NCBI GenBank assembly: GCA_963794325.1
Contig: CAWCDG010000003.1
Coordinates: 128,001 to 192,000 of the forward strand
DNA: 64,000 nt
Reading direction: 5' to 3'
Source of the DNA: an uncultured delta proteobacterium
GTDB taxonomy: Bacteria; Desulfobacterota; Binatia; Binatales; Binataceae
Under the pieces are notes generated by a model, which saw only the letters and a program-made list of their open reading frames with translations, was not told the DNA's origin and made no database searches. Both the position numbers and the translations under genes were made by a program. Below are positions 1 to 64,000 of the stretch, piece after piece; within the stretch, counting starts at the first letter, position 1; the number at the start of each line of letters is the position of its first letter.

Positions 1-1118
1 ATTTCAAGATTACTACAAAACTCTCGGCGTTGACCGAAAGGCGAGCGACGCCGAGATCAAGAGCGCGTACCGCAAGCTCGCGCGCAAATTCCATCCCGAC
101 GTCAATCCGAACAACAAGGAAGCCGAGGCCAAATTCAAGCAGATAAACGAGGCCTACCAGGTCGTCAGCGATCGCCGAGAAGCGCAAGAAATACGACGAG
201 CTCGGCGCCGACTGGGAGCATGGCGTGTCGCAGGAAGAGATGATGCGCCGATACGCTCAGCAGCGATCGGCGGCTGGCGGCGGCGGTGGCGCGGAATTCG
301 GCGCGGACCTCGGCGGCGGCGACTTCAGCGATTTCTTCTCGCAATTCTTCGGCGGCAGCGCGCGGCGCGCGGGCGGACGCAGCCGCGGCGGCGCATCACG
401 GGGATTTTCGAATTTCGATTTCGGCACCGAGCCGGCGCGCGCGCCCGATCTTCGGGCGGAAGTCGGAATTGTACTGCTCGATGCGGTCAAAGGCGCAAAG
501 CGGCGGCTCGATCTCGTCGCGGAGGACGAATGCGCCACCTGCGGCGGGAGCGGGATGATCGCGCGCGAGGAAAAACAGGGCAAAGCGCGCGTCATTCGAT
601 CCGCCGAGCAGTGTCCGACCTGCGGCGGCAGAGGCGTGATCGCCGCGCGGCGCACACTCGAAGTGACTATTCCGCCGGGCGTGACGGACGGCACGCAGTT
701 GCGACTCAAGGGGCAGGGCGGACGCGCGCCGCGTCCCGATCAGAACGGCGATCTGTTCCTCACAATCAAAATCGAGCCGAATGCGGTGTTTGCGATCTCG
801 GGCCGCGACCTGCGCGTGAGTCTGCCGGTGTGGGATTACGAAGCGGCGCTCGGCGCCGAAATCACAGCGCCGACGGTTGACGGACGCGTGTCGCTCAAAA
901 TTCCGGCCGGCAGCCAGACGGGACGCGTGCTGCGACTGCGCGGGCGCGGGCTGCCGGCGCGCGGCAAGGAGCCGGCCGGTGATCTTCTGTACGAGCTTAA
1001 GGTGCTGGCGCCGACCGACTTGAATCCCAAAGAGCGCGCGCTGATGCAGGATTTGGCCAACAGTCTGAAGGATCGCGGCGTCCCCGATCCGCGTGCGGAA
1101 TTGATGGCGTCGAAGTGA
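1..1118 (+). CDS. DnaJ/CbpA-class chaperone, 5'-truncated by the window edge, with one apparent frameshift near nt 173
   Basis: The frame starting at nt 2 reads [10 protein letters not shown]...[11 protein letters not shown]...[13 protein letters not shown] (J-domain with HPD). Removing one C near 173 continues [11 protein letters not shown] into the 225..1118 ORF, which has a G/F-rich linker, two CxxCGGxG motifs and the DnaJ C-terminal domain. Confidence 0.9.
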
Positions 1119-1125
1119 TCAAGAG

Positions 1126-1425
1126 TTGAATTCGATGGCGCGGCGGAATTCAAACAAGAACTCGACTCGCGGAAAAGTCGTGTTGATGAGCCGCGGCGTG
1201 TTCTGCACGATCGGCGGAATCAGCGAGCGCGAGCTGGCCTCGTGGGAGCGCGAGGATCTGATCGCGCCGGTGCGTATCGAGCGGGTTCACGGACGACTCG
1301 AGGCGCTCTACGATCGCGAAGCTCTGCACAGAGTTCGCGTGATTCGTACGCTGGCTGAGGAACTCGAAGTGAATATCCCGGGAATTGGGGTGATACTGCA
1401 CCTGCTCGATCAGATGGCACGGTGA
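1126..1425 (+). CDS. CbpM/MerR-like chaperone modulator
   Basis: Small MerR-like HTH with RVIRTLAEELEVNIPGIGVILHLLDQM, directly downstream of the dnaJ-like gene as in cbpA-cbpM. Start codon uncertain. Confidence 0.75.
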   Translation: MNSMARRNSNKNSTRGKVVLMSRGVFCTIGGISERELASWEREDLIAPVRIERVHGRLEALYDREALHRVRVIRTLAEELEVNIPGIGVILHLLDQMAR

Positions 1426-1495
1426 TTTTGCGGGACTGGGTGGGCCGTGCTAAGTAACACGGGCTCATTCCGGCTCTCTTCAGAAGGACGATGCG

Positions 1496-1768
1496 ATGCT
1501 GTTCGTGATTATCGGCCATGATGGACCCGACGGCGCTGCGCTGCGGCCCAAAGTCAGGCCGGCCCATCTCGAAAATCTGCGGCCGCTGGTGAAGGCGGGC
1601 AAAGTGAAGATCGCGGGACCATTCACCGACGGCAGCGGCAGTCTTATCATTGTGGATATGGAGAGCGAGGCGGAGGCGGTCGCGTTTGCGAACAGCGATC
1701 CGTATGTGACGAGCGGCGTGTTCGCGCGCGTCGAGGTGAAGCCGTTCCGGCAGGTGTTTCCGGAGTAG
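1496..1768 (+). CDS. YciI family protein
   Basis: 90 aa; RPAHLENL, AGPF..GSGSLII and DPY..GVF motifs. Confidence 0.9.
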   Translation: MLFVIIGHDGPDGAALRPKVRPAHLENLRPLVKAGKVKIAGPFTDGSGSLIIVDMESEAEAVAFANSDPYVTSGVFARVEVKPFRQVFPE

Positions 1769-1779
1769 CAGGAGTCTAG

Positions 1780-2985
1780 ATGGCGGGAGCGTTATCCAGT
1801 TTAAAGATTGTCGAAGTTGGCGAGATGGTGTCGGCGCCGTATTGCAGCAAGTTGCTGGCGGACATGGGCGCCGAGGTCGTCAAGGTCGAGCGGCCGGGAG
1901 TTGGCGATCGGGCGCGCACCCGCGGTCCGTTTCCGGGTGACAAGCCGAATCCCGAGACGAGCGGGCTGTTTCTCTATCTCAACACCAACAAACGCGGCGT
2001 CACGCTCGATATCACCAAGCCCGAAGGTTTCGAGATCCTCGAGAAGCTGGTCGCGGGCGCCGACATATTAATTCACAACGTCACGCCGCCCGAGATGGAT
2101 CGCGTCGGCCTCACGTACGATCGGATGAAGCGCGCGAATCCGAAATTGATCATGACGTCGATACTGCCGTTCGGGCTGACCGGTCCGTATCGCGACTACC
2201 GCGCCGAGGATCTGACGATTTGGTGCGCGGGCGGCGTCTGCGTGCTGAACGGAGGAGGGCCGGAGCATCCGGAGTTGCCGCCGCTCAAAACTGCGGGGCA
2301 TCAGGCCGGCTACCAGGGCGGAGTGCACGGCGCGACCGCGACTATCGCAGCGGCGTTCGCGCAACTTAGCGATGGTGCGGGGCAGCATATCGAAGTGTCG
2401 GTGCAGGAATCGATCGCCTCGATCCTCGAGATGACCTTCGAGTACTGGCCGTACATGAAGATGATCGCGACGCGACTCGGGCAGAAGCCGCTGCAGCCGA
2501 TCGATACGATGCAATGCAAGGACGGATACATTTATCTTTGCTGCATCGAGGAGCATCAGTGGCGCAACTTCGTCGAGATCATGGGCAATCCCGAGTGGGC
2601 CGAGATGGAGATTTTCAAGGACCGGCTGGTGCGCGCGCTGAATTGGGACGCGCTGAGACCGATGCTCGAGGAATGGGTCAGCCAGCAGACTGTGCTGGAT
2701 TTGTACCGCAAGGCGCAGGCCAAGCGAGTGCCGTTTGCGCCGGTATCGACGATGGGCGACCTGCTCAACTCGGAGCATCTGAAGGCGCGCGGATTTTTCG
2801 TCGAGATCGCGCAGCCGATTGCAGGCACGCATAAGTATCCGGGCGCGCCGCTCAAGTTCGGGCGCACGCCGTGGGAAATTCGGTCGCCGGCGCCGACGCT
2901 CGGGCAGCATAACGCGGAAGTATTCGACAAGCTCGGGATGTCGCAGGCGCGGATCGACGAACTCAAGCGCAAGGGTGTGATCTAG
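1780..2985 (+). CDS. Class III (CaiB/BaiF) CoA-transferase, subunit apparently lacking the catalytic Asp
   Basis: LADMGAEVVKVE, NTNKRGVTLD and APTLGQHN motifs. Confidence 0.9.
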   Translation: MAGALSSLKIVEVGEMVSAPYCSKLLADMGAEVVKVERPGVGDRARTRGPFPGDKPNPETSGLFLYLNTNKRGVTLDITKPEGFEILEKLVAGADILIHNVTPPEMDRVGLTYDRMKRANPKLIMTSILPFGLTGPYRDYRAEDLTIWCAGGVCVLNGGGPEHPELPPLKTAGHQAGYQGGVHGATATIAAAFAQLSDGAGQHIEVSVQESIASILEMTFEYWPYMKMIATRLGQKPLQPIDTMQCKDGYIYLCCIEEHQWRNFVEIMGNPEWAEMEIFKDRLVRALNWDALRPMLEEWVSQQTVLDLYRKAQAKRVPFAPVSTMGDLLNSEHLKARGFFVEIAQPIAGTHKYPGAPLKFGRTPWEIRSPAPTLGQHNAEVFDKLGMSQARIDELKRKGVI

Positions 2986-2987
2986 AA

Positions 2988-4232
2988 ATGGCGAAGCCAC
3001 CTCTGTCCGGAATCAGAATTTGCGATTTCACGTGGGTGTGGGCGGGACCGTACTGCACCCTGCAACTGGCGCATCTTGGGGCCGAAGTGATCAGGATCGA
3101 GACCAAGACGCGGCCGTGCGTGACGCGGATGCTGCCGCCGTGGCCCGACGGCGTGTTCAACAGCCTCAACAAGTCCGGCTACTTCAATCAGTACAACCAG
3201 GGCAAGAAATCCTTGTCGCTGAATTTCAAGCATCCCGAGGCCAAGGAAGCGGCATGGCGGCTGATCAAGAATAGCGACGTCGTGATTAATAACTTCGCGG
3301 CGGGCGTCCTCGAGAAAATGGGATTCGGTTACGAAGCCGTAAAGAAGGTAAATCCAAATGTAGTCATGATTACTCTGTCGGGCTACGGCGATACGGGGCC
3401 GTACAAGGATTATGTCGCGTACGGACCGGCGCAGGTTCCTCTGTCGGGACTGTCGGCGCTGACTGGCTATAAGGGATTTCCGCCGATGCACGCAGGATTC
3501 AGCTACGCCGATCCCAACGCGGGAGTGCATGGCGCGTTCGCGATCATCAGCGCGCTGTTCCATCGTAAGAAGACGGGCGAGGGTCAATATATCGACATGA
3601 GCCAGTGGGAATGCGCGATGGACTTGCTGGCAGAAGGGATTCTCGAATACACGATGAACGGGCGCGAGCCCGAGCGCACCGGGAATCGCGATCCGCTGAT
3701 GGCGCCGCACGGGCTGTTCAAGTGCATCGATCTGCCGGAGAAAATCCTCGACGTTACGATCGATCAGTGGGTCGCGATAGTATGTGCGGATGACGCGGAG
3801 TGGGCGCGACTGGCTAATGCAATAGGTAAACCCGAACTGGCTAATGATCCACGGTTCAAGACGCTCGCGGCGCGCAAACAGAACGAAGACGCACTCGAAG
3901 CAATAGTCAGTGAGTATACCGCGAAGCGAAAAGTGGCAGATGTCGTCAAGGACCTGCAAGCGGCGCATGTCGCAGCCGGAGCGTGCGCCGATAGCAAGTA
4001 CCTATCGGAGGATCCACATCTCAACGAGCGCGAATACTTCGTCTATCGAGAGCATCTCGAAGTCGGCAAGCGGCAGCATTGCGGGATTCCCTGGAGGATG
4101 AGCGGGACGGCGTGCGAAGTGAAGGCGGCGGCGCCCGTGCTCGGCCAGCATACTGACGAAGTGATGACCGGACTGCTCGGATACAGCGCGGCCGAGGTCG
4201 ATGCGCTGCGCGCGAAGGGCGCGCTCGATTAG
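2988..4232 (+). CDS. Class III (CaiB/BaiF) CoA-transferase
   Basis: DFTWVWAGP, LAHLGAEVIRIE, NQGKKSL, SYAD (catalytic Asp) and APVLGQHT motifs. Confidence 0.92.
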   Translation: MAKPPLSGIRICDFTWVWAGPYCTLQLAHLGAEVIRIETKTRPCVTRMLPPWPDGVFNSLNKSGYFNQYNQGKKSLSLNFKHPEAKEAAWRLIKNSDVVINNFAAGVLEKMGFGYEAVKKVNPNVVMITLSGYGDTGPYKDYVAYGPAQVPLSGLSALTGYKGFPPMHAGFSYADPNAGVHGAFAIISALFHRKKTGEGQYIDMSQWECAMDLLAEGILEYTMNGREPERTGNRDPLMAPHGLFKCIDLPEKILDVTIDQWVAIVCADDAEWARLANAIGKPELANDPRFKTLAARKQNEDALEAIVSEYTAKRKVADVVKDLQAAHVAAGACADSKYLSEDPHLNEREYFVYREHLEVGKRQHCGIPWRMSGTACEVKAAAPVLGQHTDEVMTGLLGYSAAEVDALRAKGALD

Positions 4233-4244
4233 AGGATCAGAACC

Positions 4245-5087
4245 ATGCGTAGGCTGAAAGTGTTGATCGACGGACTAGCGTTTCCTGAGGGGCCGCGATG
4301 GCATGACGGACTGTTTTATTTCTCCGACATGCATGCGCATCAGGTGATTGCGGTCGATATGGCGGGGAAGCGCGAAGTCATTTGCGAAGTGCCGAATCGG
4401 CCGTCGGGGCTGGGATGGATGCCGGATGGACGGATGCTCGTGGTGTCGATGACGGATCGGAAGCTGATGCGGCTCGACGTCGACGGGCTGAAGACGGTCG
4501 CGGACATGAGCGAGTTCGCACCCTTTGATTGCAACGACATGGTGGTCGATGCGCGCGGCCGCGCATACGTCGGCAACTTCGGATTCGATTTGCACAAGAA
4601 CGAAACGCCGCGTGGGACGACGCTGGTGATGGTTGGTGCGGACGGCGTCGCGCGGGTCGTCGCCGAGGACATGATGTTCCCGAACGGGATGGTCATCACG
4701 CCGGATGGGAAGACGCTGATTGTCGGCGAGACGTTTGGGCGGCGTCTTACGGCGTTGGATATCGGCGCTGATGGTCGTCTAACGAATCGGCGGATGTGGG
4801 CTGATTTGGGAAACAGTCTGCCTGATGGAATTTGCCTGGATGGCGAGAATGCAATCTGGGTGGCGTGTCCGACGGCGTCGGAAGTGATTCGGGTGAAGCA
4901 GGGCGGCGAGGTGGTCGAGCGGATCAAGGTCGAGACGGACGCGTTCGCGTGCATGCTCGGTGGTCCCGACGGACGGACGCTGTTTGTCGCAACGTCGCCG
5001 AATTCCGATCCCGAGAAATGTCGCGCGACGCGAGGTGGGAGAATCGAGACTACTCAAGTCGAAGTCCCTCGCGCGGGATTGCCTTGA
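4245..5087 (+). CDS. SMP-30/gluconolactonase/LRE family protein
   Basis: FPEGPRW, CNDMVVD, FPNGMVITPDG and PDGICLD motifs. Confidence 0.92.
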   Translation: MRRLKVLIDGLAFPEGPRWHDGLFYFSDMHAHQVIAVDMAGKREVICEVPNRPSGLGWMPDGRMLVVSMTDRKLMRLDVDGLKTVADMSEFAPFDCNDMVVDARGRAYVGNFGFDLHKNETPRGTTLVMVGADGVARVVAEDMMFPNGMVITPDGKTLIVGETFGRRLTALDIGADGRLTNRRMWADLGNSLPDGICLDGENAIWVACPTASEVIRVKQGGEVVERIKVETDAFACMLGGPDGRTLFVATSPNSDPEKCRATRGGRIETTQVEVPRAGLP

Positions 5088-5124
5088 GCGAAGCCTATGG
5101 CGTGTGGCGGGACGGCGTGGCGTA

Positions 5125-6456
5125 ATGAATTCTATGGGCGTTGACGGGCACGGCGATAATTTTCGCGCGCGGCGCAAGCGCATGATGCAGGCGATCGCGC
5201 CTGGTGCAACTGCGATCCTGCCGAGCGCGCCGGTGAGTGTGCGATCGGGCGATGTCGAGTTCGTTTATCGGCAGGACAGCGACTTCTACTACCTGACCGG
5301 ATTCGCGGAGCCGGAATCGGTCGCGGTGCTTTCGCCGGGGCATCCGGACGGCGAGTTCGTGATGTTCGTGCGGCCGCGCGACAAGGAGCGCGAGACCTGG
5401 ACGGGGCGGCGCGCGGGTATCGAGGGCGCGATCATCGAATACGGCGCGGACAAGGCCTACGTGATCGACGAGCTCGAGAAGATTTTGCCGCGCTATCTGG
5501 AAAAGAGCGAGCGCGTCCATTACCCGCTGGGGCTCAACGAGAAGATGGATGAGCGGGTGATGAAACTGATTCGATGGGCGCATTCGATGCGTCCGCGAAT
5601 CGGGGTAGGGCCGTCGTCGCTGATCGATCCACGCGACATCATTCACGAAGCGCGGCTGAAGAAGGAGCCGGCGGAACTCGAAGCGATGCGGCGCGCGATG
5701 ACGATTTCGGCAGACGCGCACCGCCGCGCGATGTCGAAGGCGCGCGGCGGGATGCGCGAATGGCAAATCGAAGCGGAGGTCGACTACGCGTTTCGATCGC
5801 AGGGCGCGGCTGGACCGAGCTACCCGTCGATCATCGCGTCGGGACCCAACGCGGCGACGTTGCACTACATCAACAACGATCGCGAGATGCGCACGGGCGA
5901 GCTGCTGCTGATCGACGCCGGCGCCGAATATGATTTTTACGCGGCGGATATCACGCGCACCTCGCCGATTGGCGCGCGCTTCACCGGTTTGCAGCGTAGC
6001 TTGTACGAAGTAGTGCTCGAAGCGCAGCTCAAGGCGATCGACACGATCAAGCCCGGCGCGCATTTCGACGATGCGCACGAAGTTGCTCTGCGCGTATTGG
6101 TTGACGGCATGCGGCAGCTCGGCATCCTGAAAGGATCAGCCGAAGAAATAATCGAGAAGGGCTCATATCGGCGCTATTACATGCATCGCACGAGTCATTG
6201 GCTCGGCATGGACGTGCACGACGTCGGACTATACCGGGTGAACGGGACGTCGCGAGTGCTGGAACCCGGGATGGTGCTCACGGTCGAGCCGGGTTTGTAT
6301 ATCGCGCCTGACGACGACGATGTCCCCGACAGTTTTCGCGGACTGGGGATTCGGATCGAAGACGATGTGCTCGTCACCGAAAACGGTCACGAAGTGATGA
6401 CCGGGGCGACACCGAAGTCAGTCGCGGAGGTCGAAGCACTGACTACTGCGCAATAG
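5125..6456 (+). CDS. pepP: Xaa-Pro aminopeptidase P
   Basis: YRQDSDFYYLTGF, LIDAGAE..YAADITRT, HWLGMDVHD, TVEPGLY and GIRIEDD motifs. Start placed at ATG 5125 after the upstream stop. Confidence 0.93.
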   Translation: MNSMGVDGHGDNFRARRKRMMQAIAPGATAILPSAPVSVRSGDVEFVYRQDSDFYYLTGFAEPESVAVLSPGHPDGEFVMFVRPRDKERETWTGRRAGIEGAIIEYGADKAYVIDELEKILPRYLEKSERVHYPLGLNEKMDERVMKLIRWAHSMRPRIGVGPSSLIDPRDIIHEARLKKEPAELEAMRRAMTISADAHRRAMSKARGGMREWQIEAEVDYAFRSQGAAGPSYPSIIASGPNAATLHYINNDREMRTGELLLIDAGAEYDFYAADITRTSPIGARFTGLQRSLYEVVLEAQLKAIDTIKPGAHFDDAHEVALRVLVDGMRQLGILKGSAEEIIEKGSYRRYYMHRTSHWLGMDVHDVGLYRVNGTSRVLEPGMVLTVEPGLYIAPDDDDVPDSFRGLGIRIEDDVLVTENGHEVMTGATPKSVAEVEALTTAQ

Positions 6457-6784
6457 TCACTTCAATAGTCATTTTGCTGCTACGAGTCATCAGCGGATCG
6501 GTTGTAGCGGATAACCTAACCCCTAACCCCTTCCCGAGGGGGAAGGGGAACCAGACGCGGGAGAGGGCCCACGAATGGCAGCCGCTGTGAGCGACGTCGC
6601 ACCCTTGCCAGCAATTATCTATTTCGTTTCGGCAATAGAATTCGTCATTACCATGTAGTTCGCAGACCTGGTAGTTGCGATTGCATTGGTACTGGCATTT
6701 GGTCCGTGCATAGTCGCATCGATTGGCGCATCCGGCGGTCAGCACAGATACGACTGCGATGACGAGTATTGCTTTCGCGCGCAC
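6443..6784 (-). CDS. Small Cys-rich putative lipoprotein
   Basis: Signal peptide with lipobox LTAGC followed by 8 regularly spaced Cys. GTG start lies 3 nt after the upstream gene's stop. The C-terminal tail reads through a palindromic repeat. Confidence 0.7.
   Translation of the reverse strand: MRAKAILVIAVVSVLTAGCANRCDYARTKCQYQCNRNYQVCELHGNDEFYCRNEIDNCWQGCDVAHSGCHSWALSRVWFPFPLGKGLGVRLSATTDPLMTRSSKMTIEVTIAQ
6514..6552. repeat. REP-like GC-rich hairpin (CCTAACCCCTAACCCCTTCCC-GAGG-GGGAAGGGG)
   Basis: CCCCTTCCC/GGGAAGGGG inverted repeat at the junction of convergent genes. Confidence 0.55.
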
Positions 6785-6787
6785 ACT

Positions 6788-7675
6788 TTACAGTTCGAGA
6801 GCGCTGGCGCTGCCGACGATGGTTTTGGCGCCGTCGGCCTTGTCGCACCATACCTCGACCTCGGCGCGGATGCGCTTACCCTCGGGGTGACGCTCGACGA
6901 TCAATCCTTTCGGTCCGGTGCGATCGTTGCCCCACACGACGTTGACCAGCCGCAGATCCATCTTGCCGCCGTACAGGAAGCCGAGGCCGAAGCGCTTCGT
7001 CATCATTTCGGCGACGAGGCAGACCGAGAGCATCCCCTGCACAACGATTTCCGGGAACCCGAGCTCGACCGCCTTTTGCTTGTCGTTGTGGTAATTGCGC
7101 GCAGGCCCGGAAAACGCCATGCACATTTCTTCGGTGATTTTGCGCATCGGCGCGTCGATCGGATCGCCGCCGCGCTCGCCGATTTTGAACGAGCGCGATG
7201 AATCCTTCTCGCGCGACTTGTCCACCACGAATCCCGCTTTGGTCTGTTCAGGGAGCAGGAAGCTCTGATGAGTGCGGCTGCGCGAGACGATTTGTCCCGA
7301 GGCGTTGCTGACCAGCACTTCGTTCACGACGTACTCGCGGTCGCGCTTGAGGTAACGATCGACGATGACGGCGCGGGTCGTGAGCCGCTCGCCAAGCATC
7401 ACGGGTGCGAACAGACTCCATTCCTGGCGCGCGTGCAGGTTGCCGTAGATGTTCGGCAGGTACCAGCCGAGCGTTTGATAAACGGCGCTGTGAAGAATCA
7501 GCGCGGGCGCGAGCGGACCGCCGAGCGGAGAATCGCCGCGGTACCACGGATTGTCGTCGCCGGTGCCGGCAACGTAGGTCGCTACGAGGTCGGGTGTGAT
7601 GTCGCAGGAGATGCCGCCGAAGTCGCGGCCGACGTACACCTCTTTGCGATCGAAAATGTTCTTTTCGTCAGCCAT
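6788..7675 (-). CDS. Double hotdog-fold MaoC-like dehydratase
   Basis: GDDNPWY in the N-terminal half; NYHNDKQKAVELGFPEIVVQGM (MaoC hydratase motif) in the C-terminal half. Confidence 0.8.
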   Translation of the reverse strand: MADEKNIFDRKEVYVGRDFGGISCDITPDLVATYVAGTGDDNPWYRGDSPLGGPLAPALILHSAVYQTLGWYLPNIYGNLHARQEWSLFAPVMLGERLTTRAVIVDRYLKRDREYVVNEVLVSNASGQIVSRSRTHQSFLLPEQTKAGFVVDKSREKDSSRSFKIGERGGDPIDAPMRKITEEMCMAFSGPARNYHNDKQKAVELGFPEIVVQGMLSVCLVAEMMTKRFGLGFLYGGKMDLRLVNVVWGNDRTGPKGLIVERHPEGKRIRAEVEVWCDKADGAKTIVGSASALEL

Positions 7676-7693
7676 CGTGATTTCCTGTCGGGG

Positions 7694-8089
7694 TTAATTC
7701 TTCTGCTTGGTTTTGAGGCGATCGTTGAACTTGGCGGCGTCGATCACGGCGCGGCGATGGGTCCCGGAGCCAATCTGCTCGAGGTCGTCGAAAGCGCGAA
7801 CTGAAAACTCGAGGCGCCGGCCTTCGACCTTGGTCACTTCGGCTTCGGCGCGCGCGCGATGACCCGGCGGAGTCGCGGCGGTGTGACTGACTTCGATCGT
7901 CATGCCGACCGAGCTTTCGCCGTCGTCGAGAAACGGTTTGATTGCTTCGATCGCCGCTTGTTCCATCATCGCGACCATCGTCGGCGTGGACAAAACCGCG
8001 GCCAGCGACGGGTCGAGATGGCTGGCGAGGTCGGCGGTGGAGACGGTCTTCGCGTGAATGCCTTTCGTGCCGATGGGAATTAATTTCAT
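7694..8089 (-). CDS. FlK-like (fluoroacetyl-CoA thioesterase family) hotdog thioesterase
   Basis: VLSTPTMVAMMEQAA, SVG..IEVSHTAATP and GTHRRAVI motifs. Confidence 0.88.
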   Translation of the reverse strand: MKLIPIGTKGIHAKTVSTADLASHLDPSLAAVLSTPTMVAMMEQAAIEAIKPFLDDGESSVGMTIEVSHTAATPPGHRARAEAEVTKVEGRRLEFSVRAFDDLEQIGSGTHRRAVIDAAKFNDRLKTKQKN

Positions 8090-8095
8090 CGCGGG

Positions 8096-8518
8096 TTAAA
8101 GCACCGTTGTCAGAATCTGGATTGAGAGCGCAACACACATAGCCATTCCGAATGTGAAGAAAATTGTTCGCCACGGCTGCAGTCCGTTCAGGAACGCGAT
8201 CGTGTGCAGAATCCGGGCAATGATGAAGATAGTGAAATACACGAACGCGCCTTCGGGCCAGCATCCGAGCGTGACGTAAATCAATCCCAGAAACAGGAAG
8301 ATGGGAATATTTTCCAGGTCGTTGCGCCAGCACATTGCGGCGCGCTTGACGAGGGGCGCTTCTTCCGGCGCGGGTGGCGCGTGTGCGAAGAAGCGCGCAT
8401 CCTCAGCGGTCACGAATGCTTTTGCGTTGAATCGCCCGACGCCTTGAACGATCGAGTTCGCGAACATCTTGAAAAACAGGATCACGGTGGTCAGTGCGTA
8501 GAATTGGTACTCGGTCAT
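8096..8518 (-). CDS. MAPEG family membrane protein
   Basis: Hydrophobic helices with RNDLENIPIF and ARILHTIA motifs. Confidence 0.88.
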   Translation of the reverse strand: MTEYQFYALTTVILFFKMFANSIVQGVGRFNAKAFVTAEDARFFAHAPPAPEEAPLVKRAAMCWRNDLENIPIFLFLGLIYVTLGCWPEGAFVYFTIFIIARILHTIAFLNGLQPWRTIFFTFGMAMCVALSIQILTTVL

Positions 8519-8524
8519 CGGCAG

Positions 8525-9136
8525 CTATCTCCTCAGGCCCATTGCGTCGAGCTTCTTGACGACCCATTCGACTCGATCGTTACCCCAAAACGGCTCTCCA
8601 TCGACGATGAAAGTCGGCACGCCGAAGACCCCGTCGCGATCGCCGGCCGCGAATGCTTCTGACAATTCGCGCGGGCCATCGTTCGCGACGTAGCGATTGA
8701 AGGCCTCGGGGTCGAGACCGGTTTCTTTCATCACAGCGGCGAGTGCCGCGCGGTTTTCGATGTCGAGCTCGCGCTTGAAGAAGCGCTCGAAGACGCGATC
8801 GGAATAAGGCCGGAAGAGTCCGTGCTTGTCCGCAAACAGACCGGACATCAAGCTGAGCGTGGAGTCGAAGATTTTCTGCGGCCCGCGAATGATCATGCCG
8901 CGCGCGTTCGCGTACCGGCGAGCGTCGAGATACAGGTAGCGAACCTTGCGCCAATCGCGCTCGGGTCGCTGGTCAAGCTCGCCACCGAAAATGCCGCGAA
9001 CGCTAAACTCGTGGGGAATGTAATGCAGGCGGACGCGATGCGACTCCATCAAGGCGTACGCAGGATGCATCGCAAGATAAGTGAAGGGGCTCTTGTAGTC
9101 GTAGTAGAGCCTGACCGTCAGGAGATCTTCAGCCAT
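8525..9136 (-). CDS. 2-hydroxychromene-2-carboxylate isomerase / kappa-class GST (DsbA-like) family
   Basis: YDYKSPFTYLA and GVFGVPTFIVDGEPFWGNDR motifs. Confidence 0.9.
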   Translation of the reverse strand: MAEDLLTVRLYYDYKSPFTYLAMHPAYALMESHRVRLHYIPHEFSVRGIFGGELDQRPERDWRKVRYLYLDARRYANARGMIIRGPQKIFDSTLSLMSGLFADKHGLFRPYSDRVFERFFKRELDIENRAALAAVMKETGLDPEAFNRYVANDGPRELSEAFAAGDRDGVFGVPTFIVDGEPFWGNDRVEWVVKKLDAMGLRR

Positions 9137-9224
9137 GCGTGAGGGTTTAGCATCACTGGCGAAAGACAGAAAGGCACGCCGCGTCGAGGCGGCGGAGTCG
9201 GCACCTGAGGGGTCAGAGTCTGTT

Positions 9225-9478
9225 TACGCATGTTGTAAAGCGTATTTAGGCATCTCAACAGGAGTAGAACGATTTATTAGTAGTAACTACAAGGTTATTG
9301 CTATCTACGATAGTAACAAGAGCGTCTAGTGCGCTTGACTCCAGCATGGCCCATTTAGTAAATCACAGTACGTACTAATATACTTCGAATAGCCACTAGA
9401 GTTGTCCATTGGACATATTTTTATACTACTAAGTAGGTATTCATAACATAGTAATTAGTTTCTTCTACAATCAGTAAA
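9225..9478. promoter_or_regulatory. AT-rich divergent regulatory region upstream of the Flp pilin
   Basis: Strongly AT-rich compared with its flanks; four TAGTAA copies and several short palindromes. Confidence 0.55.
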
Positions 9479-9527
9479 GGCGCCCCGGGACGGGCGCTGG
9501 TACGCGTTCATGGAGGGAGGACACTCG

Positions 9528-9698
9528 ATGGATTTGCTCAGAAAATTATATGTGAAGGCCGACGGCTTCGCGCGCGGTCAAACGATGGCGGAGTACGTGC
9601 TGATTGTCTCGGCAGTAGCGGTGGTCGTGTATGCCGGCTACCAATCGACAGGCACGACGGTCAACGCGCTGGTGAGCACCGTGAACGGACAGCTCTAG
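9528..9698 (+). CDS. flp: Flp family type IVb pilin
   Basis: RG|QTMAEY prepilin cleavage and Flp motif followed by a hydrophobic helix; 56 aa; GGAGG RBS before ATG 9528. Confidence 0.88.
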   Translation: MDLLRKLYVKADGFARGQTMAEYVLIVSAVAVVVYAGYQSTGTTVNALVSTVNGQL

Positions 9699-9743
9699 AA
9701 ACCGGGCAACCCATCGCTCGGAGGAATTCCCGCGGCTTAAGCA

Positions 9744-11273
9744 TCAATCCGAATTACGCATCCAATCGGCGACGCGTTCGCCGATCATAATACAAGTGAG
9801 ATTTGTGTTGGCGCGCACGATGTTCGGCATTATCGACGCATCGACGACGCGCAGTCCCTCGACCCCGCGCACGCGGCAATACTGATCGACCACCGCCATC
9901 GGATCCTTATCCGGGCCCATCTTCGCGGTTCCGACCGGATGAAAGATCGTCGTGCAGTTTTCGCGGATAAAATTTTCCAGCGCGGAATTGGAGTTCACGA
10001 CTTCCGCGGTCAGATTCACGAACTCTTTAAGCATAGGCGCCAATGGCCCTTCCTGCATCAGGCGCCACGCCATGCGCACGCCGTCGGCCATCCGGCGCAT
10101 GTCTTCGGGGTCGTCGAGATAGTTTAGATCGATAATCGGCGGGACGTCGGGATTACTGCTGCGCAGACGGAGCCGTCCGCGCGAGCGTGGACGCTGGAGT
10201 CCGGGCACCAGAGATACGCTAGGGACAGGAAGGTCGAGCGCGAGCCCCGGCGAGAGATTTGTGTCGAACAGCTCGAATATGTACATCTGCATATCGTTGA
10301 ATTCGTCGGAGCCCGGCGCGGTATAGCGGATACCGATTGGATTGGTGACTTGGGGATTGTGCGGGATTCCAGACACCGGCGTCGCGACGACGAAGACCAT
10401 CGGATGGTCGATCAGGTTGCGGCCGACTCCCGGCAAGTTCACCTGGCACTTGATGCCCAGCGCCGCGAGTTCATCACCGGCCCCGATCCCCGAACGCATC
10501 AATAGCGCAGGAGAGTGGATGGCGCCGGCCGAGAGCGTGACGCGACGGCCGCGCACTTGCTGGAGCGTTCCGGCGGATTCGAGCTCGACACCGGCGGCGC
10601 GGCCGTTCTCGAGGATCACCCGGTGCGTGTGGACAGCGGAGCGAATCGTCAGATTCAGGCGATGACGGGCGGGCGCAAGATAGCCGATGGCGGTCGAGAT
10701 GCGGACGCCGTCGCGCCGGTTGCGCGGCCAGGGTCCGACGCCGGTGGACTGAGGATCATTGTGGTCCGCGACTTCCGCGAATCCTGCGGCACGCGCAGCG
10801 TCGAAAAATGCGCGATTGAGTGGCTGCCAGTTCTCCGGGCGCGGGCGCTCGATCCATATTGGTCCGGCGACTCCATGGAAATCGCCGCGCGCATCGCGAT
10901 CGTTTTCGAGCTTGCGATGGAACGGCAGGACCTTCTCGAAGCTCCATTCGTGATTGCCCCATCGCGCCCATTCGTCGAAGTCACCCGGCGTGCCGCGCAG
11001 CGCGATATGGCCGTTGACGGCCGAGCCGCCGCCGGTGACCTTGCCGCGCGGGTAGGGGATTTCCCGGGTCGGTGTGGCCTGCGCCGTCAAACCCCAGTCA
11101 TGAGGTCCGGCGGAAACCCAGGTGGTCAGCAAATCGGCGGGAGTCTGCTCGACGACTGAGTAGTCGGGACCGGCCTCGAGCAGCAAGACATTGCGATTCG
11201 GATCCTCGCTGAGCCGGCCAGCCAGCGCAGCGCCCGCAGAGCCCGCTCCGACAACGATATCGTCATAGTCCAT
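9744..11273 (-). CDS. GMC family oxidoreductase (choline dehydrogenase-like)
   Basis: VVGAGSAG, RGKVTGGGSAVNG, GVGRNLIDHP, HPVGTAKMG and VVDASIMP...NTN motifs. Confidence 0.93.
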   Translation of the reverse strand: MDYDDIVVGAGSAGAALAGRLSEDPNRNVLLLEAGPDYSVVEQTPADLLTTWVSAGPHDWGLTAQATPTREIPYPRGKVTGGGSAVNGHIALRGTPGDFDEWARWGNHEWSFEKVLPFHRKLENDRDARGDFHGVAGPIWIERPRPENWQPLNRAFFDAARAAGFAEVADHNDPQSTGVGPWPRNRRDGVRISTAIGYLAPARHRLNLTIRSAVHTHRVILENGRAAGVELESAGTLQQVRGRRVTLSAGAIHSPALLMRSGIGAGDELAALGIKCQVNLPGVGRNLIDHPMVFVVATPVSGIPHNPQVTNPIGIRYTAPGSDEFNDMQMYIFELFDTNLSPGLALDLPVPSVSLVPGLQRPRSRGRLRLRSSNPDVPPIIDLNYLDDPEDMRRMADGVRMAWRLMQEGPLAPMLKEFVNLTAEVVNSNSALENFIRENCTTIFHPVGTAKMGPDKDPMAVVDQYCRVRGVEGLRVVDASIMPNIVRANTNLTCIMIGERVADWMRNSD

Positions 11274-11349
11274 CGATGACTCCCCACTTCAGGATTTCGG
11301 TTTTGTCCAAGCGCGCCTATCCGCAACCCGTTCAATGACACAGTTTGCG

Positions 11350-11590
11350 TCCAAGAGCGAAGCTAGCAACGCGAGTGTAGCTAGCTCCGTCCAGGATGAC
11401 AGAGGGTGGAGCGCGCGCAGCGCGCGAACTCAGAGACCGGAACCGGCTTCGCGTGTGGCGCGAAGCTGTCCGAGATCCTTCCTGCCGCTCGCGTTGCTCG
11501 CTCTGTCAGGATGACACAAGAAGCTCGCGTTGCTCGCTCTGTCAGGATGACACAAGAAGCTCGCGTTGCTCGCTTTGCTAGGATGACAGC
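11350..11590. repeat. REP-like repeat cluster including three tandem 36-bp units
   Basis: GCTCGCGTTGCTCGCTCTGTCAGGATGACACAAGAA starts at 11487, 11523 and (degenerate) 11559. An inverted AGCAACGCGAG lies near 11365 and another CAGGATGAC near 11392. Confidence 0.85.
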
Positions 11591-11617
11591 AAGGGCCTGC
11601 GCGGTTTGCAAATTTCT

Positions 11618-12616
11618 CTAGATCAGCGGTTCGTGGATTGCTTCGGCGGCTTCTGAGGGCGGTTGCTTGCGATGCGCGTCGGCGCCGAGGACCAGAGCGA
11701 GGACGCCGCTGACTGAAATCAGAATGCCGACGACCTCACGGGTCGTTGCGCGCTCGCCCAGGAACATCACGGCGAACAGAATCGAAAGTATCGGGATACC
11801 CGGTACGACCAGGGCTGTCGTCCATGCCAGCGAGAGCCGGTTGATCGCGCCATACCAGGTCAGCCCGCTGAGAAAATAGACGAAGAATCCGGTCACGACG
11901 ATTACCCCGAGCGTAGTCGGGTCGGCGAGTTGCACGATCGACTCGCGGCGGAAGATCAGCAGCATCGTGGTCAAGACGATCGACGCATAGAAGAAGCGGC
12001 CGCCGGTCATCGAGGTCGGCGTCAGCGGCGGCATCAGCTTCAGTCCCATCACGTGCGATGCCTGCCAGAACAACGGAGTCGTGAAGATGATTGCGCTCGC
12101 CCACAACGGTGAAAATGAGCCGCCGCCGGCGAACACCGATCCGATGCCGACCAGGACGGTTGCCGTCGCGAGCATCTGCCGCATCGACGGACGCTCGCCC
12201 ACGAAGATCGTCGAGAGGATCAGCGAATAGACCGGCTCGGTTTGCAGCAGCAGCACACCCGCGACGGCGCCTATTCGGGTGAGTCCGTAAGTCAGGGTGA
12301 GGCTGGTCATCACGGTCCCGGCGATCGCGACCATGAACAACCGTCCGCGGTAACGCGCGTCGAAGATCAGCCGCAACTCGCCGGTATATTGGAGAAGCGG
12401 AATCGTGCAGAGCGTCGCGAACACCGTTGCGCCGGTGCAGAAGAGCAGGGGATCGAGATGAACCGCGCCCCATCGCGTAATGACCGGCTGGCCCGCGCCG
12501 ATGATCGTATTGATGATGCATAGCGTCACGCCGACCTGAAACGCGCGGGCGCGGGCGGCGATTGCGGTAGCGTCGGCGACCGGCGGCATCGGACTCGCCG
12601 AGGTGTCGGTGGGCAT
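11618..12616 (-). CDS. EamA/DMT family transporter
   Basis: About 10 TM helices in two repeats; LQTEPVYSLILSTIFVGER and FAVMFLGER motifs. Confidence 0.9.
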   Translation of the reverse strand: MPTDTSASPMPPVADATAIAARARAFQVGVTLCIINTIIGAGQPVITRWGAVHLDPLLFCTGATVFATLCTIPLLQYTGELRLIFDARYRGRLFMVAIAGTVMTSLTLTYGLTRIGAVAGVLLLQTEPVYSLILSTIFVGERPSMRQMLATATVLVGIGSVFAGGGSFSPLWASAIIFTTPLFWQASHVMGLKLMPPLTPTSMTGGRFFYASIVLTTMLLIFRRESIVQLADPTTLGVIVVTGFFVYFLSGLTWYGAINRLSLAWTTALVVPGIPILSILFAVMFLGERATTREVVGILISVSGVLALVLGADAHRKQPPSEAAEAIHEPLI

Positions 12617-12619
12617 CGA

Positions 12620-13408
12620 CTAGCTTCGCGCGAACGCGACCACGACGACGAGCACTGCCAGCGCAATTCGATAGATCGCGAAACTCCGGTAGCTGTGGGT
12701 TCGCACGTAGTTCAGCAGCCAGACGATCGCGATCAGGCTGAAGACTGCGGAGGCCGCAAACCCCCATCCGAGCTGAGGCGTCAGGCCCGCCTGGAATGCG
12801 TGATGTGCTTCATGCAGGCCGGCGCCGGCGATGATCGGCGTCGCCATGAGAAAGGAGAAATTCGCGGCGTCGGCGCGCTCGATTCCGAGGAAGCGGGCGG
12901 TCGTGATGGTGGCGCCGGAGCGGGAGACGCCGGGGATGATCGCGAGCGCCTGGCTAAGGCCGATAAGGATGGCGTCGACCAAGGTGAGGTCGCCTATTTT
13001 GCGCTTTTTGGAGCCAATCGCATCAGCAGCCCACAAAAGAAGACCAAGGATAGCCAAGGTGCCGGCGATTAGTACCGGCGATCGAAAAATCGTCTCGGCC
13101 TCCTTCTCGAGCAGAACTCCGATGATCGCGCCGGGTACCGACGCGACTATCAACAGGAGCAGCAGCCGGCGCTGGTCGCGATTACCGTTGACCAGCGACA
13201 TCGCCATCTCGAGCCATTCCCGCCAGTAGAAGACCAGCAGCGCCAGCAGCGATCCCAGATGCAGCACGACATCGAAGGCGAGCCCGGGATCCTCTTGCCA
13301 CTTGAGCAGCCAGGGGATGAGGATCAGATGTCCCGAACTGGACACGGGTAGAAATTCCGTCAGACCCTGTACGATCCCTAGAACGATAGCCTGATATACA
13401 GAAAACAT
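12620..13408 (-). CDS. uppP: Undecaprenyl-diphosphate phosphatase (BacA)
   Basis: QGLTEFLPVSSSGHL and PGVSRSGAT signature motifs. Confidence 0.96.
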   Translation of the reverse strand: MFSVYQAIVLGIVQGLTEFLPVSSSGHLILIPWLLKWQEDPGLAFDVVLHLGSLLALLVFYWREWLEMAMSLVNGNRDQRRLLLLLIVASVPGAIIGVLLEKEAETIFRSPVLIAGTLAILGLLLWAADAIGSKKRKIGDLTLVDAILIGLSQALAIIPGVSRSGATITTARFLGIERADAANFSFLMATPIIAGAGLHEAHHAFQAGLTPQLGWGFAASAVFSLIAIVWLLNYVRTHSYRSFAIYRIALAVLVVVVAFARS

Positions 13409-13518
13409 AATGATTTCAGCTATTTAGGAGCAAAGCGCGAGTTTTATCCACAATTGTCCCGGTTGAGACCTATGCCTACGAAACTCGCCATTAGGTGAAA
13501 ACATGTCTAAGTTGCTCC

Positions 13519-13546
13519 TTGACCGGCCCGTTACTTGGTCTAGAAT
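13519..13546 (+). promoter_or_regulatory. Putative sigma70-type promoter
   Basis: TTGACC-N16-TAGAAT upstream of a GGAGG RBS and the 13593 ORF. Confidence 0.5.
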
Positions 13547-13592
13547 TGGTGGCTGTTAGCGGAAAGCAGATTCCGGGTAGTGGGAGGCATTA

Positions 13593-13922
13593 TTGCCTAT
13601 GAATCGAGTTGCCAGAGGCAAAGTTATTCCCTTAAGGGAAGTGAATGCGGTCGAGTCCGACGGAACGCCCGACCAGTCTGCGGTTTGGGATAACATCAAT
13701 CCCGGCGAGCCGCATCCGTTTCCGGTTGTTTCAACCCTGCCACGTTTGCCGGTGATGATTCCCGATGAGATTCTGGACTACTACGGCTGGGTATTTTGCC
13801 AAGGTGGATTCCTCAATCTTCAGATGACGTTTGAACAGTTCCTGGCCGTGGTGGCGGCGGTAAGTCCGGCCGGCCTCAGCCCCGAATACGACGCAAGCGA
13901 GGCATCGTACCCTAACGACTGA
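13593..13922 (+). CDS. Hypothetical protein
   Basis: Has an RBS, a promoter-like sequence and a downstream hairpin; no family recognised. Confidence 0.7.
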   Translation: MPMNRVARGKVIPLREVNAVESDGTPDQSAVWDNINPGEPHPFPVVSTLPRLPVMIPDEILDYYGWVFCQGGFLNLQMTFEQFLAVVAAVSPAGLSPEYDASEASYPND

Positions 13923-13954
13923 TCCTCCGCGATAGCGCTCCGGATCATTTCGAC

Positions 13955-13980
13955 GCCCGCCCGGGTTCTCTCGGGCGGGC
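13955..13980. terminator. Hairpin between convergent genes
   Basis: GCCCGCCCG-N8-CGGGCGGGC inverted repeat. Confidence 0.6.
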
Positions 13981-14009
13981 ATCGATTTTCTGGGCGGTAG
14001 ATTTTCGTC

Positions 14010-14714
14010 TTAATTCTCTCCAGCCGAGCCCTTTTTCGTGCTGCTCAGTAAGGTGTTCCTGACCCAGATGCTCGGCAGCCCGGTGCCGTCGGTGACAGAT
14101 TTGAGCCCGTTGTCCTGCGCTATTTGCCGCCAATTATCCGCGTTGCCGGTCGCGCGCTGCGCCAGACCCTTCAGGTCTTCATTGGGCAGGAGCGCGTAGT
14201 TGACGCCACCTTCTTTGGGCGTTCCGCCTGACGGTGGAAATTGCGCGGCCAGCTGATCCATCTTGGCGAAGAGATTCAGGCGGGTGGTCGCGTTATATTT
14301 GGAGATGTCCTCGTCGGCGACGTCCTCGACGCGGACATTGACGACCACTCTCGAGGTCCGAGGGCTGAGCGGCACGACTTCAATCTCGTAGCGATATTGC
14401 GGATGCTTCCCGACCAGATCGCCGAGCACACCGACCGGAACGTCGGCATCCTTCCACAGCGTGACGAGCTTGTCCTCGGGCTTAACCTCGAACAGGATAC
14501 CTTCGCCACGAAGCACGTCCTGGGTCAGAACGAAGGTGTCATTCGCGGTGTATGGAAAATCGCGCTGCTCGCCTACGGCCGCGTCGGTGCCGCCGCCCTC
14601 AGCGCGGTTGGCGTAGTACGGAGCGTAGTAGCATCCACTGAGAAGCAGGATCGAGAAAACGATCGCGACTTTTGGAAATTGCCGAAACACATGCCGCGCC
14701 GCGCTCATCACCAA
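14010..14714 (-). CDS. Putative lipoprotein with a C-terminal LysM-like segment
   Basis: Lipobox LLSGC; C-terminal EDLKGLAQRATGNADNWRQIAQDNGL resembles LysM. Confidence 0.7.
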   Translation of the reverse strand: MVMSAARHVFRQFPKVAIVFSILLLSGCYYAPYYANRAEGGGTDAAVGEQRDFPYTANDTFVLTQDVLRGEGILFEVKPEDKLVTLWKDADVPVGVLGDLVGKHPQYRYEIEVVPLSPRTSRVVVNVRVEDVADEDISKYNATTRLNLFAKMDQLAAQFPPSGGTPKEGGVNYALLPNEDLKGLAQRATGNADNWRQIAQDNGLKSVTDGTGLPSIWVRNTLLSSTKKGSAGEN

Positions 14715-14716
14715 TG

Positions 14717-14841
14717 CTAGCAGGCCGTTGATAAATCACGGCCTGCTCCCCCTCTCTTATCTCCCCCGCAACAGAGCGGGAGAGAAGATAAAGGAAAGCG
14801 GCCAGCTTTTATGCAGGGTGTCTTTTTCAACACCCTGCTAG
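14717..14841. mobile_element. Putative MITE (about 117 bp) with imperfect terminal inverted repeats and flanking CTAG duplication
   Basis: CTAG|CAGGCCGTTGATAAA ... TTTTTCAACACCCTG|CTAG; no ORF inside; internal hairpins. Confidence 0.65.
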
Positions 14842-14946
14842 GAAACCATGAGAGGTCGATGCACGCAAGTTGAACCTGCCGCGATTGCCGTTGCATTCGA
14901 TTGAGATTGCACGGCAGAGCGGCAGACGCTAATCAAATATACCCTT

Positions 14947-16308
14947 ATGGCCGATTCAGAAAATAAATCCTCGCGCCACGTAATGGCGGTGGTCGGCGCT
15001 GCGACTGCCGGTTCGGAAATCGCGCGAATCCTCGCCGATCGCGGCGCGCTCGTGATCGTGTTCGAGCAGAATCCGCGTCCGTACGGAAAAATCGAGGACG
15101 GGCTACCGCGATGGCACGTCAAGCAGCGCAGAGACGAGTACGAAGAAATCAACCAGCGCCTTGACCATCCGAATATCGAATATGTGCCGATGACCCGGAT
15201 GGGGCGCGAGCTCGACTTCGAAGACCTGCGCACCGGATGGGGCCTTAGCGGAATCGTGCTGACCCACGGCGCGTGGCGCGATCGCGCGTTTCCGGTCGAG
15301 GGCGCCGACGAATTCATCGATCGCGGCCTCGTTTATCAGAACAAGCTCATTTACTGGTTCAATCACTACCCGGAAAAGGCCTACAACGGCCCGCGCTACG
15401 ACCTGACTCCCGGGGCTATCGTCGTGGGCGGCGGACTCGCGTCGATCGACGTGGTCAAAGTGCTGCAAATCGAGATGACCCTGGCGGCGCTCAAGGCGCG
15501 CGGCATCGCCGCAGAGATGGTCGCGCTCGAACGCGAAGGCATCGAGCCGGTGCTGGCTGCGAGCGGCCTCAAGTACGCCGACCTGGGCGTCGCACCGTGC
15601 AAGCTGTACTACCGCCGGCGCGTGCTCGATATGCCGCTCTCGGACATTCCGCCCGACGCGCCGGCCAAGCGCGCAGACGCGCTCAAAGCAGCGCGCGCGA
15701 AGATTCTCGAAAAAGCTCAGCGCAAATTTTTGTTCGAGTTCCAGGAACTGCGCGCGCCGAGCGGCATCGTCGTCGAGAACGGCGCGATGGCGGGCGTAAT
15801 CTTCAGCCGCACCGAAGTCGCCGACGGACAAGTGCGGATTGTGCAGGAGGCTGCCGAATCCGCGCGCGCGCCGCTGATCATCAGCTCGATCGGCAGCATC
15901 CCCGAACCGATTCCCGGAATTCCGCAGAAGGGCGAAACCTATACTTACGTCGATCAGAAGATCGGGCTGCTGATGGACGGCCCGACCGCTGTGTTCGCCG
16001 CCGGCAACGTGCTGACCGGCAAGGGCAATATCAAGGACTCGCTCGACAACGGAACCGAGATTGGCACACTCGTCGCCGAGGCATACCTGGGGTTGTCGGA
16101 CGAGAAACTCAAGATTGCGGAAGGCGCGCGCAAAGAAGCGGCGGCGTCGGCCGAAAAGATCGCGGGCGCATTAAGCTCGCGCCAGCAGATCGCACCCGAA
16201 CAAGTCGCGCGACTACTCGGTCACGTCCGAAAGCGTCAACTGGCGGTCGGCTACGACGGCAACTACCGTGCCTGGATCGCCAAAGTCACGCCTCCCGACC
16301 TACACTAA
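14947..16308 (+). CDS. FAD-dependent oxidoreductase (ferredoxin-NADP reductase/FprA-like)
   Basis: N-terminal VVGAATAG, FEQNPRPYGKIEDG, second Rossmann VVGGGLASIDV and VFAAGN motifs. Confidence 0.75.
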   Translation: MADSENKSSRHVMAVVGAATAGSEIARILADRGALVIVFEQNPRPYGKIEDGLPRWHVKQRRDEYEEINQRLDHPNIEYVPMTRMGRELDFEDLRTGWGLSGIVLTHGAWRDRAFPVEGADEFIDRGLVYQNKLIYWFNHYPEKAYNGPRYDLTPGAIVVGGGLASIDVVKVLQIEMTLAALKARGIAAEMVALEREGIEPVLAASGLKYADLGVAPCKLYYRRRVLDMPLSDIPPDAPAKRADALKAARAKILEKAQRKFLFEFQELRAPSGIVVENGAMAGVIFSRTEVADGQVRIVQEAAESARAPLIISSIGSIPEPIPGIPQKGETYTYVDQKIGLLMDGPTAVFAAGNVLTGKGNIKDSLDNGTEIGTLVAEAYLGLSDEKLKIAEGARKEAAASAEKIAGALSSRQQIAPEQVARLLGHVRKRQLAVGYDGNYRAWIAKVTPPDLH

Positions 16309-16421
16309 AAGTCGCGCCGGGCTGATTTTTTCTTAATACTGGGTGCAGGCGTCCCCCCTTCTTTTGCCTCGTTGCGGACGCGACTGTAGGCTCATTTCGA
16401 TGACGACAACGGAGGTGCGGT

Positions 16422-17672
16422 GTGGACGAACTCAAGCGAACTGACCCGGAAATATTCGACCTCATAAAACAGGAAGAGCGGTACGAGATCGATTCGGTGC
16501 GGCTGATCGCGTCGGAGAATTACGTTTCGAAAGCGGTGCTCGAAGCGACCGGCTCGATTCTCACCAACAAATATTCCGAGGGCTACCCCGGCCGCCGCTA
16601 CTATGAGGGTCAGCGCAACATCGATCAGATCGAAGAACTGGCCGTCAACCGCGCCAAGGCGCTGTTCAAAGTCGATCACGCCAACGTGCAGCCGTACTCA
16701 GGCTCGCCGGCCAACGTCGCGATCTACTTCGCGTTGCTCGAGCCGGGCGATACGATCATGGGCCTCTCGCTGCCGCACGGTGGGCATCTGTCGCATGGAT
16801 GGCCGGTGAGCATCACCGGAAAGTTCTGGAAGTCGGCGCAGTACGTGGTCGATCGCGAAAGTCAGGTCATCGACTTCGACCAGGTCCGCGCGATGGCGCG
16901 CAAGGAGCGGCCGAAGATAATCGTGACCGGCGGCACGGCGTATCCGCGCCTGTGGGACTTCAAGAGCTTCAGCGAGATCGCGAAGGAAGTAGGCGCACTC
17001 CTGCTCGCCGACATTTCACACGTCGCGGGACTGATCGTCGGCGGCGTGCATCCGGATCCCGCGCCGTACGCCGACGTGATCATGACGACCACGCACAAAA
17101 CTCTGCGCGGTCCGCGCGGCGCGATGATCATGTGCCGCAACGAATACGCCGAAGCGATCGACAAGGCGGTGTTCCCGGGCTTGCAGGGCGGTCCGCACAA
17201 TCATACGACGGCGGCGATAGCGGTTGCGTTGAAGGAAGCCTCGACGCCGGAGTTCAAAACATACGCCAGGAAAGTGGTGAGCAACGCCAAAACTCTCGCC
17301 GACGAATTGCTCGCGCGCGGCTTCAGTCTCGTCTCGGGCGGCACCGACAATCATTTGATCCTGGTCGATCTGACGAACAAGAAGGTGATCGGCAAGAAAG
17401 GCGCGAAGGCGCTCGACGCGGCCGGAATCGTCTGCAACTACAACACCGTGCCGTACGATCCGCGCAAACCCTTCAGCCCCAGCGGCCTGCGCCTCGGCAC
17501 GCCTGCGGTTACGTCGCGAGGGATGGGCGACGCTGAGATGCGCCAAATCGCAAAATTCATGGACGAGGCGATCGCGCAGGCCGGCGACGAGACTGCCCTG
17601 AAACGAATTGCCGCCGCGGTCACCGAGATGTGCCGAAAATTCCCCGCCCCGGGAATCGCACTCACGCAATAG
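16422..17672 (+). CDS. glyA: Serine hydroxymethyltransferase
   Basis: LIASENY, NKYSEGYPGRRYY, TTTHKTLRGPRG and FPGLQGGP motifs. Confidence 0.98.
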   Translation: MDELKRTDPEIFDLIKQEERYEIDSVRLIASENYVSKAVLEATGSILTNKYSEGYPGRRYYEGQRNIDQIEELAVNRAKALFKVDHANVQPYSGSPANVAIYFALLEPGDTIMGLSLPHGGHLSHGWPVSITGKFWKSAQYVVDRESQVIDFDQVRAMARKERPKIIVTGGTAYPRLWDFKSFSEIAKEVGALLLADISHVAGLIVGGVHPDPAPYADVIMTTTHKTLRGPRGAMIMCRNEYAEAIDKAVFPGLQGGPHNHTTAAIAVALKEASTPEFKTYARKVVSNAKTLADELLARGFSLVSGGTDNHLILVDLTNKKVIGKKGAKALDAAGIVCNYNTVPYDPRKPFSPSGLRLGTPAVTSRGMGDAEMRQIAKFMDEAIAQAGDETALKRIAAAVTEMCRKFPAPGIALTQ

Positions 17673-17734
17673 GGCTTTGTTACCCGCCCCATGGTATGGT
17701 TCGAGGTTCCTGATTTCAGGGGAGGTTCGGCACA

Positions 17735-18220
17735 ATGGATTATTTCAAGAGAACTTTATCTGTCCTTGCGTGGAGTTCGTTAGCGGCAATTTTGATTCTG
17801 GCGCCCTGTGGAACGGCGCGCGCTCAGGACTCGAGTAGCGCCGGTGTATCGCAGCAGCCTGACAAGAATGGTCCGAATATCGCCGGATGCTGGCAGGGCA
17901 ACGCGTTCAACGATAGCCAGGGCAACACCAGTATTCAGTTTTTCTTCCAACAGACGGGAAAGAAACTCAGCAAGAAACACAGCACCCTCGACATTGAGCC
18001 CGCCGTGTCCGTTCACGGACCGATCATCGGCAAGGTCTCGTCCGCCAAGTTCACGTTTCACGGCCACATGGCCAATGGGTGCAATATCAAGGGGCATGGG
18101 ACTTTCCAGACCCCTACCAGCCTCGAGGGAGGCTACAGCTACGTCGGCAAATGTTATGAAATGGGGTTCACCAGCGGCGAGTTCTCAAGCGTAACCAGGT
18201 TAGGCGCGACCTGTCCGTGA
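17735..18220 (+). CDS. Secreted hypothetical protein (beta-rich, 4 Cys in the mature part)
   Basis: GGAGG RBS; signal peptide ending ARA|Q. Confidence 0.7.
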   Translation: MDYFKRTLSVLAWSSLAAILILAPCGTARAQDSSSAGVSQQPDKNGPNIAGCWQGNAFNDSQGNTSIQFFFQQTGKKLSKKHSTLDIEPAVSVHGPIIGKVSSAKFTFHGHMANGCNIKGHGTFQTPTSLEGGYSYVGKCYEMGFTSGEFSSVTRLGATCP

Positions 18221-18233
18221 TGATGAAAGCTGA

Positions 18234-19313
18234 ATGGCAAAAATAAAAGTTGAACGCGGCCTTCATCTCGGGATGCCGTATACGCCCGACATGCAGGATG
18301 GCGGAAAGCGGCCCGAACCTACCTGGAGCACGATTCGCGACCAGGTGCGCGAGGCCGATGCGCTCGGCTACGACACGATCCTCGCAGTCGAAACGCAGCA
18401 CGATCCGTATCTCGAGCTCGCAATTGCCGCGCAGGAGCCGTCGAAGATCGAGCTCGCGACCGGTATCGCGCTCGCCTACACGAAGAGTCCCGTCGCGACG
18501 GCGTACACTGCGTGGGACTTGCAGCGGATGAGCGGTGGGCGTCTGAATCTCGGACTCGGCTCGCAGGTGAAGGGTCATGTGACGCGGCGCTTCGGGATGC
18601 CGTGGTCGAAGCCGGCGCAGCGGATGAAAGACTACGTCGGTGCGATGCGCGCGTGCTGGCGCACCTGGCAGACTCGCGAGCCGTTCAACTTTCAGAGCGA
18701 GCACTACAATCTCTCGCTGATGACGCCGAACTTCGCGCCGCCGCCCCTGTCGAATCCGCACATCCCCGTGCTGATTGCGGCGGTGCAGGAACGGATGCTG
18801 CAAGTTGCGGGCGAAGTCTGCGACGGTGTGCGCCTACATGGAATCGTCACGCGTAAATATCTCGATCAGATCGCATTCCCGAATCTGAAAAAGGGCTTCG
18901 ACAAATCGGGCAAGCCGGCCGCGGAGTGGAGCAACTTTCAAATCGGCGGCGGCGGCTTTCTATGCGCCGCGAAAGATAAGGACTCGCTCGCTCGCGCCGT
19001 CAACGGAATGAAATCGACCATCGCGTTTTACGGATCGACCCGATCGTATCGTTCGAGTTTTGAAATCGACGGATGGGGCGACACTGCCGACCAGTTGCAC
19101 AAACTATCCGTGCAGCAGAAATGGCCCGAGATGGCGAAGCTGGTGACTGACGAGATGGTGCATGCGTTCGCGGCAGTCGGCACCTACGACGAGATCGCGG
19201 GAGTGATCAAGAAACGCTTCGCCGGAGTGAATCGCCTCTCATTCGACATGCCCGTGAAGACCGATCACGACCGCGGCGTGCTGAAGGAGATCATCCAGGA
19301 CTTGCGACGCTAG
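18234..19313 (+). CDS. LLM-class F420-dependent oxidoreductase (TIGR03617-like)
   Basis: ETQHDPY, AWDLQRMSGGRLNLGLGSQVKGH..RRFG, LMTPNF and IAFYGST motifs. Confidence 0.88.
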   Translation: MAKIKVERGLHLGMPYTPDMQDGGKRPEPTWSTIRDQVREADALGYDTILAVETQHDPYLELAIAAQEPSKIELATGIALAYTKSPVATAYTAWDLQRMSGGRLNLGLGSQVKGHVTRRFGMPWSKPAQRMKDYVGAMRACWRTWQTREPFNFQSEHYNLSLMTPNFAPPPLSNPHIPVLIAAVQERMLQVAGEVCDGVRLHGIVTRKYLDQIAFPNLKKGFDKSGKPAAEWSNFQIGGGGFLCAAKDKDSLARAVNGMKSTIAFYGSTRSYRSSFEIDGWGDTADQLHKLSVQQKWPEMAKLVTDEMVHAFAAVGTYDEIAGVIKKRFAGVNRLSFDMPVKTDHDRGVLKEIIQDLRR

Positions 19314-19319
19314 TAGGCT

Positions 19320-20018
19320 CTAGGCAAGCGGGTTGATGTCCGACCACAGCCGGCGCATCAACTCGATATGTGTCTCGACCGCCCACAGCGTTTCGGCCGC
19401 GGCGCTCTCGGGTATGGCACGGAAGATCGAACCGGCGCTCGAGTCGCCGTGATCCTTGTCAACCTTGACGTGGACGCTGAAGAACAGCAGCGCGTCGTCG
19501 GAGAGTTTGTAATGGCGGCTGAGTCCGTCGATCACGCGGACGTAAGCATCGGGGTTGAACAGCTCGGAGCCGAGGCTGATGCCGGCGAGGGTCACGTACC
19601 ACGGCTTCGATTCGGCCAGCCAGTACATCCAATGCATCATCGCAGTCGCGTCGGCGGTCATGCTCGCGTTGAGCAAGTCGGCGCGCGGGATACCGATGGC
19701 CTCGCCGAATTCGAGATAGAGTTCCGGGTGCGATCGATTGGCGCCGGAGACGCGGCCGAGCTCCTCTTCGATCAGGTTTTCGACGATCGCCTTGCGCGCC
19801 GGAAAGTCGTCGCACTTGGCGTAGATGAGGCCGAGAATATTGGCGTTGTGCGCCTTGTTGCCGATGAAGAGCTGGGTCGCCCAATGGCGGAGCTGCGGCA
19901 ATGACAACTCGCCACGTTCAATCTTCTCGATCGTCGGATGTGACCGAAGCGTGCGATTGTTCCGCTCGAGTTTCTCGATCAAGGCTTTGAGCTGGCGTGT
20001 TCCTTTTTCGACATCCAT
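19320..20018 (-). CDS. PqqC/TenA/CADD-like heme-oxygenase-like diiron oxidase
   Basis: HP..EKIERGELS, ENLIEEELG...H, SE and FFSVHVKVDKDH, matching the E/H/E/HxxxDxxH ligand set of CADD. Confidence 0.82.
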   Translation of the reverse strand: MDVEKGTRQLKALIEKLERNNRTLRSHPTIEKIERGELSLPQLRHWATQLFIGNKAHNANILGLIYAKCDDFPARKAIVENLIEEELGRVSGANRSHPELYLEFGEAIGIPRADLLNASMTADATAMMHWMYWLAESKPWYVTLAGISLGSELFNPDAYVRVIDGLSRHYKLSDDALLFFSVHVKVDKDHGDSSAGSIFRAIPESAAAETLWAVETHIELMRRLWSDINPLA

Positions 20019-20020
20019 GA

Positions 20021-21673
20021 TCAAGTTCCTTGCGGAGCAACGGCTCCGGAAGCCAACGCGGCGCGTTCGGCGGCGAGTTTATCGGCGATATCGCGGCGCA
20101 GTTCAGACTTTCTGATCTTGCCAACGTTGGTCAGCGGCAATTCGGTTACGATCTCGATCCGTTCGGGCCATTTGAATTGCGCTACGCCACGAGCCGCAAG
20201 AAACTCGCGTATGGCGGAGAGCGCCAGCGTGTCTCCATCGCGCAGCGACAAATAGGCGCACGCCTTTTCACCCAAGATAGCGTCGGGCATCGCCACGATG
20301 GCGACGGCGCTGACGGCAGGATGCGCGAGCAAATGTGCTTCGATTTCTTCGGCGTTGATTTTTTCACCGCCGCGATTGATCAGGTCCTTGATTCTTCCCT
20401 CGACCACGAGGCTCCCGGACGTATCGAGGCGCACCAGGTCCCCGCTTCGGTAGAATCCGTCGGCGCTAAAGGCGTCGCGATTCCGCTCGGGGGCACAGTA
20501 GTAACCGCGAATCGTATATGGTCCGCGACACCATAGTTCGCCAATCGCGCCGGTCGCTACGTCGGCTCCGTTGGGGGTTACGATCCGTATCTCGTCGGCC
20601 TGCGAGAGTGGCCGGCCCTGTGTCGTGAAGGCGACTTCGTCGCGATCGTCGAGGCGCGTGTAGCACAGTAATCCTTCGGCCATGCCGAGAACCTGCTGCA
20701 CGATGAGGTGAGAAAAACTGCCTTTGAGAGCCCGCGCGGTTGGCTCCTGGAGCCGTTGACCGCCGATCGTGATTACGCGCAGCGACGCAAGTTGGGTGCG
20801 TGACGACGACGGAAGGTCAAGCAGAGCGATGGCAATCGCAGGGACGCATGGCAGGTGGGTGATTTGTTCGCGTTCGATCGTGTTCGCGAGATCAGCCGCC
20901 GCGAGTGACTGGGTGAAGACGGTGCGCGCTCCCACCAGCATCGCGCCGAGCAACCCGGGGCATGCCAACGGAAAGTTGTGCTCACAGGGAAGCGCGATCA
21001 GGATTCGCGATTCGGAGGTGAGGCCGGTTGCGGCGGCGGATTCACGCGCGTTGTACAGATAATCGGCGTGAGTGCGAGGAATGAGTTTCGGCAGGCCGGT
21101 AGTGCCGCCGGAAAGAAGGAATAGCGCGACCTCGAAAGGGTCGCCGCTGTTTGAAGATCCGAATGCACGTGGCGAGGCAGAGCTCTCGCGCATCGAGACG
21201 CATCCCGCGGCCGAGGTCGTTGAAAGAATGAGATGAGGCTTTAGCTCTCGCGCCAGCGTAGCGTGATCGAATCCGCGATGTTCGGGTGCGATAGCGATTG
21301 CCTTTGCGTCGGAGAACGACAGGAGATATTCGAGCTCGGCTCTGCGGAAGGCGGGAAGCGCCATGACCGGAATCGCGCCGATTTCGAGACATGCGAGGGT
21401 TAAGGTTGCGAATTCGACGCAGTTAGGAAGTTGAATGATGATGCGATCGTTGCGCTCGATCCCATTGCGAGAGAGGAGGGCGGCGACGCATCCTGCTTCA
21501 TCCAACAGCTGCGAACAGGTCAGGCTTCGGGTCGCATCGGTGACGGCAATGGAGTCGGGGCGATTTGCCGCGGCCTTTGCAATTGCATCGGGGATAATTT
21601 CGCGGCGCCAGATTCCTTCGCGAACGTAGCGCTCGGCGAATTCGGCGGGGAATGGCGTGCATCCTTCGAGCAT
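20021..21673 (-). CDS. Aryl acid-AMP ligase (EntE/DhbE/MbtA family, salicylate-type)
   Basis: LSGGTTGLPKLIPRTH, HNFPLACPG, QQVLGMAEGL, FYRSGD, RGGEKI and VGKIRK motifs. Confidence 0.9.
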   Translation of the reverse strand: MLEGCTPFPAEFAERYVREGIWRREIIPDAIAKAAANRPDSIAVTDATRSLTCSQLLDEAGCVAALLSRNGIERNDRIIIQLPNCVEFATLTLACLEIGAIPVMALPAFRRAELEYLLSFSDAKAIAIAPEHRGFDHATLARELKPHLILSTTSAAGCVSMRESSASPRAFGSSNSGDPFEVALFLLSGGTTGLPKLIPRTHADYLYNARESAAATGLTSESRILIALPCEHNFPLACPGLLGAMLVGARTVFTQSLAAADLANTIEREQITHLPCVPAIAIALLDLPSSSRTQLASLRVITIGGQRLQEPTARALKGSFSHLIVQQVLGMAEGLLCYTRLDDRDEVAFTTQGRPLSQADEIRIVTPNGADVATGAIGELWCRGPYTIRGYYCAPERNRDAFSADGFYRSGDLVRLDTSGSLVVEGRIKDLINRGGEKINAEEIEAHLLAHPAVSAVAIVAMPDAILGEKACAYLSLRDGDTLALSAIREFLAARGVAQFKWPERIEIVTELPLTNVGKIRKSELRRDIADKLAAERAALASGAVAPQGT

Positions 21674-21679
21674 CGTTGG

Positions 21680-22342
21680 TCAGCGCGCGGAAAGCGTTCC
21701 CGCGATCATGCGGAAGCATTCGTCCATGATGCGGCTGCGCTGTTCGTAATCGCGCGCCGGTTCGTACCACGTATAGAACCAGTTCATCGCGCCGAACAGC
21801 AGCGAGGTGAGGATTCGCGTCTGCTCGCGGTCGAGAGTTTTGTTGCGATGCGCGGCGTAGGCCTCGAGCAGGCGGCGGCAGATGCGCGAATACTCGCGCT
21901 TGAGGCGCGTGATGTCGGCGGCATAGCGGCCGGTCAACGAATCAGCTTCGCGCACGAGCACTTTCATCTCGGCGAGATTGCTCATGTGATATTCGAGATG
22001 GCTGCGGATGAAGAGGCGCAAGCGTTCTTCGGGGTCGTCGGTCTCGGACATTCGCGCTTCGGCGAGCGAGACCAGTTGCTCGAACGCGCGGCGCGAGATG
22101 AGGTAGAGGAGCTCCTCCTTGTTGCGGAGGTAATAGTAGATGCGGGGAAAGGAGATTCGCGCGCGTGCGGCGATGTCGCGAATCGAGGCGAGGCCGAAAC
22201 TTTTCTCGGCAAAAACCGCGGCGGCCGAGCTCAAGATGTGATCGACGTTCGCGTCGTAGCGCTCGTCTGGCGCAATCGCGCGCGGCGCCGGCTTGATTCG
22301 CGCGACACGCTTCGGCGCCTCATCGAGATTTGATTTCTTCAA
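21680..22342 (-). CDS. TetR family regulator (KstR2-like C-terminus)
   Basis: ILSSAAAVFAEKSF..ASIRDIA...IYYYLRNKEELL HTH and GAMNWFYTWY. Confidence 0.92.
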   Translation of the reverse strand: MKKSNLDEAPKRVARIKPAPRAIAPDERYDANVDHILSSAAAVFAEKSFGLASIRDIAARARISFPRIYYYLRNKEELLYLISRRAFEQLVSLAEARMSETDDPEERLRLFIRSHLEYHMSNLAEMKVLVREADSLTGRYAADITRLKREYSRICRRLLEAYAAHRNKTLDREQTRILTSLLFGAMNWFYTWYEPARDYEQRSRIMDECFRMIAGTLSAR

Positions 22343-22351
22343 TTCATCACC

Positions 22352-23092
22352 TCAACTGAATCGGCGTCCGGAAGCCGGGTCAGGAATTGGAATCTCGAGC
22401 TTGGTCAGCAGATTGTTGACCTCTTCGGTGAACTCGTCGCGCATTTGCTCGTTGCTGCGGCGCCGGAGGCCCCATCGTACGTAATCGAACTGCCGCTTGG
22501 ATCCAGATTTTCCGAACATATCGAGTCCCGCGGGATACCACTTTGCCAGATGTTTTTTCAGGAGTTCTCGTCCGGGATCGCCTTCGCGTTGAAGATACCT
22601 GCGAATCAGGCGATAGCCGAAGGCGGCATGGCCGAGTTCCTCTTTGTGCACGCGCTCGGCGATTCGCGCGAGCGGTTCGTAGCTGCATCCGACCCATTCG
22701 TATCCCATGTAGGCGCCCTGCCGGTCGGCGAAGAAACTGAAGAGGCCGTACTCGAGCCAATCCTCGGCCTGGTCGCGCATTTCGAAAATGTAGATAGGCA
22801 TCGGAGACGCCATGAACCTGCTGTCGACGGTGACGCCGAGGTCCTCAAGCAGCTTCATCCAGTAGCTCGCGTGACGAACTTCGTCGGACCAGAATGCAGC
22901 GTACTCGGCCTTGTCTTCGGCTGTGGGAGCCATCGCGAGCGGCTTCATGAGTGTGCGTTCGGGGGCGAGCATATATTCGGACTCGATTCGCGACTGGATC
23001 GAGAGCATCCGGATGAGGAGATCCTTGTAGTCGGCGGGGAGACCGTCGGGGCTCGCGAAGCGGATATCGGTCGCAGGTGGTGGATTGCTCAT
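22352..23092 (-). CDS. PaaA/BoxB-like ferritin-fold diiron aryl-CoA epoxidase subunit
   Basis: APT.EDK, DEVRH, FADR, CSYEPLARIAERVHKEELGH, WYPAGLDMFG and WGLRRRSNEQMR motifs. Confidence 0.85.
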   Translation of the reverse strand: MSNPPPATDIRFASPDGLPADYKDLLIRMLSIQSRIESEYMLAPERTLMKPLAMAPTAEDKAEYAAFWSDEVRHASYWMKLLEDLGVTVDSRFMASPMPIYIFEMRDQAEDWLEYGLFSFFADRQGAYMGYEWVGCSYEPLARIAERVHKEELGHAAFGYRLIRRYLQREGDPGRELLKKHLAKWYPAGLDMFGKSGSKRQFDYVRWGLRRRSNEQMRDEFTEEVNNLLTKLEIPIPDPASGRRFS

Positions 23093-23119
23093 GCTGTGTT
23101 GCCGTCCTGTGCTGATGTT

Positions 23120-23161
23120 CTGAACGATAGTTCAGTTATCACTGGAGGCAGACCGGGTCAA
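23120..23161 (-). promoter_or_regulatory. Putative TetR operator and promoter for the paaA-like unit
   Basis: Perfect palindrome CTGAAC-GATA-GTTCAG (23120-23135) just upstream of the 23092 start; minus-strand TTGACC at 23161-23156. Confidence 0.6.
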
Positions 23162-23185
23162 TCGTGCGGTCGCGGCGCGATGTTA

Positions 23186-24133
23186 TCAGGATCCGGCGAA
23201 TTGCGGGATGACTTCTTCCGCGAATGCCTGCAGCTCGTCCTCGGCGGTCAACGGCCCCTGCATGAATATGAAATGGGTGACTCCCGCCTTCGCGAAGCGT
23301 TCGATCGTATCGATACACTCCTGCTTGCCGCCGATGATCATTCGATCGCGCGCTTTTTCCGGCGTGGTCTGCGCCATCATCGCAATTAGCCCTGTCACTA
23401 TCTCCTCGCGCTGTTTGGCTGGCTTGTAGCACATCGCCATCATCTCGGTTTTTTCGATCTCGTCAGCGTCGCGTCCGACCGTATCGCAGTGCCGCTCGAT
23501 GACCCCGATCAGGCGCTCCATCTCGGGAAGGTCGGCGTTGGTCATGTTCCACATGTCGGCGTACCTGGCGACAATCTTCAGCAGGACGCGTTCGCCGTGG
23601 CCGCCAATCATGAGCGGCAAGTGCTTCTGCAGAGGCTTCGGACTGCAGACCGCGTCGATTACGTCGTAGTGCTTCCCATGGAGCGTAGTTTTGTCATTCG
23701 TGAACATTCCCTTGATTATCTGGCACGACTCGTCGAGTGCCTGTAGCCGGCCCGCCACGGTTTTGAAATCGATCCCGAAGCTCCTGTGCTCCAATTCGAA
23801 CCATCCGGCGCCGAGTCCAAGATTCAGTCGTCCGCCGCTCGCGATGTCGAGTGTGGCTGCCATCTTGGCGAGCACGCAGGGATTGCGATAGGTGTTGCCG
23901 TTGACTAGCGCTCCGATCCGCGCGCGCTTGGTGTGCTGGCTCAGCGCGCTGAGCAGCGTCCATCCTTCCATGCAAGGTCCGGTCGGATCGGGCACGAAGA
24001 TTGGGTAAAAATGATCGAACGCCCACAATGAGTCATATCCCCATCCGTCCGCTTTCGACCACAAATCGCGTATCTGATCGAAGGTTAAGTTTTGCTGAAC
24101 GATTTGGGCTCCGAAGCGGATCGGGTGTTTCAT
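23186..24133 (-). CDS. LLM-class F420-dependent oxidoreductase (TIGR03560-like)
   Basis: DHFYPI, EGWTLLSAL, YRNP..LAKMAATLD..SGGRL.LGLGAGW and PLMIGGHGE motifs. Confidence 0.9.
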   Translation of the reverse strand: MKHPIRFGAQIVQQNLTFDQIRDLWSKADGWGYDSLWAFDHFYPIFVPDPTGPCMEGWTLLSALSQHTKRARIGALVNGNTYRNPCVLAKMAATLDIASGGRLNLGLGAGWFELEHRSFGIDFKTVAGRLQALDESCQIIKGMFTNDKTTLHGKHYDVIDAVCSPKPLQKHLPLMIGGHGERVLLKIVARYADMWNMTNADLPEMERLIGVIERHCDTVGRDADEIEKTEMMAMCYKPAKQREEIVTGLIAMMAQTTPEKARDRMIIGGKQECIDTIERFAKAGVTHFIFMQGPLTAEDELQAFAEEVIPQFAGS

Positions 24134-24166
24134 TGGGTACCTCCAAAAATACGCGTGCGCAAAAGA

Positions 24167-24925
24167 TTAACCGGCCATCGTCAGGCCGCCGCTTACGCTT
24201 AGGACCTGGCCGGTGACGAAGTCCGAGTCGGCACTGGCGAAGAATGCGACCGCGCCGGCGAGGTCGGAGGGTTGGCCGAGGCGACGAAACGGGATTCCGC
24301 GCGCCATCGATTCGAGAACTTTCTCGCGTCCCGCCATCGCGGTTTTGAGTAGCGCGGTGTCGGTTGGGCCGGGGCAGACGACGTTGACGTTGATGTGATT
24401 CGCGGCGAGCTCGCGCGCCAGCGTTTTCGAGAAGCCGATGATAGCGGCTTTGCATCCGGCGTAAACCGCTTCGCCGGTCGAGCCGACGCGGGCAGCGTCG
24501 GAGGAAATCGAAATGATTTTACCGGAGCCGCGGGATTGCATTCGCGGCGCGACCGCCTTGCAGCAATTGAGCATCCCGCGATAGTTGATCGCGATCACCT
24601 TGTCCCAAAGATCGGGAGTGGTTTCGACGAACGGCATCAGGATGTCCCATCCGGCGTTATTCACCAGGATGTCGATCGGGCCGAGTTCCCGCTCGACGCG
24701 ATCGGCAGCTGCGATAGCCTCGTCGAGTTTGGTGACGTCGAGCGCGACCGCGATTGCGGATGCTCCGTCGCCGCGAATTTCTTCAGCGGCGCGCTGCGCG
24801 GAATCGAACTGAATATCCGCCAACGCGACCTTGGCGCCTTCATCGGCGAGTCGCGACGCGATTGCACGCCCGATTCCCTGCGCGGCGCCGGTTACGATTG
24901 CGACCTTGCCGGTCAGACGGGTCAT
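24167..24925 (-). CDS. SDR oxidoreductase, BadH (2-hydroxycyclohexanecarboxyl-CoA dehydrogenase)-like
   Basis: NNAGWD, SSDAARVGSTGEAVYAGCK, VCPGPTDT and VSGGLTM motifs. Confidence 0.85.
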   Translation of the reverse strand: MTRLTGKVAIVTGAAQGIGRAIASRLADEGAKVALADIQFDSAQRAAEEIRGDGASAIAVALDVTKLDEAIAAADRVERELGPIDILVNNAGWDILMPFVETTPDLWDKVIAINYRGMLNCCKAVAPRMQSRGSGKIISISSDAARVGSTGEAVYAGCKAAIIGFSKTLARELAANHINVNVVCPGPTDTALLKTAMAGREKVLESMARGIPFRRLGQPSDLAGAVAFFASADSDFVTGQVLSVSGGLTMAG

Positions 24926-24934
24926 AAAGCTACT

Positions 24935-25690
24935 TCAACTTGCGATCCAACCGCCGTCGATGATGAACGGAGCGCCCGTTGCGAACGGGGCTTCGTCACT
25001 GGCGAGGAAGAGCGCGGTGTGCGCGATTTCGTCGGCGCTGCCGACGCGGCCCAGCACCGAGCTGCGCTGAATGAATCGCGGTTGCAGTCCGTCGGGCCCG
25101 GTGATCCGATCGACCATCGGCGTGTGAATCACTCCCGGGCAAATGCAGTTGACGCGAACGTTGTAGCGCCCGTACTCGAGCGCCGCGACGCGGGTCAGCG
25201 AAATCACTCCGGCCTTGGCCGCGCAGTATGCGGCCGCGCCCTTGAGCCCGACGATCCCCGCCACCGATGCGGTGTTGATCACCGCGCCGCCGCCGCGCTC
25301 GACGAGTTTCGGCAGTCCGTACTTCATTCCGAGCCATACGCCGCGCAGGTTGATCGCGATCACTCGGTCGAAGGCCTCCTCGCTGAGCTCGGCCATGAAA
25401 CCGGACTCGCCTTCAATTCCCGCGTTGTTGTAAAGCACGTCGAGTCCGCCGAACGCGCGGACCGTTTCTTCGACCATCGCGCGCGCGTCCTCGGAGTCGG
25501 AGACGTCGGCGCGCAACGAGATAGCGTCACCGCCGGCCGATTTGATCATTCGCGCAGTCTCGGCTGCCGAGGACTCCACTACGTCGATGGCCGCGACTTT
25601 CGCGCCTTCGCGCGCGAACAAGACTGACGCCGCGCGACCCATTCCAGAGCCAGCGCCAGTGATCAGCGCTACTTTTCCTTTGAGTCTCAT
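24935..25690 (-). CDS. SDR family oxidoreductase
   Basis: TGAGSGMG, NNAG and YCAAK motifs; start set at ATG 25690 after GGAG. Confidence 0.92.
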   Translation of the reverse strand: MRLKGKVALITGAGSGMGRAASVLFAREGAKVAAIDVVESSAAETARMIKSAGGDAISLRADVSDSEDARAMVEETVRAFGGLDVLYNNAGIEGESGFMAELSEEAFDRVIAINLRGVWLGMKYGLPKLVERGGGAVINTASVAGIVGLKGAAAYCAAKAGVISLTRVAALEYGRYNVRVNCICPGVIHTPMVDRITGPDGLQPRFIQRSSVLGRVGSADEIAHTALFLASDEAPFATGAPFIIDGGWIAS

Positions 25691-25767
25691 TGATACCGCT
25701 CCATTGGCCGCGAGATTAGCGCATTTCAGTGCGATGCGGTTAGCGGGATGCAATTCACTTTATTTAA

Positions 25768-25905
25768 TGTGAAACCCGCGGTGGGTTTCACACTTCCTTC
25801 GGCAGGGGTGACCCCTGCACCCACCGAAAGATGCGGGACTTCGTCCCTGTTTGGAGGTCTTATGTGGAATGACGGAGCCGCGGCCTAGATGGCCGCGACC
25901 CCGCC
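25768..25905. other. Multi-hairpin intergenic element (repeat/MITE remnant or structured RNA)
   Basis: Four consecutive inverted repeats within about 140 nt. Confidence 0.5.
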
Positions 25906-25931
25906 TGGGTGATGGAGGTACGGAATTGTTG

Positions 25932-26480
25932 CTATTCGGTCGGGGTGGAAGTTGAGCTGCCAGTCGAGCTGGCGCTTTGCCACAGGGCCTTCATCTCGGC
26001 GTGAATCGAGTCGAGCTTGGCCTTGGTCGCGGAAATCTGCGCTAGCTGAGTCGGAGTCAGCACGTTGCGGATCGCGATCGCGTCCTGAATTTGCTCATTC
26101 ATCATCTGATCGTGAACCTGAGTAATCGTCGAAACCGGGACCGACAAGTCGCTCGCTGCTACCGCGCCGCTCGAGGTGAACTTGGCCGCGAGAGCTTCCT
26201 TGGCGGCTTTGAGCTGATCGATCTCTGCTTTGCGGGAAGCGCGCCGGTTCTCGAAAATTGTGTGAATTTGTTGTTTTTGGGCGTCAGTAAGATTCGCGGT
26301 CTTCAACAAGAGCGGAAGCGGCATTCCGAGCACGTCCATTTCGCCGCCGTGATGAAAACCACGATGACCCATATGACCACCCATCCCGCCCGAACTCGAC
26401 GAAGCGACATGCGCGACGGCGGCAACCAGAACGATCGCCAAAACTGCCGGAACAATACCGCGAGAGAACTTCGAAACCAT
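25932..26480 (-). CDS. Spy/CpxP family periplasmic protein
   Basis: Signal peptide, His/Gly/Met-rich N-terminus, NLTDAQKQQI and VLTPTQ (LTxxQ) motifs; AAGGAG RBS. Confidence 0.85.
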   Translation of the reverse strand: MVSKFSRGIVPAVLAIVLVAAVAHVASSSSGGMGGHMGHRGFHHGGEMDVLGMPLPLLLKTANLTDAQKQQIHTIFENRRASRKAEIDQLKAAKEALAAKFTSSGAVAASDLSVPVSTITQVHDQMMNEQIQDAIAIRNVLTPTQLAQISATKAKLDSIHAEMKALWQSASSTGSSTSTPTE

Positions 26481-26594
26481 AAAAACAAACTCCTTGAGTG
26501 ATGGATCGTCACCTTGATTGGCGGCGATCGCTCTCACCTGAATGTACGTTAATCCGGAAAAATCCGGTTACGCGCGCCGCGTGCGTGGCGGTGA

Positions 26595-27443
26595 TTAATT
26601 GCGGCGATTGGCCATCAGACGGTTCGCGTCGGCGTAAGTGGTCGTCGCTTCGAGCGTCGATTGGTACGTGCCTGCGCTCAACAATTCAGCCACGGTCTTC
26701 TTCAATGACGACATCGCGTTGAGAGTCAGGCGCGTGCCGACGCTCAGTCGCGCCACGCCGAGACGCTCGAGATCGGCAAGAGCAGGGATGCCGGGGAACG
26801 CGAGAAGATTCAGCGGACCATTGAGCGCTGGCACGATTCGCTCGATGTCAGCGCGACGGGAGACCGCCGGGAGGAAGAGACAATCAGCCCCGGCCTTGTG
26901 GTATGCGTTGGCGCGGCGGATTGCGTGCTCGAAACGCGTGTCGGGCTCGCCGATTCCGAGAAGATACACGTCGGTGCGCGCGTTGATGACGATCGGGACG
27001 CCAGCGGAGTTGGCAGCCTCGCGCGCGGCGCTCACGCGATCCACTGCGACGTCCAAATCGTAGAGAGAATGTGAGCCGTCGTGAACCTGGTCTTCGAGAT
27101 TGATTCCGACAGCGCCGGCGTCGATGACGCGGCGAACAGTGTCGGCGATTTCGCGAGTGTCATGCGCAAACCCGGACTCGATATCGGCCGAGACGGGAAC
27201 CGTCACCACGCGCGCGATGCGGGCAATCGCGGCAATCATCTCATCGCGCGGAACCGCCTCGCCGTCAGGATAGCCGATCGAAAACGCGACTCCGGCGCTG
27301 GTCGTCGCGATCGCGCGTGCGCCCGCGTCTTCGATAACGCGCGCGCTCATCGCGTCCCATGCGTTGGGCAGCACTAAAAGTCGTGAGCGATCGTGCATCG
27401 CTCGGAATGCTTCAGCTTTGGCGCGTTGCGTGTCGCGGTTCAT
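26595..27443 (-). CDS. Isocitrate lyase/PEP mutase family protein
   Basis: LPNAWD..SAR, ATTSAGVA, SADIESG, GINLED, INARTD and AGADCLF motifs. Confidence 0.92.
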   Translation of the reverse strand: MNRDTQRAKAEAFRAMHDRSRLLVLPNAWDAMSARVIEDAGARAIATTSAGVAFSIGYPDGEAVPRDEMIAAIARIARVVTVPVSADIESGFAHDTREIADTVRRVIDAGAVGINLEDQVHDGSHSLYDLDVAVDRVSAAREAANSAGVPIVINARTDVYLLGIGEPDTRFEHAIRRANAYHKAGADCLFLPAVSRRADIERIVPALNGPLNLLAFPGIPALADLERLGVARLSVGTRLTLNAMSSLKKTVAELLSAGTYQSTLEATTTYADANRLMANRRN

Positions 27444-27505
27444 GGTTGCCTCCGTGGGTTTATTGACTCATACAACACCGCATCGAGCCATGTGTGAAAT
27501 CGCGA

Positions 27506-30500
27506 TCAATGAAAATCGTGCGACGGCGGGATGGTGCCGGGAATCTTGATTTCCTCGAACCGGCGCGCGCGAATCGCGGTCACGCCGTCAACCTGTTGCA
27601 GAACCCCTTCCGCCATCAGGATACTGGCGCTGCGCAGCAGCAAACGGTTTTGCTGGAATAAGTCGGGCGTGACGATCAGGTTGGCGATCCCGGTTTCGTC
27701 CTCGAGCGTGATGAACAAAAAACCCTTGGCGGTGCCGGGACGTTGACGCACGATCACGACGCCCGCGGTCTTCACCCACGTCTGATGCTTGGCGCGGGTT
27801 AGATCGTCGGCGCTGAGAACTCCGCGCGCAGTCAAATCGGTGCGCAGATACGTCATCAGATGAGGGCCGGTGGTGAGGCCGGTCGCGGCGTAGTCGGCCA
27901 GCGTTTCATCGATCGGCGTCATCGATGCGAGGGGAACCTCGCTATCGCGCGGTTTCACGCCAGCCAGCAGGCTCGCGGGATCGCGTTCGACCGCGGCCGC
28001 GTTCCACATCGCGTCGCGCCGCGCCAGGCCGAACTCGGCGAACGCGCCCGCGTAGGCCAGCGCGTCGATCTCGCGGCGGTTCGGTCCGATGCGCGCAGTA
28101 AGATCAGCGATCGAATCGAACTGTCGCCGGGCGCGCTCGCTCTCAATACGAAGTCCAACTTCTTCGCGCAGGCCGGTGACGTATCGCAGTCCCATCCGCA
28201 TCGCGGGGCGCCCATCGACAATTTCGATTGTGCATTTCCAGTTCGAGCGGGTCACGTCGATCGGCAGCACGACGACACCGTGCCGCGCGGCGTCTTTGAC
28301 CAGCGTCGAGGGATGGTAGAAGCCGAGCGGATAGCAATTCAGCATCGCGGCAGTGAACGCTGCAGGGTGGTGGTACTTCAGATACGCGGACGCGTATGCG
28401 ATCAGCGCGAAGCTCGCCGCGTGTGACTCGGGAAATCCGTACAGCGCGAACGACGTGATCGAGCGCACGATGTCGTCGGCGACGCTGCCCTGCAGGCCGT
28501 TTCGCAGCATCCCGGCGCGCAAGCGTGCCTCGATTTTTTCCATCCGCTCCGCCGAGCGCTTGAATCCCATCGCGCGGCGCAGCTCCTCGGCCTCGCCGCC
28601 ACTGAACCCTGCCACCGTCATCGCCATTCGCAGCAACTGCTCCTGGAAAAGCGGGACGCCCAGCGTGCGTTTCAGTATCGGCTCGAGCGACGGATGCGGA
28701 TACTCGACGGGCGCGCGTTTGTTGCGGCGATCGAGATAGGGATGCACCATTTTGCCGACGATGGGGCCGGGGCGAATTATCGCGACCTCGACCACCAGAT
28801 CGTAAAATCGCTCGGGCTTCATCCGCGGCAAGGTCGCCATCTGTGCGCGGCTTTCGATCTGGAAAACGCCAACGGTGTCCGCGCGCCGAAGCATCGCGTA
28901 CACGTCGGGATCGTCGGCCGGTAGATGCGCGAGATCGATCTCGACTTCCTCATGCGCGCGGATCATCGGGATCGCTTCTTTCAGCGCGGCCAGCATCCCG
29001 AGTCCGAGCAGATCGATCTTGATGATGCCGAGGTCGGCGCAGTCGTCCTTGTCCCACTGAATCACGACGCGGCCGGGCATCGAGGCCGGCTCGAGCGGCA
29101 CGATCTCATCGAGCGGCTGCGCGGCGATCACCATGCCGCCGCTATGCTGCCCGAGATGACGCGGCAGGCTTTGAATTTTGCGCACGAGCTCGACCAGCAT
29201 TCTGATTCGCGGCGCTTCCGCATCGACGCCGCCGCGCTTGAGCAGCGCGACGAGATCGTCGTGATGGTCGCGGAACTCGTACACCTGGTTGAGCTTGGCG
29301 AGCCGGTCAACCTGTTCGGGCGAGAAGCCGAGCGTCTTGCCGACTTCGCGCACCGCGCTGCGAGTGCGATAAGTGATCACGTTCGCGGTCATCGCGGCGC
29401 CGCGTTCGCCGTAGCGGCGATAGACGTATTGAATCGCCATCTCGCGATCGTCGCCGCTAGGCAAGTCGAGATCGATGTCGGGCCATTCGCCACGCTCCTC
29501 CGACAGAAAGCGCTCGAACAGGAGTTCCATCTTGACGGCGTCCACCGCCGTGATTCCGAGCGCGTAACACACCGCGCTGTTGGCCGCGGAGCCGCGCCCC
29601 TGCACCATGATTCGGTTCTCGCGGCAGAACTGGACGATGTCCCAAACGATCAAGAAGTATCCGGCGAGCTTGAGCCGCTCGATGATCCCGAGCTCGTGTT
29701 CGAGTTGACGGCGAGTGCGATCGTCGATCGCGCCGCGCCATCGTTCGCGCGCACCCGCGTATGTGAGTATTCGCAAATAGCTGTCGGGCGTTTCGTTGGG
29801 TGGGAGCGGATAGTCGGGGAAGCGATAACCCATGTCGCAGAGCTGGAAAGTGCATCGCTCGGCAATCGCGCGCGTGGTGGCGACGGCAGCAGGGATATCG
29901 CGAAACAGCGCATTCATCTCGGCCGGAGATTTCAGATGGCGCTGGCTGTTGATCCACAGCGCGCGGCCAGCCTCCTCGAGCGTGGTCTTGAGACGGATGC
30001 AGGTCAGCACGTCGAGTAGCCTGCGATCCGAGCCGCCGTGGCATACGTCGTTGGTCGCGACAATCGGGATTCGCGCCGCATCGGCCAGCGCGGCGAGCTT
30101 GCGATTGAGGCGCTCCTCGCCGGCATCGAGATGCCGCTGCAAATCGATGTAGAAATTGTTCGCACCGAAAATCCCGCTCAGCCGGTTGCACAGATCGCGA
30201 GGATCGTCGCCGCGAATAAGCATCCGCGACAACGGGCTCATCACGCCGCCGGCCAGGCAGATAAGTCCGCTGCCATAGCGTTCGAGCTCGTCGAGCGTAA
30301 TTCGGCTCTCAGTCTTGGCGGGATAGACGGGTGCCGCGATGGAGCCGTCGCGAGAGAGCGCGCCGGGATTGAGCACGCGCATCTTGGAGTCGGTGATCAT
30401 GCGGCAGAGATTTTGGTAGCGCTTGCGATCGGGTGCGAGGAGGTAGAGGCGCGAATCGTCGTCGAGGGTCAGCTCGGCGCCGACGATTTGCCGGATGTTC

Positions 30501-30676
30501 GCGGCCTTCGCGGCCAGGTAAAAGCGCGGCGCACCGTAAAGTCCGTCGCGATCGCCAAGCGCCATCGCGCGGTAGCCGAGTTGCGCCGCGCGCGCCGCGA
30601 GATCCTCGGGCGTAGTCGCGCCTTCAAGAAAGCTGAAAGCACTGCGCGCGCGAAGCTCGATGTAATCGGAGTTCAT
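27506..30676 (-). CDS. dnaE2: Error-prone DNA polymerase III alpha (DnaE2/ImuC)
   Basis: PHP start SAFSFLEG, QGRGSAANS, PDIDLD, YGFPESHA, RQRPGTAKG and C-terminal SHDFH. Confidence 0.97.
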   Translation of the reverse strand: MNSDYIELRARSAFSFLEGATTPEDLAARAAQLGYRAMALGDRDGLYGAPRFYLAAKAANIRQIVGAELTLDDDSRLYLLAPDRKRYQNLCRMITDSKMRVLNPGALSRDGSIAAPVYPAKTESRITLDELERYGSGLICLAGGVMSPLSRMLIRGDDPRDLCNRLSGIFGANNFYIDLQRHLDAGEERLNRKLAALADAARIPIVATNDVCHGGSDRRLLDVLTCIRLKTTLEEAGRALWINSQRHLKSPAEMNALFRDIPAAVATTRAIAERCTFQLCDMGYRFPDYPLPPNETPDSYLRILTYAGARERWRGAIDDRTRRQLEHELGIIERLKLAGYFLIVWDIVQFCRENRIMVQGRGSAANSAVCYALGITAVDAVKMELLFERFLSEERGEWPDIDLDLPSGDDREMAIQYVYRRYGERGAAMTANVITYRTRSAVREVGKTLGFSPEQVDRLAKLNQVYEFRDHHDDLVALLKRGGVDAEAPRIRMLVELVRKIQSLPRHLGQHSGGMVIAAQPLDEIVPLEPASMPGRVVIQWDKDDCADLGIIKIDLLGLGMLAALKEAIPMIRAHEEVEIDLAHLPADDPDVYAMLRRADTVGVFQIESRAQMATLPRMKPERFYDLVVEVAIIRPGPIVGKMVHPYLDRRNKRAPVEYPHPSLEPILKRTLGVPLFQEQLLRMAMTVAGFSGGEAEELRRAMGFKRSAERMEKIEARLRAGMLRNGLQGSVADDIVRSITSFALYGFPESHAASFALIAYASAYLKYHHPAAFTAAMLNCYPLGFYHPSTLVKDAARHGVVVLPIDVTRSNWKCTIEIVDGRPAMRMGLRYVTGLREEVGLRIESERARRQFDSIADLTARIGPNRREIDALAYAGAFAEFGLARRDAMWNAAAVERDPASLLAGVKPRDSEVPLASMTPIDETLADYAATGLTTGPHLMTYLRTDLTARGVLSADDLTRAKHQTWVKTAGVVIVRQRPGTAKGFLFITLEDETGIANLIVTPDLFQQNRLLLRSASILMAEGVLQQVDGVTAIRARRFEEIKIPGTIPPSHDFH

Positions 30677-30695
30677 GGCGATGCGACACGATTGG

Positions 30696-32420
30696 TCAGT
30701 CGTAGGTGCCGTCGAGGAACCACTTGTGCGAATTCAGGTCGCGGAAGACGCGGTAGACGCCGCCGTCTTCGAGTGCGAGTTCGTAGTAATCGCGGATGAA
30801 GCCGCATTTATTGGCGCCATTCATTTCCGATCGCGCACCGTTTCCGTTAGCGCCATTGAGATGCGAAGTGGGCGAGGGCGTTGGCGTTAGCGAGGACAAT
30901 GCTTTGAGATTTTCCGCCGACACCTGGCGCGGATGCGCTCCGAACATGCGGCCGTCATGGAGTTCGAGGCCGTGCTTCGGTGCGGAATTTGTCTTGTCGG
31001 ATGAATCTGCGTGCGCATCAGTGTCCCCGGTGAATCCGAGCCACCATTCGCCGTCGCGCCGCCATGGGCCGGCGATCGAGATGACGCGCGCGCCGAGATT
31101 CTCGCCGCGGACGAATTCCGGAATCTCCCGCGAGCACATCACCTCGATTTCACGGGCCGGACGAATCGCGCGTATCACGAGTTGCGTCACATTTTTCGCG
31201 GGCGCATTTTCGGGGATCGGCAGCGCGGGCGGCGGCGCGAATGAATCAAGACGCGTCGCTTCGGGGCGATGCGAATTTTCTGCACTCAGCATGCCGACGT
31301 TGCCGGGGCCGCATAGCGCCGCCAAGCGCGCAATCGTGGTCTGCAACTTGTCGGGCGCGGGTGCGGGCGGCAGGAACATATCGGTCTGCGCGGGACGCGG
31401 GACGCGCGGCGCAATCTCGATTCGAATCGATTCGATGGCGGCCTCAGGCGGCGCCGATTCAAGACTCAGATTGATGAGCGTGAGAATCGCGCGGACGTCG
31501 TTCGACGGCGCCGCCACCTCGACCCGGCGATTGAAACTGCGATGACCGCTCATTCCGAATGCGAGCGTGATGTCGCCGGCCACCATGCCGCGAAGCGAAA
31601 GCCGATCGGCCAGCCGCTCGAGCATCGCGCGCATGACGAATCCCAGCGGCTCCAGGAGCTCGATTCCGTATTCGAGATCGACCATCTCGACGAAAAACTC
31701 GGCGCGGCGGCGCGGCACAATCGGCGCGTGACTGCCGCCGCGCGCGAGGCGCACCAGCTCGACGCCGCGACGTCCGAGCCGCGTGCCGACCGCGTCGGGA
31801 TTGAGGCGCGCCAGCTCGCCAAGGCGGCGCATCCCCCATCGCGCGAGCGTGGTTTCGAGGTCGTCGCCGCGATCCGATTTGCCGAGCCCGAGCATGTCGA
31901 GCGGCAGCCAGTTCAGGAATTCGCGCTCGCGGCCGGCTTCGATCACACGCACGCCGCCGCATCGCGCGGCCAGATGCGCCAATTCCTTGTTGGCCGCGAC
32001 GCCGGCGGCGGGTTCCATCCCGACTCGACGCACGCATCGAACCAGCTCGGCGGTGATTTCTTCTTCATCATTGTAGATGCGATTCAGGCCCGCGAGATCG
32101 ACCCAAGCGCATCCCGGCGCGCCCGCTTCGACCACCGGCGAAACCGATTCGACCGCGTCGAGCAGCGCTGAATGCGCCGAGCTTTCCGCGGCGGGCGAGC
32201 GATGGACCACGATCAGATCTGACGAGATCGCGCGCGACTGCGCGATCGTCATGCCGGGGCGGATTCCAAGTTCACGCGCGCGCGGCGAGATAGCGTCGAG
32301 CTCGGCATGCGGGGCGAGGCTTTTCGCTATAGCCAGGACCTGGTCCGCGAGCGCGGGATTCGAACGCACGAGAGCCGCAATAGAAAAATCTGCGACCATG
32401 ATGCACGCGATACGAGCCAT
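30696..32420 (-). CDS. imuB: ImuB, Y-family polymerase-like protein
   Basis: GIRPGMTIAQ, SPVVE, GPWR..GEWW and RDYY...WFLDGTYD motifs; located between imuA and dnaE2. Confidence 0.92.
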   Translation of the reverse strand: MARIACIMVADFSIAALVRSNPALADQVLAIAKSLAPHAELDAISPRARELGIRPGMTIAQSRAISSDLIVVHRSPAAESSAHSALLDAVESVSPVVEAGAPGCAWVDLAGLNRIYNDEEEITAELVRCVRRVGMEPAAGVAANKELAHLAARCGGVRVIEAGREREFLNWLPLDMLGLGKSDRGDDLETTLARWGMRRLGELARLNPDAVGTRLGRRGVELVRLARGGSHAPIVPRRRAEFFVEMVDLEYGIELLEPLGFVMRAMLERLADRLSLRGMVAGDITLAFGMSGHRSFNRRVEVAAPSNDVRAILTLINLSLESAPPEAAIESIRIEIAPRVPRPAQTDMFLPPAPAPDKLQTTIARLAALCGPGNVGMLSAENSHRPEATRLDSFAPPPALPIPENAPAKNVTQLVIRAIRPAREIEVMCSREIPEFVRGENLGARVISIAGPWRRDGEWWLGFTGDTDAHADSSDKTNSAPKHGLELHDGRMFGAHPRQVSAENLKALSSLTPTPSPTSHLNGANGNGARSEMNGANKCGFIRDYYELALEDGGVYRVFRDLNSHKWFLDGTYD

Positions 32421-32432
32421 CGGAACACCGTG

Positions 32433-33257
32433 TCAGCTGCTTGCGGAAATCAGAACCTGCGCTTCGGTCCGATCGGAGTGCGGATGCGCCTCGAATGGAT
32501 TTGGAATTGGATCAACGAGTGCGCGCACGCGAACATGCCGTCCCGTCCCGCCCATCTTGTTGCGCGCGACCATCGCATCGACCGCGAGTCCGTCAAACAT
32601 CACCGGTGCGCCGGGCGCGAGCCGGCTGAACGACGTCTCGGCGCGGCTGGCGGCAATGCTGAGCGCGGCGAACGTCCCGCACATCCGCCATGGCGCGATT
32701 GCGATCACGGCGGCGCCACTGCGCTCGGCCGCGCGCGCGATTCGTAGCGATGACGCATAGCTGAGTGCGCGCGGTGCTTCGCCGAAATCGACGACGACCA
32801 GGCCGAAGCCGCCGGCCTCGAGCACCAGCTCGGCAGCTTTGACGATCGCCGATTGAGGGCGCGCGAGCGGGCCGGCTGCGAAGCGAGCGTGCGGCAGAAT
32901 CCGCGACGCCGCCGCCGTCTTCATCGACGCCCACAGCATCCGGCGAAGCTCTACTCCGGCGGCCGCCATGCTCTCGGGATCGAAACTGCCCGAACTGTCG
33001 AGCCATGCGGCGACCTCGCCGCAGCGGGTGGCGAAACTGGCGAACGATGCGGCAATCGAGGTCTTGCCTGAACCGGCGCGCCCGGTGATTTCGCTGATTC
33101 GCCCGCGCGGAATTCCGCCGTCGATCAGAGCGTCGAGCGGTGCGAGACCGGAGCTTAATCGCCGGTCCTTGCGAGTAAGCTCATGCCCACGAAAAACCCC
33201 TGAAAATTCAAGCTGTTGCGGTCTTTTGACGACCTGAATCGGGATTGAATGAGCCAT
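32433..33257 (-). CDS. imuA: ImuA, RecA-like protein
   Basis: SSGLAPLDALIDGGIPRGRISEITG, intact Walker A GRAGSGKT and AGGFGLVVVD; first gene of the cassette. Confidence 0.88.
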   Translation of the reverse strand: MAHSIPIQVVKRPQQLEFSGVFRGHELTRKDRRLSSGLAPLDALIDGGIPRGRISEITGRAGSGKTSIAASFASFATRCGEVAAWLDSSGSFDPESMAAAGVELRRMLWASMKTAAASRILPHARFAAGPLARPQSAIVKAAELVLEAGGFGLVVVDFGEAPRALSYASSLRIARAAERSGAAVIAIAPWRMCGTFAALSIAASRAETSFSRLAPGAPVMFDGLAVDAMVARNKMGGTGRHVRVRALVDPIPNPFEAHPHSDRTEAQVLISASS

Positions 33258-33296
33258 CAATGACGAAGGTGTCGGAAGAGCAGCCACAAGATACGT

Positions 33297-33323
33297 TTTC
33301 GCTCTTTCTTCGCCACATGTCAA
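33297..33323 (-). promoter_or_regulatory. Candidate SOS/LexA operator and -35 element for imuABC
   Basis: TTTC-N7-CTTC (TTCGC direct repeat with 11-bp period) at 33297-33313; TTGACA on the minus strand at 33323-33318. Confidence 0.4.
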
Positions 33324-33421
33324 CGGCGATTATCCGGATGGTGACACGCTATGAAAATTAGCCTGATAATCCCTCGTCAAATGGCGAAGAAGAGTCTAAG
33401 CCATTGGCGGGGGTGCATTCG

Positions 33422-34117
33422 ATGCGAAATTTCTTGCTGTGGCTCAAAGCCGTGCTGATCGACGGCGTTCTCGGCTGGATTGGTGCAGGAGCTACGACTA
33501 TTGGGATCGTCGGCTTCTTCTCTCCTACTTTCGCTGAATGGTTACAGACCTACCACGTTCAGAAAGAACCAGTCCTCGTTCTTGGTATTGCGATGATCTT
33601 CTTTGCAAGTTTTGTCGCTTGGAATGCGGAGCGTACTCGCCTGAGCGAGCAGGATAACGACGTTCATTTTGCTCTCGAAATTCCTCAAGTCGAAATCATC
33701 AAAGAGGGGCATGTAGTACGAATCTGGTTCGCACTGACAAACACTAGCGAGCGGGTTGCTGAGAGAGTTGAATTTCTCCGAACTGGCCGATTCGCACAGG
33801 CGCATTCATCGTCCACGTCCGGGGGTGCAGTGGGGACGCTTTCTCCGAAACAAACGAATTCCGGCTATTTGGATTTGATGATCACGATTAACGGTTGGGT
33901 GCTTTGGGACCACATTCGCGAGAATCAAGTGGGCATCGGCATCACTGGATACATCGAGTATTCTACAAGAGCGTTGAAGACTCGTTTTCGTCAGACGTTC
34001 AGCGCATCATTCGACCATAAGATCTATCAATTTGTCTGTCATCTGAACCCAGTGGAGTACGCTCCGAAAAGCACTTCATGGTTCGCAAGCATTCTAAAGA
34101 CAATCGATGCCGGTTAA
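33422..34117 (+). CDS. Hypothetical membrane protein (2 N-terminal TM segments plus a beta-rich domain), lower GC
   Basis: Long ORF with atypical codon usage and two hydrophobic segments. Confidence 0.7.
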   Translation: MRNFLLWLKAVLIDGVLGWIGAGATTIGIVGFFSPTFAEWLQTYHVQKEPVLVLGIAMIFFASFVAWNAERTRLSEQDNDVHFALEIPQVEIIKEGHVVRIWFALTNTSERVAERVEFLRTGRFAQAHSSSTSGGAVGTLSPKQTNSGYLDLMITINGWVLWDHIRENQVGIGITGYIEYSTRALKTRFRQTFSASFDHKIYQFVCHLNPVEYAPKSTSWFASILKTIDAG

Positions 34118-34179
34118 TAAGAAAAGCGAAAGGCCGAACCCTTGCGAGTCCGGCCCATTCAAAGATGCGCGAGACGCGC

Positions 34180-34463
34180 CTATTTTTTGGCTTTAGCGAG
34201 GAGATCGTCCAGTTCGCGATTGACGCCATCCATCGTCTCAATCAGACGATCCAAGGCGCTATCCAGCGTGGCCTTGTCCAAACCCTTTCCGTTCGACGCG
34301 GAAGCCTGATTCAGTGCCTCCATCGTCTTTTGGCTTTTCTGTACGCGCGCCATTAGTCCTGCGGCTTTCGCTTTCGATTCTGGGTAAGCGCGAACGTCTT
34401 TAACTCGCGTGCTTTCCCCGGTGCTTCGATTACAAGATGAATGAATCTTTCGCGTCTGTCCAT
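34180..34463 (-). CDS. Small helical hypothetical protein, probably with one frameshift near 34382
   Basis: ATG 34463 reads MDRRERFIHLVIEAPGKARELKTFALT; adding one C to a CCC run joins it to PESKAKAAGLMARVQKSQ...LLAKAKK. It could instead be two TAATG-coupled short ORFs. Confidence 0.45.
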
Positions 34464-34526
34464 GGTCTAAGAAAACCCGCAATTTTGGGTTTCAGCGTCT
34501 GCTGCAAATCACCATATCAACCACGA

Positions 34527-35727
34527 TTACTGCTCCGTCACGACGCGGGTGGCGCCGTTCAGGAATGGGCCGAAGCGCTTGGTGATAAAGCCGGCCAGGA
34601 AGGTTCTGGCGAAGGCGATCATCGGGGCGCTGACTATGATGCGGCTTAGGAGCGAGTTCGAGAGTAGGAAGCGCGGGCCGATTTGCTGCATGTCCTGGAT
34701 GGTTGTGATTTCGGGCCATCGCTCGGCTTGAATGTTGCGCGCGGCGAAGTCGAGCGTGGCTTGGTCTTCGCGCATCTTGAGCGCGCGGCCGAGATGGTTT
34801 GCGGTGACGACTGCGTCGCGAAGAGCGACGTTGATGCCTTGTCCGCCGACCGGAGACATCGGATGGGCGGCGTCGCCGATCAGCAGCAAGCCGGGTGCGG
34901 TCCATTCGCGCAAGCGATCGCAAATGACGTCGAGCAGGAACGGACGGGCGAGTCCGGATTTATTCGCGGCGAGATATTGTCTCAGGTCGGGTGACACATG
35001 CGGCACGAGCTCGTCGATCCATCGATCGCCCATCTTTTTGATATCGCCGAAGGTGCCTTTGTCTATCACCCATCCGATCTGCGTGTGACCTTCGGGGGAC
35101 GGATACGTGATGAGCAGATGGCCGTTTCCGATGTAGCCGCGCGCGGTCCGAGTGTCGGGAAATTGGCCGGGGACGTGCGCCCACACCACGTCGAAGCCTT
35201 GCATGATGCGATCCTGTGGGAGCGCGGCGCGTTTGCGAATCGCGGAGGCGCGGCCGTCGCATGCGATGACGAAGTCGCCGCGAAATTCGCGCGGACCGTC
35301 GTGCGCGTCGGCATGAACCCCGACTACGCGATCTTTTTCGTAGATGAGATCGCGCACGGTGACGCCGCGCTCGAGTTTGAAGCCGGGGAGTTTGGCGGCC
35401 TCGGTGACAATCATCTCGAGCATCGCGGGCTGCGGCACGATTCGCGGGCGCACCGCGAGGCCGTCAAGCGGAAAGGTGACCACGAGCTGTTCGCCGCGAA
35501 AAATCTGGGCGGTCTCCAATCGGCCGGTTCGGCAAGGCGTCGAACTGCGGACGAAGTCCAGCCTCGTGCATCGCGGCGATTCCCGACGGCATCAGTACTT
35601 CGCCACGAAACTCGCGGGAGAAATCAGTCTGTCGTTCGAGCAAAGTGACGGGCACGCCACGGCGGGCGAGCATGTAGGCGAGCAGGGCGCCTGCGGGTCC
35701 GGCGCCGACGACGATTGCGCCCGACAT
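34527..35727 (-). CDS. FAD-dependent oxidoreductase/monooxygenase (UbiH/FAD_binding_3), frameshift near 35518
   Basis: VVGAGPAG...LLERQTDFSREFRGE in one frame; ACDGRAS and LIGDAAHPMSPVGGQGIN in the next. Confidence 0.88.
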
Positions 35728-36737
35728 TAGACTTCGCGCGAGGTCTGGTCGTCGATTAAGGTTGCGAGGCCGTCGCGATAGGGCGACGGTTCGAGCTGGC
35801 CGACAATCGAGCGCGCGATTGCGATCTGCTCCGCGGCCAGACCGCGTGCGGCGCCGATGATTTCAGGATCGCGCAGCAGGTCGAGCGCGCGGTCGAACGC
35901 CGCGCCTTCCATCTGAGTACCGTTCTGAAAGAGCGCGCGCAGTTCGGCGCTGCGCTCGACGCCGAGCACGACCGGCAGCGACGGAATGCCGGCGCGCAAA
36001 TCGGAGCCGACTGGTTTGCCGATTTTTTCTTCGGGCCCCAGGATGTCGAGCAGGTCGTCAACCATCTGGAACGCGAGGCCCATCGCGGTGCCGAGCTTCG
36101 CCATCGCGTCGATCGTCCTGGTGGATACGCGAGCCAGTTCCGCCGCGAGCCTGCCGCCTGCGTAGAACAGCGACGCGGTCTTGCGATCGATCACGTTGAT
36201 ATAATCGGCGAGCGTCGCAGCCGCGTTGTGACGGAACCTGCTCTCCATCACTTCGCCTTCGGTGAGCTGGATGCAGGCCTGCGCCGCGGTTCGCACGAGA
36301 CGTTCTTCGAAGCGGCCGGAGACCTCGAACGCGCGGCAGAACAGGTAGTCGCCGGCGATCAGCGACGGGCCGAATCCGTAGCGGGCGAAGGCCGACGGCT
36401 TGCCGCGGCGCAGCAGGCCGCGATCGATGATGTCGTCGTGGAGCAGCGTCGCCGAATGGATCAGTTCGAGTGCGATTGCCGCGTCGATCGGCTCGTCGAC
36501 TCGCGCGTCGGGCCCGCCGCAAGCACGATACACCAGCATGATGAAGGTCGGGCGCAGGCGCTTGCCGCCGGCGTCGACGAGGTAGTGGCAAATTTCCGCG
36601 ATGATCGGTTCTTTGGAGTCGAGCAGGCGCGACAGCTTCGCCTCGACCGCATTGAGGTCGGCTTCGACGAGGCGCGCGGGGTTCAACGCGTCAGGCGTCG
36701 ATGCGGCGGCGAGTTGTGTTGCCTTGGCTCTCTTCAT
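35727..36737 (-). CDS. Long-chain polyprenyl diphosphate synthase
   Basis: GGKRLRP, HSATLLHDDIID, RRG, KTA and FQMVDDLLD motifs; small residue five positions before the first DDxxD. Confidence 0.93.
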   Translation of the reverse strand: MKRAKATQLAAASTPDALNPARLVEADLNAVEAKLSRLLDSKEPIIAEICHYLVDAGGKRLRPTFIMLVYRACGGPDARVDEPIDAAIALELIHSATLLHDDIIDRGLLRRGKPSAFARYGFGPSLIAGDYLFCRAFEVSGRFEERLVRTAAQACIQLTEGEVMESRFRHNAAATLADYINVIDRKTASLFYAGGRLAAELARVSTRTIDAMAKLGTAMGLAFQMVDDLLDILGPEEKIGKPVGSDLRAGIPSLPVVLGVERSAELRALFQNGTQMEGAAFDRALDLLRDPEIIGAARGLAAEQIAIARSIVGQLEPSPYRDGLATLIDDQTSREV

Positions 36738-36762
36738 CTTCTCAGTGAAATCGTGAATCGGA

Positions 36763-37515
36763 TCAACGGAATAAATCCATTTCAGCCGGACGAATCAATA
36801 TCTTCGCGCTGCCTTCGAACGGTTCGTATTGGAAGCCCCGCACGACGACTGCGGGAATGGCGCCCGCTTTTTCCATCAGCAGACCGGCGGCGGATGCGAT
36901 CTCGTCGGCGATCGCGACGACCGTGTGATGCAATTCGCGGCCACCAAGATCGGTGGTGCCGCGCAAATCGAGGATCGGATTCATGCCTGCGATGCCGAGG
37001 CAGATTTCGGTGAGTCCATCGCGCCATGGACGGCCGAAGGTGTCGGTGATCAGCACGGCGACGGTGACGCCGAGACGGCGCCGAATCTCGTCGCGAAGGC
37101 GTCGCGCGGAGGCGTCGGGATCTTCGGGCAGCAGGATCGCGCGTTCGTCCTCGAGGCTGTTGGATTCGTCGACGCCGGCATTTGCGCAGACCCATCCGGG
37201 GCCGGTCTCGACGATCAGCACGCCGCGATCGTTGCGGACGATTCGGCTGGTTTGGCGCAACACGATTTCGATCGCGCGCGGATCTTTCTCCCATCGCTTG
37301 GCGTAGGCCTTGGCGAATTCGGAGGGCTCGAAATCCTTGAAGTTCACGACGCGACCCTCAGACTTCGAGACTACCTTCTGACATACGACGAGAATATCGC
37401 CGGCCGCGAGCTTGAAGCCGGTATCTGCCAGTCCTTTGGCGATCAGCGCGGCGAGGTCGTCGCCCGCTTTGACCATCGGGATGTTCTCGACCGCTGTGAG
37501 ACTTATCGTGCGCAT
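36763..37515 (-). CDS. cofE: Coenzyme F420-0:L-glutamate ligase
   Basis: KVVSKSEGR, ANAGVDESN, LLPEDPDASA and DTFGRPWR motifs. Confidence 0.95.
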   Translation of the reverse strand: MRTISLTAVENIPMVKAGDDLAALIAKGLADTGFKLAAGDILVVCQKVVSKSEGRVVNFKDFEPSEFAKAYAKRWEKDPRAIEIVLRQTSRIVRNDRGVLIVETGPGWVCANAGVDESNSLEDERAILLPEDPDASARRLRDEIRRRLGVTVAVLITDTFGRPWRDGLTEICLGIAGMNPILDLRGTTDLGGRELHHTVVAIADEIASAAGLLMEKAGAIPAVVVRGFQYEPFEGSAKILIRPAEMDLFR

Positions 37516-37530
37516 TGCCGGACCAGAGTA

Positions 37531-38498
37531 CTACACATGTAGCTCTTGCAGAACTACTTCAGCGAGCGCGGCGGCGCGCTCGGGCGTGGTCATGATGGTG
37601 TCGGTTGCGAGCGCGCGCATCCCGAGGCGCTCGATCGGTTCGACGTAGCGGCGGTCGGCGTTGTCGAGAACGAACAGCCCTACGATGTCGCGATAGAGGC
37701 GCGCGACTCCGAGCGGCGAGACTTCCATCCCGAGGCCGCGGAGCATTTTGTCGGCGGGACCTTTGATCGTCTTGCCGCCGACGATCGGGCTGATAGCTGC
37801 GACCCGCGATTTCACTCGGCGGAGCGCGTCGCGCACGCCGGTCAGTTGCAGAGATGGGGCCGAGCGAGACGAATGGGTTCGACGGCGCCAGGATGACTGC
37901 GGCGGATTTGCGAATCGCGTCGAGGACTGCCGGAGTAGGGCGCGCGATTGCCGATTCCACGAAGTTCGATCTTCTCGACAGCGCCGCGTGCACGTCCGCG
38001 CACGAAGTATTCCTGGAACGGTATCGCTCGACGTCCGCGCAGCTTCACGAAGGTTCGCACGCGATCGTCGCTCATCGGGAGGATGCGCGATTTCACTTTG
38101 AATGCGTCCGCGATTTCCGCGGTGATTCGGCTGAGCGACGCGCCCTGACGGATTCGCTCGGTGCGATATAGATGAGTGGCGAGGTCGCGATCGCCAAGAC
38201 CGAACCACGGCTTGCCGTAGAAGCGCTCGAGCGCCGGGAGCAGGTTGAACGTCTCACCGTCGAGGCCCCAGCCTTGCGCGCGATTCACTACGCCCGCGAG
38301 CGTGTAGGTGACGGTGTCGATATCAGGCGAGACGTGCAGCCCGTAAAAGGTTTCGTCGTCGCCGGTGTTGACGACGACGGTCAGCCGCGCGGGATCGATT
38401 CGCCGACCAAGTCCCCGGATGAACTTAGCCGCACCCACTCCCCCCGCTAGCGTGGTTATCTGCCGAGGTGGGAGGGATCGCGATTGGCCGCGCGCCAT
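37531..38498 (-). CDS. cofD: 2-phospho-L-lactate transferase, two apparent frameshifts (near 37950 and 37852)
   Basis: LAGGVGAAKF, VNTGDD, SPDIDTVTY, LGDRD and FQEYFV in one frame; APSNPFVSLGPI in a second; AISPIVGG..IKGPADKM in a third. Confidence 0.9.
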
Positions 38499-39678
38499 TG
38501 GGTGCCTTTTTTCCGTAGAGCTTTTTGTAGAGCGTGGTGCGTTCGACCGCGACGCGGCCCATCTCGCGCGCTTTTTCCTCGAACACATCGACCGGGATGA
38601 ACTCGCCCGAGTCGCCGCCCGCCTGCGCCGTGATGCTTTCCTCCATCAGCGTGCCCGACAGATCGTTGCATCCAGCCTTGAGCGTGAGCGCGGCGAGATC
38701 GATGCCGCACTTCACCCAGGAGGTCTGGATATTGTCGATTTGCCCGCGCAGGAACAGACGCGAGACGGCGTACATCTGGAAATCGAGCTGGCCGCGATCG
38801 ACCGGCGACACCAGGCCTTTGCGGTAGAGCATCGTATTCTGATGGATGAACCGCAGCGGCACGAACTCGGTGAAGCCATGCGTCTGTTTCTGGATCGTGC
38901 GCAGCAAATCGAGATGATTCACGACATGCTGCGGACTCTCGACGTGCCCGTACATCACGGTGGAGGTCGTCGGCACGCCGACTGCGTGTGCGGTGGTGAT
39001 TATCTCGACCCATGCGGCAACGTCGACTTTCTTGTGGCTCAGGATCTCACGCACGCCGTCGTCGAGGATTTCCGCCGCGGTGCCGGGAATCGAGCCGAGG
39101 CCGTGCTCCTTGAGCATCGTGATGTATTCCGGGTAGTCCATCCGCACGCGCTTGGCGCCGTACATTATTTCCATCGGCGAGAACGCGTGGATGTGAATCT
39201 CGGGGAACGCGTGCTTCATCGCGTCGAGCAGGTCGCGATACTTGAACGGTGGCATGTCGGGGTTGATGCCGCCCTGCATGCAGACTTCGGTTGCTCCGCG
39301 CGCGACCGCGTCGGCCACTTTGCGCACGATCGTCTCGTCGGAATGATCGTAGGCGTCGGCCTCCCAGCGCTGACGCTTGAAGCCGCAGAACTGGCATCCC
39401 ACGAAACAGATGTTCGTGAAATTGATATTGCGATTGACGACGTAGGTGACTTCGTTGCCGATGTCCTCGGCGCGCGCGAGGTCGGCGCATTTCACCGTCG
39501 CCCGCAGATCGTCGCCCTCCGACGTGTAGAGCAGCAGCCCTTCCTCGGGCGTCAGCTCTTTTTTCAGGAGTGCATGCTCGAGCGCGGCACGCACCGCGGG
39601 CGACGATAGGCCGAGCAGAGCCTCGACGGGAGTCGCCTCGATTTCATCGACGTAAGTGCGCCAGTACTCCAGGTTCAT
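38425..39678 (-). CDS. cofH: FO synthase subunit 2 (radical SAM)
   Basis: TYVVNRNINFTNICFVGCQFCGF, PGTAAEILDD, NIQTSWVK and GTLMEESI motifs. Confidence 0.93.
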   Translation of the reverse strand: MNLEYWRTYVDEIEATPVEALLGLSSPAVRAALEHALLKKELTPEEGLLLYTSEGDDLRATVKCADLARAEDIGNEVTYVVNRNINFTNICFVGCQFCGFKRQRWEADAYDHSDETIVRKVADAVARGATEVCMQGGINPDMPPFKYRDLLDAMKHAFPEIHIHAFSPMEIMYGAKRVRMDYPEYITMLKEHGLGSIPGTAAEILDDGVREILSHKKVDVAAWVEIITTAHAVGVPTTSTVMYGHVESPQHVVNHLDLLRTIQKQTHGFTEFVPLRFIHQNTMLYRKGLVSPVDRGQLDFQMYAVSRLFLRGQIDNIQTSWVKCGIDLAALTLKAGCNDLSGTLMEESITAQAGGDSGEFIPVDVFEEKAREMGRVAVERTTLYKKLYGKKAPNGARPIAIPPTSADNHASGGSGCG

Positions 39679-40877
39679 GATTGGCCTCCGACAGGTCGAT
39701 CCCATATCGCGCGCACTTTAGTCGCGACCGCCGGGTCGAGCCATTCATCATTGATGTATTCGTTATAAATTGCGAGCCTTTCACCGAGCGTGAAACCAGC
39801 GCGCGCGCATTGATCGCCGAGGCGATCGATATGCGGCCACGGCGCCTCGGGGTTTACGTAATCCTTGCTGAGCGGCGAAATCCCGCCCCAGTCGTTGATT
39901 CCGGCATTCAGGAACAATTCGATTTGTCGCGGCGACAAGTTCGGCGGTGCCTGCACGTTCATCGAGGCGCCGAGCACCAGCCGCGCAGTCGCGATCGCGC
40001 GCGCCATGTCGTAAGCGTCAGGCTCCGGCGCGTCGGCCATCGCGATTTCGGGCTTGGCGCGAAAATTCTGGATGATCACTTCCTGGATATGACCGTGGCG
40101 CTCATGAGTGTCGCGAATCGCGGTGATACTCAGCGCACGCTCGGCCGGGGTCTCGCCGATCCCGAGCAGGATTCCAGTAGTGAACGGAATCCGCAGCGCA
40201 CCCGCGTCGTCGATCATCTTGATACGGAGCGCGGGATCCTTGTCGGGCGCCGCCTGATGCACACCGCCGCGCGCACGCAGCCGTGGCGAGATATTTTCGA
40301 GCATCAGGCCCATGCTGACGTTGAGCGGACGCAGCGCGCGCATCTCGTCGGAGGTCATCAGGCCGGCGTTGGTATGCGGCAGCAATCCTTCGTTGAGTGC
40401 GATCTCGCACGCACGGCCGACGTATTCAATCGTCGTGCGGACGCCGAGGGTCGCCAGCACGTCGCGATATTCCTTGAACGCGACCTCCGGCTTGTCGCCG
40501 AGGCACATCAGCGCTTCTTTGCATCCAAGCTCAGCGCCGCGCCGCGACCAGAGCGCAATCTCGTCGGGCATCATCGTCCACGCGCCTGGGTCGCCGGGAT
40601 CTTTGCGGAACGTGCAGTAGGTGCATCGATCGCGGCATAAATTGGTAATCGGTAAAAAAACTTTGCGCGAGTAGGTAACGTCGCGGCCCTTGCCGCGATC
40701 GCGAAGTTCAGCTGCCGCGGAGAGCATACTGTCGAGGTCGCCGTCGGGGCATTCGATCAACGCGATCGCATCACCATCGCTGAGGCGCGCGCCGGCCAGC
40801 GCGCGATCGAGGATTTCGCGGATCGGCGCGCGTTCTCGCGGCGCGGATGCGAGCGATGAATGAATCGAGGCCATCAA
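39675..40877 (-). CDS. cofG: FO synthase subunit 1 (radical SAM)
   Basis: TYSRKVFLPITNLCRDRCTYC, LPHTNAG, SMGLMLE, QAPPNL, GINDWGGISP and NPEAPWP motifs. Confidence 0.94.
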   Translation of the reverse strand: MMASIHSSLASAPRERAPIREILDRALAGARLSDGDAIALIECPDGDLDSMLSAAAELRDRGKGRDVTYSRKVFLPITNLCRDRCTYCTFRKDPGDPGAWTMMPDEIALWSRRGAELGCKEALMCLGDKPEVAFKEYRDVLATLGVRTTIEYVGRACEIALNEGLLPHTNAGLMTSDEMRALRPLNVSMGLMLENISPRLRARGGVHQAAPDKDPALRIKMIDDAGALRIPFTTGILLGIGETPAERALSITAIRDTHERHGHIQEVIIQNFRAKPEIAMADAPEPDAYDMARAIATARLVLGASMNVQAPPNLSPRQIELFLNAGINDWGGISPLSKDYVNPEAPWPHIDRLGDQCARAGFTLGERLAIYNEYINDEWLDPAVATKVRAIWDRPVGGQS

Positions 40878-40983
40878 TCGCGTTTATAAGCCATCAGGTA
40901 CGGGGAGGCAACCTAGTTGCAAAAGAAAACTGCTCTCGCGAGCGGGCACTGTCCAGATCGCAAATGAAGGTGAGGCGCCTGAT

Positions 40984-41112
40984 TCAGCGCCACCAGTTAT
41001 CGACACCCACTCTGATCGCGTTGCTGAGCCAATAGTAGTTGTTCCACACGTACACCGCGACGAGACCGATCGCGATGAAGAGTACCCACTTCGATGCTAG
41101 TGCCCGGTCCAT
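40984..41112 (-). CDS. Unannotated 42-aa single-TM small protein
   Basis: MDRALASKWVLFIAIGLVAVYVWNNYYWLSNAIRVGVDNWWR*; GGGGGGAG RBS 7 nt before ATG; GC3-rich codons; fills an intergenic gap. Confidence 0.65.
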   Translation of the reverse strand: MDRALASKWVLFIAIGLVAVYVWNNYYWLSNAIRVGVDNWWR

Positions 41113-41237
41113 CGTTTAGCTCCCCCCGACAGCCGTATTGCTTGCCGCATCTTACTCTCCGGTCGTTTGAACCGCGAATTCCGCTAGCGATCTGGTGGGT
41201 GAGATATCACAATCATTTGACCCTGGGAGGACAAATC

Positions 41238-42162
41238 ATGACGCCGACCGCCGACCAACTGGTTCACACTTACTCGATTGTCGCGCGCGATCCCGATACC
41301 GGGCAGCTCGGCGTCGCCGTGCAGTCGCACTACTTCGGCGTTTTCGTCGTCGCGTGGGCAGAAGCTGGTGTAGGCGCAGTCGCGTCGCAGGCGTTCGGCG
41401 ATCCGGCGTACGGGAAGCTCGGACTCGACATGATGCGTGCGGGCAAGAGCGCGCCGGACACGTCTCGCGGGTCTGCTCGCGGCGGATCCGATGAAAGAAG
41501 TGCGGCAAGTCGCGATGGTCGATGCGAAGGGCCAGGCTGCAGCGCATACGGGTTCGACGACGATTCCCGAAGCTGGGCACATCGTGGGCGAAGGATTTTC
41601 CGTGCAGGCCAACATGATGCTCAAGAATACGGTGTGGCCCGCGATGGCCGAGGCGTTCCGTAGCTCGAAAACAGAGTTGGTCGATCGATTTCTCGCGGCG
41701 CTCGACGCGGCCGAGGCTGAAGGCGGTGACATTCGTGGGCGGCAATCGGCGGCGATTCTGATCGTCGAACCAAAGAGCAGTGGCCGTCCGTGGATCGACA
41801 GGATTTTCGATCTTCGGGTTGACGACGCATCGGAGCCGCTGGTTGAGATTCGCCGTCTCGTCGCCGTCCGCCGCGCGTACATTCATATGCGGCTTGGCGA
41901 GGAGGCGGCTCAGCGCAGAGATCTGGAAACGGCCGAGCGCGAATTCACGGCGGCCGAGCGGCTGATCGGTAATAATCCCGAAATGCGCTACTGGCACGGG
42001 ATTGCCTTGCTCGGTCTCGGCAAGATCGACGACGGTCTTGCAATACTCCGCGAAGTCGGAAGCCGCGATCGCAATTGGATCGAGCTGACGCTGCGACTGC
42101 CGGACTTGCTGTTTCGGGGCGATGCGGAATTGAAAGACCGTGTGAGAAAATTGTTGGGTTGA
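41238..42162 (+). CDS. DUF1028 (Ntn-hydrolase-like) protein with C-terminal TPR, frameshift near 41463
   Basis: TYSIVARDPDTGQLGVAVQS in one frame; RQVAMVD, SVQANMM, GGDIRGRQSAA and DLRVDD in the next. Confidence 0.88.
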
Positions 42163-42247
42163 CTGTCGCGATTGCGACAAAAAAAGGTTTTGCCCCGCTT
42201 GGCCACCGGAGTTAGTCTGAACGGGATAGGCGAGACCGGAGTACCAG

Positions 42248-43300
42248 ATGCCCGAAACCAATGTTGCGCGCGGTGTTGCCGAGCCCGCTCCGCGCGTCGA
42301 GTACGAGCTTCAGCTCTATTACTGGATGAAGTTGATTCGCGCGTTCGAGGAGCGCGTGTCGCGATTGCATCGTCAGAACAAAATCCTCGGCGGGGTTTAC
42401 TCCGGCGCCGGCCAGGAGGCGATCGTCACCGGTATCTGCGCACCGCTGCACGACGGCGACTTCACCGCGCCGATCCATCGCGATATGGGCGTGTTCATCA
42501 TGCGCGGCGTCGATCCGGGGCGCCTGATGGCGCAGTTGATGGGCAAGGAAACCGGGCTCTCGCGCGGGAAAGATTCGTTTCTGCACGGTGGCGATTTGGA
42601 ACACGGCGTTTTCGGATCGACCTCGATGCTTGGATCGTCGCTGCCGGTCGCGGTCGGCGCGGCGCTCAAATTCAAAATGAAAAAGAACCCGAACGTCGCG
42701 GTCGCTTTCTTCGGCGAGGGCGCGGCGTCGCGCGGGGACGTTCACGAGGCGATGAACTTCGCGGGCGTTCACAAGCTGCCGGTGGTCTTCGTGTGCGAGA
42801 ACAATCGCTACGCGTATTCGACGCCGCTCGAAAAGCAGATGGCGATCGAGGACGTCGCGGACCGTGCGCAGGCCTACGGCTTCAAGGGTCACGTGTGCTC
42901 GGGCAACGATCTGCTCGCGGTGCTCGAGCTGAGCGAGCGGATGATCGCAAAGACCCGCGCGGGTGAAGGACCGGTGCTGATCGAATGCAAGACCTATCGC
43001 TACCGGGGGCATAGCGAGCACGACGCGGCGCTATACCGAGACAAGGAAGAGCTGATCGAATGGCAGAGCCGCGATCCGATTCCGCGCTTCGAGTACTACC
43101 TCGAAAAGAAAGGGCACGAGATCAAGAGCATCCGCGAACAGATCGACGAGCGGGTGAACAAGACGGTGCAGGCGGCGGTGGATTTTGCCGAAAGCAGCCA
43201 GCTGCCAGAACCTCAAGAAGCACTTGAAGATCTCTACGCGCCGCCGGGCGCTTCGAATTCTCCAAATTCGCCCAACTCCTCCTCCAACGGAAATCGCTGA
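42248..43300 (+). CDS. 2-oxoacid dehydrogenase E1 alpha
   Basis: GQEA, FFGEGAAS..DVHEAMNFA, CENN.YA and YRYRGHSEHD motifs. Confidence 0.94.
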   Translation: MPETNVARGVAEPAPRVEYELQLYYWMKLIRAFEERVSRLHRQNKILGGVYSGAGQEAIVTGICAPLHDGDFTAPIHRDMGVFIMRGVDPGRLMAQLMGKETGLSRGKDSFLHGGDLEHGVFGSTSMLGSSLPVAVGAALKFKMKKNPNVAVAFFGEGAASRGDVHEAMNFAGVHKLPVVFVCENNRYAYSTPLEKQMAIEDVADRAQAYGFKGHVCSGNDLLAVLELSERMIAKTRAGEGPVLIECKTYRYRGHSEHDAALYRDKEELIEWQSRDPIPRFEYYLEKKGHEIKSIREQIDERVNKTVQAAVDFAESSQLPEPQEALEDLYAPPGASNSPNSPNSSSNGNR

Positions 43301-43303
43301 GTC

Positions 43304-44284
43304 ATGGAAGCTACCTACATCAAGGCGATCAACGCGGCGCTGCACGAGGAGATGCGCCGCGACGAAAACGTTTTCGTGATGGGCGAGGACGTCGCGGAGT
43401 TGGGCGGCGCATTCAAGGCGACTGAAGGACTGCTCGACGCGTTCGGCGAGGAACGCGTCATCGACACGCCAATCTCGGAGGCGTTGATCATCGGCGCGGG
43501 AGTTGGCGCGGCGGTGCTCGGGATGCGTCCGGTGGTCGAGATGCAGTTCGCGGATTTTATCTCGTGCGGCTTCGATCAGATCGTCAACACTGCCGCGACG
43601 TTGCGCTACCGTCACGGCGGCAAGGCTGCGTGCCCGCTGGTGATTCGCGCACCGTCGGGCGCGGGCGTTCATGGCGCGTTGTTCCATTCGCAAAATCCCG
43701 AGGCGTGGTTCACGCGGGTGCCGGGGCTCAAGGTTGTAGCGCCGGCGACGCCCTACGATGCGAAAGGACTTTTGAAGAGCGCGATTCGCGACGGCAATCC
43801 GATCGTGTACTTCGAGCACAAGCGACTCTATCGCAGTATCAAGGAGGATCTGCCCGAGGGCGATTTCACAGTGCCAATTGGAGTCGCTGAAATACGCAAG
43901 GAAGGCAGCGACCTCTCGATAATCACGTATGGCGGCACACTCGGGCAGTCGATCGACGCGGCGCGAATCGTCGAGAAGGAAGACGGTCTCTCGGTCGAGG
44001 TGCTCGACTTGCGCACGCTGTTGCCGCTGGATCGCGAAGCGATACTCGCGACTGCGCGCAAGACCGGCAAGATTCTCGTCGTGCACGAGGATCGACTGAC
44101 CGGCGGTATCGGCGGCGAGGTCTCGGCGATCATCATGGAGAACGCCTTCGAGTATCTCGACGGGCCGGTGCGCCGGGTCGCGGCTGCGGATGCGCCCGTC
44201 GCGTTCAGTCCGCCGCTCGAAGATTTCATTTTGCCCAACACCAACAAAATCGTGGAAGCGATTCGCAGCCTGGCGGCGTATTGA
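43304..44284 (+). CDS. 2-oxoacid dehydrogenase E1 beta
   Basis: MGEDV, DTPISE, EMQFADF, HSQNPE and FEHKRLY motifs. Confidence 0.95.
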   Translation: MEATYIKAINAALHEEMRRDENVFVMGEDVAELGGAFKATEGLLDAFGEERVIDTPISEALIIGAGVGAAVLGMRPVVEMQFADFISCGFDQIVNTAATLRYRHGGKAACPLVIRAPSGAGVHGALFHSQNPEAWFTRVPGLKVVAPATPYDAKGLLKSAIRDGNPIVYFEHKRLYRSIKEDLPEGDFTVPIGVAEIRKEGSDLSIITYGGTLGQSIDAARIVEKEDGLSVEVLDLRTLLPLDREAILATARKTGKILVVHEDRLTGGIGGEVSAIIMENAFEYLDGPVRRVAAADAPVAFSPPLEDFILPNTNKIVEAIRSLAAY

Positions 44285-44285
44285 A

Positions 44286-45671
44286 ATGGCGATCGAAGTA
44301 ACGATGCCGCAGATGGGCGAGAGTGTCGTCGAGGGCACGATCGCGAAGTGGCTGGTCAAGGAAGGCGACATCGTCACCGAGGATCAGCCGCTGGTTGAGA
44401 TTTCAACCGACAAGGTGGACACCGAGATTCCGTCGCCGGGCGCGGGACGAATCGCGAAGATCGTCGCGGAAGAAGGGCAGACGTTGCCGGTCGGCGCGAA
44501 GCTCGCGGTGATCGAGCCGGCGGGCGCTGAAGCGTCGGCGAAACTGAAAGTCGTCGCGCCGAAAGCCGCGCCGAAGCCGGAACCCGCTCCAGTACAAGCG
44601 AAGCCCGCGCCCTCGCCACAGCCCGCACCGCCCCCTCAACCGATGCAGTCGGCGAGTGGCGGCGTTCATGAAATTGAATCCGAGACCGGCGGTCCGCGAC
44701 GATTTTCGCCGGTCGTGCTGAAGATCGCGGCGGAAGAGGGAATCGACTTGAGTCGCGTTCCTGGCACCGGAATCGGCGGGCGCGTCAGCAAGCGCGATCT
44801 GCAGCGCTACCTCGATTCGTTGCGCAAGAGCGGAGTCGGCGCTACCGCGCAGCCGCAAACCAATGGCGCCGCGCAGACAAGTTCGCGTCCGGCGACGGCT
44901 ACCTCCGCGTCGCCGCAACCGCCGATGCAATCGGGGCCGGGGTTTAAGCCGCCCGTCTATCAGCCGATCGAGGGCGACGTCGTCGAGCCGTTCACTCGAC
45001 GGCGCAAATTGATCGCCGAGCATATGGTCTATTCGAAGACGCATTCGCCGCATGTTGGCACCGTTGCGGAAGTCGATGTTACGAATGCGATGCGTCTGCG
45101 CGAAAAGCATAAAACTGAGTTCGCGCGGCGCGAGGGATTCAATCTCACGTTCCTGCCGCTCGCGGCAGCGGCAACGGTTCGCGCGCTAAAGGAATTTCCG
45201 CGGATGAACGCGTCGGTGGCCGGCGACTCCGTAGCGATCCGCCGCGAGATAAATCTCGGCATCGCGATGGACACCGACGAAGGTCTGCTGGTCCCTGTAA
45301 TCAAGGCGGCGGAAGGAATGTCGGTGGTCGGGATTGCGCGTGCGATCGAAACTCTGCGGCGCAAGGTCGCCGAGAAGAAAATCACGGCTGATGATCTCAC
45401 CGGCGGCAGCTTCACGCTGTCGAATCCCGGGCGCGAGGGCAATTTGTACGGCTTCGCGATCATCAATCAGCCGCAAGTCGGCATCCTGCGGATGGGCGAA
45501 GTGAAGAAGCGGCCGGTGGTCGTCGAAGTTGACGGCGCCGACGCGATCGCAATCCGCACCATGATGTACCTGGCGCTGTCGTACGACCATCGCGTGGTGG
45601 ACGGCGTGCTGGGCAACAGCTTTCTCTATCGCACCGCTCGCATCCTCGAAGAAGCCGACTTCGAACTCTGA
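44286..45671 (+). CDS. Dihydrolipoamide acyltransferase E2
   Basis: Lipoyl domain EISTDKVDTE, E3-binding GTGIGGRVSKRD and catalytic DHRVVDG. Confidence 0.95.
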   Translation: MAIEVTMPQMGESVVEGTIAKWLVKEGDIVTEDQPLVEISTDKVDTEIPSPGAGRIAKIVAEEGQTLPVGAKLAVIEPAGAEASAKLKVVAPKAAPKPEPAPVQAKPAPSPQPAPPPQPMQSASGGVHEIESETGGPRRFSPVVLKIAAEEGIDLSRVPGTGIGGRVSKRDLQRYLDSLRKSGVGATAQPQTNGAAQTSSRPATATSASPQPPMQSGPGFKPPVYQPIEGDVVEPFTRRRKLIAEHMVYSKTHSPHVGTVAEVDVTNAMRLREKHKTEFARREGFNLTFLPLAAAATVRALKEFPRMNASVAGDSVAIRREINLGIAMDTDEGLLVPVIKAAEGMSVVGIARAIETLRRKVAEKKITADDLTGGSFTLSNPGREGNLYGFAIINQPQVGILRMGEVKKRPVVVEVDGADAIAIRTMMYLALSYDHRVVDGVLGNSFLYRTARILEEADFEL

Positions 45672-45685
45672 TTCGTTTTCTGTTC

Positions 45686-45795
45686 CGTCATCCTGAGCGC
45701 AGCGAAGGATCTCGCGCGTAGCGCGTACTGCAGACGCCGGGCGCAGGAGCGTCCGTCGAGATTCTTCGCTGCGGCAGCCTCCGCTCAGAATGACG
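45686..45795. repeat. REP/MITE-like inverted repeat (GTCATCCTGAGCG..GAAGGATCT / AGATTCTTCGC..CGCTCAGAATGAC)
   Basis: Arms at 45686-45714 and 45757-45795 between convergent genes; shares the (T)CAGRATGAC end with the 11.4-11.6 kb repeats. Confidence 0.8.
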
Positions 45796-45823
45796 AAGTG
45801 GTTCGGTCCCTACGACGAACCGC

Positions 45824-46477
45824 CTACGCTGGGTGCGATCCTTGATGCGTGCGTAACTGTTGCAGCATGTTGGCGATCTGACTGCTTAGGTCGCCGATTG
45901 TGCGGCTGAGCGCAGCAGCGGCCTCGGTGTTGTCGCCGGGTTTCGAGGGCTGGGTCAGGTTCGACTCTACCGTGTACAAAACATTCTTTCCCGTCGAGTC
46001 GAGGATTGTCCATTTTGCCGACAGCGTCGCCGTGCCTTGGGCGTCGGTCTCGAAGCGGAAGACGTCGATTTGCACCTGCATGTCGATGTGCACGGTGTTG
46101 TACCAGGGGAACACGATCACTGCGGCGCCGGATTGGGCGGCGAGGTCGCGCTCCATTGCTCGCGTGAAACCGTTCTGGATCGATTCGCCCCATCGATCTT
46201 CTTTCGACAGCTCGAGACGGTTAGGCGCTGCGCGCGTTACCAGTTCAGGCCGATCAAGGTATGGAGGCAGTTTGATCGGTCCCAAGCCGAGTGTGAAATT
46301 ACCGCTCGTAGTCTGCGCGGTTGCTGGCGCCGCGGTGTCGGCGGTGGGCGTCAGGAGATAGAACTTCGAGATGTCTTTCTGCGGGGCGAGAATCGCCTTC
46401 GCCATGTACGAGCATCCCGTCATCGACGCCGCAATCGCGCCCGCGAGGAAAATTCTAAAAACTCTGGTCAAGGTCAT
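45824..46477 (-). CDS. PqiC-like ABC transport auxiliary lipoprotein
   Basis: Lipobox MTGC, FYLL, GPIKLPPYLDRPELVTR and RWGE motifs. Confidence 0.88.
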   Translation of the reverse strand: MTLTRVFRIFLAGAIAASMTGCSYMAKAILAPQKDISKFYLLTPTADTAAPATAQTTSGNFTLGLGPIKLPPYLDRPELVTRAAPNRLELSKEDRWGESIQNGFTRAMERDLAAQSGAAVIVFPWYNTVHIDMQVQIDVFRFETDAQGTATLSAKWTILDSTGKNVLYTVESNLTQPSKPGDNTEAAAALSRTIGDLSSQIANMLQQLRTHQGSHPA

Positions 46478-46480
46478 CGC

Positions 46481-47458
46481 TTAGTCCTGGCTGAAGTCGC
46501 GGCCGCGGACGATCGCGCTCGGGTTGCGTTGGAGATAATCGGCCAGCTCCTTGATCGAATGGGCGGCGGCGGAGACGTCCTGCAGGGTCTGTACCGCCTG
46601 GTAGTTTATCGGAGAGTTCGGCTCGATCGTGGTCTGCACCGTGCCGAGCGTCAGGGTCGCCTGCTTCGCCGCGGCGTCGGCCGATAGCGAAGTTTTCTGC
46701 AACGAGCTCGACAGCGGAGGCACCTGCCGGTTCACGGTGCTGAGCGTTTCCTGCGCGCCGGCGAGCGTATGGTCCAGTTGCTCACGCGTTTTTTCGGAAT
46801 TGTTCACCGCTTCCTTGAGTCCCGGCGACGAGGTGATTTGCCTGATCGCATCCAGCGTACTCGTCGCCTGATTGAACACGGCGGCGAAGTCCACCTTGTC
46901 GAGACGTTCGAAAATTCGCACAGCAACGGCCTGCGCCTGTTCCAGCGTATTCGGAACTGCCGGAATTTCCTGGAGTGGAGAGCCGGGCGGCGCGACCATT
47001 TGAATCGGCGTGTTCGGCTGAATGTCCAGCGCCACGTACATCAGGCCGGTGACGAAGCTGTCGGAGCCGAGCTGCGCGCGCATCCCCTCGCGGATCAGGT
47101 TGGGAACGGTGTGCGGGTCGTCGAGGTCAATTGAGGTGCCGCCGTGAGAGACGATCTTGTCTTCGTCCAGCTCGATGATCACGGGGATGCGGACGTCGGC
47201 GCGGAGCTGGCCGTTCTGGAAGTTTACCTGCTGCTCGAGGCGCAGCTTGATGCGTTTGACCTGGCCTATCTCGACGCCCTTGAACTTGACCGGGGCGCCG
47301 ACCCTGAGGCCGTTGATATCGCCGGCGAAGTAGATGACGAACTCGTGCGTCTTGCGGAACAGGTTGCCCGATCCGAAGATCACGACTGCGGCCAATATCA
47401 GGCCCACCCCGCCGAGAACGAACGCGCCTACGGTTGCCGGATTGATTCGCTTACCCAT
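46481..47458 (-). CDS. mlaD: MlaD/MCE family protein
   Basis: VGAFVL, GLRVGAPVKFKGVEIGQV, FVTGLMYV and LADYLQRNPSA motifs. Confidence 0.9.
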   Translation of the reverse strand: MGKRINPATVGAFVLGGVGLILAAVVIFGSGNLFRKTHEFVIYFAGDINGLRVGAPVKFKGVEIGQVKRIKLRLEQQVNFQNGQLRADVRIPVIIELDEDKIVSHGGTSIDLDDPHTVPNLIREGMRAQLGSDSFVTGLMYVALDIQPNTPIQMVAPPGSPLQEIPAVPNTLEQAQAVAVRIFERLDKVDFAAVFNQATSTLDAIRQITSSPGLKEAVNNSEKTREQLDHTLAGAQETLSTVNRQVPPLSSSLQKTSLSADAAAKQATLTLGTVQTTIEPNSPINYQAVQTLQDVSAAAHSIKELADYLQRNPSAIVRGRDFSQD

Positions 47459-48305
47459 GATCCCTCGCTGATGTTTCCGTTTTGCCTTCTTCTGCTCCGC
47501 GGGTGAGGAAAGTTTGCACACGGTGATCTTTGCAATTCTTGAGCAGATCTTTCGGGTCGCCGTGCGCGATCATCGTTCTGCTCTCCGCGTCGAGAAAAAC
47601 GCTGTTGTTGCCGATTGCAAAAATACTGGCCAGCTCGTGAGTGACGACGACCACGGTGGCGCCCAGGTTGTCGCGCAGCTCGAGGATCAAGTCGTCGAGC
47701 AGGCGCGAACTTATCGGATCGAGGCCGGCCGACGGCTCGTCGAAGAAAAGAATTTCCGGATCGAGCGCAATCGCGCGCGCGAGTCCCGCCCGCTTTTGCA
47801 TCCCGCCGCTGATTTGGCTCGGATAGTAACCCTCGAAGCCCTTCAGCCCGACCAGCGCGAGCTTCAACGCGGCGACCTCGCGAATTTCCGATTGCGACAG
47901 ATCGGTAAATTCGCCGAGCGGCAGTCCGACGTTTTCCGCCAGGGTCATCGAGCTCCACAGCGCACCGCTCTGGTACAGAACGCCGAAGTGCCGCAGCATC
48001 TCTTCGCGCTCTTCCGGCTCGCCCTTGGTGAAATTGAAGTCGCCGTACCAGACCTCGCCCTTGGCAGGCTCGATGAGTCCCAGCATGTGGCGGAGCAGGG
48101 TGCTTTTGCCGCTGCCGCTGCCGCCCATGATGATGAAGATATCGCCATGATTGACGGTGAAGTTTATATCTTTCATCAGCACGAAATCGCCGTACGCCAT
48201 CGTAAGATTCTTCACCGTGATCGGCGGCGGTCCGTCCTTCGGAAACTTTATCTTGGAAACCGGCTTCCCGTCGGAGGCCGTTATCGATGGATGCGTCGTG
48301 CTCAT
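47451..48305 (-). CDS. mlaF: MlaF-like ABC ATPase
   Basis: GGSGSGKS, ISGGMQKRAGLARA and FFDEPSAGLDP motifs. Confidence 0.92.
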   Translation of the reverse strand: MSTTHPSITASDGKPVSKIKFPKDGPPPITVKNLTMAYGDFVLMKDINFTVNHGDIFIIMGGSGSGKSTLLRHMLGLIEPAKGEVWYGDFNFTKGEPEEREEMLRHFGVLYQSGALWSSMTLAENVGLPLGEFTDLSQSEIREVAALKLALVGLKGFEGYYPSQISGGMQKRAGLARAIALDPEILFFDEPSAGLDPISSRLLDDLILELRDNLGATVVVVTHELASIFAIGNNSVFLDAESRTMIAHGDPKDLLKNCKDHRVQTFLTRGAEEGKTETSARDHG

Positions 48306-49582
48306 TTCAGCGCGTCGCGCTCAGTCTCGCGACCGGAGCCCTGGCTAATTTGATCGGCGAGATACTGAAAGACTTCGCGCCACTGTCGCGGGTCGATTCC
48401 ATCGTCGTCGGCCGTCCGTATGATCACGACTTTCGTCCTTGGCGAGACGAAGATGAACTGGCCGTAGGTGCCGATGCCTATAAAGCTGTAGTCGCTCGGT
48501 CCCTGCGAAATACCCCACCAGAAGTATTTGTAGTAACCACCCTTGTCTTGCCATCGAGAGAAGGTTTCCCAGGGCCGATGGTCATTCGGATCGGGGCCAG
48601 TCGATTCGTGGACCCAATTGGCGGGGACGACCTGCCTGCCGTCCCAGTTGCCGCCGTTCAGATAGAGCCTGCCGAACTTGGCGAGGTCGATCGCTCGCGC
48701 GTTGAGCAGTATGGGCGTCAGCTCGAAGTCATCGGCGTGGCTGTCGATGCTCCAGGTGGCCGGATACTCCATGCCGATGGGCTGCCAGATTTTTTCCTGC
48801 AAGTATTGGCTGGGCTGCCGATGCGTGGTTCGTTCCAGGATCATGCCGATCAGTTCGGCGTTGAAATTGTTGTAGTGAAACGATTGACCCGGCGGCTCCA
48901 TGATCTTCAGATCCGACAACAGCAATTGCCGGATATCGGGGTAATAGCCGGCCAGCACGAATTCGTCCCATGGGAAGAAGTTGATACGGTACTGAATGCC
49001 CGAGCCCATCGTCAGAAGATTCCTGACCGTAATCGCGCCGAAGCCCTGCGCCTTCAACTCCGGCAGGTAGTCTACGATCGGATCGTCGAGGCTTTTGATA
49101 TAGCCCTCGGCGATCGCGATACCGACCAGCGCCGAGGTGACGGATTTCGACAGCGACCATGCCGTGCACAGAGAGTCGCGCGAGAAACCGTTGAAATAAT
49201 CCTCGGCGAGCAGCTGGTTGTCCCTGACGACAATGAACGCATGAGTGCGCGTCGTGCGAAGCAGGTCGAGCAACGCGACCCGCTTCACGACATCGCCGTC
49301 GGCATACTCCACCGTAGTGGGAATCCGATCGTTGCCGCCCGGCGCGAAATGAAACGCGGCCGGCGACTTGTTGATGGTATGATATCCGTAACTCAGGTAA
49401 TCGTCGGAACGAGGCGAGACGACACGTTGCGCACCCCACACGAAATAGCGGTAGAGATAAGCCGGTTGAGTCCATGCCGCGGCGCTCGCGGGCAAATCGA
49501 GCAGGACGACAGCCGCTATGCTGACCAACAGCGTCACGAGCCGCGTTGCGATCCGGGGTTTGTGAATTACCGGGATAGGCAC
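48302..49582 (-). CDS. Secreted serine hydrolase (beta-lactamase class C/NylB-like)
   Basis: Signal peptide, SLSK (SxxK), LLTMGSG, FHYNN (YxN), DLAKFGRLYL and GTYGQFIFV motifs. Confidence 0.9.
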   Translation of the reverse strand: MPIPVIHKPRIATRLVTLLVSIAAVVLLDLPASAAAWTQPAYLYRYFVWGAQRVVSPRSDDYLSYGYHTINKSPAAFHFAPGGNDRIPTTVEYADGDVVKRVALLDLLRTTRTHAFIVVRDNQLLAEDYFNGFSRDSLCTAWSLSKSVTSALVGIAIAEGYIKSLDDPIVDYLPELKAQGFGAITVRNLLTMGSGIQYRINFFPWDEFVLAGYYPDIRQLLLSDLKIMEPPGQSFHYNNFNAELIGMILERTTHRQPSQYLQEKIWQPIGMEYPATWSIDSHADDFELTPILLNARAIDLAKFGRLYLNGGNWDGRQVVPANWVHESTGPDPNDHRPWETFSRWQDKGGYYKYFWWGISQGPSDYSFIGIGTYGQFIFVSPRTKVVIIRTADDDGIDPRQWREVFQYLADQISQGSGRETERDALK

Positions 49583-50734
49583 TTAGATTCCCAGCACGTT
49601 GAAGACGAAGGCGAAGATCCCGCACGCCACGATTACGTACACGATTCCGGTGACCACTGCCTCAGTCGCCGCATCGCCGACTGCCGACGAGCTGTTGCCG
49701 CACTGGAAGCCGCGCAAGCATCCGGCGACTGCGATGATAATTCCGTAAACGGCAGCCTTGAAGACGCCGCCCATGATATCGCCGAGCGTGATCGCCGCCT
49801 TGGTTTCGCGAAGATAGGTGCCGAACGGAATGTGCAGCATCGTCGCACTGACGAACGCGCCGCCCGCGACGCCCAGGCAATCGGCGTAAACGCATAGCAG
49901 CGGGATCATCAGGAACAGGGCGAGGACGCGCGGCAACACCAGGAATTCGAGGGGCGAGATGCCCATCGTGGTCAGCGCGTCGATCTCCTGCGTCACCTTC
50001 ATCGAGCCGAGCTGCGCGGCAAACGCGGCGCCGGTGCGGCCCGCCATGATGATCGCGGTCATCATCGCTCCCATGTCGCGGCTCATCGCGATGCCGACCA
50101 GGTCGGCGACGTAAATTGTCGCGCCGAATTGCTGCAACTGCACTGCGCCCATGAACGCCAGAATCACGCCGACCAGGAAGGTGACCAGGGTGACGATGCC
50201 GAACGCGTTGGCGCCGCAATCCTGGATAATGATCATCAGGTCGACTCGGCGAAAACGCGCCTTGCCGACGGTCAGCCTGGCGAATGAGATCGCGACTTCG
50301 CCGAGGAAGCGCAGGAATTCGTCGAGTCCTTGCGCATACGAGAGCGCCTCGTGGCCAACCTCCGCGAGAAACGACGAATGCGACGCTTCATGCCGCGCTC
50401 CGGTTTTCTCCGGCACCGCCTCGGCCAGTGAGATAAGGCCGCGCACGCCCTCGGGAAGCGGGCTCCATTCAGCGGGCAACTTGCGCTTCTGGCAGATCTC
50501 GCTGACGCCCATCAGGAACGTGAGCAATCCGCTGTCCCAGTCGCCAAGATCGGCGGCGTCGAAGGTCAGCCTGGTTGGCTTCGGCGCGGTGTCGAGTTGT
50601 TTTTCTACTAAGGCCGCAGACGGCAGTCCGCGACGAAGATGCCAATCGCCGGCGAGGCGGAGGACCAGCGTCGAGTTATCGGCGCGTGCAAACGAAAGTT
50701 CGCCCGATTGTTGGGATTGTTTGTGCGCCTCCAT
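49583..50734 (-). CDS. mlaE: MlaE-like permease with N-terminal STAS domain
   Basis: LGDWDSG STAS-like segment; AGRTGAAFAAQLGSMKVTQEIDAL and VGDAAT.AVV motifs. Confidence 0.92.
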   Translation of the reverse strand: MEAHKQSQQSGELSFARADNSTLVLRLAGDWHLRRGLPSAALVEKQLDTAPKPTRLTFDAADLGDWDSGLLTFLMGVSEICQKRKLPAEWSPLPEGVRGLISLAEAVPEKTGARHEASHSSFLAEVGHEALSYAQGLDEFLRFLGEVAISFARLTVGKARFRRVDLMIIIQDCGANAFGIVTLVTFLVGVILAFMGAVQLQQFGATIYVADLVGIAMSRDMGAMMTAIIMAGRTGAAFAAQLGSMKVTQEIDALTTMGISPLEFLVLPRVLALFLMIPLLCVYADCLGVAGGAFVSATMLHIPFGTYLRETKAAITLGDIMGGVFKAAVYGIIIAVAGCLRGFQCGNSSSAVGDAATEAVVTGIVYVIVACGIFAFVFNVLGI

Positions 50735-50845
50735 CGATGCGGCTCAATAGCACGCCGCTAAAAGGTAGCACAATTCGCCGCTTTTCGATGAGTTAACAGG
50801 CCGTTTGGCAAGCCAATGACGGGCGCATGGAATACAATATTTCCA

Positions 50846-51847
50846 ATGAAGGCGATGGTGGTCGAAAAGCCGGCACCGATCGAATCGGATCCGCTCCACG
50901 CGGTCGAGGCGCGCGTTCCCGAACCCGGTCCCGGCGAAATTCTGGTCCGCGTGAAGACCTGCGGAGTTTGCCGCACCGACCTTCACGTCGCCGAGGGTGA
51001 CCTGCCGCCGCGTCATCCGCGAATAATTCCCGGTCATGAAATTGTAGGCGTCGTGGACAAGCGCGGTGTCGGCGCGGCTCGATTCAAGCAGGGTGATCGC
51101 GTCGGTATCGCATGGCTGCGCGAGACCTGTGGCGTCTGTGTCTATTGCCGTCGCGGCCGCGAGAACCTATGCCCGAACGCGCGCTTCACTGGCTACGATC
51201 ACGACGGCGGCTACTGCGAATACGCTGTCGTGCGGGAGGACTTCGCGTATGCGCTCCCCGACTCGCTCGGCGATGAGGAAGCGGCGCCGCTGCTGTGCGC
51301 CGGAATAATTGGATACCGCGCAATCAAGCGCGCCGACATCAAGCCCGGCGCGACGGTTGGCCTCTACGGCTTCGGCGGCTCGGCGCATCTTGCGATCCAA
51401 GTGCTGCGGCATTGGGGATGCCGGGTGTTCGTGATGAGCCGCGGCGGAGCGCATCGCGATTTGGCGAAGGATCTCGGCGCCGAATGGATCGGCAATGCGG
51501 AAGATACGCCGCCCGCGCCGCTCGACGCGGCAATCCTGTTCGCGCCCGCAGGAAATCTCGTGCTGCCGGCGATGCAAGCGCTCGATCGCGGTGGTATCCT
51601 CGCCGTCGCGGGAATCTACCTAAGTCCGATTCCCACTCTCGATTACGAAAAACATCTGTTCTATGAAAAAGAGCTTCGCAGCGTGACCGCCAACACCCGC
51701 GCCGACGGCGAAGAGTTTCTGAAACTCGCAGCCGAGATTCCCGTTCGCATCAGCACAATGGCCTTCGGCCTCGCCGAAGCAAACGTCGCGCTCAAGATGC
51801 TGAAGCACGACGAAATCAAGGGAGCAGGGGTGCTCAGGATCTCGTAG
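50846..51847 (+). CDS. Zinc-dependent alcohol dehydrogenase family protein
   Basis: CGVCRTDLH, PGHEIVG, CGVCVYC...ENLC, APLLCAG and GLYGFG motifs. Confidence 0.94.
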   Translation: MKAMVVEKPAPIESDPLHAVEARVPEPGPGEILVRVKTCGVCRTDLHVAEGDLPPRHPRIIPGHEIVGVVDKRGVGAARFKQGDRVGIAWLRETCGVCVYCRRGRENLCPNARFTGYDHDGGYCEYAVVREDFAYALPDSLGDEEAAPLLCAGIIGYRAIKRADIKPGATVGLYGFGGSAHLAIQVLRHWGCRVFVMSRGGAHRDLAKDLGAEWIGNAEDTPPAPLDAAILFAPAGNLVLPAMQALDRGGILAVAGIYLSPIPTLDYEKHLFYEKELRSVTANTRADGEEFLKLAAEIPVRISTMAFGLAEANVALKMLKHDEIKGAGVLRIS

Positions 51848-51887
51848 TCGCGTTGACTACGCCGAGGCCGGGATGCATCCTCAAGGC

Positions 51888-52283
51888 ATGAGCGTTTTCG
51901 TAAGCTACTCATCGACCGATCAAAAGTGGGCGAAAGAGCTGATTTCGCACCTCGAAGAGGAAGGACTCAAGATTCGGGACCCTCGGTCGGAGTTCTTCCC
52001 GGGTGACAATTGGTCGCTTGAGATCGGAAAAGCGCTGGAATCCTCTAATGCGCTCGTTCTGCTGGTCTCACCTTCAGCGATAAAATCTGAGTCTTTTCGC
52101 CGCGAGACTGAGTACGCCCTTGGCTCAAAAAGATTCCGCGATCGCCTTATTCCCGTGATCGTGAAAGACACGCCCAAGTTGCCTTGGATTCTTCGGCACC
52201 TTAATCCTGAAAAAGGAGATCCGTCCAGGGTGAGCAAGCGAATTCTCAAGAGACTAACGGCGGCAGAATCATCAGCAAACTGA
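51888..52283 (+). CDS. Stand-alone TIR domain protein 1
   Basis: VFVSYSSTD, PGDNW..EIGKALESS, LLVSPSAIKSESFRRE.EYAL and LIPVIV motifs. Confidence 0.88.
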   Translation: MSVFVSYSSTDQKWAKELISHLEEEGLKIRDPRSEFFPGDNWSLEIGKALESSNALVLLVSPSAIKSESFRRETEYALGSKRFRDRLIPVIVKDTPKLPWILRHLNPEKGDPSRVSKRILKRLTAAESSAN

Positions 52284-52290
52284 CGATCTG

Positions 52291-52695
52291 GTGCCGGTTC
52301 CAAAAAAGCTATTCCTTTCGCACGCGAGCGTAGACCGTCCATTCGTAAACAGGCTGGCTACATTTCTGATGGGACGAAAAATCCCTTTCTGGTACAGCAA
52401 GCGTCATCTTGTAGGGGCTCAGCAGTGGCACGATGAGATCGGGAAAGCACTCAAGAGTTGTGATTGGTTTCTGGTGGTTATTTCTCCTGCGGCGGTGAGA
52501 TCCAAATGGGTAAAGCGGGAATTGATGTACGCGTTGAATGACGATCGCTACGAAAACCGGATTATTCCGTTGCTTTACAAGCCGTGCGACACCGAAGCGT
52601 TGTCATGGACGCTCGCGAGCCTGCAGCGTGTCGATTTTTCTAAAAACTTCGAAGAGAGCTGTCGCGAGTTAACCAAGATCTGGCGGCGTAGTTAG
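52291..52695 (+). CDS. Stand-alone TIR domain protein 2
   Basis: LFLSHASVD, W.DEIGKAL, VVISPAAVRSKWVKRELMYAL, IIPLLY and LQRVDF motifs. Confidence 0.9.
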   Translation: MPVPKKLFLSHASVDRPFVNRLATFLMGRKIPFWYSKRHLVGAQQWHDEIGKALKSCDWFLVVISPAAVRSKWVKRELMYALNDDRYENRIIPLLYKPCDTEALSWTLASLQRVDFSKNFEESCRELTKIWRRS

Positions 52696-52712
52696 CTTTC
52701 ACGCGTAAAGCG

Positions 52713-53538
52713 CTACGGCAATATCGCGAATGCGCGAGCGGGGAAGCCCAGGCCATGCTGTGGCTTCGGCCAGCTCACTACTATCAACGCGCCGGTGGCC
52801 GGCACCTTGTCGAGATTCGCCATCACCTCGATCTGCCAGTGGCCGTGCCTGAGCAGCCAGGTCTCGGACTCGAGAGTGGGCGTCGGGTCCGTGTCCATCG
52901 ACTCGTGGCCGTTCGCGATGATGCCGCGCTGCTCATATAGAAATCGGATCGCCGCGGGTGACCACGCCGGGAATGGATTGCGCTCGAAGCGCGCGGGATT
53001 GTTGTCCCAGTCCTTGTACATGTCGGTGCGCAACGCGGCGAAGCAGCCCGCCGGGACGCGGCCGTGGATCTGCTCCCACGCTTGAATGTCGTCGACGGTG
53101 AGCAGGTGATTGGGATCGCTCTTGAGCATCGGGGTCAGATCGAAAACCACCAGTTGGCAGGATCATCTGTTTGACGGGAATCTCGTCCACCGTTGCGCCT
53201 GCCGCGTCGAAGTGCGCAGGCGGATCGATATGCGTGCCGTACTGTCCGACCATCGCGAAGAACTGCGCGCGAAATCCGTCGTAATCGATAGTGTAAGGCC
53301 GGCCGGTCGCGGGGTCCGCGGCCGCGGAGAAAGTTGCGGGGCCGAATCCTTTCCACACCGGCGTCAAGGGACTGAACGAATGCGTCAAATCGACGAACTG
53401 CTTGGACTCGATTGTCCGGTACGCGTCCGCGAGCGATTGCGACTGCGCCGACGCGATCGCTGCCGCATCGACGATGAAAGCTACGACGAAGAGCAGCAAC
53501 AACGCGCACGTGACCAAACGGGCTGGCGTTCTTTCCAT
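52713..53538 (-). CDS. Secreted cyclase family (kynurenine formamidase-like) protein, frameshift near 53153
   Basis: FVDLTHSF and QYGTHIDPPAHF in one frame; LRTD, GHESMDTD, QIEVMANLDKVP and GFPARAFAI in the next. Confidence 0.88.
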
Positions 53539-53706
53539 GGGCTACCTCTTCGTGGATGGTTCAGAGACCTTCAACTTTCTCTAACAGCGAAAGTTTCGCT
53601 TCACTCAGGAAGCCCGCTTCATTAGTATTCGTTGACGGGTCGACGGGATGCTTGCTAGCCTTCAACTGTAACGAATTAACCTATATATCAAGCGCCAGAG
53701 GCATCA

Positions 53707-54240
53707 ATGGCATTAACTAAAAGCGGGCTCGAGTCGGCCAAGGGCGACGAAATCCTGCTCGGCGATACCGCGGTCCTGACCCGGCTCGACAAAGCTATCG
53801 GGTGGGCGCGAAAATTTTCGATCTTTCCGTATCCGTTCGCGACCGCGTGCTGCGCGATGGAATATATGTCGCTCTCGATGACGCCCTACGACATCGATCG
53901 TTTCGGCGCGCTGCTGCCGCGCTTCACCCCGCGCCAGGCGGATCTGTTGATGGTGATCGGCACCGTGACGGTTCGCCAGGGGCCGATTCTGCGCCGGGTT
54001 TACGAGCAGATGGCGGAGCCGAAATGGGTGATGGCGTTTGGCGCGTGCGCTTCGACCGGCGGTTTTTACGACAACTATGCGACGCTTCCCGGTATCGACC
54101 GGATCGTCCCGGTTGACGTGTATGTTCCCGGATGTCCGCCGCGGCCCGAGGGCGTGCTCGACGCGCTGATGGCGTTGCAGCGGAAAATCCAGGGGCAGAA
54201 GCAGAAACTGATGGCGCTCAGCGAAAAGCATCCCGCCTGA
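53707..54240 (+). CDS. nuoB: NADH-quinone oxidoreductase subunit B
   Basis: ACCAME, PRQADL, QMAEPKWV..GAC and PVDVYVPGCPPRPE motifs. Confidence 0.94.
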   Translation: MALTKSGLESAKGDEILLGDTAVLTRLDKAIGWARKFSIFPYPFATACCAMEYMSLSMTPYDIDRFGALLPRFTPRQADLLMVIGTVTVRQGPILRRVYEQMAEPKWVMAFGACASTGGFYDNYATLPGIDRIVPVDVYVPGCPPRPEGVLDALMALQRKIQGQKQKLMALSEKHPA

Positions 54241-54256
54241 CGGAAACTGGACTCAA

Positions 54257-55546
54257 ATGGAACGGATACTGACTCGCTGGCTGGATATCCCTGATCTTCG
54301 CAAGCTCGACGTGTACGTCGGCAACGGCGGATACAAGGCGCTGCGCAAGGCGCTGTTCGAGATGAAGCCCGAGGAGATTATCAACGAGGTCAAGAACTCG
54401 AATCTCCGCGGACGCGGCGGAGCGGCGTTTCCCACCGGCGTGAAGTGGAGTTTCATTCCCAAAGATTCCAAGAAACCGGTGTACCTGTGCTGCAACGCCG
54501 ATGAGAGCGAGCCCGGCACGTTTGCGAATCGCTACGAGATCGAATTCGATCCGCACTGCATCATCGAGGGTATCGCGATCGCATGCCGCGCGGTCGGCGC
54601 GCATACCGCGTACACCTACCTGCGCGGCGAGTTCACCGTGCAGAAGAGAATTTTCGACGCAGCTGTCGCGGAGGCATACGCCAACAACTACCTCGGCAAG
54701 AACATCCTCGGCAGCGGCTTCGACCTCGACATCTACACGCATCGCGGTGCCGGCGCGTACATCTGTGGCGAGGAAACCGGATTGCTCGAATCGCTCGAAG
54801 GCAAGCGCGCGTATCCGCGCAATCGCCCGCCGTTCCCCGCAATCCAGGGGGCGTTCGGATGCCCGACGGTCGTAAACAATGTCGAGACGCTGTCGAACGT
54901 CCCGCACATCATCAATCGCGGCGCCGATTGGTACAAATCAATCGGCCCCGAGAAAAGTCCCGGACCGAAACTGTTCTGCCTCTCCGGCCACGTCAACAAA
55001 CCGGGCCTGTACGAATTGCCGATGGGGTTTCCGCTGAAGGATCTGATCTACGATATCGGCGGCGGAATTCTCGACGGCAAAGCGCTGAAGGGAGTAATCC
55101 CCGGCGGCTCCTCGTTTCCAATCTTCACCGCCGATGAGGCCGTCAAAGTGAACATGGATTTCGATTCTGTGCGCGCCGCGGGCTCGCTGATGGGTACAGC
55201 CGGCGTGATGGTGATCGACAGCGATACGTGCATGGTCGACGCGCTCAAGACGATCGCGCATTTTTATCATCACGAATCATGCGGACAGTGTACGCCGTGC
55301 CGCGAGGGATGCGGCTGGATCGAAAAGTTGCTCATCGAGCTAGAAGCGGGCCGCGGCAAGATGGAAGACCTCAAGGTCATGTACGAAGCCGCCGCCAACA
55401 TGGAAGGCAACACGATCTGCGTGCTGGCCGACAGCCTCTCGATGCCGGTGAAGAGCTTCCTGCCGAAATATCGCGACGAATTCGAAGCGCACATCAAGCT
55501 CGGGCGCTGTCCGTTCAAAACTGCTCCCGCACAACAGGCGGCGTGA
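54257..55546 (+). CDS. nuoF: NADH-quinone oxidoreductase subunit F
   Basis: LRGRGGAAFPTG.KW, NADESEPGT, GAGAYICGEET and ESCGQCTPCREG motifs. Confidence 0.95.
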   Translation: MERILTRWLDIPDLRKLDVYVGNGGYKALRKALFEMKPEEIINEVKNSNLRGRGGAAFPTGVKWSFIPKDSKKPVYLCCNADESEPGTFANRYEIEFDPHCIIEGIAIACRAVGAHTAYTYLRGEFTVQKRIFDAAVAEAYANNYLGKNILGSGFDLDIYTHRGAGAYICGEETGLLESLEGKRAYPRNRPPFPAIQGAFGCPTVVNNVETLSNVPHIINRGADWYKSIGPEKSPGPKLFCLSGHVNKPGLYELPMGFPLKDLIYDIGGGILDGKALKGVIPGGSSFPIFTADEAVKVNMDFDSVRAAGSLMGTAGVMVIDSDTCMVDALKTIAHFYHHESCGQCTPCREGCGWIEKLLIELEAGRGKMEDLKVMYEAAANMEGNTICVLADSLSMPVKSFLPKYRDEFEAHIKLGRCPFKTAPAQQAA

Positions 55547-55555
55547 GATAGTCGG

Positions 55556-57142
55556 ATGCCGAAGCTGACGATCGACGGCAAGGAAGTTGAGGCTGGCGCC
55601 AACCTGAATCTGATTCAGGCGGCCGAACTCGCCGATATCGAGATTCCGCACTACTGCTTCCATCCTGGCTTGTCGATCCCGGGCAACTGCCGGATGTGCC
55701 TGGTCGAAGTCGAGAAGGCGCCCAAGCTGCAAATCGCCTGCAACACGCGCGTCGCCGAAGGGATGGTCGTGCATACCACCAGCGACAAGGCGAAGATCGC
55801 GCAGAAGGCGGTGCTCGAATTCCTGCTGATCAATCATCCGATCGATTGTCCGGTTTGCGATCAGGCCGGCGAGTGCAAGCTGCAAGACTACTACATGGAC
55901 TACGATCAGCAGCCGTCGCGCTTTCCGCTGCCCGAGAAAAATCACAAGGGCAAGGCGATCGACATCGGATCGGGCGTGATGCTCGATCAGGAGAGATGCA
56001 TCCTGTGCGCGCGATGCACCCGCTTTTTCGACGAAGTGACTCACACGTCAGAACTCGCGATATTCGGGCGCGGCGATCACAACGTCATCGACATCAATCC
56101 CGGCCAGCCGGTCAACAACAAGTACGCCGGCAATGTCGTCGATATATGTCCGGTCGGCGCGCTCACTGAAAAAGATTTCCGCTTCCGGATGCGCGTATGG
56201 TACCTGCATCGCACGGCGTCGGTGTGCGGCGGATGCGAGCGCGGATGCGCGATCGACATCCATCACCATCGCGGACGCGTCTACCGCTTTAAGCCGCGCT
56301 TCAATCCGGGCGTCAATGAGTACTGGATGTGCGACGAGGGCCGCCACAGCTTCCCAGCGCTGCAGATGGAGACGCGGCTCACGTCGCCGCTAGTGCAGGC
56401 GAAGGATCAGCTGGTCGTCGAGGCGTGGGGCGAAGGCGTCCGGCGCGCGGCGTCGATCATCGCAGACTACAAGCGGACATACGGCCCCAATTCGATCGCG
56501 GCGGTAGTCGATGCGACCTCGACTAACGAGGAGGCGTTCGCGCTGAAGCAGTTTATGAAGACTGCGATCGGATCGGATCGAATCGCGGCGCTAAGTTGGT
56601 CGCCGCCCGGCGCCAGTAGCGATGATCCGTTGCTGATCCGCGCCAATAAAAATCCCAACACGCGCGGACTCGCGGCGCTCGGGTTCTCTGCCGACAGACT
56701 CGACGGCCTTGCGGCGGCAGTCGCGTCGGGCGAGCTCAAGATGCTGATCGCATTCCGCGCCGACCTGGTCCGCGCACTCGGCGAAGAGGAGTTCGTCAGG
56801 CGCTTCGGCGCGCTCGACTACATGCTGGTGCTATCGACCGACGCCAACGAAACCTGCCAGATGGCGAACCAGGTGTGGCCGATTGCGGCGTATCCTGAAC
56901 TCGACGGCAGCTTCACGAATTTCCAGGGCCGCGTGCAGCGAATCAACGCCGCGTTCCCGCCGCCGGGAAACGCAATCGCGGGCATCGAAGCAATCGCGCG
57001 GCTAGGTCATGCGCTCGACGGTACCGATCGTCCGCACACACCGGACGCAGTATTCGCCGCTATGGCATCTGCAGAGCCGGCCTTCAAGGGACTCAACCTC
57101 GCGATGTTGGGCGAGCACGGCACCGACCTCGCCGCCAGCTGA
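55556..57142 (+). CDS. nuoG: NADH-quinone oxidoreductase subunit G (short form)
   Basis: N1b CFH..GNCRMC..AC, N5 HPIDCPVCDQAGEC, N4 CILCARC..CPVGAL and N7-type CGGCERGC..C clusters. Confidence 0.9.
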   Translation: MPKLTIDGKEVEAGANLNLIQAAELADIEIPHYCFHPGLSIPGNCRMCLVEVEKAPKLQIACNTRVAEGMVVHTTSDKAKIAQKAVLEFLLINHPIDCPVCDQAGECKLQDYYMDYDQQPSRFPLPEKNHKGKAIDIGSGVMLDQERCILCARCTRFFDEVTHTSELAIFGRGDHNVIDINPGQPVNNKYAGNVVDICPVGALTEKDFRFRMRVWYLHRTASVCGGCERGCAIDIHHHRGRVYRFKPRFNPGVNEYWMCDEGRHSFPALQMETRLTSPLVQAKDQLVVEAWGEGVRRAASIIADYKRTYGPNSIAAVVDATSTNEEAFALKQFMKTAIGSDRIAALSWSPPGASSDDPLLIRANKNPNTRGLAALGFSADRLDGLAAAVASGELKMLIAFRADLVRALGEEEFVRRFGALDYMLVLSTDANETCQMANQVWPIAAYPELDGSFTNFQGRVQRINAAFPPPGNAIAGIEAIARLGHALDGTDRPHTPDAVFAAMASAEPAFKGLNLAMLGEHGTDLAAS

Positions 57143-57211
57143 ATTCCAAATTCTCGCCACAATAGATGTCGGCCTTTTTATTCGGAGGGCCGCAGGTCTA
57201 GCGCGCCGCGT

Positions 57212-58597
57212 CTAACGCGCGGGTTTTGGCGGAACGTAAGGGTCGGGAGTGCCCGGTGGAATAGGGGGCTCCTTCTTCAAGGACGCGAGATGTTCAGCTA
57301 GCGACTTGGTGATCGGGAAGCGGGCCCACAAGTCCTCAAGGACGCGCGGATCGGTTGGATGTTCTTCCTTGGGATCGATCAAGAGATCGAAGAACAGCGG
57401 AGTACTGTAATTGCTCACCGGCTCGCCGAAGCCTTTCGAAAACGTCTTCATCATCATTTTCCAGTCCCGCCACTTGACGCCGAAAAGATCGTTGCCGACA
57501 TAGATGATAACCGAATCCCTGTTCGAGCGTGGCTGCGTTCCGGTGAGAAAGTCGAGTTGGTCGACACCGTCGATGATGCGGTCGGCGGGCACCTTGCCCC
57601 CGGCGATTCGGGCGAGCGTGGGAAAGAGATCCATTTCATGAATAATTTCGTTGCTGACGCTTCCGGGCGGAAAGTGTCCCGGCCAGCGCATGAGCAACGG
57701 TACTCGCAGTGAGCCCTCCATGGCCGTGAAGTAGGTGCCGCGCCACGGCCCGCTGAAGCCGTAATATGGTTCGAACATTTCGGGGCCGTTGTCTGAGGTG
57801 AAGATGAAAATCGTGTTGTCACGCACGCCCATCTGGTCGAGGGCATCGAGTAGACGACCCGCGTAGTCGTCCATCTGTACAAGCACGTCGGCGAAGTCGC
57901 CGTTTCCGGTTTTACCCTGGAATGGAGCCTCCGGCAAAGTCGGAAAATGAAGTTGCGTGTAGGGAATGTAGGCGAAGAAGGGATTGTGGGCCGTGACACT
58001 GCGCTGCATGAAGTCGATGGCATGCTCCGTCAGCTCCCGGTCGATCGTTCTCCGCTCATTCAGATCGTAGACCTTTACGTTTTTTGGGGTTTCTCCTTTA
58101 CGTGCTTCCATCACGTACTCAAATTTCGCCAGAGGACTCGAGTCGGAGCGGAAGCGCGAACTCTGCGGCCAAAAGGACTCGTCTGATGAATTCGGTATGC
58201 CGTACCATTCGTCGAATCCCCGGTCGGTTGGAAAGCGCCCCGGTGTGTCGCCGAGATGCCATTTGCCGAATGCACCCGTGGCGTAGCCGGTCTGGGACAG
58301 CATTTCCGAAAGCGTGACTTCCCACCGGGTCAAACCGTAATTCTCGGCGAATAGCGGCACCGTGCCGTTGCCGGTGCGCACCGCATATCGCCCCGTCATC
58401 AGAGCCGCGCGGCTGGGTGTACACTGAGCCTCGACGTTGAAATTGAGCGCGCGAAATCCTTCGCCGGCCAGTCTATCGAGCCGGGGCGTCGGAGCGCCTC
58501 GCAGGATGCCGCCTCCATAAACGCCAAGTTCGCCCCAACCAAGATTATCCATCAGCACCAAAACAATGTTGGGTTTGGCGCCCTGTTCTGAATTCAT
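57212..58597 (-). CDS. Arylsulfatase (Cys-type)
   Basis: PNIVLVLMDNLG, CTPSRAALMTGR, GKWHLG and FTSDNG motifs. Confidence 0.93.
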   Translation of the reverse strand: MNSEQGAKPNIVLVLMDNLGWGELGVYGGGILRGAPTPRLDRLAGEGFRALNFNVEAQCTPSRAALMTGRYAVRTGNGTVPLFAENYGLTRWEVTLSEMLSQTGYATGAFGKWHLGDTPGRFPTDRGFDEWYGIPNSSDESFWPQSSRFRSDSSPLAKFEYVMEARKGETPKNVKVYDLNERRTIDRELTEHAIDFMQRSVTAHNPFFAYIPYTQLHFPTLPEAPFQGKTGNGDFADVLVQMDDYAGRLLDALDQMGVRDNTIFIFTSDNGPEMFEPYYGFSGPWRGTYFTAMEGSLRVPLLMRWPGHFPPGSVSNEIIHEMDLFPTLARIAGGKVPADRIIDGVDQLDFLTGTQPRSNRDSVIIYVGNDLFGVKWRDWKMMMKTFSKGFGEPVSNYSTPLFFDLLIDPKEEHPTDPRVLEDLWARFPITKSLAEHLASLKKEPPIPPGTPDPYVPPKPAR

Positions 58598-58615
58598 TTT
58601 CCTTGCCTCCAAGCG

Positions 58616-59497
58616 CTAGGGAATCTGCTCGCGGATGAACTTGCCGATGCCCTCGATCGCTTGCTGGGCCTCGGGCAGAACGCCGGCGTACGACTGAAAG
58701 CGATGAATCATTTCCGGCCAGACTTCAAGTTTGACCTGAACTCCGGCTGCGCGTGCGCGTTGCGCGAGGCGGGTCGAGTCGTCCAGCAGAACCTCGTGGT
58801 CGCCAACCTGGATCAGCAGCGGTGGGAATCCCTTAGGATCGGCGTAAAGCGGAGAGGCCAGCGGGGCGCGCGGATTCTTGCCGGCCAGGTAAGCGTTCCC
58901 CAGCAGTCCGACGCCGTCGGCCGTGAAAATCGGATCGACGTCCTTCCGTGTCTTCATCGACTCGCCCGTGAACTCCAAATCGATCATCGGCGAAAGGCAT
59001 ACGGCCGCCGCAGGCATCGCGAGTCCGGCGTCGCGGCCAGCAACCAGTATCGCGAGCGTCAACGCGGCGCCTGCAGAATCTCCCGCTATAGCAATGCGCG
59101 ATGGAGGCAGTCCCTGTGCGAGCAAGAACCGATAGCCCGCGACGGAGTCGTCCACCGCGGCCGGAAACGGATGCTCGGGTGCAAGGCGATAGTCCAATCC
59201 CAGCACGCGGGCCTGCGCGGCGCGCGAAATGCGGCCCATCAGATTGCGATGGGTATTCAGGGAGCCCATTACATAGCCGCCGCCATGTAAGTAGAGCACG
59301 GTACGATCGGCGGCAGCGCCCGGCGCGCTGATCCATTCTGCCTTGACCCCGTTAGCAAGAACGGGCTCGCTTTTGACGTCGGGTTCCGCTGGCCGCGCCA
59401 TCTGTTCGTTGAGCGCGCGCATCTCCGCAATGCTTCCGGCCTTACTGATCAGGGCTTTAATCGTGTCGATTACCTGCTGCAACTGTGGACTCGCCAT
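58616..59497 (-). CDS. HSL-family alpha/beta hydrolase (esterase)
   Basis: HGGGY, DYRLAPEHPFPAA, GDSAG and terminal His motifs. Confidence 0.93.
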   Translation of the reverse strand: MASPQLQQVIDTIKALISKAGSIAEMRALNEQMARPAEPDVKSEPVLANGVKAEWISAPGAAADRTVLYLHGGGYVMGSLNTHRNLMGRISRAAQARVLGLDYRLAPEHPFPAAVDDSVAGYRFLLAQGLPPSRIAIAGDSAGAALTLAILVAGRDAGLAMPAAAVCLSPMIDLEFTGESMKTRKDVDPIFTADGVGLLGNAYLAGKNPRAPLASPLYADPKGFPPLLIQVGDHEVLLDDSTRLAQRARAAGVQVKLEVWPEMIHRFQSYAGVLPEAQQAIEGIGKFIREQIP

Positions 59498-59570
59498 CGT
59501 CGGAAACACTCCTTAGTGGGTAAAGCACGCCGACCAGCGCGCGTTTTTTCGAAACTAGCCCGAGTTATCC

Positions 59571-60851
59571 TCAGGCGCAAATATTTTGGCTGGTGCTTGA
59601 AAGTTTGACAGCCGTGTCTCGCCCACGATCGATCGTCACGTTGAGGATCTCGCTTGAGCGCGCCATCGGCGGATCGCAGTGCGGCGCCAACTGATCGAAG
59701 AAACTGTCCGGCTCGATTACCGCCTCGGGCGCGAACACTCCGGGTGAGGCGAGGCGTCCTTCCAACAATTGCCGTAACCCGAGCGCCAGCGGCACGCCCG
59801 TCGACTTCGCCATTCCTCTCGGAACAGTGCTGACCGATACGCCGACGCGCGCCGCCTTCCCGTCCTTGGTTCCAGCGGCGAACGCGAAGAACGGAGGCAA
59901 ATCGCCATGACCTTTGAGGCCCAACGACTTTACTACCGCCTTGAGGGTTCGAAGCGCGCCTGGGGCAATCATGATCGCTGCTGCCTGCTCGTTCGTGAGG
60001 GTCTTTTGATCCAGCGCCGCGTTGAGATCCTTTAGAAGGGAAAGCGCTTGAGTCGTAAGGATCATCAAGCATGCGCTCCGCCCATGAATCCCTAATGTCT
60101 CGCGCATAGTCAGCGGCTCGGGATGACCGACGGTGTAGGCCGTGCCGCGCCCGCGGCCGGGATAATCAAGCTCCACCGCATCAAGCGGCGGTCGATTAAC
60201 GAGTCGTCCGCCCTCGACTACGCGAATTACCCCAGAAATCTGCTGCATCAAATGACTGACTGCCGCGCTCGGCTTTCCGTTTTGATCCACCAATGACTCT
60301 TTGTCTTCGCTAATCGAAACACCGCCGATCGGCACGTCCAAGGGCCACGCGGTATACAGGTCGGTGACTTCGTCGAGCTCGCGCGCAGCCACCTTGGCGA
60401 GCAGGTTCGACACGCCTGGGCTCGCTCCCATGCCAATCACCGCCACAACCCCGGCGTTGGTTGCGTTCTGATGCTCGCGCATCATATCCAGCGTCGGTTC
60501 CCAGTCATCGCAGATATCCAGATAGTGCGTGCGCGCTTCGATCGCTGCACGCAGGATTGGAACTCCGAACTTATGAAATGGCCCGGTTGTATTGAGCACT
60601 GCGCCCGCTTCGCTCAGCAGTCGCCGGAGCGCCATGCTATCGGTAACGTCGATTCGTTCGGCGCGTATCCTGACCCTGGCCGATGTGGCCGTCTCCGCGG
60701 CGATCCTTTCCGCAGCCGCGAGATCGCGATCGCCGACGATAACTTCGCGTATGCCATCAAGTGATGCCGCAGTCCGCGCCGCGACACGGCCCATGTTTCC
60801 GGCACCGCCGAGCACCACGATTCGTTCGATTGGTTTCATAGCAGATATCAC
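59571..60851 (-). CDS. Saccharopine dehydrogenase-like NAD(P)-binding oxidoreductase
   Basis: LGGAGNMG, NTTGPF, HYLDICDD, GMGASPGVSNL and GHPEP motifs. Confidence 0.88.
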   Translation of the reverse strand: MISAMKPIERIVVLGGAGNMGRVAARTAASLDGIREVIVGDRDLAAAERIAAETATSARVRIRAERIDVTDSMALRRLLSEAGAVLNTTGPFHKFGVPILRAAIEARTHYLDICDDWEPTLDMMREHQNATNAGVVAVIGMGASPGVSNLLAKVAARELDEVTDLYTAWPLDVPIGGVSISEDKESLVDQNGKPSAAVSHLMQQISGVIRVVEGGRLVNRPPLDAVELDYPGRGRGTAYTVGHPEPLTMRETLGIHGRSACLMILTTQALSLLKDLNAALDQKTLTNEQAAAIMIAPGALRTLKAVVKSLGLKGHGDLPPFFAFAAGTKDGKAARVGVSVSTVPRGMAKSTGVPLALGLRQLLEGRLASPGVFAPEAVIEPDSFFDQLAPHCDPPMARSSEILNVTIDRGRDTAVKLSSTSQNICA

Positions 60852-60860
60852 AACCCCAAA

Positions 60861-60933
60861 AGTTGAACAGTAGTCAGTTTATAACAAAGCGATCTCTTTG
60901 TGGCAAGCCCGATATTGAACATCCGTCAAGTTT
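60861..60933. promoter_or_regulatory. Two candidate TetR operator sites in the divergent promoter
   Basis: TTGAACAgtaGTCAGTTT (60863) and TTGAACAtccGTCAAGTTT (60915): near-identical imperfect palindromes. Confidence 0.55.
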
Positions 60934-60953
60934 GGATGTATCTTCTCAAACCT

Positions 60954-61601
60954 ATGGCGAAGACTCCGAGGAAAAGCCGTGAGCGGACGGTATCGCCGGC
61001 GGGGCGGCGAGCCATTCCCAAGCAGGAGCGGTCCCGAGAGCGGGTCGCCACGATTCTCGCGGCGACCGCCAGACTCCTCGCTCAATCCGGTTTCGATGCG
61101 TTGAATACGCGTCAGATTGCGGCCGCCGCCAAGCTGCCCCCAGGCCTCATCTATCACTACTTTCCGAATAAAGGAGCCATCGTGATGCTTCTGGCCGAGC
61201 AGACTGTTCAGCCGCTGCGCCAGGAACTCGCGCAAATGCTCAGTGGGGCAAAGGCGATATCTTGGAGAGAAGCGATCCGTCGGTTGATCGGCAAGCTCAC
61301 CGCAGCCTACCGGGCAGAGCCGGCGGCAACCGCAATCCTGCAGGCACTGCAGAGCGATCCGGAGCTCAGGCAGTTAAACATGGAGATGAACGATCGGTTC
61401 GCTCGAATGATCGCAAAATTCCTGCGCGCAGCAGGAGCCCGCGTCGATTCGAGAACTCTGCTCCGCGCGGCTCGTCTGGTCGTTCTGGTTTGCGACGCCG
61501 TAGCTCCTGACCTTGTCAGCGCCGGCCCCTTTGCCGCCGAGCAACTGCGGGACGAAGTGTCAGAGCTGTTGGTCGCCTACCTTGGAAAATACGTGCGCTG
61601 A
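60954..61601 (+). CDS. TetR family regulator
   Basis: PKQERSRERVATILAA..GFDALNTRQIA...IYHYFPNK HTH; start uncertain. Confidence 0.9.
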   Translation: MAKTPRKSRERTVSPAGRRAIPKQERSRERVATILAATARLLAQSGFDALNTRQIAAAAKLPPGLIYHYFPNKGAIVMLLAEQTVQPLRQELAQMLSGAKAISWREAIRRLIGKLTAAYRAEPAATAILQALQSDPELRQLNMEMNDRFARMIAKFLRAAGARVDSRTLLRAARLVVLVCDAVAPDLVSAGPFAAEQLRDEVSELLVAYLGKYVR

Positions 61602-62909
61602 GTCCAGACTGTTGCAGTGCTTGTGACCTGGCTGCGGGATGATCTGAGTTATCACCCGTGGCAGTTGAAGCGGAAGCTTGATTTGCCAGTGCGGATTTGG
61701 GCGATTCGAGTTTTGATCTTCGGCGTGATCGGCAAATCCGGGAATGCTTTGAGGAATGCCTGCAAGCCTGCGGCCGTCTTGGCGGCGTCTTGTCGGAAGG
61801 GTAGTTCCGCTCGATGGAGACTCCGACGCTACCATATAAAGGTTCTTCCCAGCACTCCCAGAAAGGTCCCTTGACGGTCGGGCGCCCAGGAACGGCGCAG
61901 CTTTCTGCGTCTGCCCAAGACTCGCGGGCGCGGGGCTTTGTGTCAGAATTCCGTGCGGAATCAGTATCAATTGATCCTGCGGGCCAGAAGCGTCTGCGGC
62001 ATTGAAGCACTGAAGCTCGATCGCCACCCAGTCTTGATTGAAGCCCAGAATAGGCATGTCGGGAAAAGGGTAACTTGGTTGTGGCGTTGAACATACGTTA
62101 GGAACTTTGTAGTAGTTCCAGCCTTGGGTCGCATCGGAAGTCTTGCTAAACGCGAAGTAGAGGTCTCCGTGGCTGTGGTCTGGAAAAGATTCTACAGACG
62201 CGAGCCACCTTTGTGCGTTGGGCTCAAACGCTATTTGCGTGTCAGAGAGAGTGTTGCTACCGGGCGAGTTCGCGGACCAAAAGCCAGTTAAGCCTGTTAA
62301 ACTTTTCGGATATCCCTGAGAAGCTCCCAACGGATTGCCGGACTTGTCGAAGATCCATATCGCGTCGTTCAACTGCTCTACTGCTTGCGACCCGGAGACA
62401 TCGCCCGCGACATCAGGTGGCTGATTAGCAGTGGTTGCGGGCGGAGAACTAGTACAAGTATCCCAAGTCCCTCCGGTAAATGGTGCTGGACTTGGGGGCG
62501 GGCCGACCACGCTCGCCTCGCTTAAAAGCGGTGCGAGGACGTTACTGTTGGAAGACGATCCGTCTGGAGTCGGTGTTGCGAGTGGTGAATTGTGAAATTG
62601 GGGCTGCGGACTCTCTAGTGGCGGTTCGGGCTGCTGATTCAAGCCCCACGACAAAGACATGCATGCCTCTGCCGCTGAATTGTCAAGAGGGCTGAATCGG
62701 ATGTGAGCTGCGTCCTTGTCTGCCAGCGCCTGACAACGACCCCGCGCAGCGTCCCAATCGTTCTGAGACCATCTGCCGGGCGCTTGGCTAGGAAGGCCGA
62801 TCGGAACATGAGGCAGGGGGGTCGGCTGCTGGGCGCTGGCGCTCATCGCGACCGCCGCTGCTCCAATCGCGAGAACAAACACTATTGAGGTGGGTTTTAC
62901 GAAGTTCAT
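61560..62909 (-). CDS. Secreted hypothetical protein, probably 3'-truncated near 61792
   Basis: AGGAGG RBS, signal peptide, Pro-rich linker and beta-rich domain (PPDVAG..IWIFDKSG..RW). The tail runs out of frame through the paralog remnant. Confidence 0.7.
   Translation of the reverse strand: MNFVKPTSIVFVLAIGAAAVAMSASAQQPTPLPHVPIGLPSQAPGRWSQNDWDAARGRCQALADKDAAHIRFSPLDNSAAEACMSLSWGLNQQPEPPLESPQPQFHNSPLATPTPDGSSSNSNVLAPLLSEASVVGPPPSPAPFTGGTWDTCTSSPPATTANQPPDVAGDVSGSQAVEQLNDAIWIFDKSGNPLGASQGYPKSLTGLTGFWSANSPGSNTLSDTQIAFEPNAQRWLASVESFPDHSHGDLYFAFSKTSDATQGWNYYKVPNVCSTPQPSYPFPDMPILGFNQDWVAIELQCFNAADASGPQDQLILIPHGILTQSPAPASLGQTQKAAPFLGARPSRDLSGSAGKNLYMVASESPSSGTTLPTRRRQDGRRLAGIPQSIPGFADHAEDQNSNRPNPHWQIKLPLQLPRVITQIIPQPGHKHCNSLDSAHVFSKVGDQQL
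61652..61791 (-). pseudogene. 3' remnant of a paralog of the 63117..63866 gene
   Basis: Encodes DAAKTAAGLQAFLKAFPDLPITPKIKTRIAQIRTGKSSFRFNCHG*, compared with DAGRTAEGLQAFIVAFPDLPITPKIRTRIVQIRSGKSSFRFNCYAG* in the intact gene. Confidence 0.85.
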
Positions 62910-63116
62910 GTTCCCTCCTTTTGCTTACGCACTGAAATGGCGATCAAGACGCATTTTGTTAGCTAGAAGTTAAGCTTTGTCTACCGAGAGTTAAGAACCG
63001 GATCGCGCTGAAAGTCAACCGAGAGTGTTACGAGCATATGAAAGCGTAGCGTCTGAGCACATGGTTTAGGGCATGGCGCGCCACTTCGACGCCGACGTAG
63101 CCGCGAGCCGACGCGC

Positions 63117-63866
63117 TCACCCTGCGTAGCAGTTGAACCTGAAGCTTGATTTGCCGCTGCGGATTTGGACGATGCGGGTTCTGATTTTTGGCGTGATGGG
63201 CAGGTCCGGGAATGCGACGATAAAGGCTTGGAGGCCTTCCGCGGTTCTTCCTGCGTCTTCGCAGGTGCAGATGCCTGAGAACAGTTCTGTCTCGAGGCTG
63301 TCGATTTCGCCTTGCGCTTCGGATGCATAGGCGTCGGGGTAGGTCGTGCGGAAGGTCAGCCAGCCGCGGTAGAGTTCGACCATCAGCTTTCCGTCGAAGC
63401 GGGTGCATCCGGATTCGTCGGTCTGTTGCTTGATGTAAGCGGGAAAGGGGCCGTTATCGTCGGGTTCGGTGCGCTGGTAGATATCGAAAAACGCGCGGTC
63501 CGCTTTGGTGCCCTGTCTGCGCGCGAGGCTTTTGAAGTAGTCGACGCTCGGACGCACGACTATCACCGCTTCCCGCACCACGATGAACCCCTGCATCTGG
63601 TGCTGGACTTCCTGATATTGCGATTCGCTGAGATCGGGCAGGACTGCCTGTATCTGCGGGCTCGCTTGCATGCCGGCCTCGAACACCGGCTCGATCGGCT
63701 GCTTTCCGCGCGAGGTTCGCAAGTCGTCCATCGCTGCCGCATATGATTCCACCGCAGGCTGGATGTCGCCGCCGGCAGCGCTCGCGTGAATCGCGAAACA
63801 TGAAACGGCAATCGCGACAAATAGCGCGCGGATGAGCGCGGCAGATGGAGTGATCGAAGTGAGCAA
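63117..63866 (-). CDS. Secreted hypothetical protein
   Basis: Signal peptide ending ASA|A, GC3-rich codons, and a paralogous fragment nearby with mostly synonymous differences. Confidence 0.8.
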   Translation of the reverse strand: MLTSITPSAALIRALFVAIAVSCFAIHASAAGGDIQPAVESYAAAMDDLRTSRGKQPIEPVFEAGMQASPQIQAVLPDLSESQYQEVQHQMQGFIVVREAVIVVRPSVDYFKSLARRQGTKADRAFFDIYQRTEPDDNGPFPAYIKQQTDESGCTRFDGKLMVELYRGWLTFRTTYPDAYASEAQGEIDSLETELFSGICTCEDAGRTAEGLQAFIVAFPDLPITPKIRTRIVQIRSGKSSFRFNCYAG

Positions 63867-63922
63867 GCAACTTCGATCGCTAGCATCGAGATCGTACTGC
63901 GCGCAACATGCCGGCGCCTGGT

Positions 63923-64000
63923 TATTCCCTGGACGGCTGGAAGACGACCTCGACGTGATCGAGATAGCTGAGCAACTGGCGTGCGAGCGTAGTCACGGCG
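63923..64000 (-). CDS. 3' end of a gene extending beyond the window
   Basis: Minus strand reads AVTTLARQLLSYLDHVEVVFQPSRE* with host-like codons. Confidence 0.45.

Follow-up and report, generated by a model that had tools for sequence, protein, structure and literature searches.

A putative four-gene operon of Binataceae that combines a salicylate-type aryl-acid ligase with two different diiron enzymes

What reaction could call for a salicylate-type ligase together with two different diiron enzymes? The question is raised by four adjacent genes in a 64 kb stretch of DNA (the window) from an uncultured soil bacterium of the family Binataceae. The leading answer, a tentative one of somewhat less than even probability, is that the genes form a tightly packed, self-regulated, TetR-repressed operon for the O2-dependent transformation of a salicylate-like aromatic acid via an activated thioester, involving the ligase, a PaaA-like homodimer, a heme-oxygenase-like diiron protein (HDO) and a thioester-sensing TetR. 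As the sequence-only reading had supposed, this pairing of ligase and diiron enzymes appears to match no described pathway: the four-gene combination is described neither in curated families nor in the literature searched, and all enzymes of the operon score below the curated cut-offs of characterised families. The features of the locus are as follows.

22352-23092, minus strand: gene for the PaaA-like diiron protein (246 aa, ATG start)
21680-22342, minus strand: TetR gene (220 aa, TTG start)
20021-21673, minus strand: ligase gene (550 aa, ATG start)
19320-20018, minus strand: HDO gene (232 aa, probable ATG start at 20018)
23135-23120: perfect palindrome CTGAAC-TATC-GTTCAG, candidate TetR operator
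23161-23156, minus strand: -35-like hexamer TTGACC ahead of the operon, read in the sequence

The HDO reading frame as called spans 19320-20024 on the minus strand (234 aa from a TTG); translation probably begins at the ATG at 20018 (MDVEKG...), since homologues have 233 aa and start with MDV. The junctions were read in the sequence: 9 nt separate the TGA of the PaaA-like gene from the TTG of the TetR gene, 6 nt the TetR TGA from the ligase ATG and 2 nt the ligase TGA from the HDO ATG, in agreement with the packing at gaps of 2-9 nt described earlier.

The ligase consists of AMP-binding and AMP-binding_C domains (Pfam) and scores 531 bits against the DHB-AMP ligase family TIGR02275 (cut-off 723.55). 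Judged from its sequence, it is an aryl-acid adenylating enzyme of the DhbE/EntE/MbtA family with a predicted salicylate-type pocket. The top PDB matches are CahJ-like 5wm2, DhbE, PchD and EntE, the best being 5wm2 (‘Salicylate-AMP ligase’, 6.4e-140). HNFPLACPG, read again in the translation as first noted, and GLLCYTR are the motifs of 5wm2 and PchD 7tyb, which are deposited as salicylate/salicyl-AMP ligases; they also equal those of 5kei, though this entry is deposited as a DHB-AMP ligase, and are unlike those of DhbE 1md9 and 6e8o. The assignment of the pocket Cys as salicylate-type therefore stands for the window, whose pocket matches solved salicylate-activating enzymes, but the residue is not universal, being present in 40 of the 51 readable Binataceae ligases and missing in 11/51. 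Because of these exceptions, and because the pockets of the group B and C ligases (HNFGLAAPG/GFITTTR and HNFPLSSPG/GLLNYTR) differ from that of the window, the acid may not be salicylate family-wide.

The PaaA-like protein matches PF05138 (5e-22) and scores 86.5 bits against TIGR02156 (PaaA; equivalog cut-off 280) and 24.9 bits against TIGR03225 (BoxB; cut-off 499). Its diiron ligand set is complete, as claimed from the sequence: E37, E71, H74, D123, E152 and H155 align to all six PaaA ligand columns, and across 20 relatives five of them are invariant and H74 is at least 90% conserved. The structure model (pLDDT 92.1) finds its best folds in PaaA (TMq 0.74-0.77), whose ferritin-like diiron fold it shares, and SSO1313 (0.73-0.75); BoxB gives TMq 0.60-0.72. 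Glu49 of PaaA is kept as Glu45, whereas Lys68, called the ‘lysine bridge’ of PaaA in the part of the source available (PMC4498308), is replaced by Phe67, so that the chemistry may differ from epoxidation. A homodimer model passes with a score of 0.76 (best control 0.01), at a mark that 20 of 30 proteins solved as same-chain pairs attain, as does 1 of 23 single-chain structures; agreement between runs is at least 100% of contacts, and partner pLDDT is at least 90. This pass may stem from likeness to the solved PaaA-PaaC complex.

The HDO matches PF14518 (1.3e-26) and scores 85.6 bits against TIGR04305 (cut-off 200). The E/H/E/HxxxDxxH set reported for it is confirmed as E87/E88, H99, E154 and H185-x3-D189-x2-H192, a conserved 3 His/3 carboxylate pattern shared with the self-sacrificing p-aminobenzoate synthases CADD and NePabS. 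Its model (pLDDT 85.3) has CtCADD as best fold (TMq 0.81), and the solved structures closest to it in sequence and fold are 4-aminobenzoate synthases (9pj4, 1rcw and 8va9; 1.1e-11 to 2e-9). According to the available portion of one report, CADD sacrifices its own Tyr27 and Lys152 (PMC13108848). In the alignment these positions are Ile32 and Val in the HDO, Ile32 being at least 90% conserved in the HDO family, and the HDO differs further in the coupling of its gene to that of a ligase. In two Binataceae loci (L037 and L041) an aromatic O-methyltransferase gene adjoins the HDO gene.

Partners for these enzymes were sought by a Pfam scan of 65 ORFs of the window, comprising the greedily called frames with 70 aa or more, together with two SDRs and less one spurious call. 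In line with the sequence-only reading, the scanned ORFs include no carrier protein (PP-binding) or NRPS, no isochorismate or salicylate synthase, and no PaaB/C/D/E or Box component (BoxA and BoxC included). Crotonase, thioesterase, gentisate/catechol dioxygenase and aldehyde dehydrogenase are likewise absent from them, which makes it unlikely that an epoxide or a dihydroxy-aryl-CoA is handled nearby. The description of the PaaA-like protein as ‘lone’ fits the window, where it has no partners, but not its sister clades, in which a small three-Cys, ferredoxin-like protein (4/4 loci) or an FNR-like reductase (2/7 loci) is encoded beside the PaaA-like gene. As sister clades encode these candidate donors alongside and the window holds no homologue of either, the enzyme probably needs an electron donor that is unlinked here.

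Regulation is suggested by the palindrome: a search that tolerated up to one mismatch gave a single match in the 64 kb (0.06 expected; at least one match in 6 of 100 shuffled sequences). Of 57 Binataceae loci, 50 carry an exact copy and 53 a copy with no more than one mismatch, so that the earlier claim of a palindrome belonging to this operon gains comparative support; the loci together comprise 1,377,001 bases, and in them every one of the 50 exact copies is found no more than 170 nt upstream of the PaaA-like start. Palindrome and TetR change or disappear jointly in the four loci without it (L047, L048, L059 and L060): in three, the most divergent TetRs accompany a variant, CCGAAC-N4-GTTAGG, and the fourth, L060, is missing the TetR gene, which 50 of the 51 complete Binataceae loci possess. 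TTGACC sits 20 nt upstream of the palindrome, and TTGAC/TTGAT-like hexamers occupy the equivalent position in most Binataceae loci; because a strict sigma-70 scan of 18900-23400 returned no full promoter, it is only a putative promoter element. The TetR comprises TetR_N and TetR_C_24 domains (Pfam), with the SACE_7040 family, Bacillus FadR and FasR as best NCBIfam matches, every one below cut-off, and its PDB relatives include the fatty-acid regulator FadR and KstR2. It resembles FadR/FasR/KstR2-type regulators, which sense acyl-CoAs.

Conservation was assessed in 57 Binataceae species genomes, of which 51 loci were long enough to judge gene content, with about 10 kb visible on either side of each locus. 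The co-occurrence on which the initial proposal leaned holds within the family, where the TetR, ligase and HDO genes follow the PaaA-like gene in 50/51 of these loci; beyond the family it is reduced to the ligase and PaaA-like pair. In a second Binatia lineage ligase and PaaA-like genes are adjacent, in that order, in 7/7 loci. Among four Chloroflexota loci, one (L062) has the order PaaA-like gene, small Cys protein, ligase, and three have a PaaA-like gene without an adjacent ligase. The HDO occurs in 0/7 loci of the second Binatia lineage and 0/4 of Chloroflexota; among the lineages compared it is confined to Binataceae, and the independently recurring unit is the ligase and PaaA-like pair only. 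In a quick tree, the PaaA-like proteins of Binataceae, the second Binatia lineage and Chloroflexota are separated from ligase-free relatives by a 100%-supported split. The flanking SDR, LLM and SHMT genes are conserved too, and the four-gene synteny is phylogenetically shallow, spanning one family; being confined to Binataceae within an entirely syntenic neighbourhood, it is weak independent evidence. Two SDR genes lie upstream of the operon across Binataceae. Downstream, SHMT and LLM genes form a convergent operon on the opposite strand that keeps synteny with the HDO in most loci of the family; the LLM protein is an F420-dependent TIGR03617 member related to methylene-H4MPT reductase (Mer-like).

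Known systems resemble parts of this arrangement. In paa clusters paaK lies adjacent, and an aromatic-acid ligase gene is likewise adjacent here, although the ligase is of the DhbE type rather than a PaaK-type phenylacetate-CoA ligase. PaaA is the catalytic subunit of phenylacetyl-CoA 1,2-epoxidase, PaaABC(D)E; its chains have 311-320 residues (identity about 21-22%) and work with PaaB, PaaC and PaaE, whereas the 246 aa PaaA-like protein lacks these partners and is modelled as a homodimer. BoxB, the benzoyl-CoA 2,3-epoxidase served by the reductase BoxA, is also a diiron oxygenase that acts on an aryl-CoA from a dedicated ligase, but its chains have about 470-480 residues and the operon here lacks BoxA and BoxC. 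DhbE-family enzymes usually load carrier proteins, and salicylyl-CoA 5-hydroxylase is a flavoprotein. As outlined in the accessible parts of the sources, the latter acts with gentisate 1,2-dioxygenase in the Sdg route of Streptomyces sp. WA46, a CoA-dependent, oxygenase-dependent degradation opened by a salicylate-AMP-type ligase (PMC4600096, PMC13215587); here there are instead two diiron oxygenases, and among the scanned ORFs of the window neither a gentisate dioxygenase nor a second CoA synthetase occurs. In celesticetin biosynthesis, according to the available text, the stand-alone enzyme Ccb2 resembles DHB-/salicylate-AMP ligases and converts salicylate, through its adenylate, to salicylyl-CoA, in a cluster without a carrier protein (PMC5416915). 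This carrier-free precedent, likened to the operon ligase by description, makes a CoA product plausible, although Ccb2 feeds an acyltransferase of an antibiotic cluster without a diiron oxygenase.

In the proposed mechanism, the ligase would adenylate a 2-hydroxybenzoate-type acid and hand the acyl group to CoA. The PaaA-like homodimer, replacing the PaaA/PaaC pair, would then use its diiron centre and O2 to oxygenate the aryl-CoA ring by hydroxylation or epoxidation, with electrons supplied by a ferredoxin or reductase encoded elsewhere. The HDO, added in Binataceae only and probably translationally coupled to the ligase, may run a second O2-dependent step on the PaaA-like product or a related intermediate, the least certain step. 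TetR would occupy the conserved palindrome, close to the putative promoter, until the aryl-CoA or the acid displaces it. CoA-ester formation, the sensing of aryl-CoA by TetR and the choice between catabolism and biosynthesis are what we infer here.

The choice matters since the ligase could instead load a salicylate-like starter on an aryl carrier or NRPS elsewhere, or give an aryl-CoA to a transferase, with both diiron enzymes tailoring the aryl unit into a small siderophore-like or signalling metabolite. This is unlikely, though less so than the other alternatives: the full-length ligase belongs to the siderophore-type aryl-acid adenylating family, the operon flanks have no ring-cleavage or beta-oxidation-type genes, L037 and L041 place an aromatic O-methyltransferase beside the HDO, and with only about 10 kb of flanks visible per locus an aryl carrier elsewhere in the genome is possible. 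Most validated HDOs also serve natural-product biosynthesis, as stated in the available part of the source (PMC13108848). On the other side, carrier protein, condensation domain and NRPS are absent from the 64 kb and from the annotated loci, a FadR-like TetR_C_24 regulator with a PaaA/BoxB-like oxygenase is typical of CoA-thioester catabolism, and four genes with only a repressor would be a small cluster of this kind.

The kinship of the HDO to 4-aminobenzoate synthases would also suit a reversed order, in which it makes the aromatic acid, as CADD makes p-aminobenzoate, before ligase and PaaA-like protein act; a possible folate/methanopterin link is offered by the convergent genes for SHMT and the Mer-like F420 oxidoreductase, whose synteny with the HDO extends to most Binataceae loci. 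That order is improbable, given the replacement of both sacrificial residues, the TIGR04305 score below cut-off, a ligase pocket of ortho-hydroxy (salicylate) type not obviously suited to p-aminobenzoate, the opposite strand of the SHMT operon and the ligase/PaaA-like pairs that do without an HDO in other lineages. The same unlinked HDO, and the equally syntenic SDRs upstream and LLM/SHMT downstream, by which four-gene conservation alone proves no shared function, could mean that the genes are neighbours by descent only, packed in a compact genome and serving unrelated processes. This is very improbable: stops and starts are coupled at junctions of 2-9 nt, a dedicated conserved operator co-varies with the embedded TetR, and ligase and PaaA-like genes are paired again, in a different order, in all seven loci of another lineage, and also in another phylum.

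The operon lies on the minus strand of the window, whose G+C content is about 60% throughout and whose proteins find their best matches in MAGs named Candidatus Binatus or Binataceae, at identities of up to 97%. Its four reading frames and the two sites preceding them are listed from upstream to downstream.

Reading frames and upstream sites of the operon
23161-23156, minus strand: TTGACC, upstream of the operon
23135-23120: perfect palindrome CTGAAC-TATC-GTTCAG, upstream of the PaaA-like gene
22352-23092, minus strand: PaaA-like diiron protein, 246 aa
21680-22342, minus strand: TetR regulator, 220 aa
20021-21673, minus strand: aryl-acid ligase, 550 aa
19320-20024, minus strand: HDO (CADD-like heme-oxygenase-like diiron protein), 234 aa counted from TTG

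The sequence-only reading had described four close-packed genes behind a palindrome and a TTGACC, and this layout is read directly from the junctions: TGA-9 nt-TTG between the PaaA-like and TetR genes, TGA-6 nt-ATG between the TetR and ligase genes and TGA-2 nt-ATG between the ligase and HDO genes. The HDO gene is translationally coupled to the ligase gene, and its true start is likely the ATG at 20018, because its homologues are 233 aa long and begin with MDV. A strict sigma-70 scan of 18900-23400 found no promoter. A terminator scan of the same interval returned two terminator-like sites, both intragenic and fewer than in shuffled sequences, which gives no help in delimiting the transcript.

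Related loci were retrieved with an alignment of the PaaA-like family from contigs representing one genome per species. This search gave 124 confirmed loci, the best 80 of which were examined with about 10 kb per side and fall into four groups (A-D) by identity and tree. In a quick IQ-TREE analysis of 76 loci and the window (four loci with short or interrupted matches were left out), a single branch sets each group apart from the rest (supports of 98, 98, 94 and 100), and a 100% branch splits A, B and C from D. Group A accounts for 57 of the best 80 of 124 loci, all from Binataceae and at least 76% identical, with the order SDR2-SDR1-[palindrome]-PaaA-like-TetR-ligase-HDO followed by a convergent LLM/SHMT unit. 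All 51 group A loci that extend at least 3.9 kb past the PaaA-like start encode both ligase and HDO, and 50 of the 51 also encode TetR; the remaining six are cut short. This four-gene conservation is phylogenetically shallow, because the whole Binataceae neighbourhood is syntenic.

The other groups retain less of the operon. Group B (7 of the best 80 of 124 loci, 62-68% identity) belongs to another Binatia lineage and has a ligase directly before the PaaA-like gene in 7/7 loci, 44-47% identical to the window ligase. A TetR_N plus TetR_C_24 regulator lies upstream in 2/7 loci and an FNR-like reductase (FAD_binding_6 plus NAD_binding_1) downstream in 2/7; the variable neighbours are an intradiol dioxygenase, a hydrolase, an acyl-CoA dehydrogenase, a second AMP-binding enzyme and an amidase. 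None of the seven loci contains an HDO. Conserved co-occurrence, which had been proposed as a check on the cluster, is therefore seen for all four genes in 50/51 Binataceae loci but does not extend to the HDO in group B. Group C consists of four Chloroflexota loci (52-54% identity; best 80 of 124), in all of which a small protein with three conserved Cys residues directly follows the PaaA-like gene and matches Fer4_19 weakly in Pfam (E 0.004). The ligase is adjacent only in one of them (L062), and none is found in L063 within 10 kb on each side or in L064 and L065 within the ~1.5 kb available downstream. Group D (12 of the best 80 of 124 loci, 34-38% identity) was rejected as the same system because its contexts are mixed and unrelated and no ligase adjoins. 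Some variant loci contain inserted genes, all uninformative about the pathway: L043 has a DUF4440 protein, L025 and L029 have ORFs that lack annotation, and in L048 (13169-14917, plus strand) the ligase and HDO genes are separated by a protein of 582 aa that ends in a GIY-YIG nuclease domain.

The PaaA-like protein belongs to the broad Pfam family PF05138 (5e-22, 78.8 bits against a cut-off of 28.5) and falls well below the equivalog models, with 86.5 bits against 280 for PaaA (TIGR02156), 20 bits for the PaaC model and 24.9 bits against 499.1 for BoxB (TIGR03225), whose match spans just 67 residues. At 246 aa against ~470 aa, with this score and without BoxA, it is not a BoxB. Among solved structures it is closest to PaaA chains (6e-11 to 2e-10) and to SSO1313 (4mud), an archaeal orphan protein, and superposition of the predicted structure (pLDDT 92.1) gives TMq values of 0.74-0.77 for PaaA, 0.73-0.75 for SSO1313, 0.68-0.73 for PaaC and 0.60-0.72 for BoxB. 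The six diiron ligands (Glu, Glu-x2-His, Asp, Glu-x2-His) are retained as E37, E71, H74, D123, E152 and H155, and across 20 relatives each of these columns shows either no variation or at least 90% conservation, so the full ligand set noticed in the sequence-only reading aligns with that of the PaaA chains.

The protein differs from PaaA in several respects. In PaaA, Lys68 is the centre of a lysine bridge beside the substrate ring and is held by Glu49, Glu72 and Asp126 (PMC4498308), whereas the column located via the E49Q/K68Q mutant chain 4ii4 holds Phe67 in the PaaA-like protein and F, Y or T among its relatives. The PaaA-like protein is also ~65 residues shorter than PaaA chains. Finally, PaaA operates with partners from neighbouring genes, namely PaaC, PaaB and the reductase PaaE. 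Pfam detected no PaaB, PaaC, PaaD or PaaE domain among the scanned window ORFs, nor in the annotated stretches of L051, L062 and L063, and the PaaA-like protein is modelled as a homodimer. The homodimer model scores 0.76 (best control 0.01), with runs agreeing in at least 100% of contacts, a partner pLDDT of at least 90 and an interface at residues 41-80; the mark it passes is reached by 20/30 proteins solved as one-chain pairs and by 1/23 solved as single chains. This pass may reflect mere likeness to the PaaA-PaaC pseudo-dimer, since that arrangement has already been solved.

The PaaA-like clade is rare, as an exhaustive phmmer search of 1.84 billion cluster representatives gave 394 matches at 1e-3, a number that drops to 142 at 1e-10 and to 18 at 1e-30. 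Fusions among the distant relatives found by this search are tandem PaaA_PaaC proteins or carry unannotated extensions, and none joins a ligase, carrier or reductase. Two of these relatives (P0293 and P0313, 489-500 aa) contain two PaaA_PaaC stretches each and may be fused PaaA/PaaC-like tandems. A single fused PaaA-like form of 436 aa was dismissed as a read-through artefact, its extra 190 residues having no Pfam domain and no resemblance to TetR. Structural look-alikes in the ESM Atlas provide no new lead: they are PaaA_PaaC clusters without names and, at values under 0.9, clusters resembling aldehyde decarbonylase.

Full-length similarity and an AMP-binding (PF00501, 3.4e-68) plus C-terminal (PF13193) architecture place the ligase in the DhbE/EntE/MbtA/PchD family. 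TIGR02275 covers residues 5-526, its 531 bits falling short of the 723.55 required for the DHB equivalog, and PDB matches range from 6.4e-140 to 3e-125, the best being 5wm2, 'Salicylate-AMP ligase'. Positions in two pocket motifs set acid specificity in such ligases. In alignment, the window motifs HNFPLACPG and GLLCYTR group with the salicylate-type side (5kei, HNFPLACPG; 5wm2, HNFALACPG/GLLNYTR; PchD, HNFTLCCPG/GLICYTR), represented by chains deposited as salicylate or salicyl-AMP ligases plus 5kei, and not with the DHB enzymes (DhbE, HNYPLSSPG/GLVNYTR; 6e8o, HNFPMSSPG/GLVNYTR). The salicylate-type Cys pocket previously proposed thus stands for the window ligase but typifies only part of the family: among the 51 readable of 57 group A ligases (best 80 of 124 loci; two garbled by frame breaks, four cut off), the 'salicylate' position is Cys in 40/51, Ala in 9/51 (mostly H[NH]F-x-L-G-A) and Ser in 2/51. 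Elsewhere the pockets read HNFGLAAPG/GFIT(T/A)TR in group B and HNFPLSSPG/GLLNYTR in group C. Because the motifs vary in this way, the substrate acid probably differs across the wider family, and naming salicylate as the acid of the window ligase is no more than a guess from its family.

In three loci (L050, L055 and L056, ~11400-13100) the ligase is split into several ORFs with intact neighbours, which may be due to assembly frame errors or to gene decay. In L054 a second, distant AMP-binding enzyme (5971-7536, plus strand; 25.6% identity to the window ligase) lies just upstream of the group B ligase, reminiscent of the two-enzyme SdgA/SdgB arrangement.

The HDO matches PF14518 (1.3e-26, 94 bits against 28.9) and scores below the cut-offs for CADD (TIGR04305, 85.6 bits against 200) and PqqC (TIGR02111, 29 bits against 240). 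Its closest solved relatives are 4-aminobenzoate synthases, and the best fold for its model (pLDDT 85.3) is CtCADD (TMq 0.81), followed by PqqC, UndA (0.74-0.77), BesC (0.70) and FlcD. The seven-helix fold and the 3 His/3 carboxylate ligands are those of the HDO superfamily, and the ligand set reported from the sequence is conserved among HDO homologues. CADD sacrifices its own Tyr27 and Lys152 (PMC13108848), whereas the operon HDO aligns Ile32 and Val with these residues, which, together with the missed TIGR04305 cut-off, argues against a CADD-type self-sacrificing p-aminobenzoate synthase. The PQQ synthase labels on HDO homologues in the source databases are automatic names. About a dozen HDOs have been validated, acting mainly on fatty- and amino-acid substrates (PMC13108848). 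Across group A the HDO is conserved to the same degree as the PaaA-like protein, at 76-97% identity, compared with 58-82% for the ligase. The HDO is a lineage-specific addition. An aromatic-type O-methyltransferase (PF00891) directly follows the HDO on the opposite strand in L037 (13879-14898, minus strand) and L041 (13897-14988, minus strand), and L037 also encodes a second, distant HDO paralogue (16199-16939, minus strand; 27.5% identity).

The regulator consists of TetR_N and TetR_C_24 in Pfam and resembles FadR, FasR and KstR2-type regulators, scoring below those families' cut-offs. Its helix-turn-helix and ligand domain, with a palindromic site at the predicted promoter, fit a TetR repressor. 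The palindrome is the sole match in the 64-kb window even with one mismatch allowed (0.06 expected; 6/100 shuffles matched). It is exact in 50/57 and within one mismatch in 53/57 group A loci (best 80 of 124), with diverged flanks, and in the fetched loci, 1,377,001 bases in total, each of the 50 exact copies precedes a PaaA-like start by no more than 170 nt. The three loci carrying the variant CCGAAC-N4-GTTAGG (L047, L048 and L059) also have the most divergent TetRs (64-68%), and L060 has neither palindrome nor TetR gene. This co-variation of site and TetR is the best evidence available that the embedded TetR controls the operon via the palindrome, and it agrees with the sequence-only reading in which the palindrome was the operon's own element.

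That an aryl-acid ligase and a diiron protein of the PaaA/BoxB fold stay paired suggests that an aryl group is first activated and then oxygenated, the scheme followed by the Paa and Box pathways, and this is the likeliest of the readings considered. The ligase would convert an aryl acid to its CoA thioester, a plausible product because no carrier is encoded nearby, because the DhbE-like enzyme Ccb2 makes salicylyl-CoA without one (PMC5416915) and because a CoA-dependent salicylate route exists (PMC4600096). The PaaA-like protein would then act on the activated aryl group as a homodimer without PaaC. Its electron donor in Binataceae would be encoded at an unlinked site; in sister clades a ferredoxin-like protein or a reductase is encoded beside the PaaA-like gene, and the window yielded no significant match to the small Cys protein of Chloroflexota, to the FNR-like reductase or to the TetR of group B (best E-values of 0.15 to 2.6).

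Several observations speak against this pathway. The window ORFs scanned contain no downstream catabolic genes, with no crotonase, thioesterase or ring-cleavage dioxygenase detected by Pfam. The lysine bridge is lost, the ligase pocket varies across the family and the ligase is missing beside the PaaA-like gene in 3/4 Chloroflexota loci. The Pfam scan of the window ORFs agrees with the earlier claim that the 64 kb encode no aryl carrier protein, NRPS, salicylate synthase, Paa partner or Box component, a result that covers the window, and a carrier may be encoded elsewhere in the genome. Rival readings are that the two diiron enzymes tailor a biosynthetic product, that the HDO acts first, or that the genes are merely neighbours with unrelated roles. 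The complete proposal, in which a self-sufficient, homodimeric, one-subunit PaaA-family oxygenase acts on salicylyl-CoA from a siderophore-type (MbtA/DhbE-family) ligase and the CADD-like HDO then oxidises an aromatic or CoA-bound substrate in an unrecognised aerobic aryl-CoA pathway, is judged unlikely.

The superfamilies of all the parts are known, and the scheme as a whole follows familiar lines. The combination of ligase, PaaA-like protein and HDO is covered by none of the curated NCBIfam equivalogs or PDB entries, and no literature was found on salicylyl-CoA with a diiron enzyme. Titles and abstract openings retrieved for 'PaaA-like' or 'PaaA homolog' mention no stand-alone PaaA-like enzyme, and among the records listed on HDO, adenylation and salicylate, on salicyl-CoA and on PaaABC/BoxB with salicylate none describes the gene combination, judged by titles, abstract openings and selected passages, though such clusters may appear in supplementary tables. 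A 2026 phenylacetate-pathway survey contains no 'stand-alone', 'orphan' or 'Binat' (PMC13186573), and the terms salicyl-, phenylacet-, aromatic, benzoate, siderophore and PaaA are all absent from a Binatota genome survey (PMC8262859). If true, the proposal would set a third type of aerobic 'hybrid' aromatic route next to Paa and Box, one that combines a minimal oxygenase of a single subunit with a ligase taken over from siderophore metabolism, and would provide the first aromatic or thioester substrate for the HDO superfamily. Genes shared throughout Binataceae, an abundant uncultured lineage of soil and peat whose aromatic metabolism is undiscussed in that survey (PMC8262859), would gain a function, and the ligase, oxygenase, repressor and 16-bp operator would make a compact portable set that could be used for biocatalysis or a salicylate/aryl-CoA biosensor.

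The operon is flanked by oxidoreductase genes and a convergent unit.

Genes flanking the operon
14947-19313, plus strand: convergent unit of NAD(P)-binding oxidoreductase, SHMT, unknown 161-aa protein and Mer-like F420 LLM
23186-24133, minus strand: F420-dependent LLM-class oxidoreductase (TIGR03560, 259.9 bits against a cut-off of 231.4)
24167-24925, minus strand: SDR, BadH-like (313.7 bits against a cut-off of 431.2)
24935-25753, minus strand: second SDR

The LLM gene at 23186-24133 sits between the SDR pair and the operator and looks like a genome-specific insertion, because it has no counterpart in any of the best 80 of 124 related loci. Synteny with the HDO holds for both the Mer-like LLM (TIGR03617, 361 bits against 278) and SHMT in most Binataceae loci among the best 80 of 124, and their unit may belong to C1/folate metabolism. 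F420 biosynthesis genes at 36763-40877 (minus strand), comprising F420-0:gamma-glutamyl ligase and two radical SAM CofH/CofG-like genes, fit with the many F420-type LLM enzymes close by. An FAD_binding_3 monooxygenase at 34527-35727 (minus strand) appears as two ORFs of 87 and 330 aa that match successive parts of the profile, which may reflect a frameshift or sequencing error. Elsewhere in the window, a mutasome cassette at 27506-33323 (minus strand) consists of an ImuA-like protein with a RecA fold, an ImuB-like member of the IMS family and the error-prone polymerase DnaE2 (NF004225, 1266 bits), and a small stand-alone TIR-domain protein (TIR_2, 4.5e-26) is encoded at 52291-52695 (plus strand).
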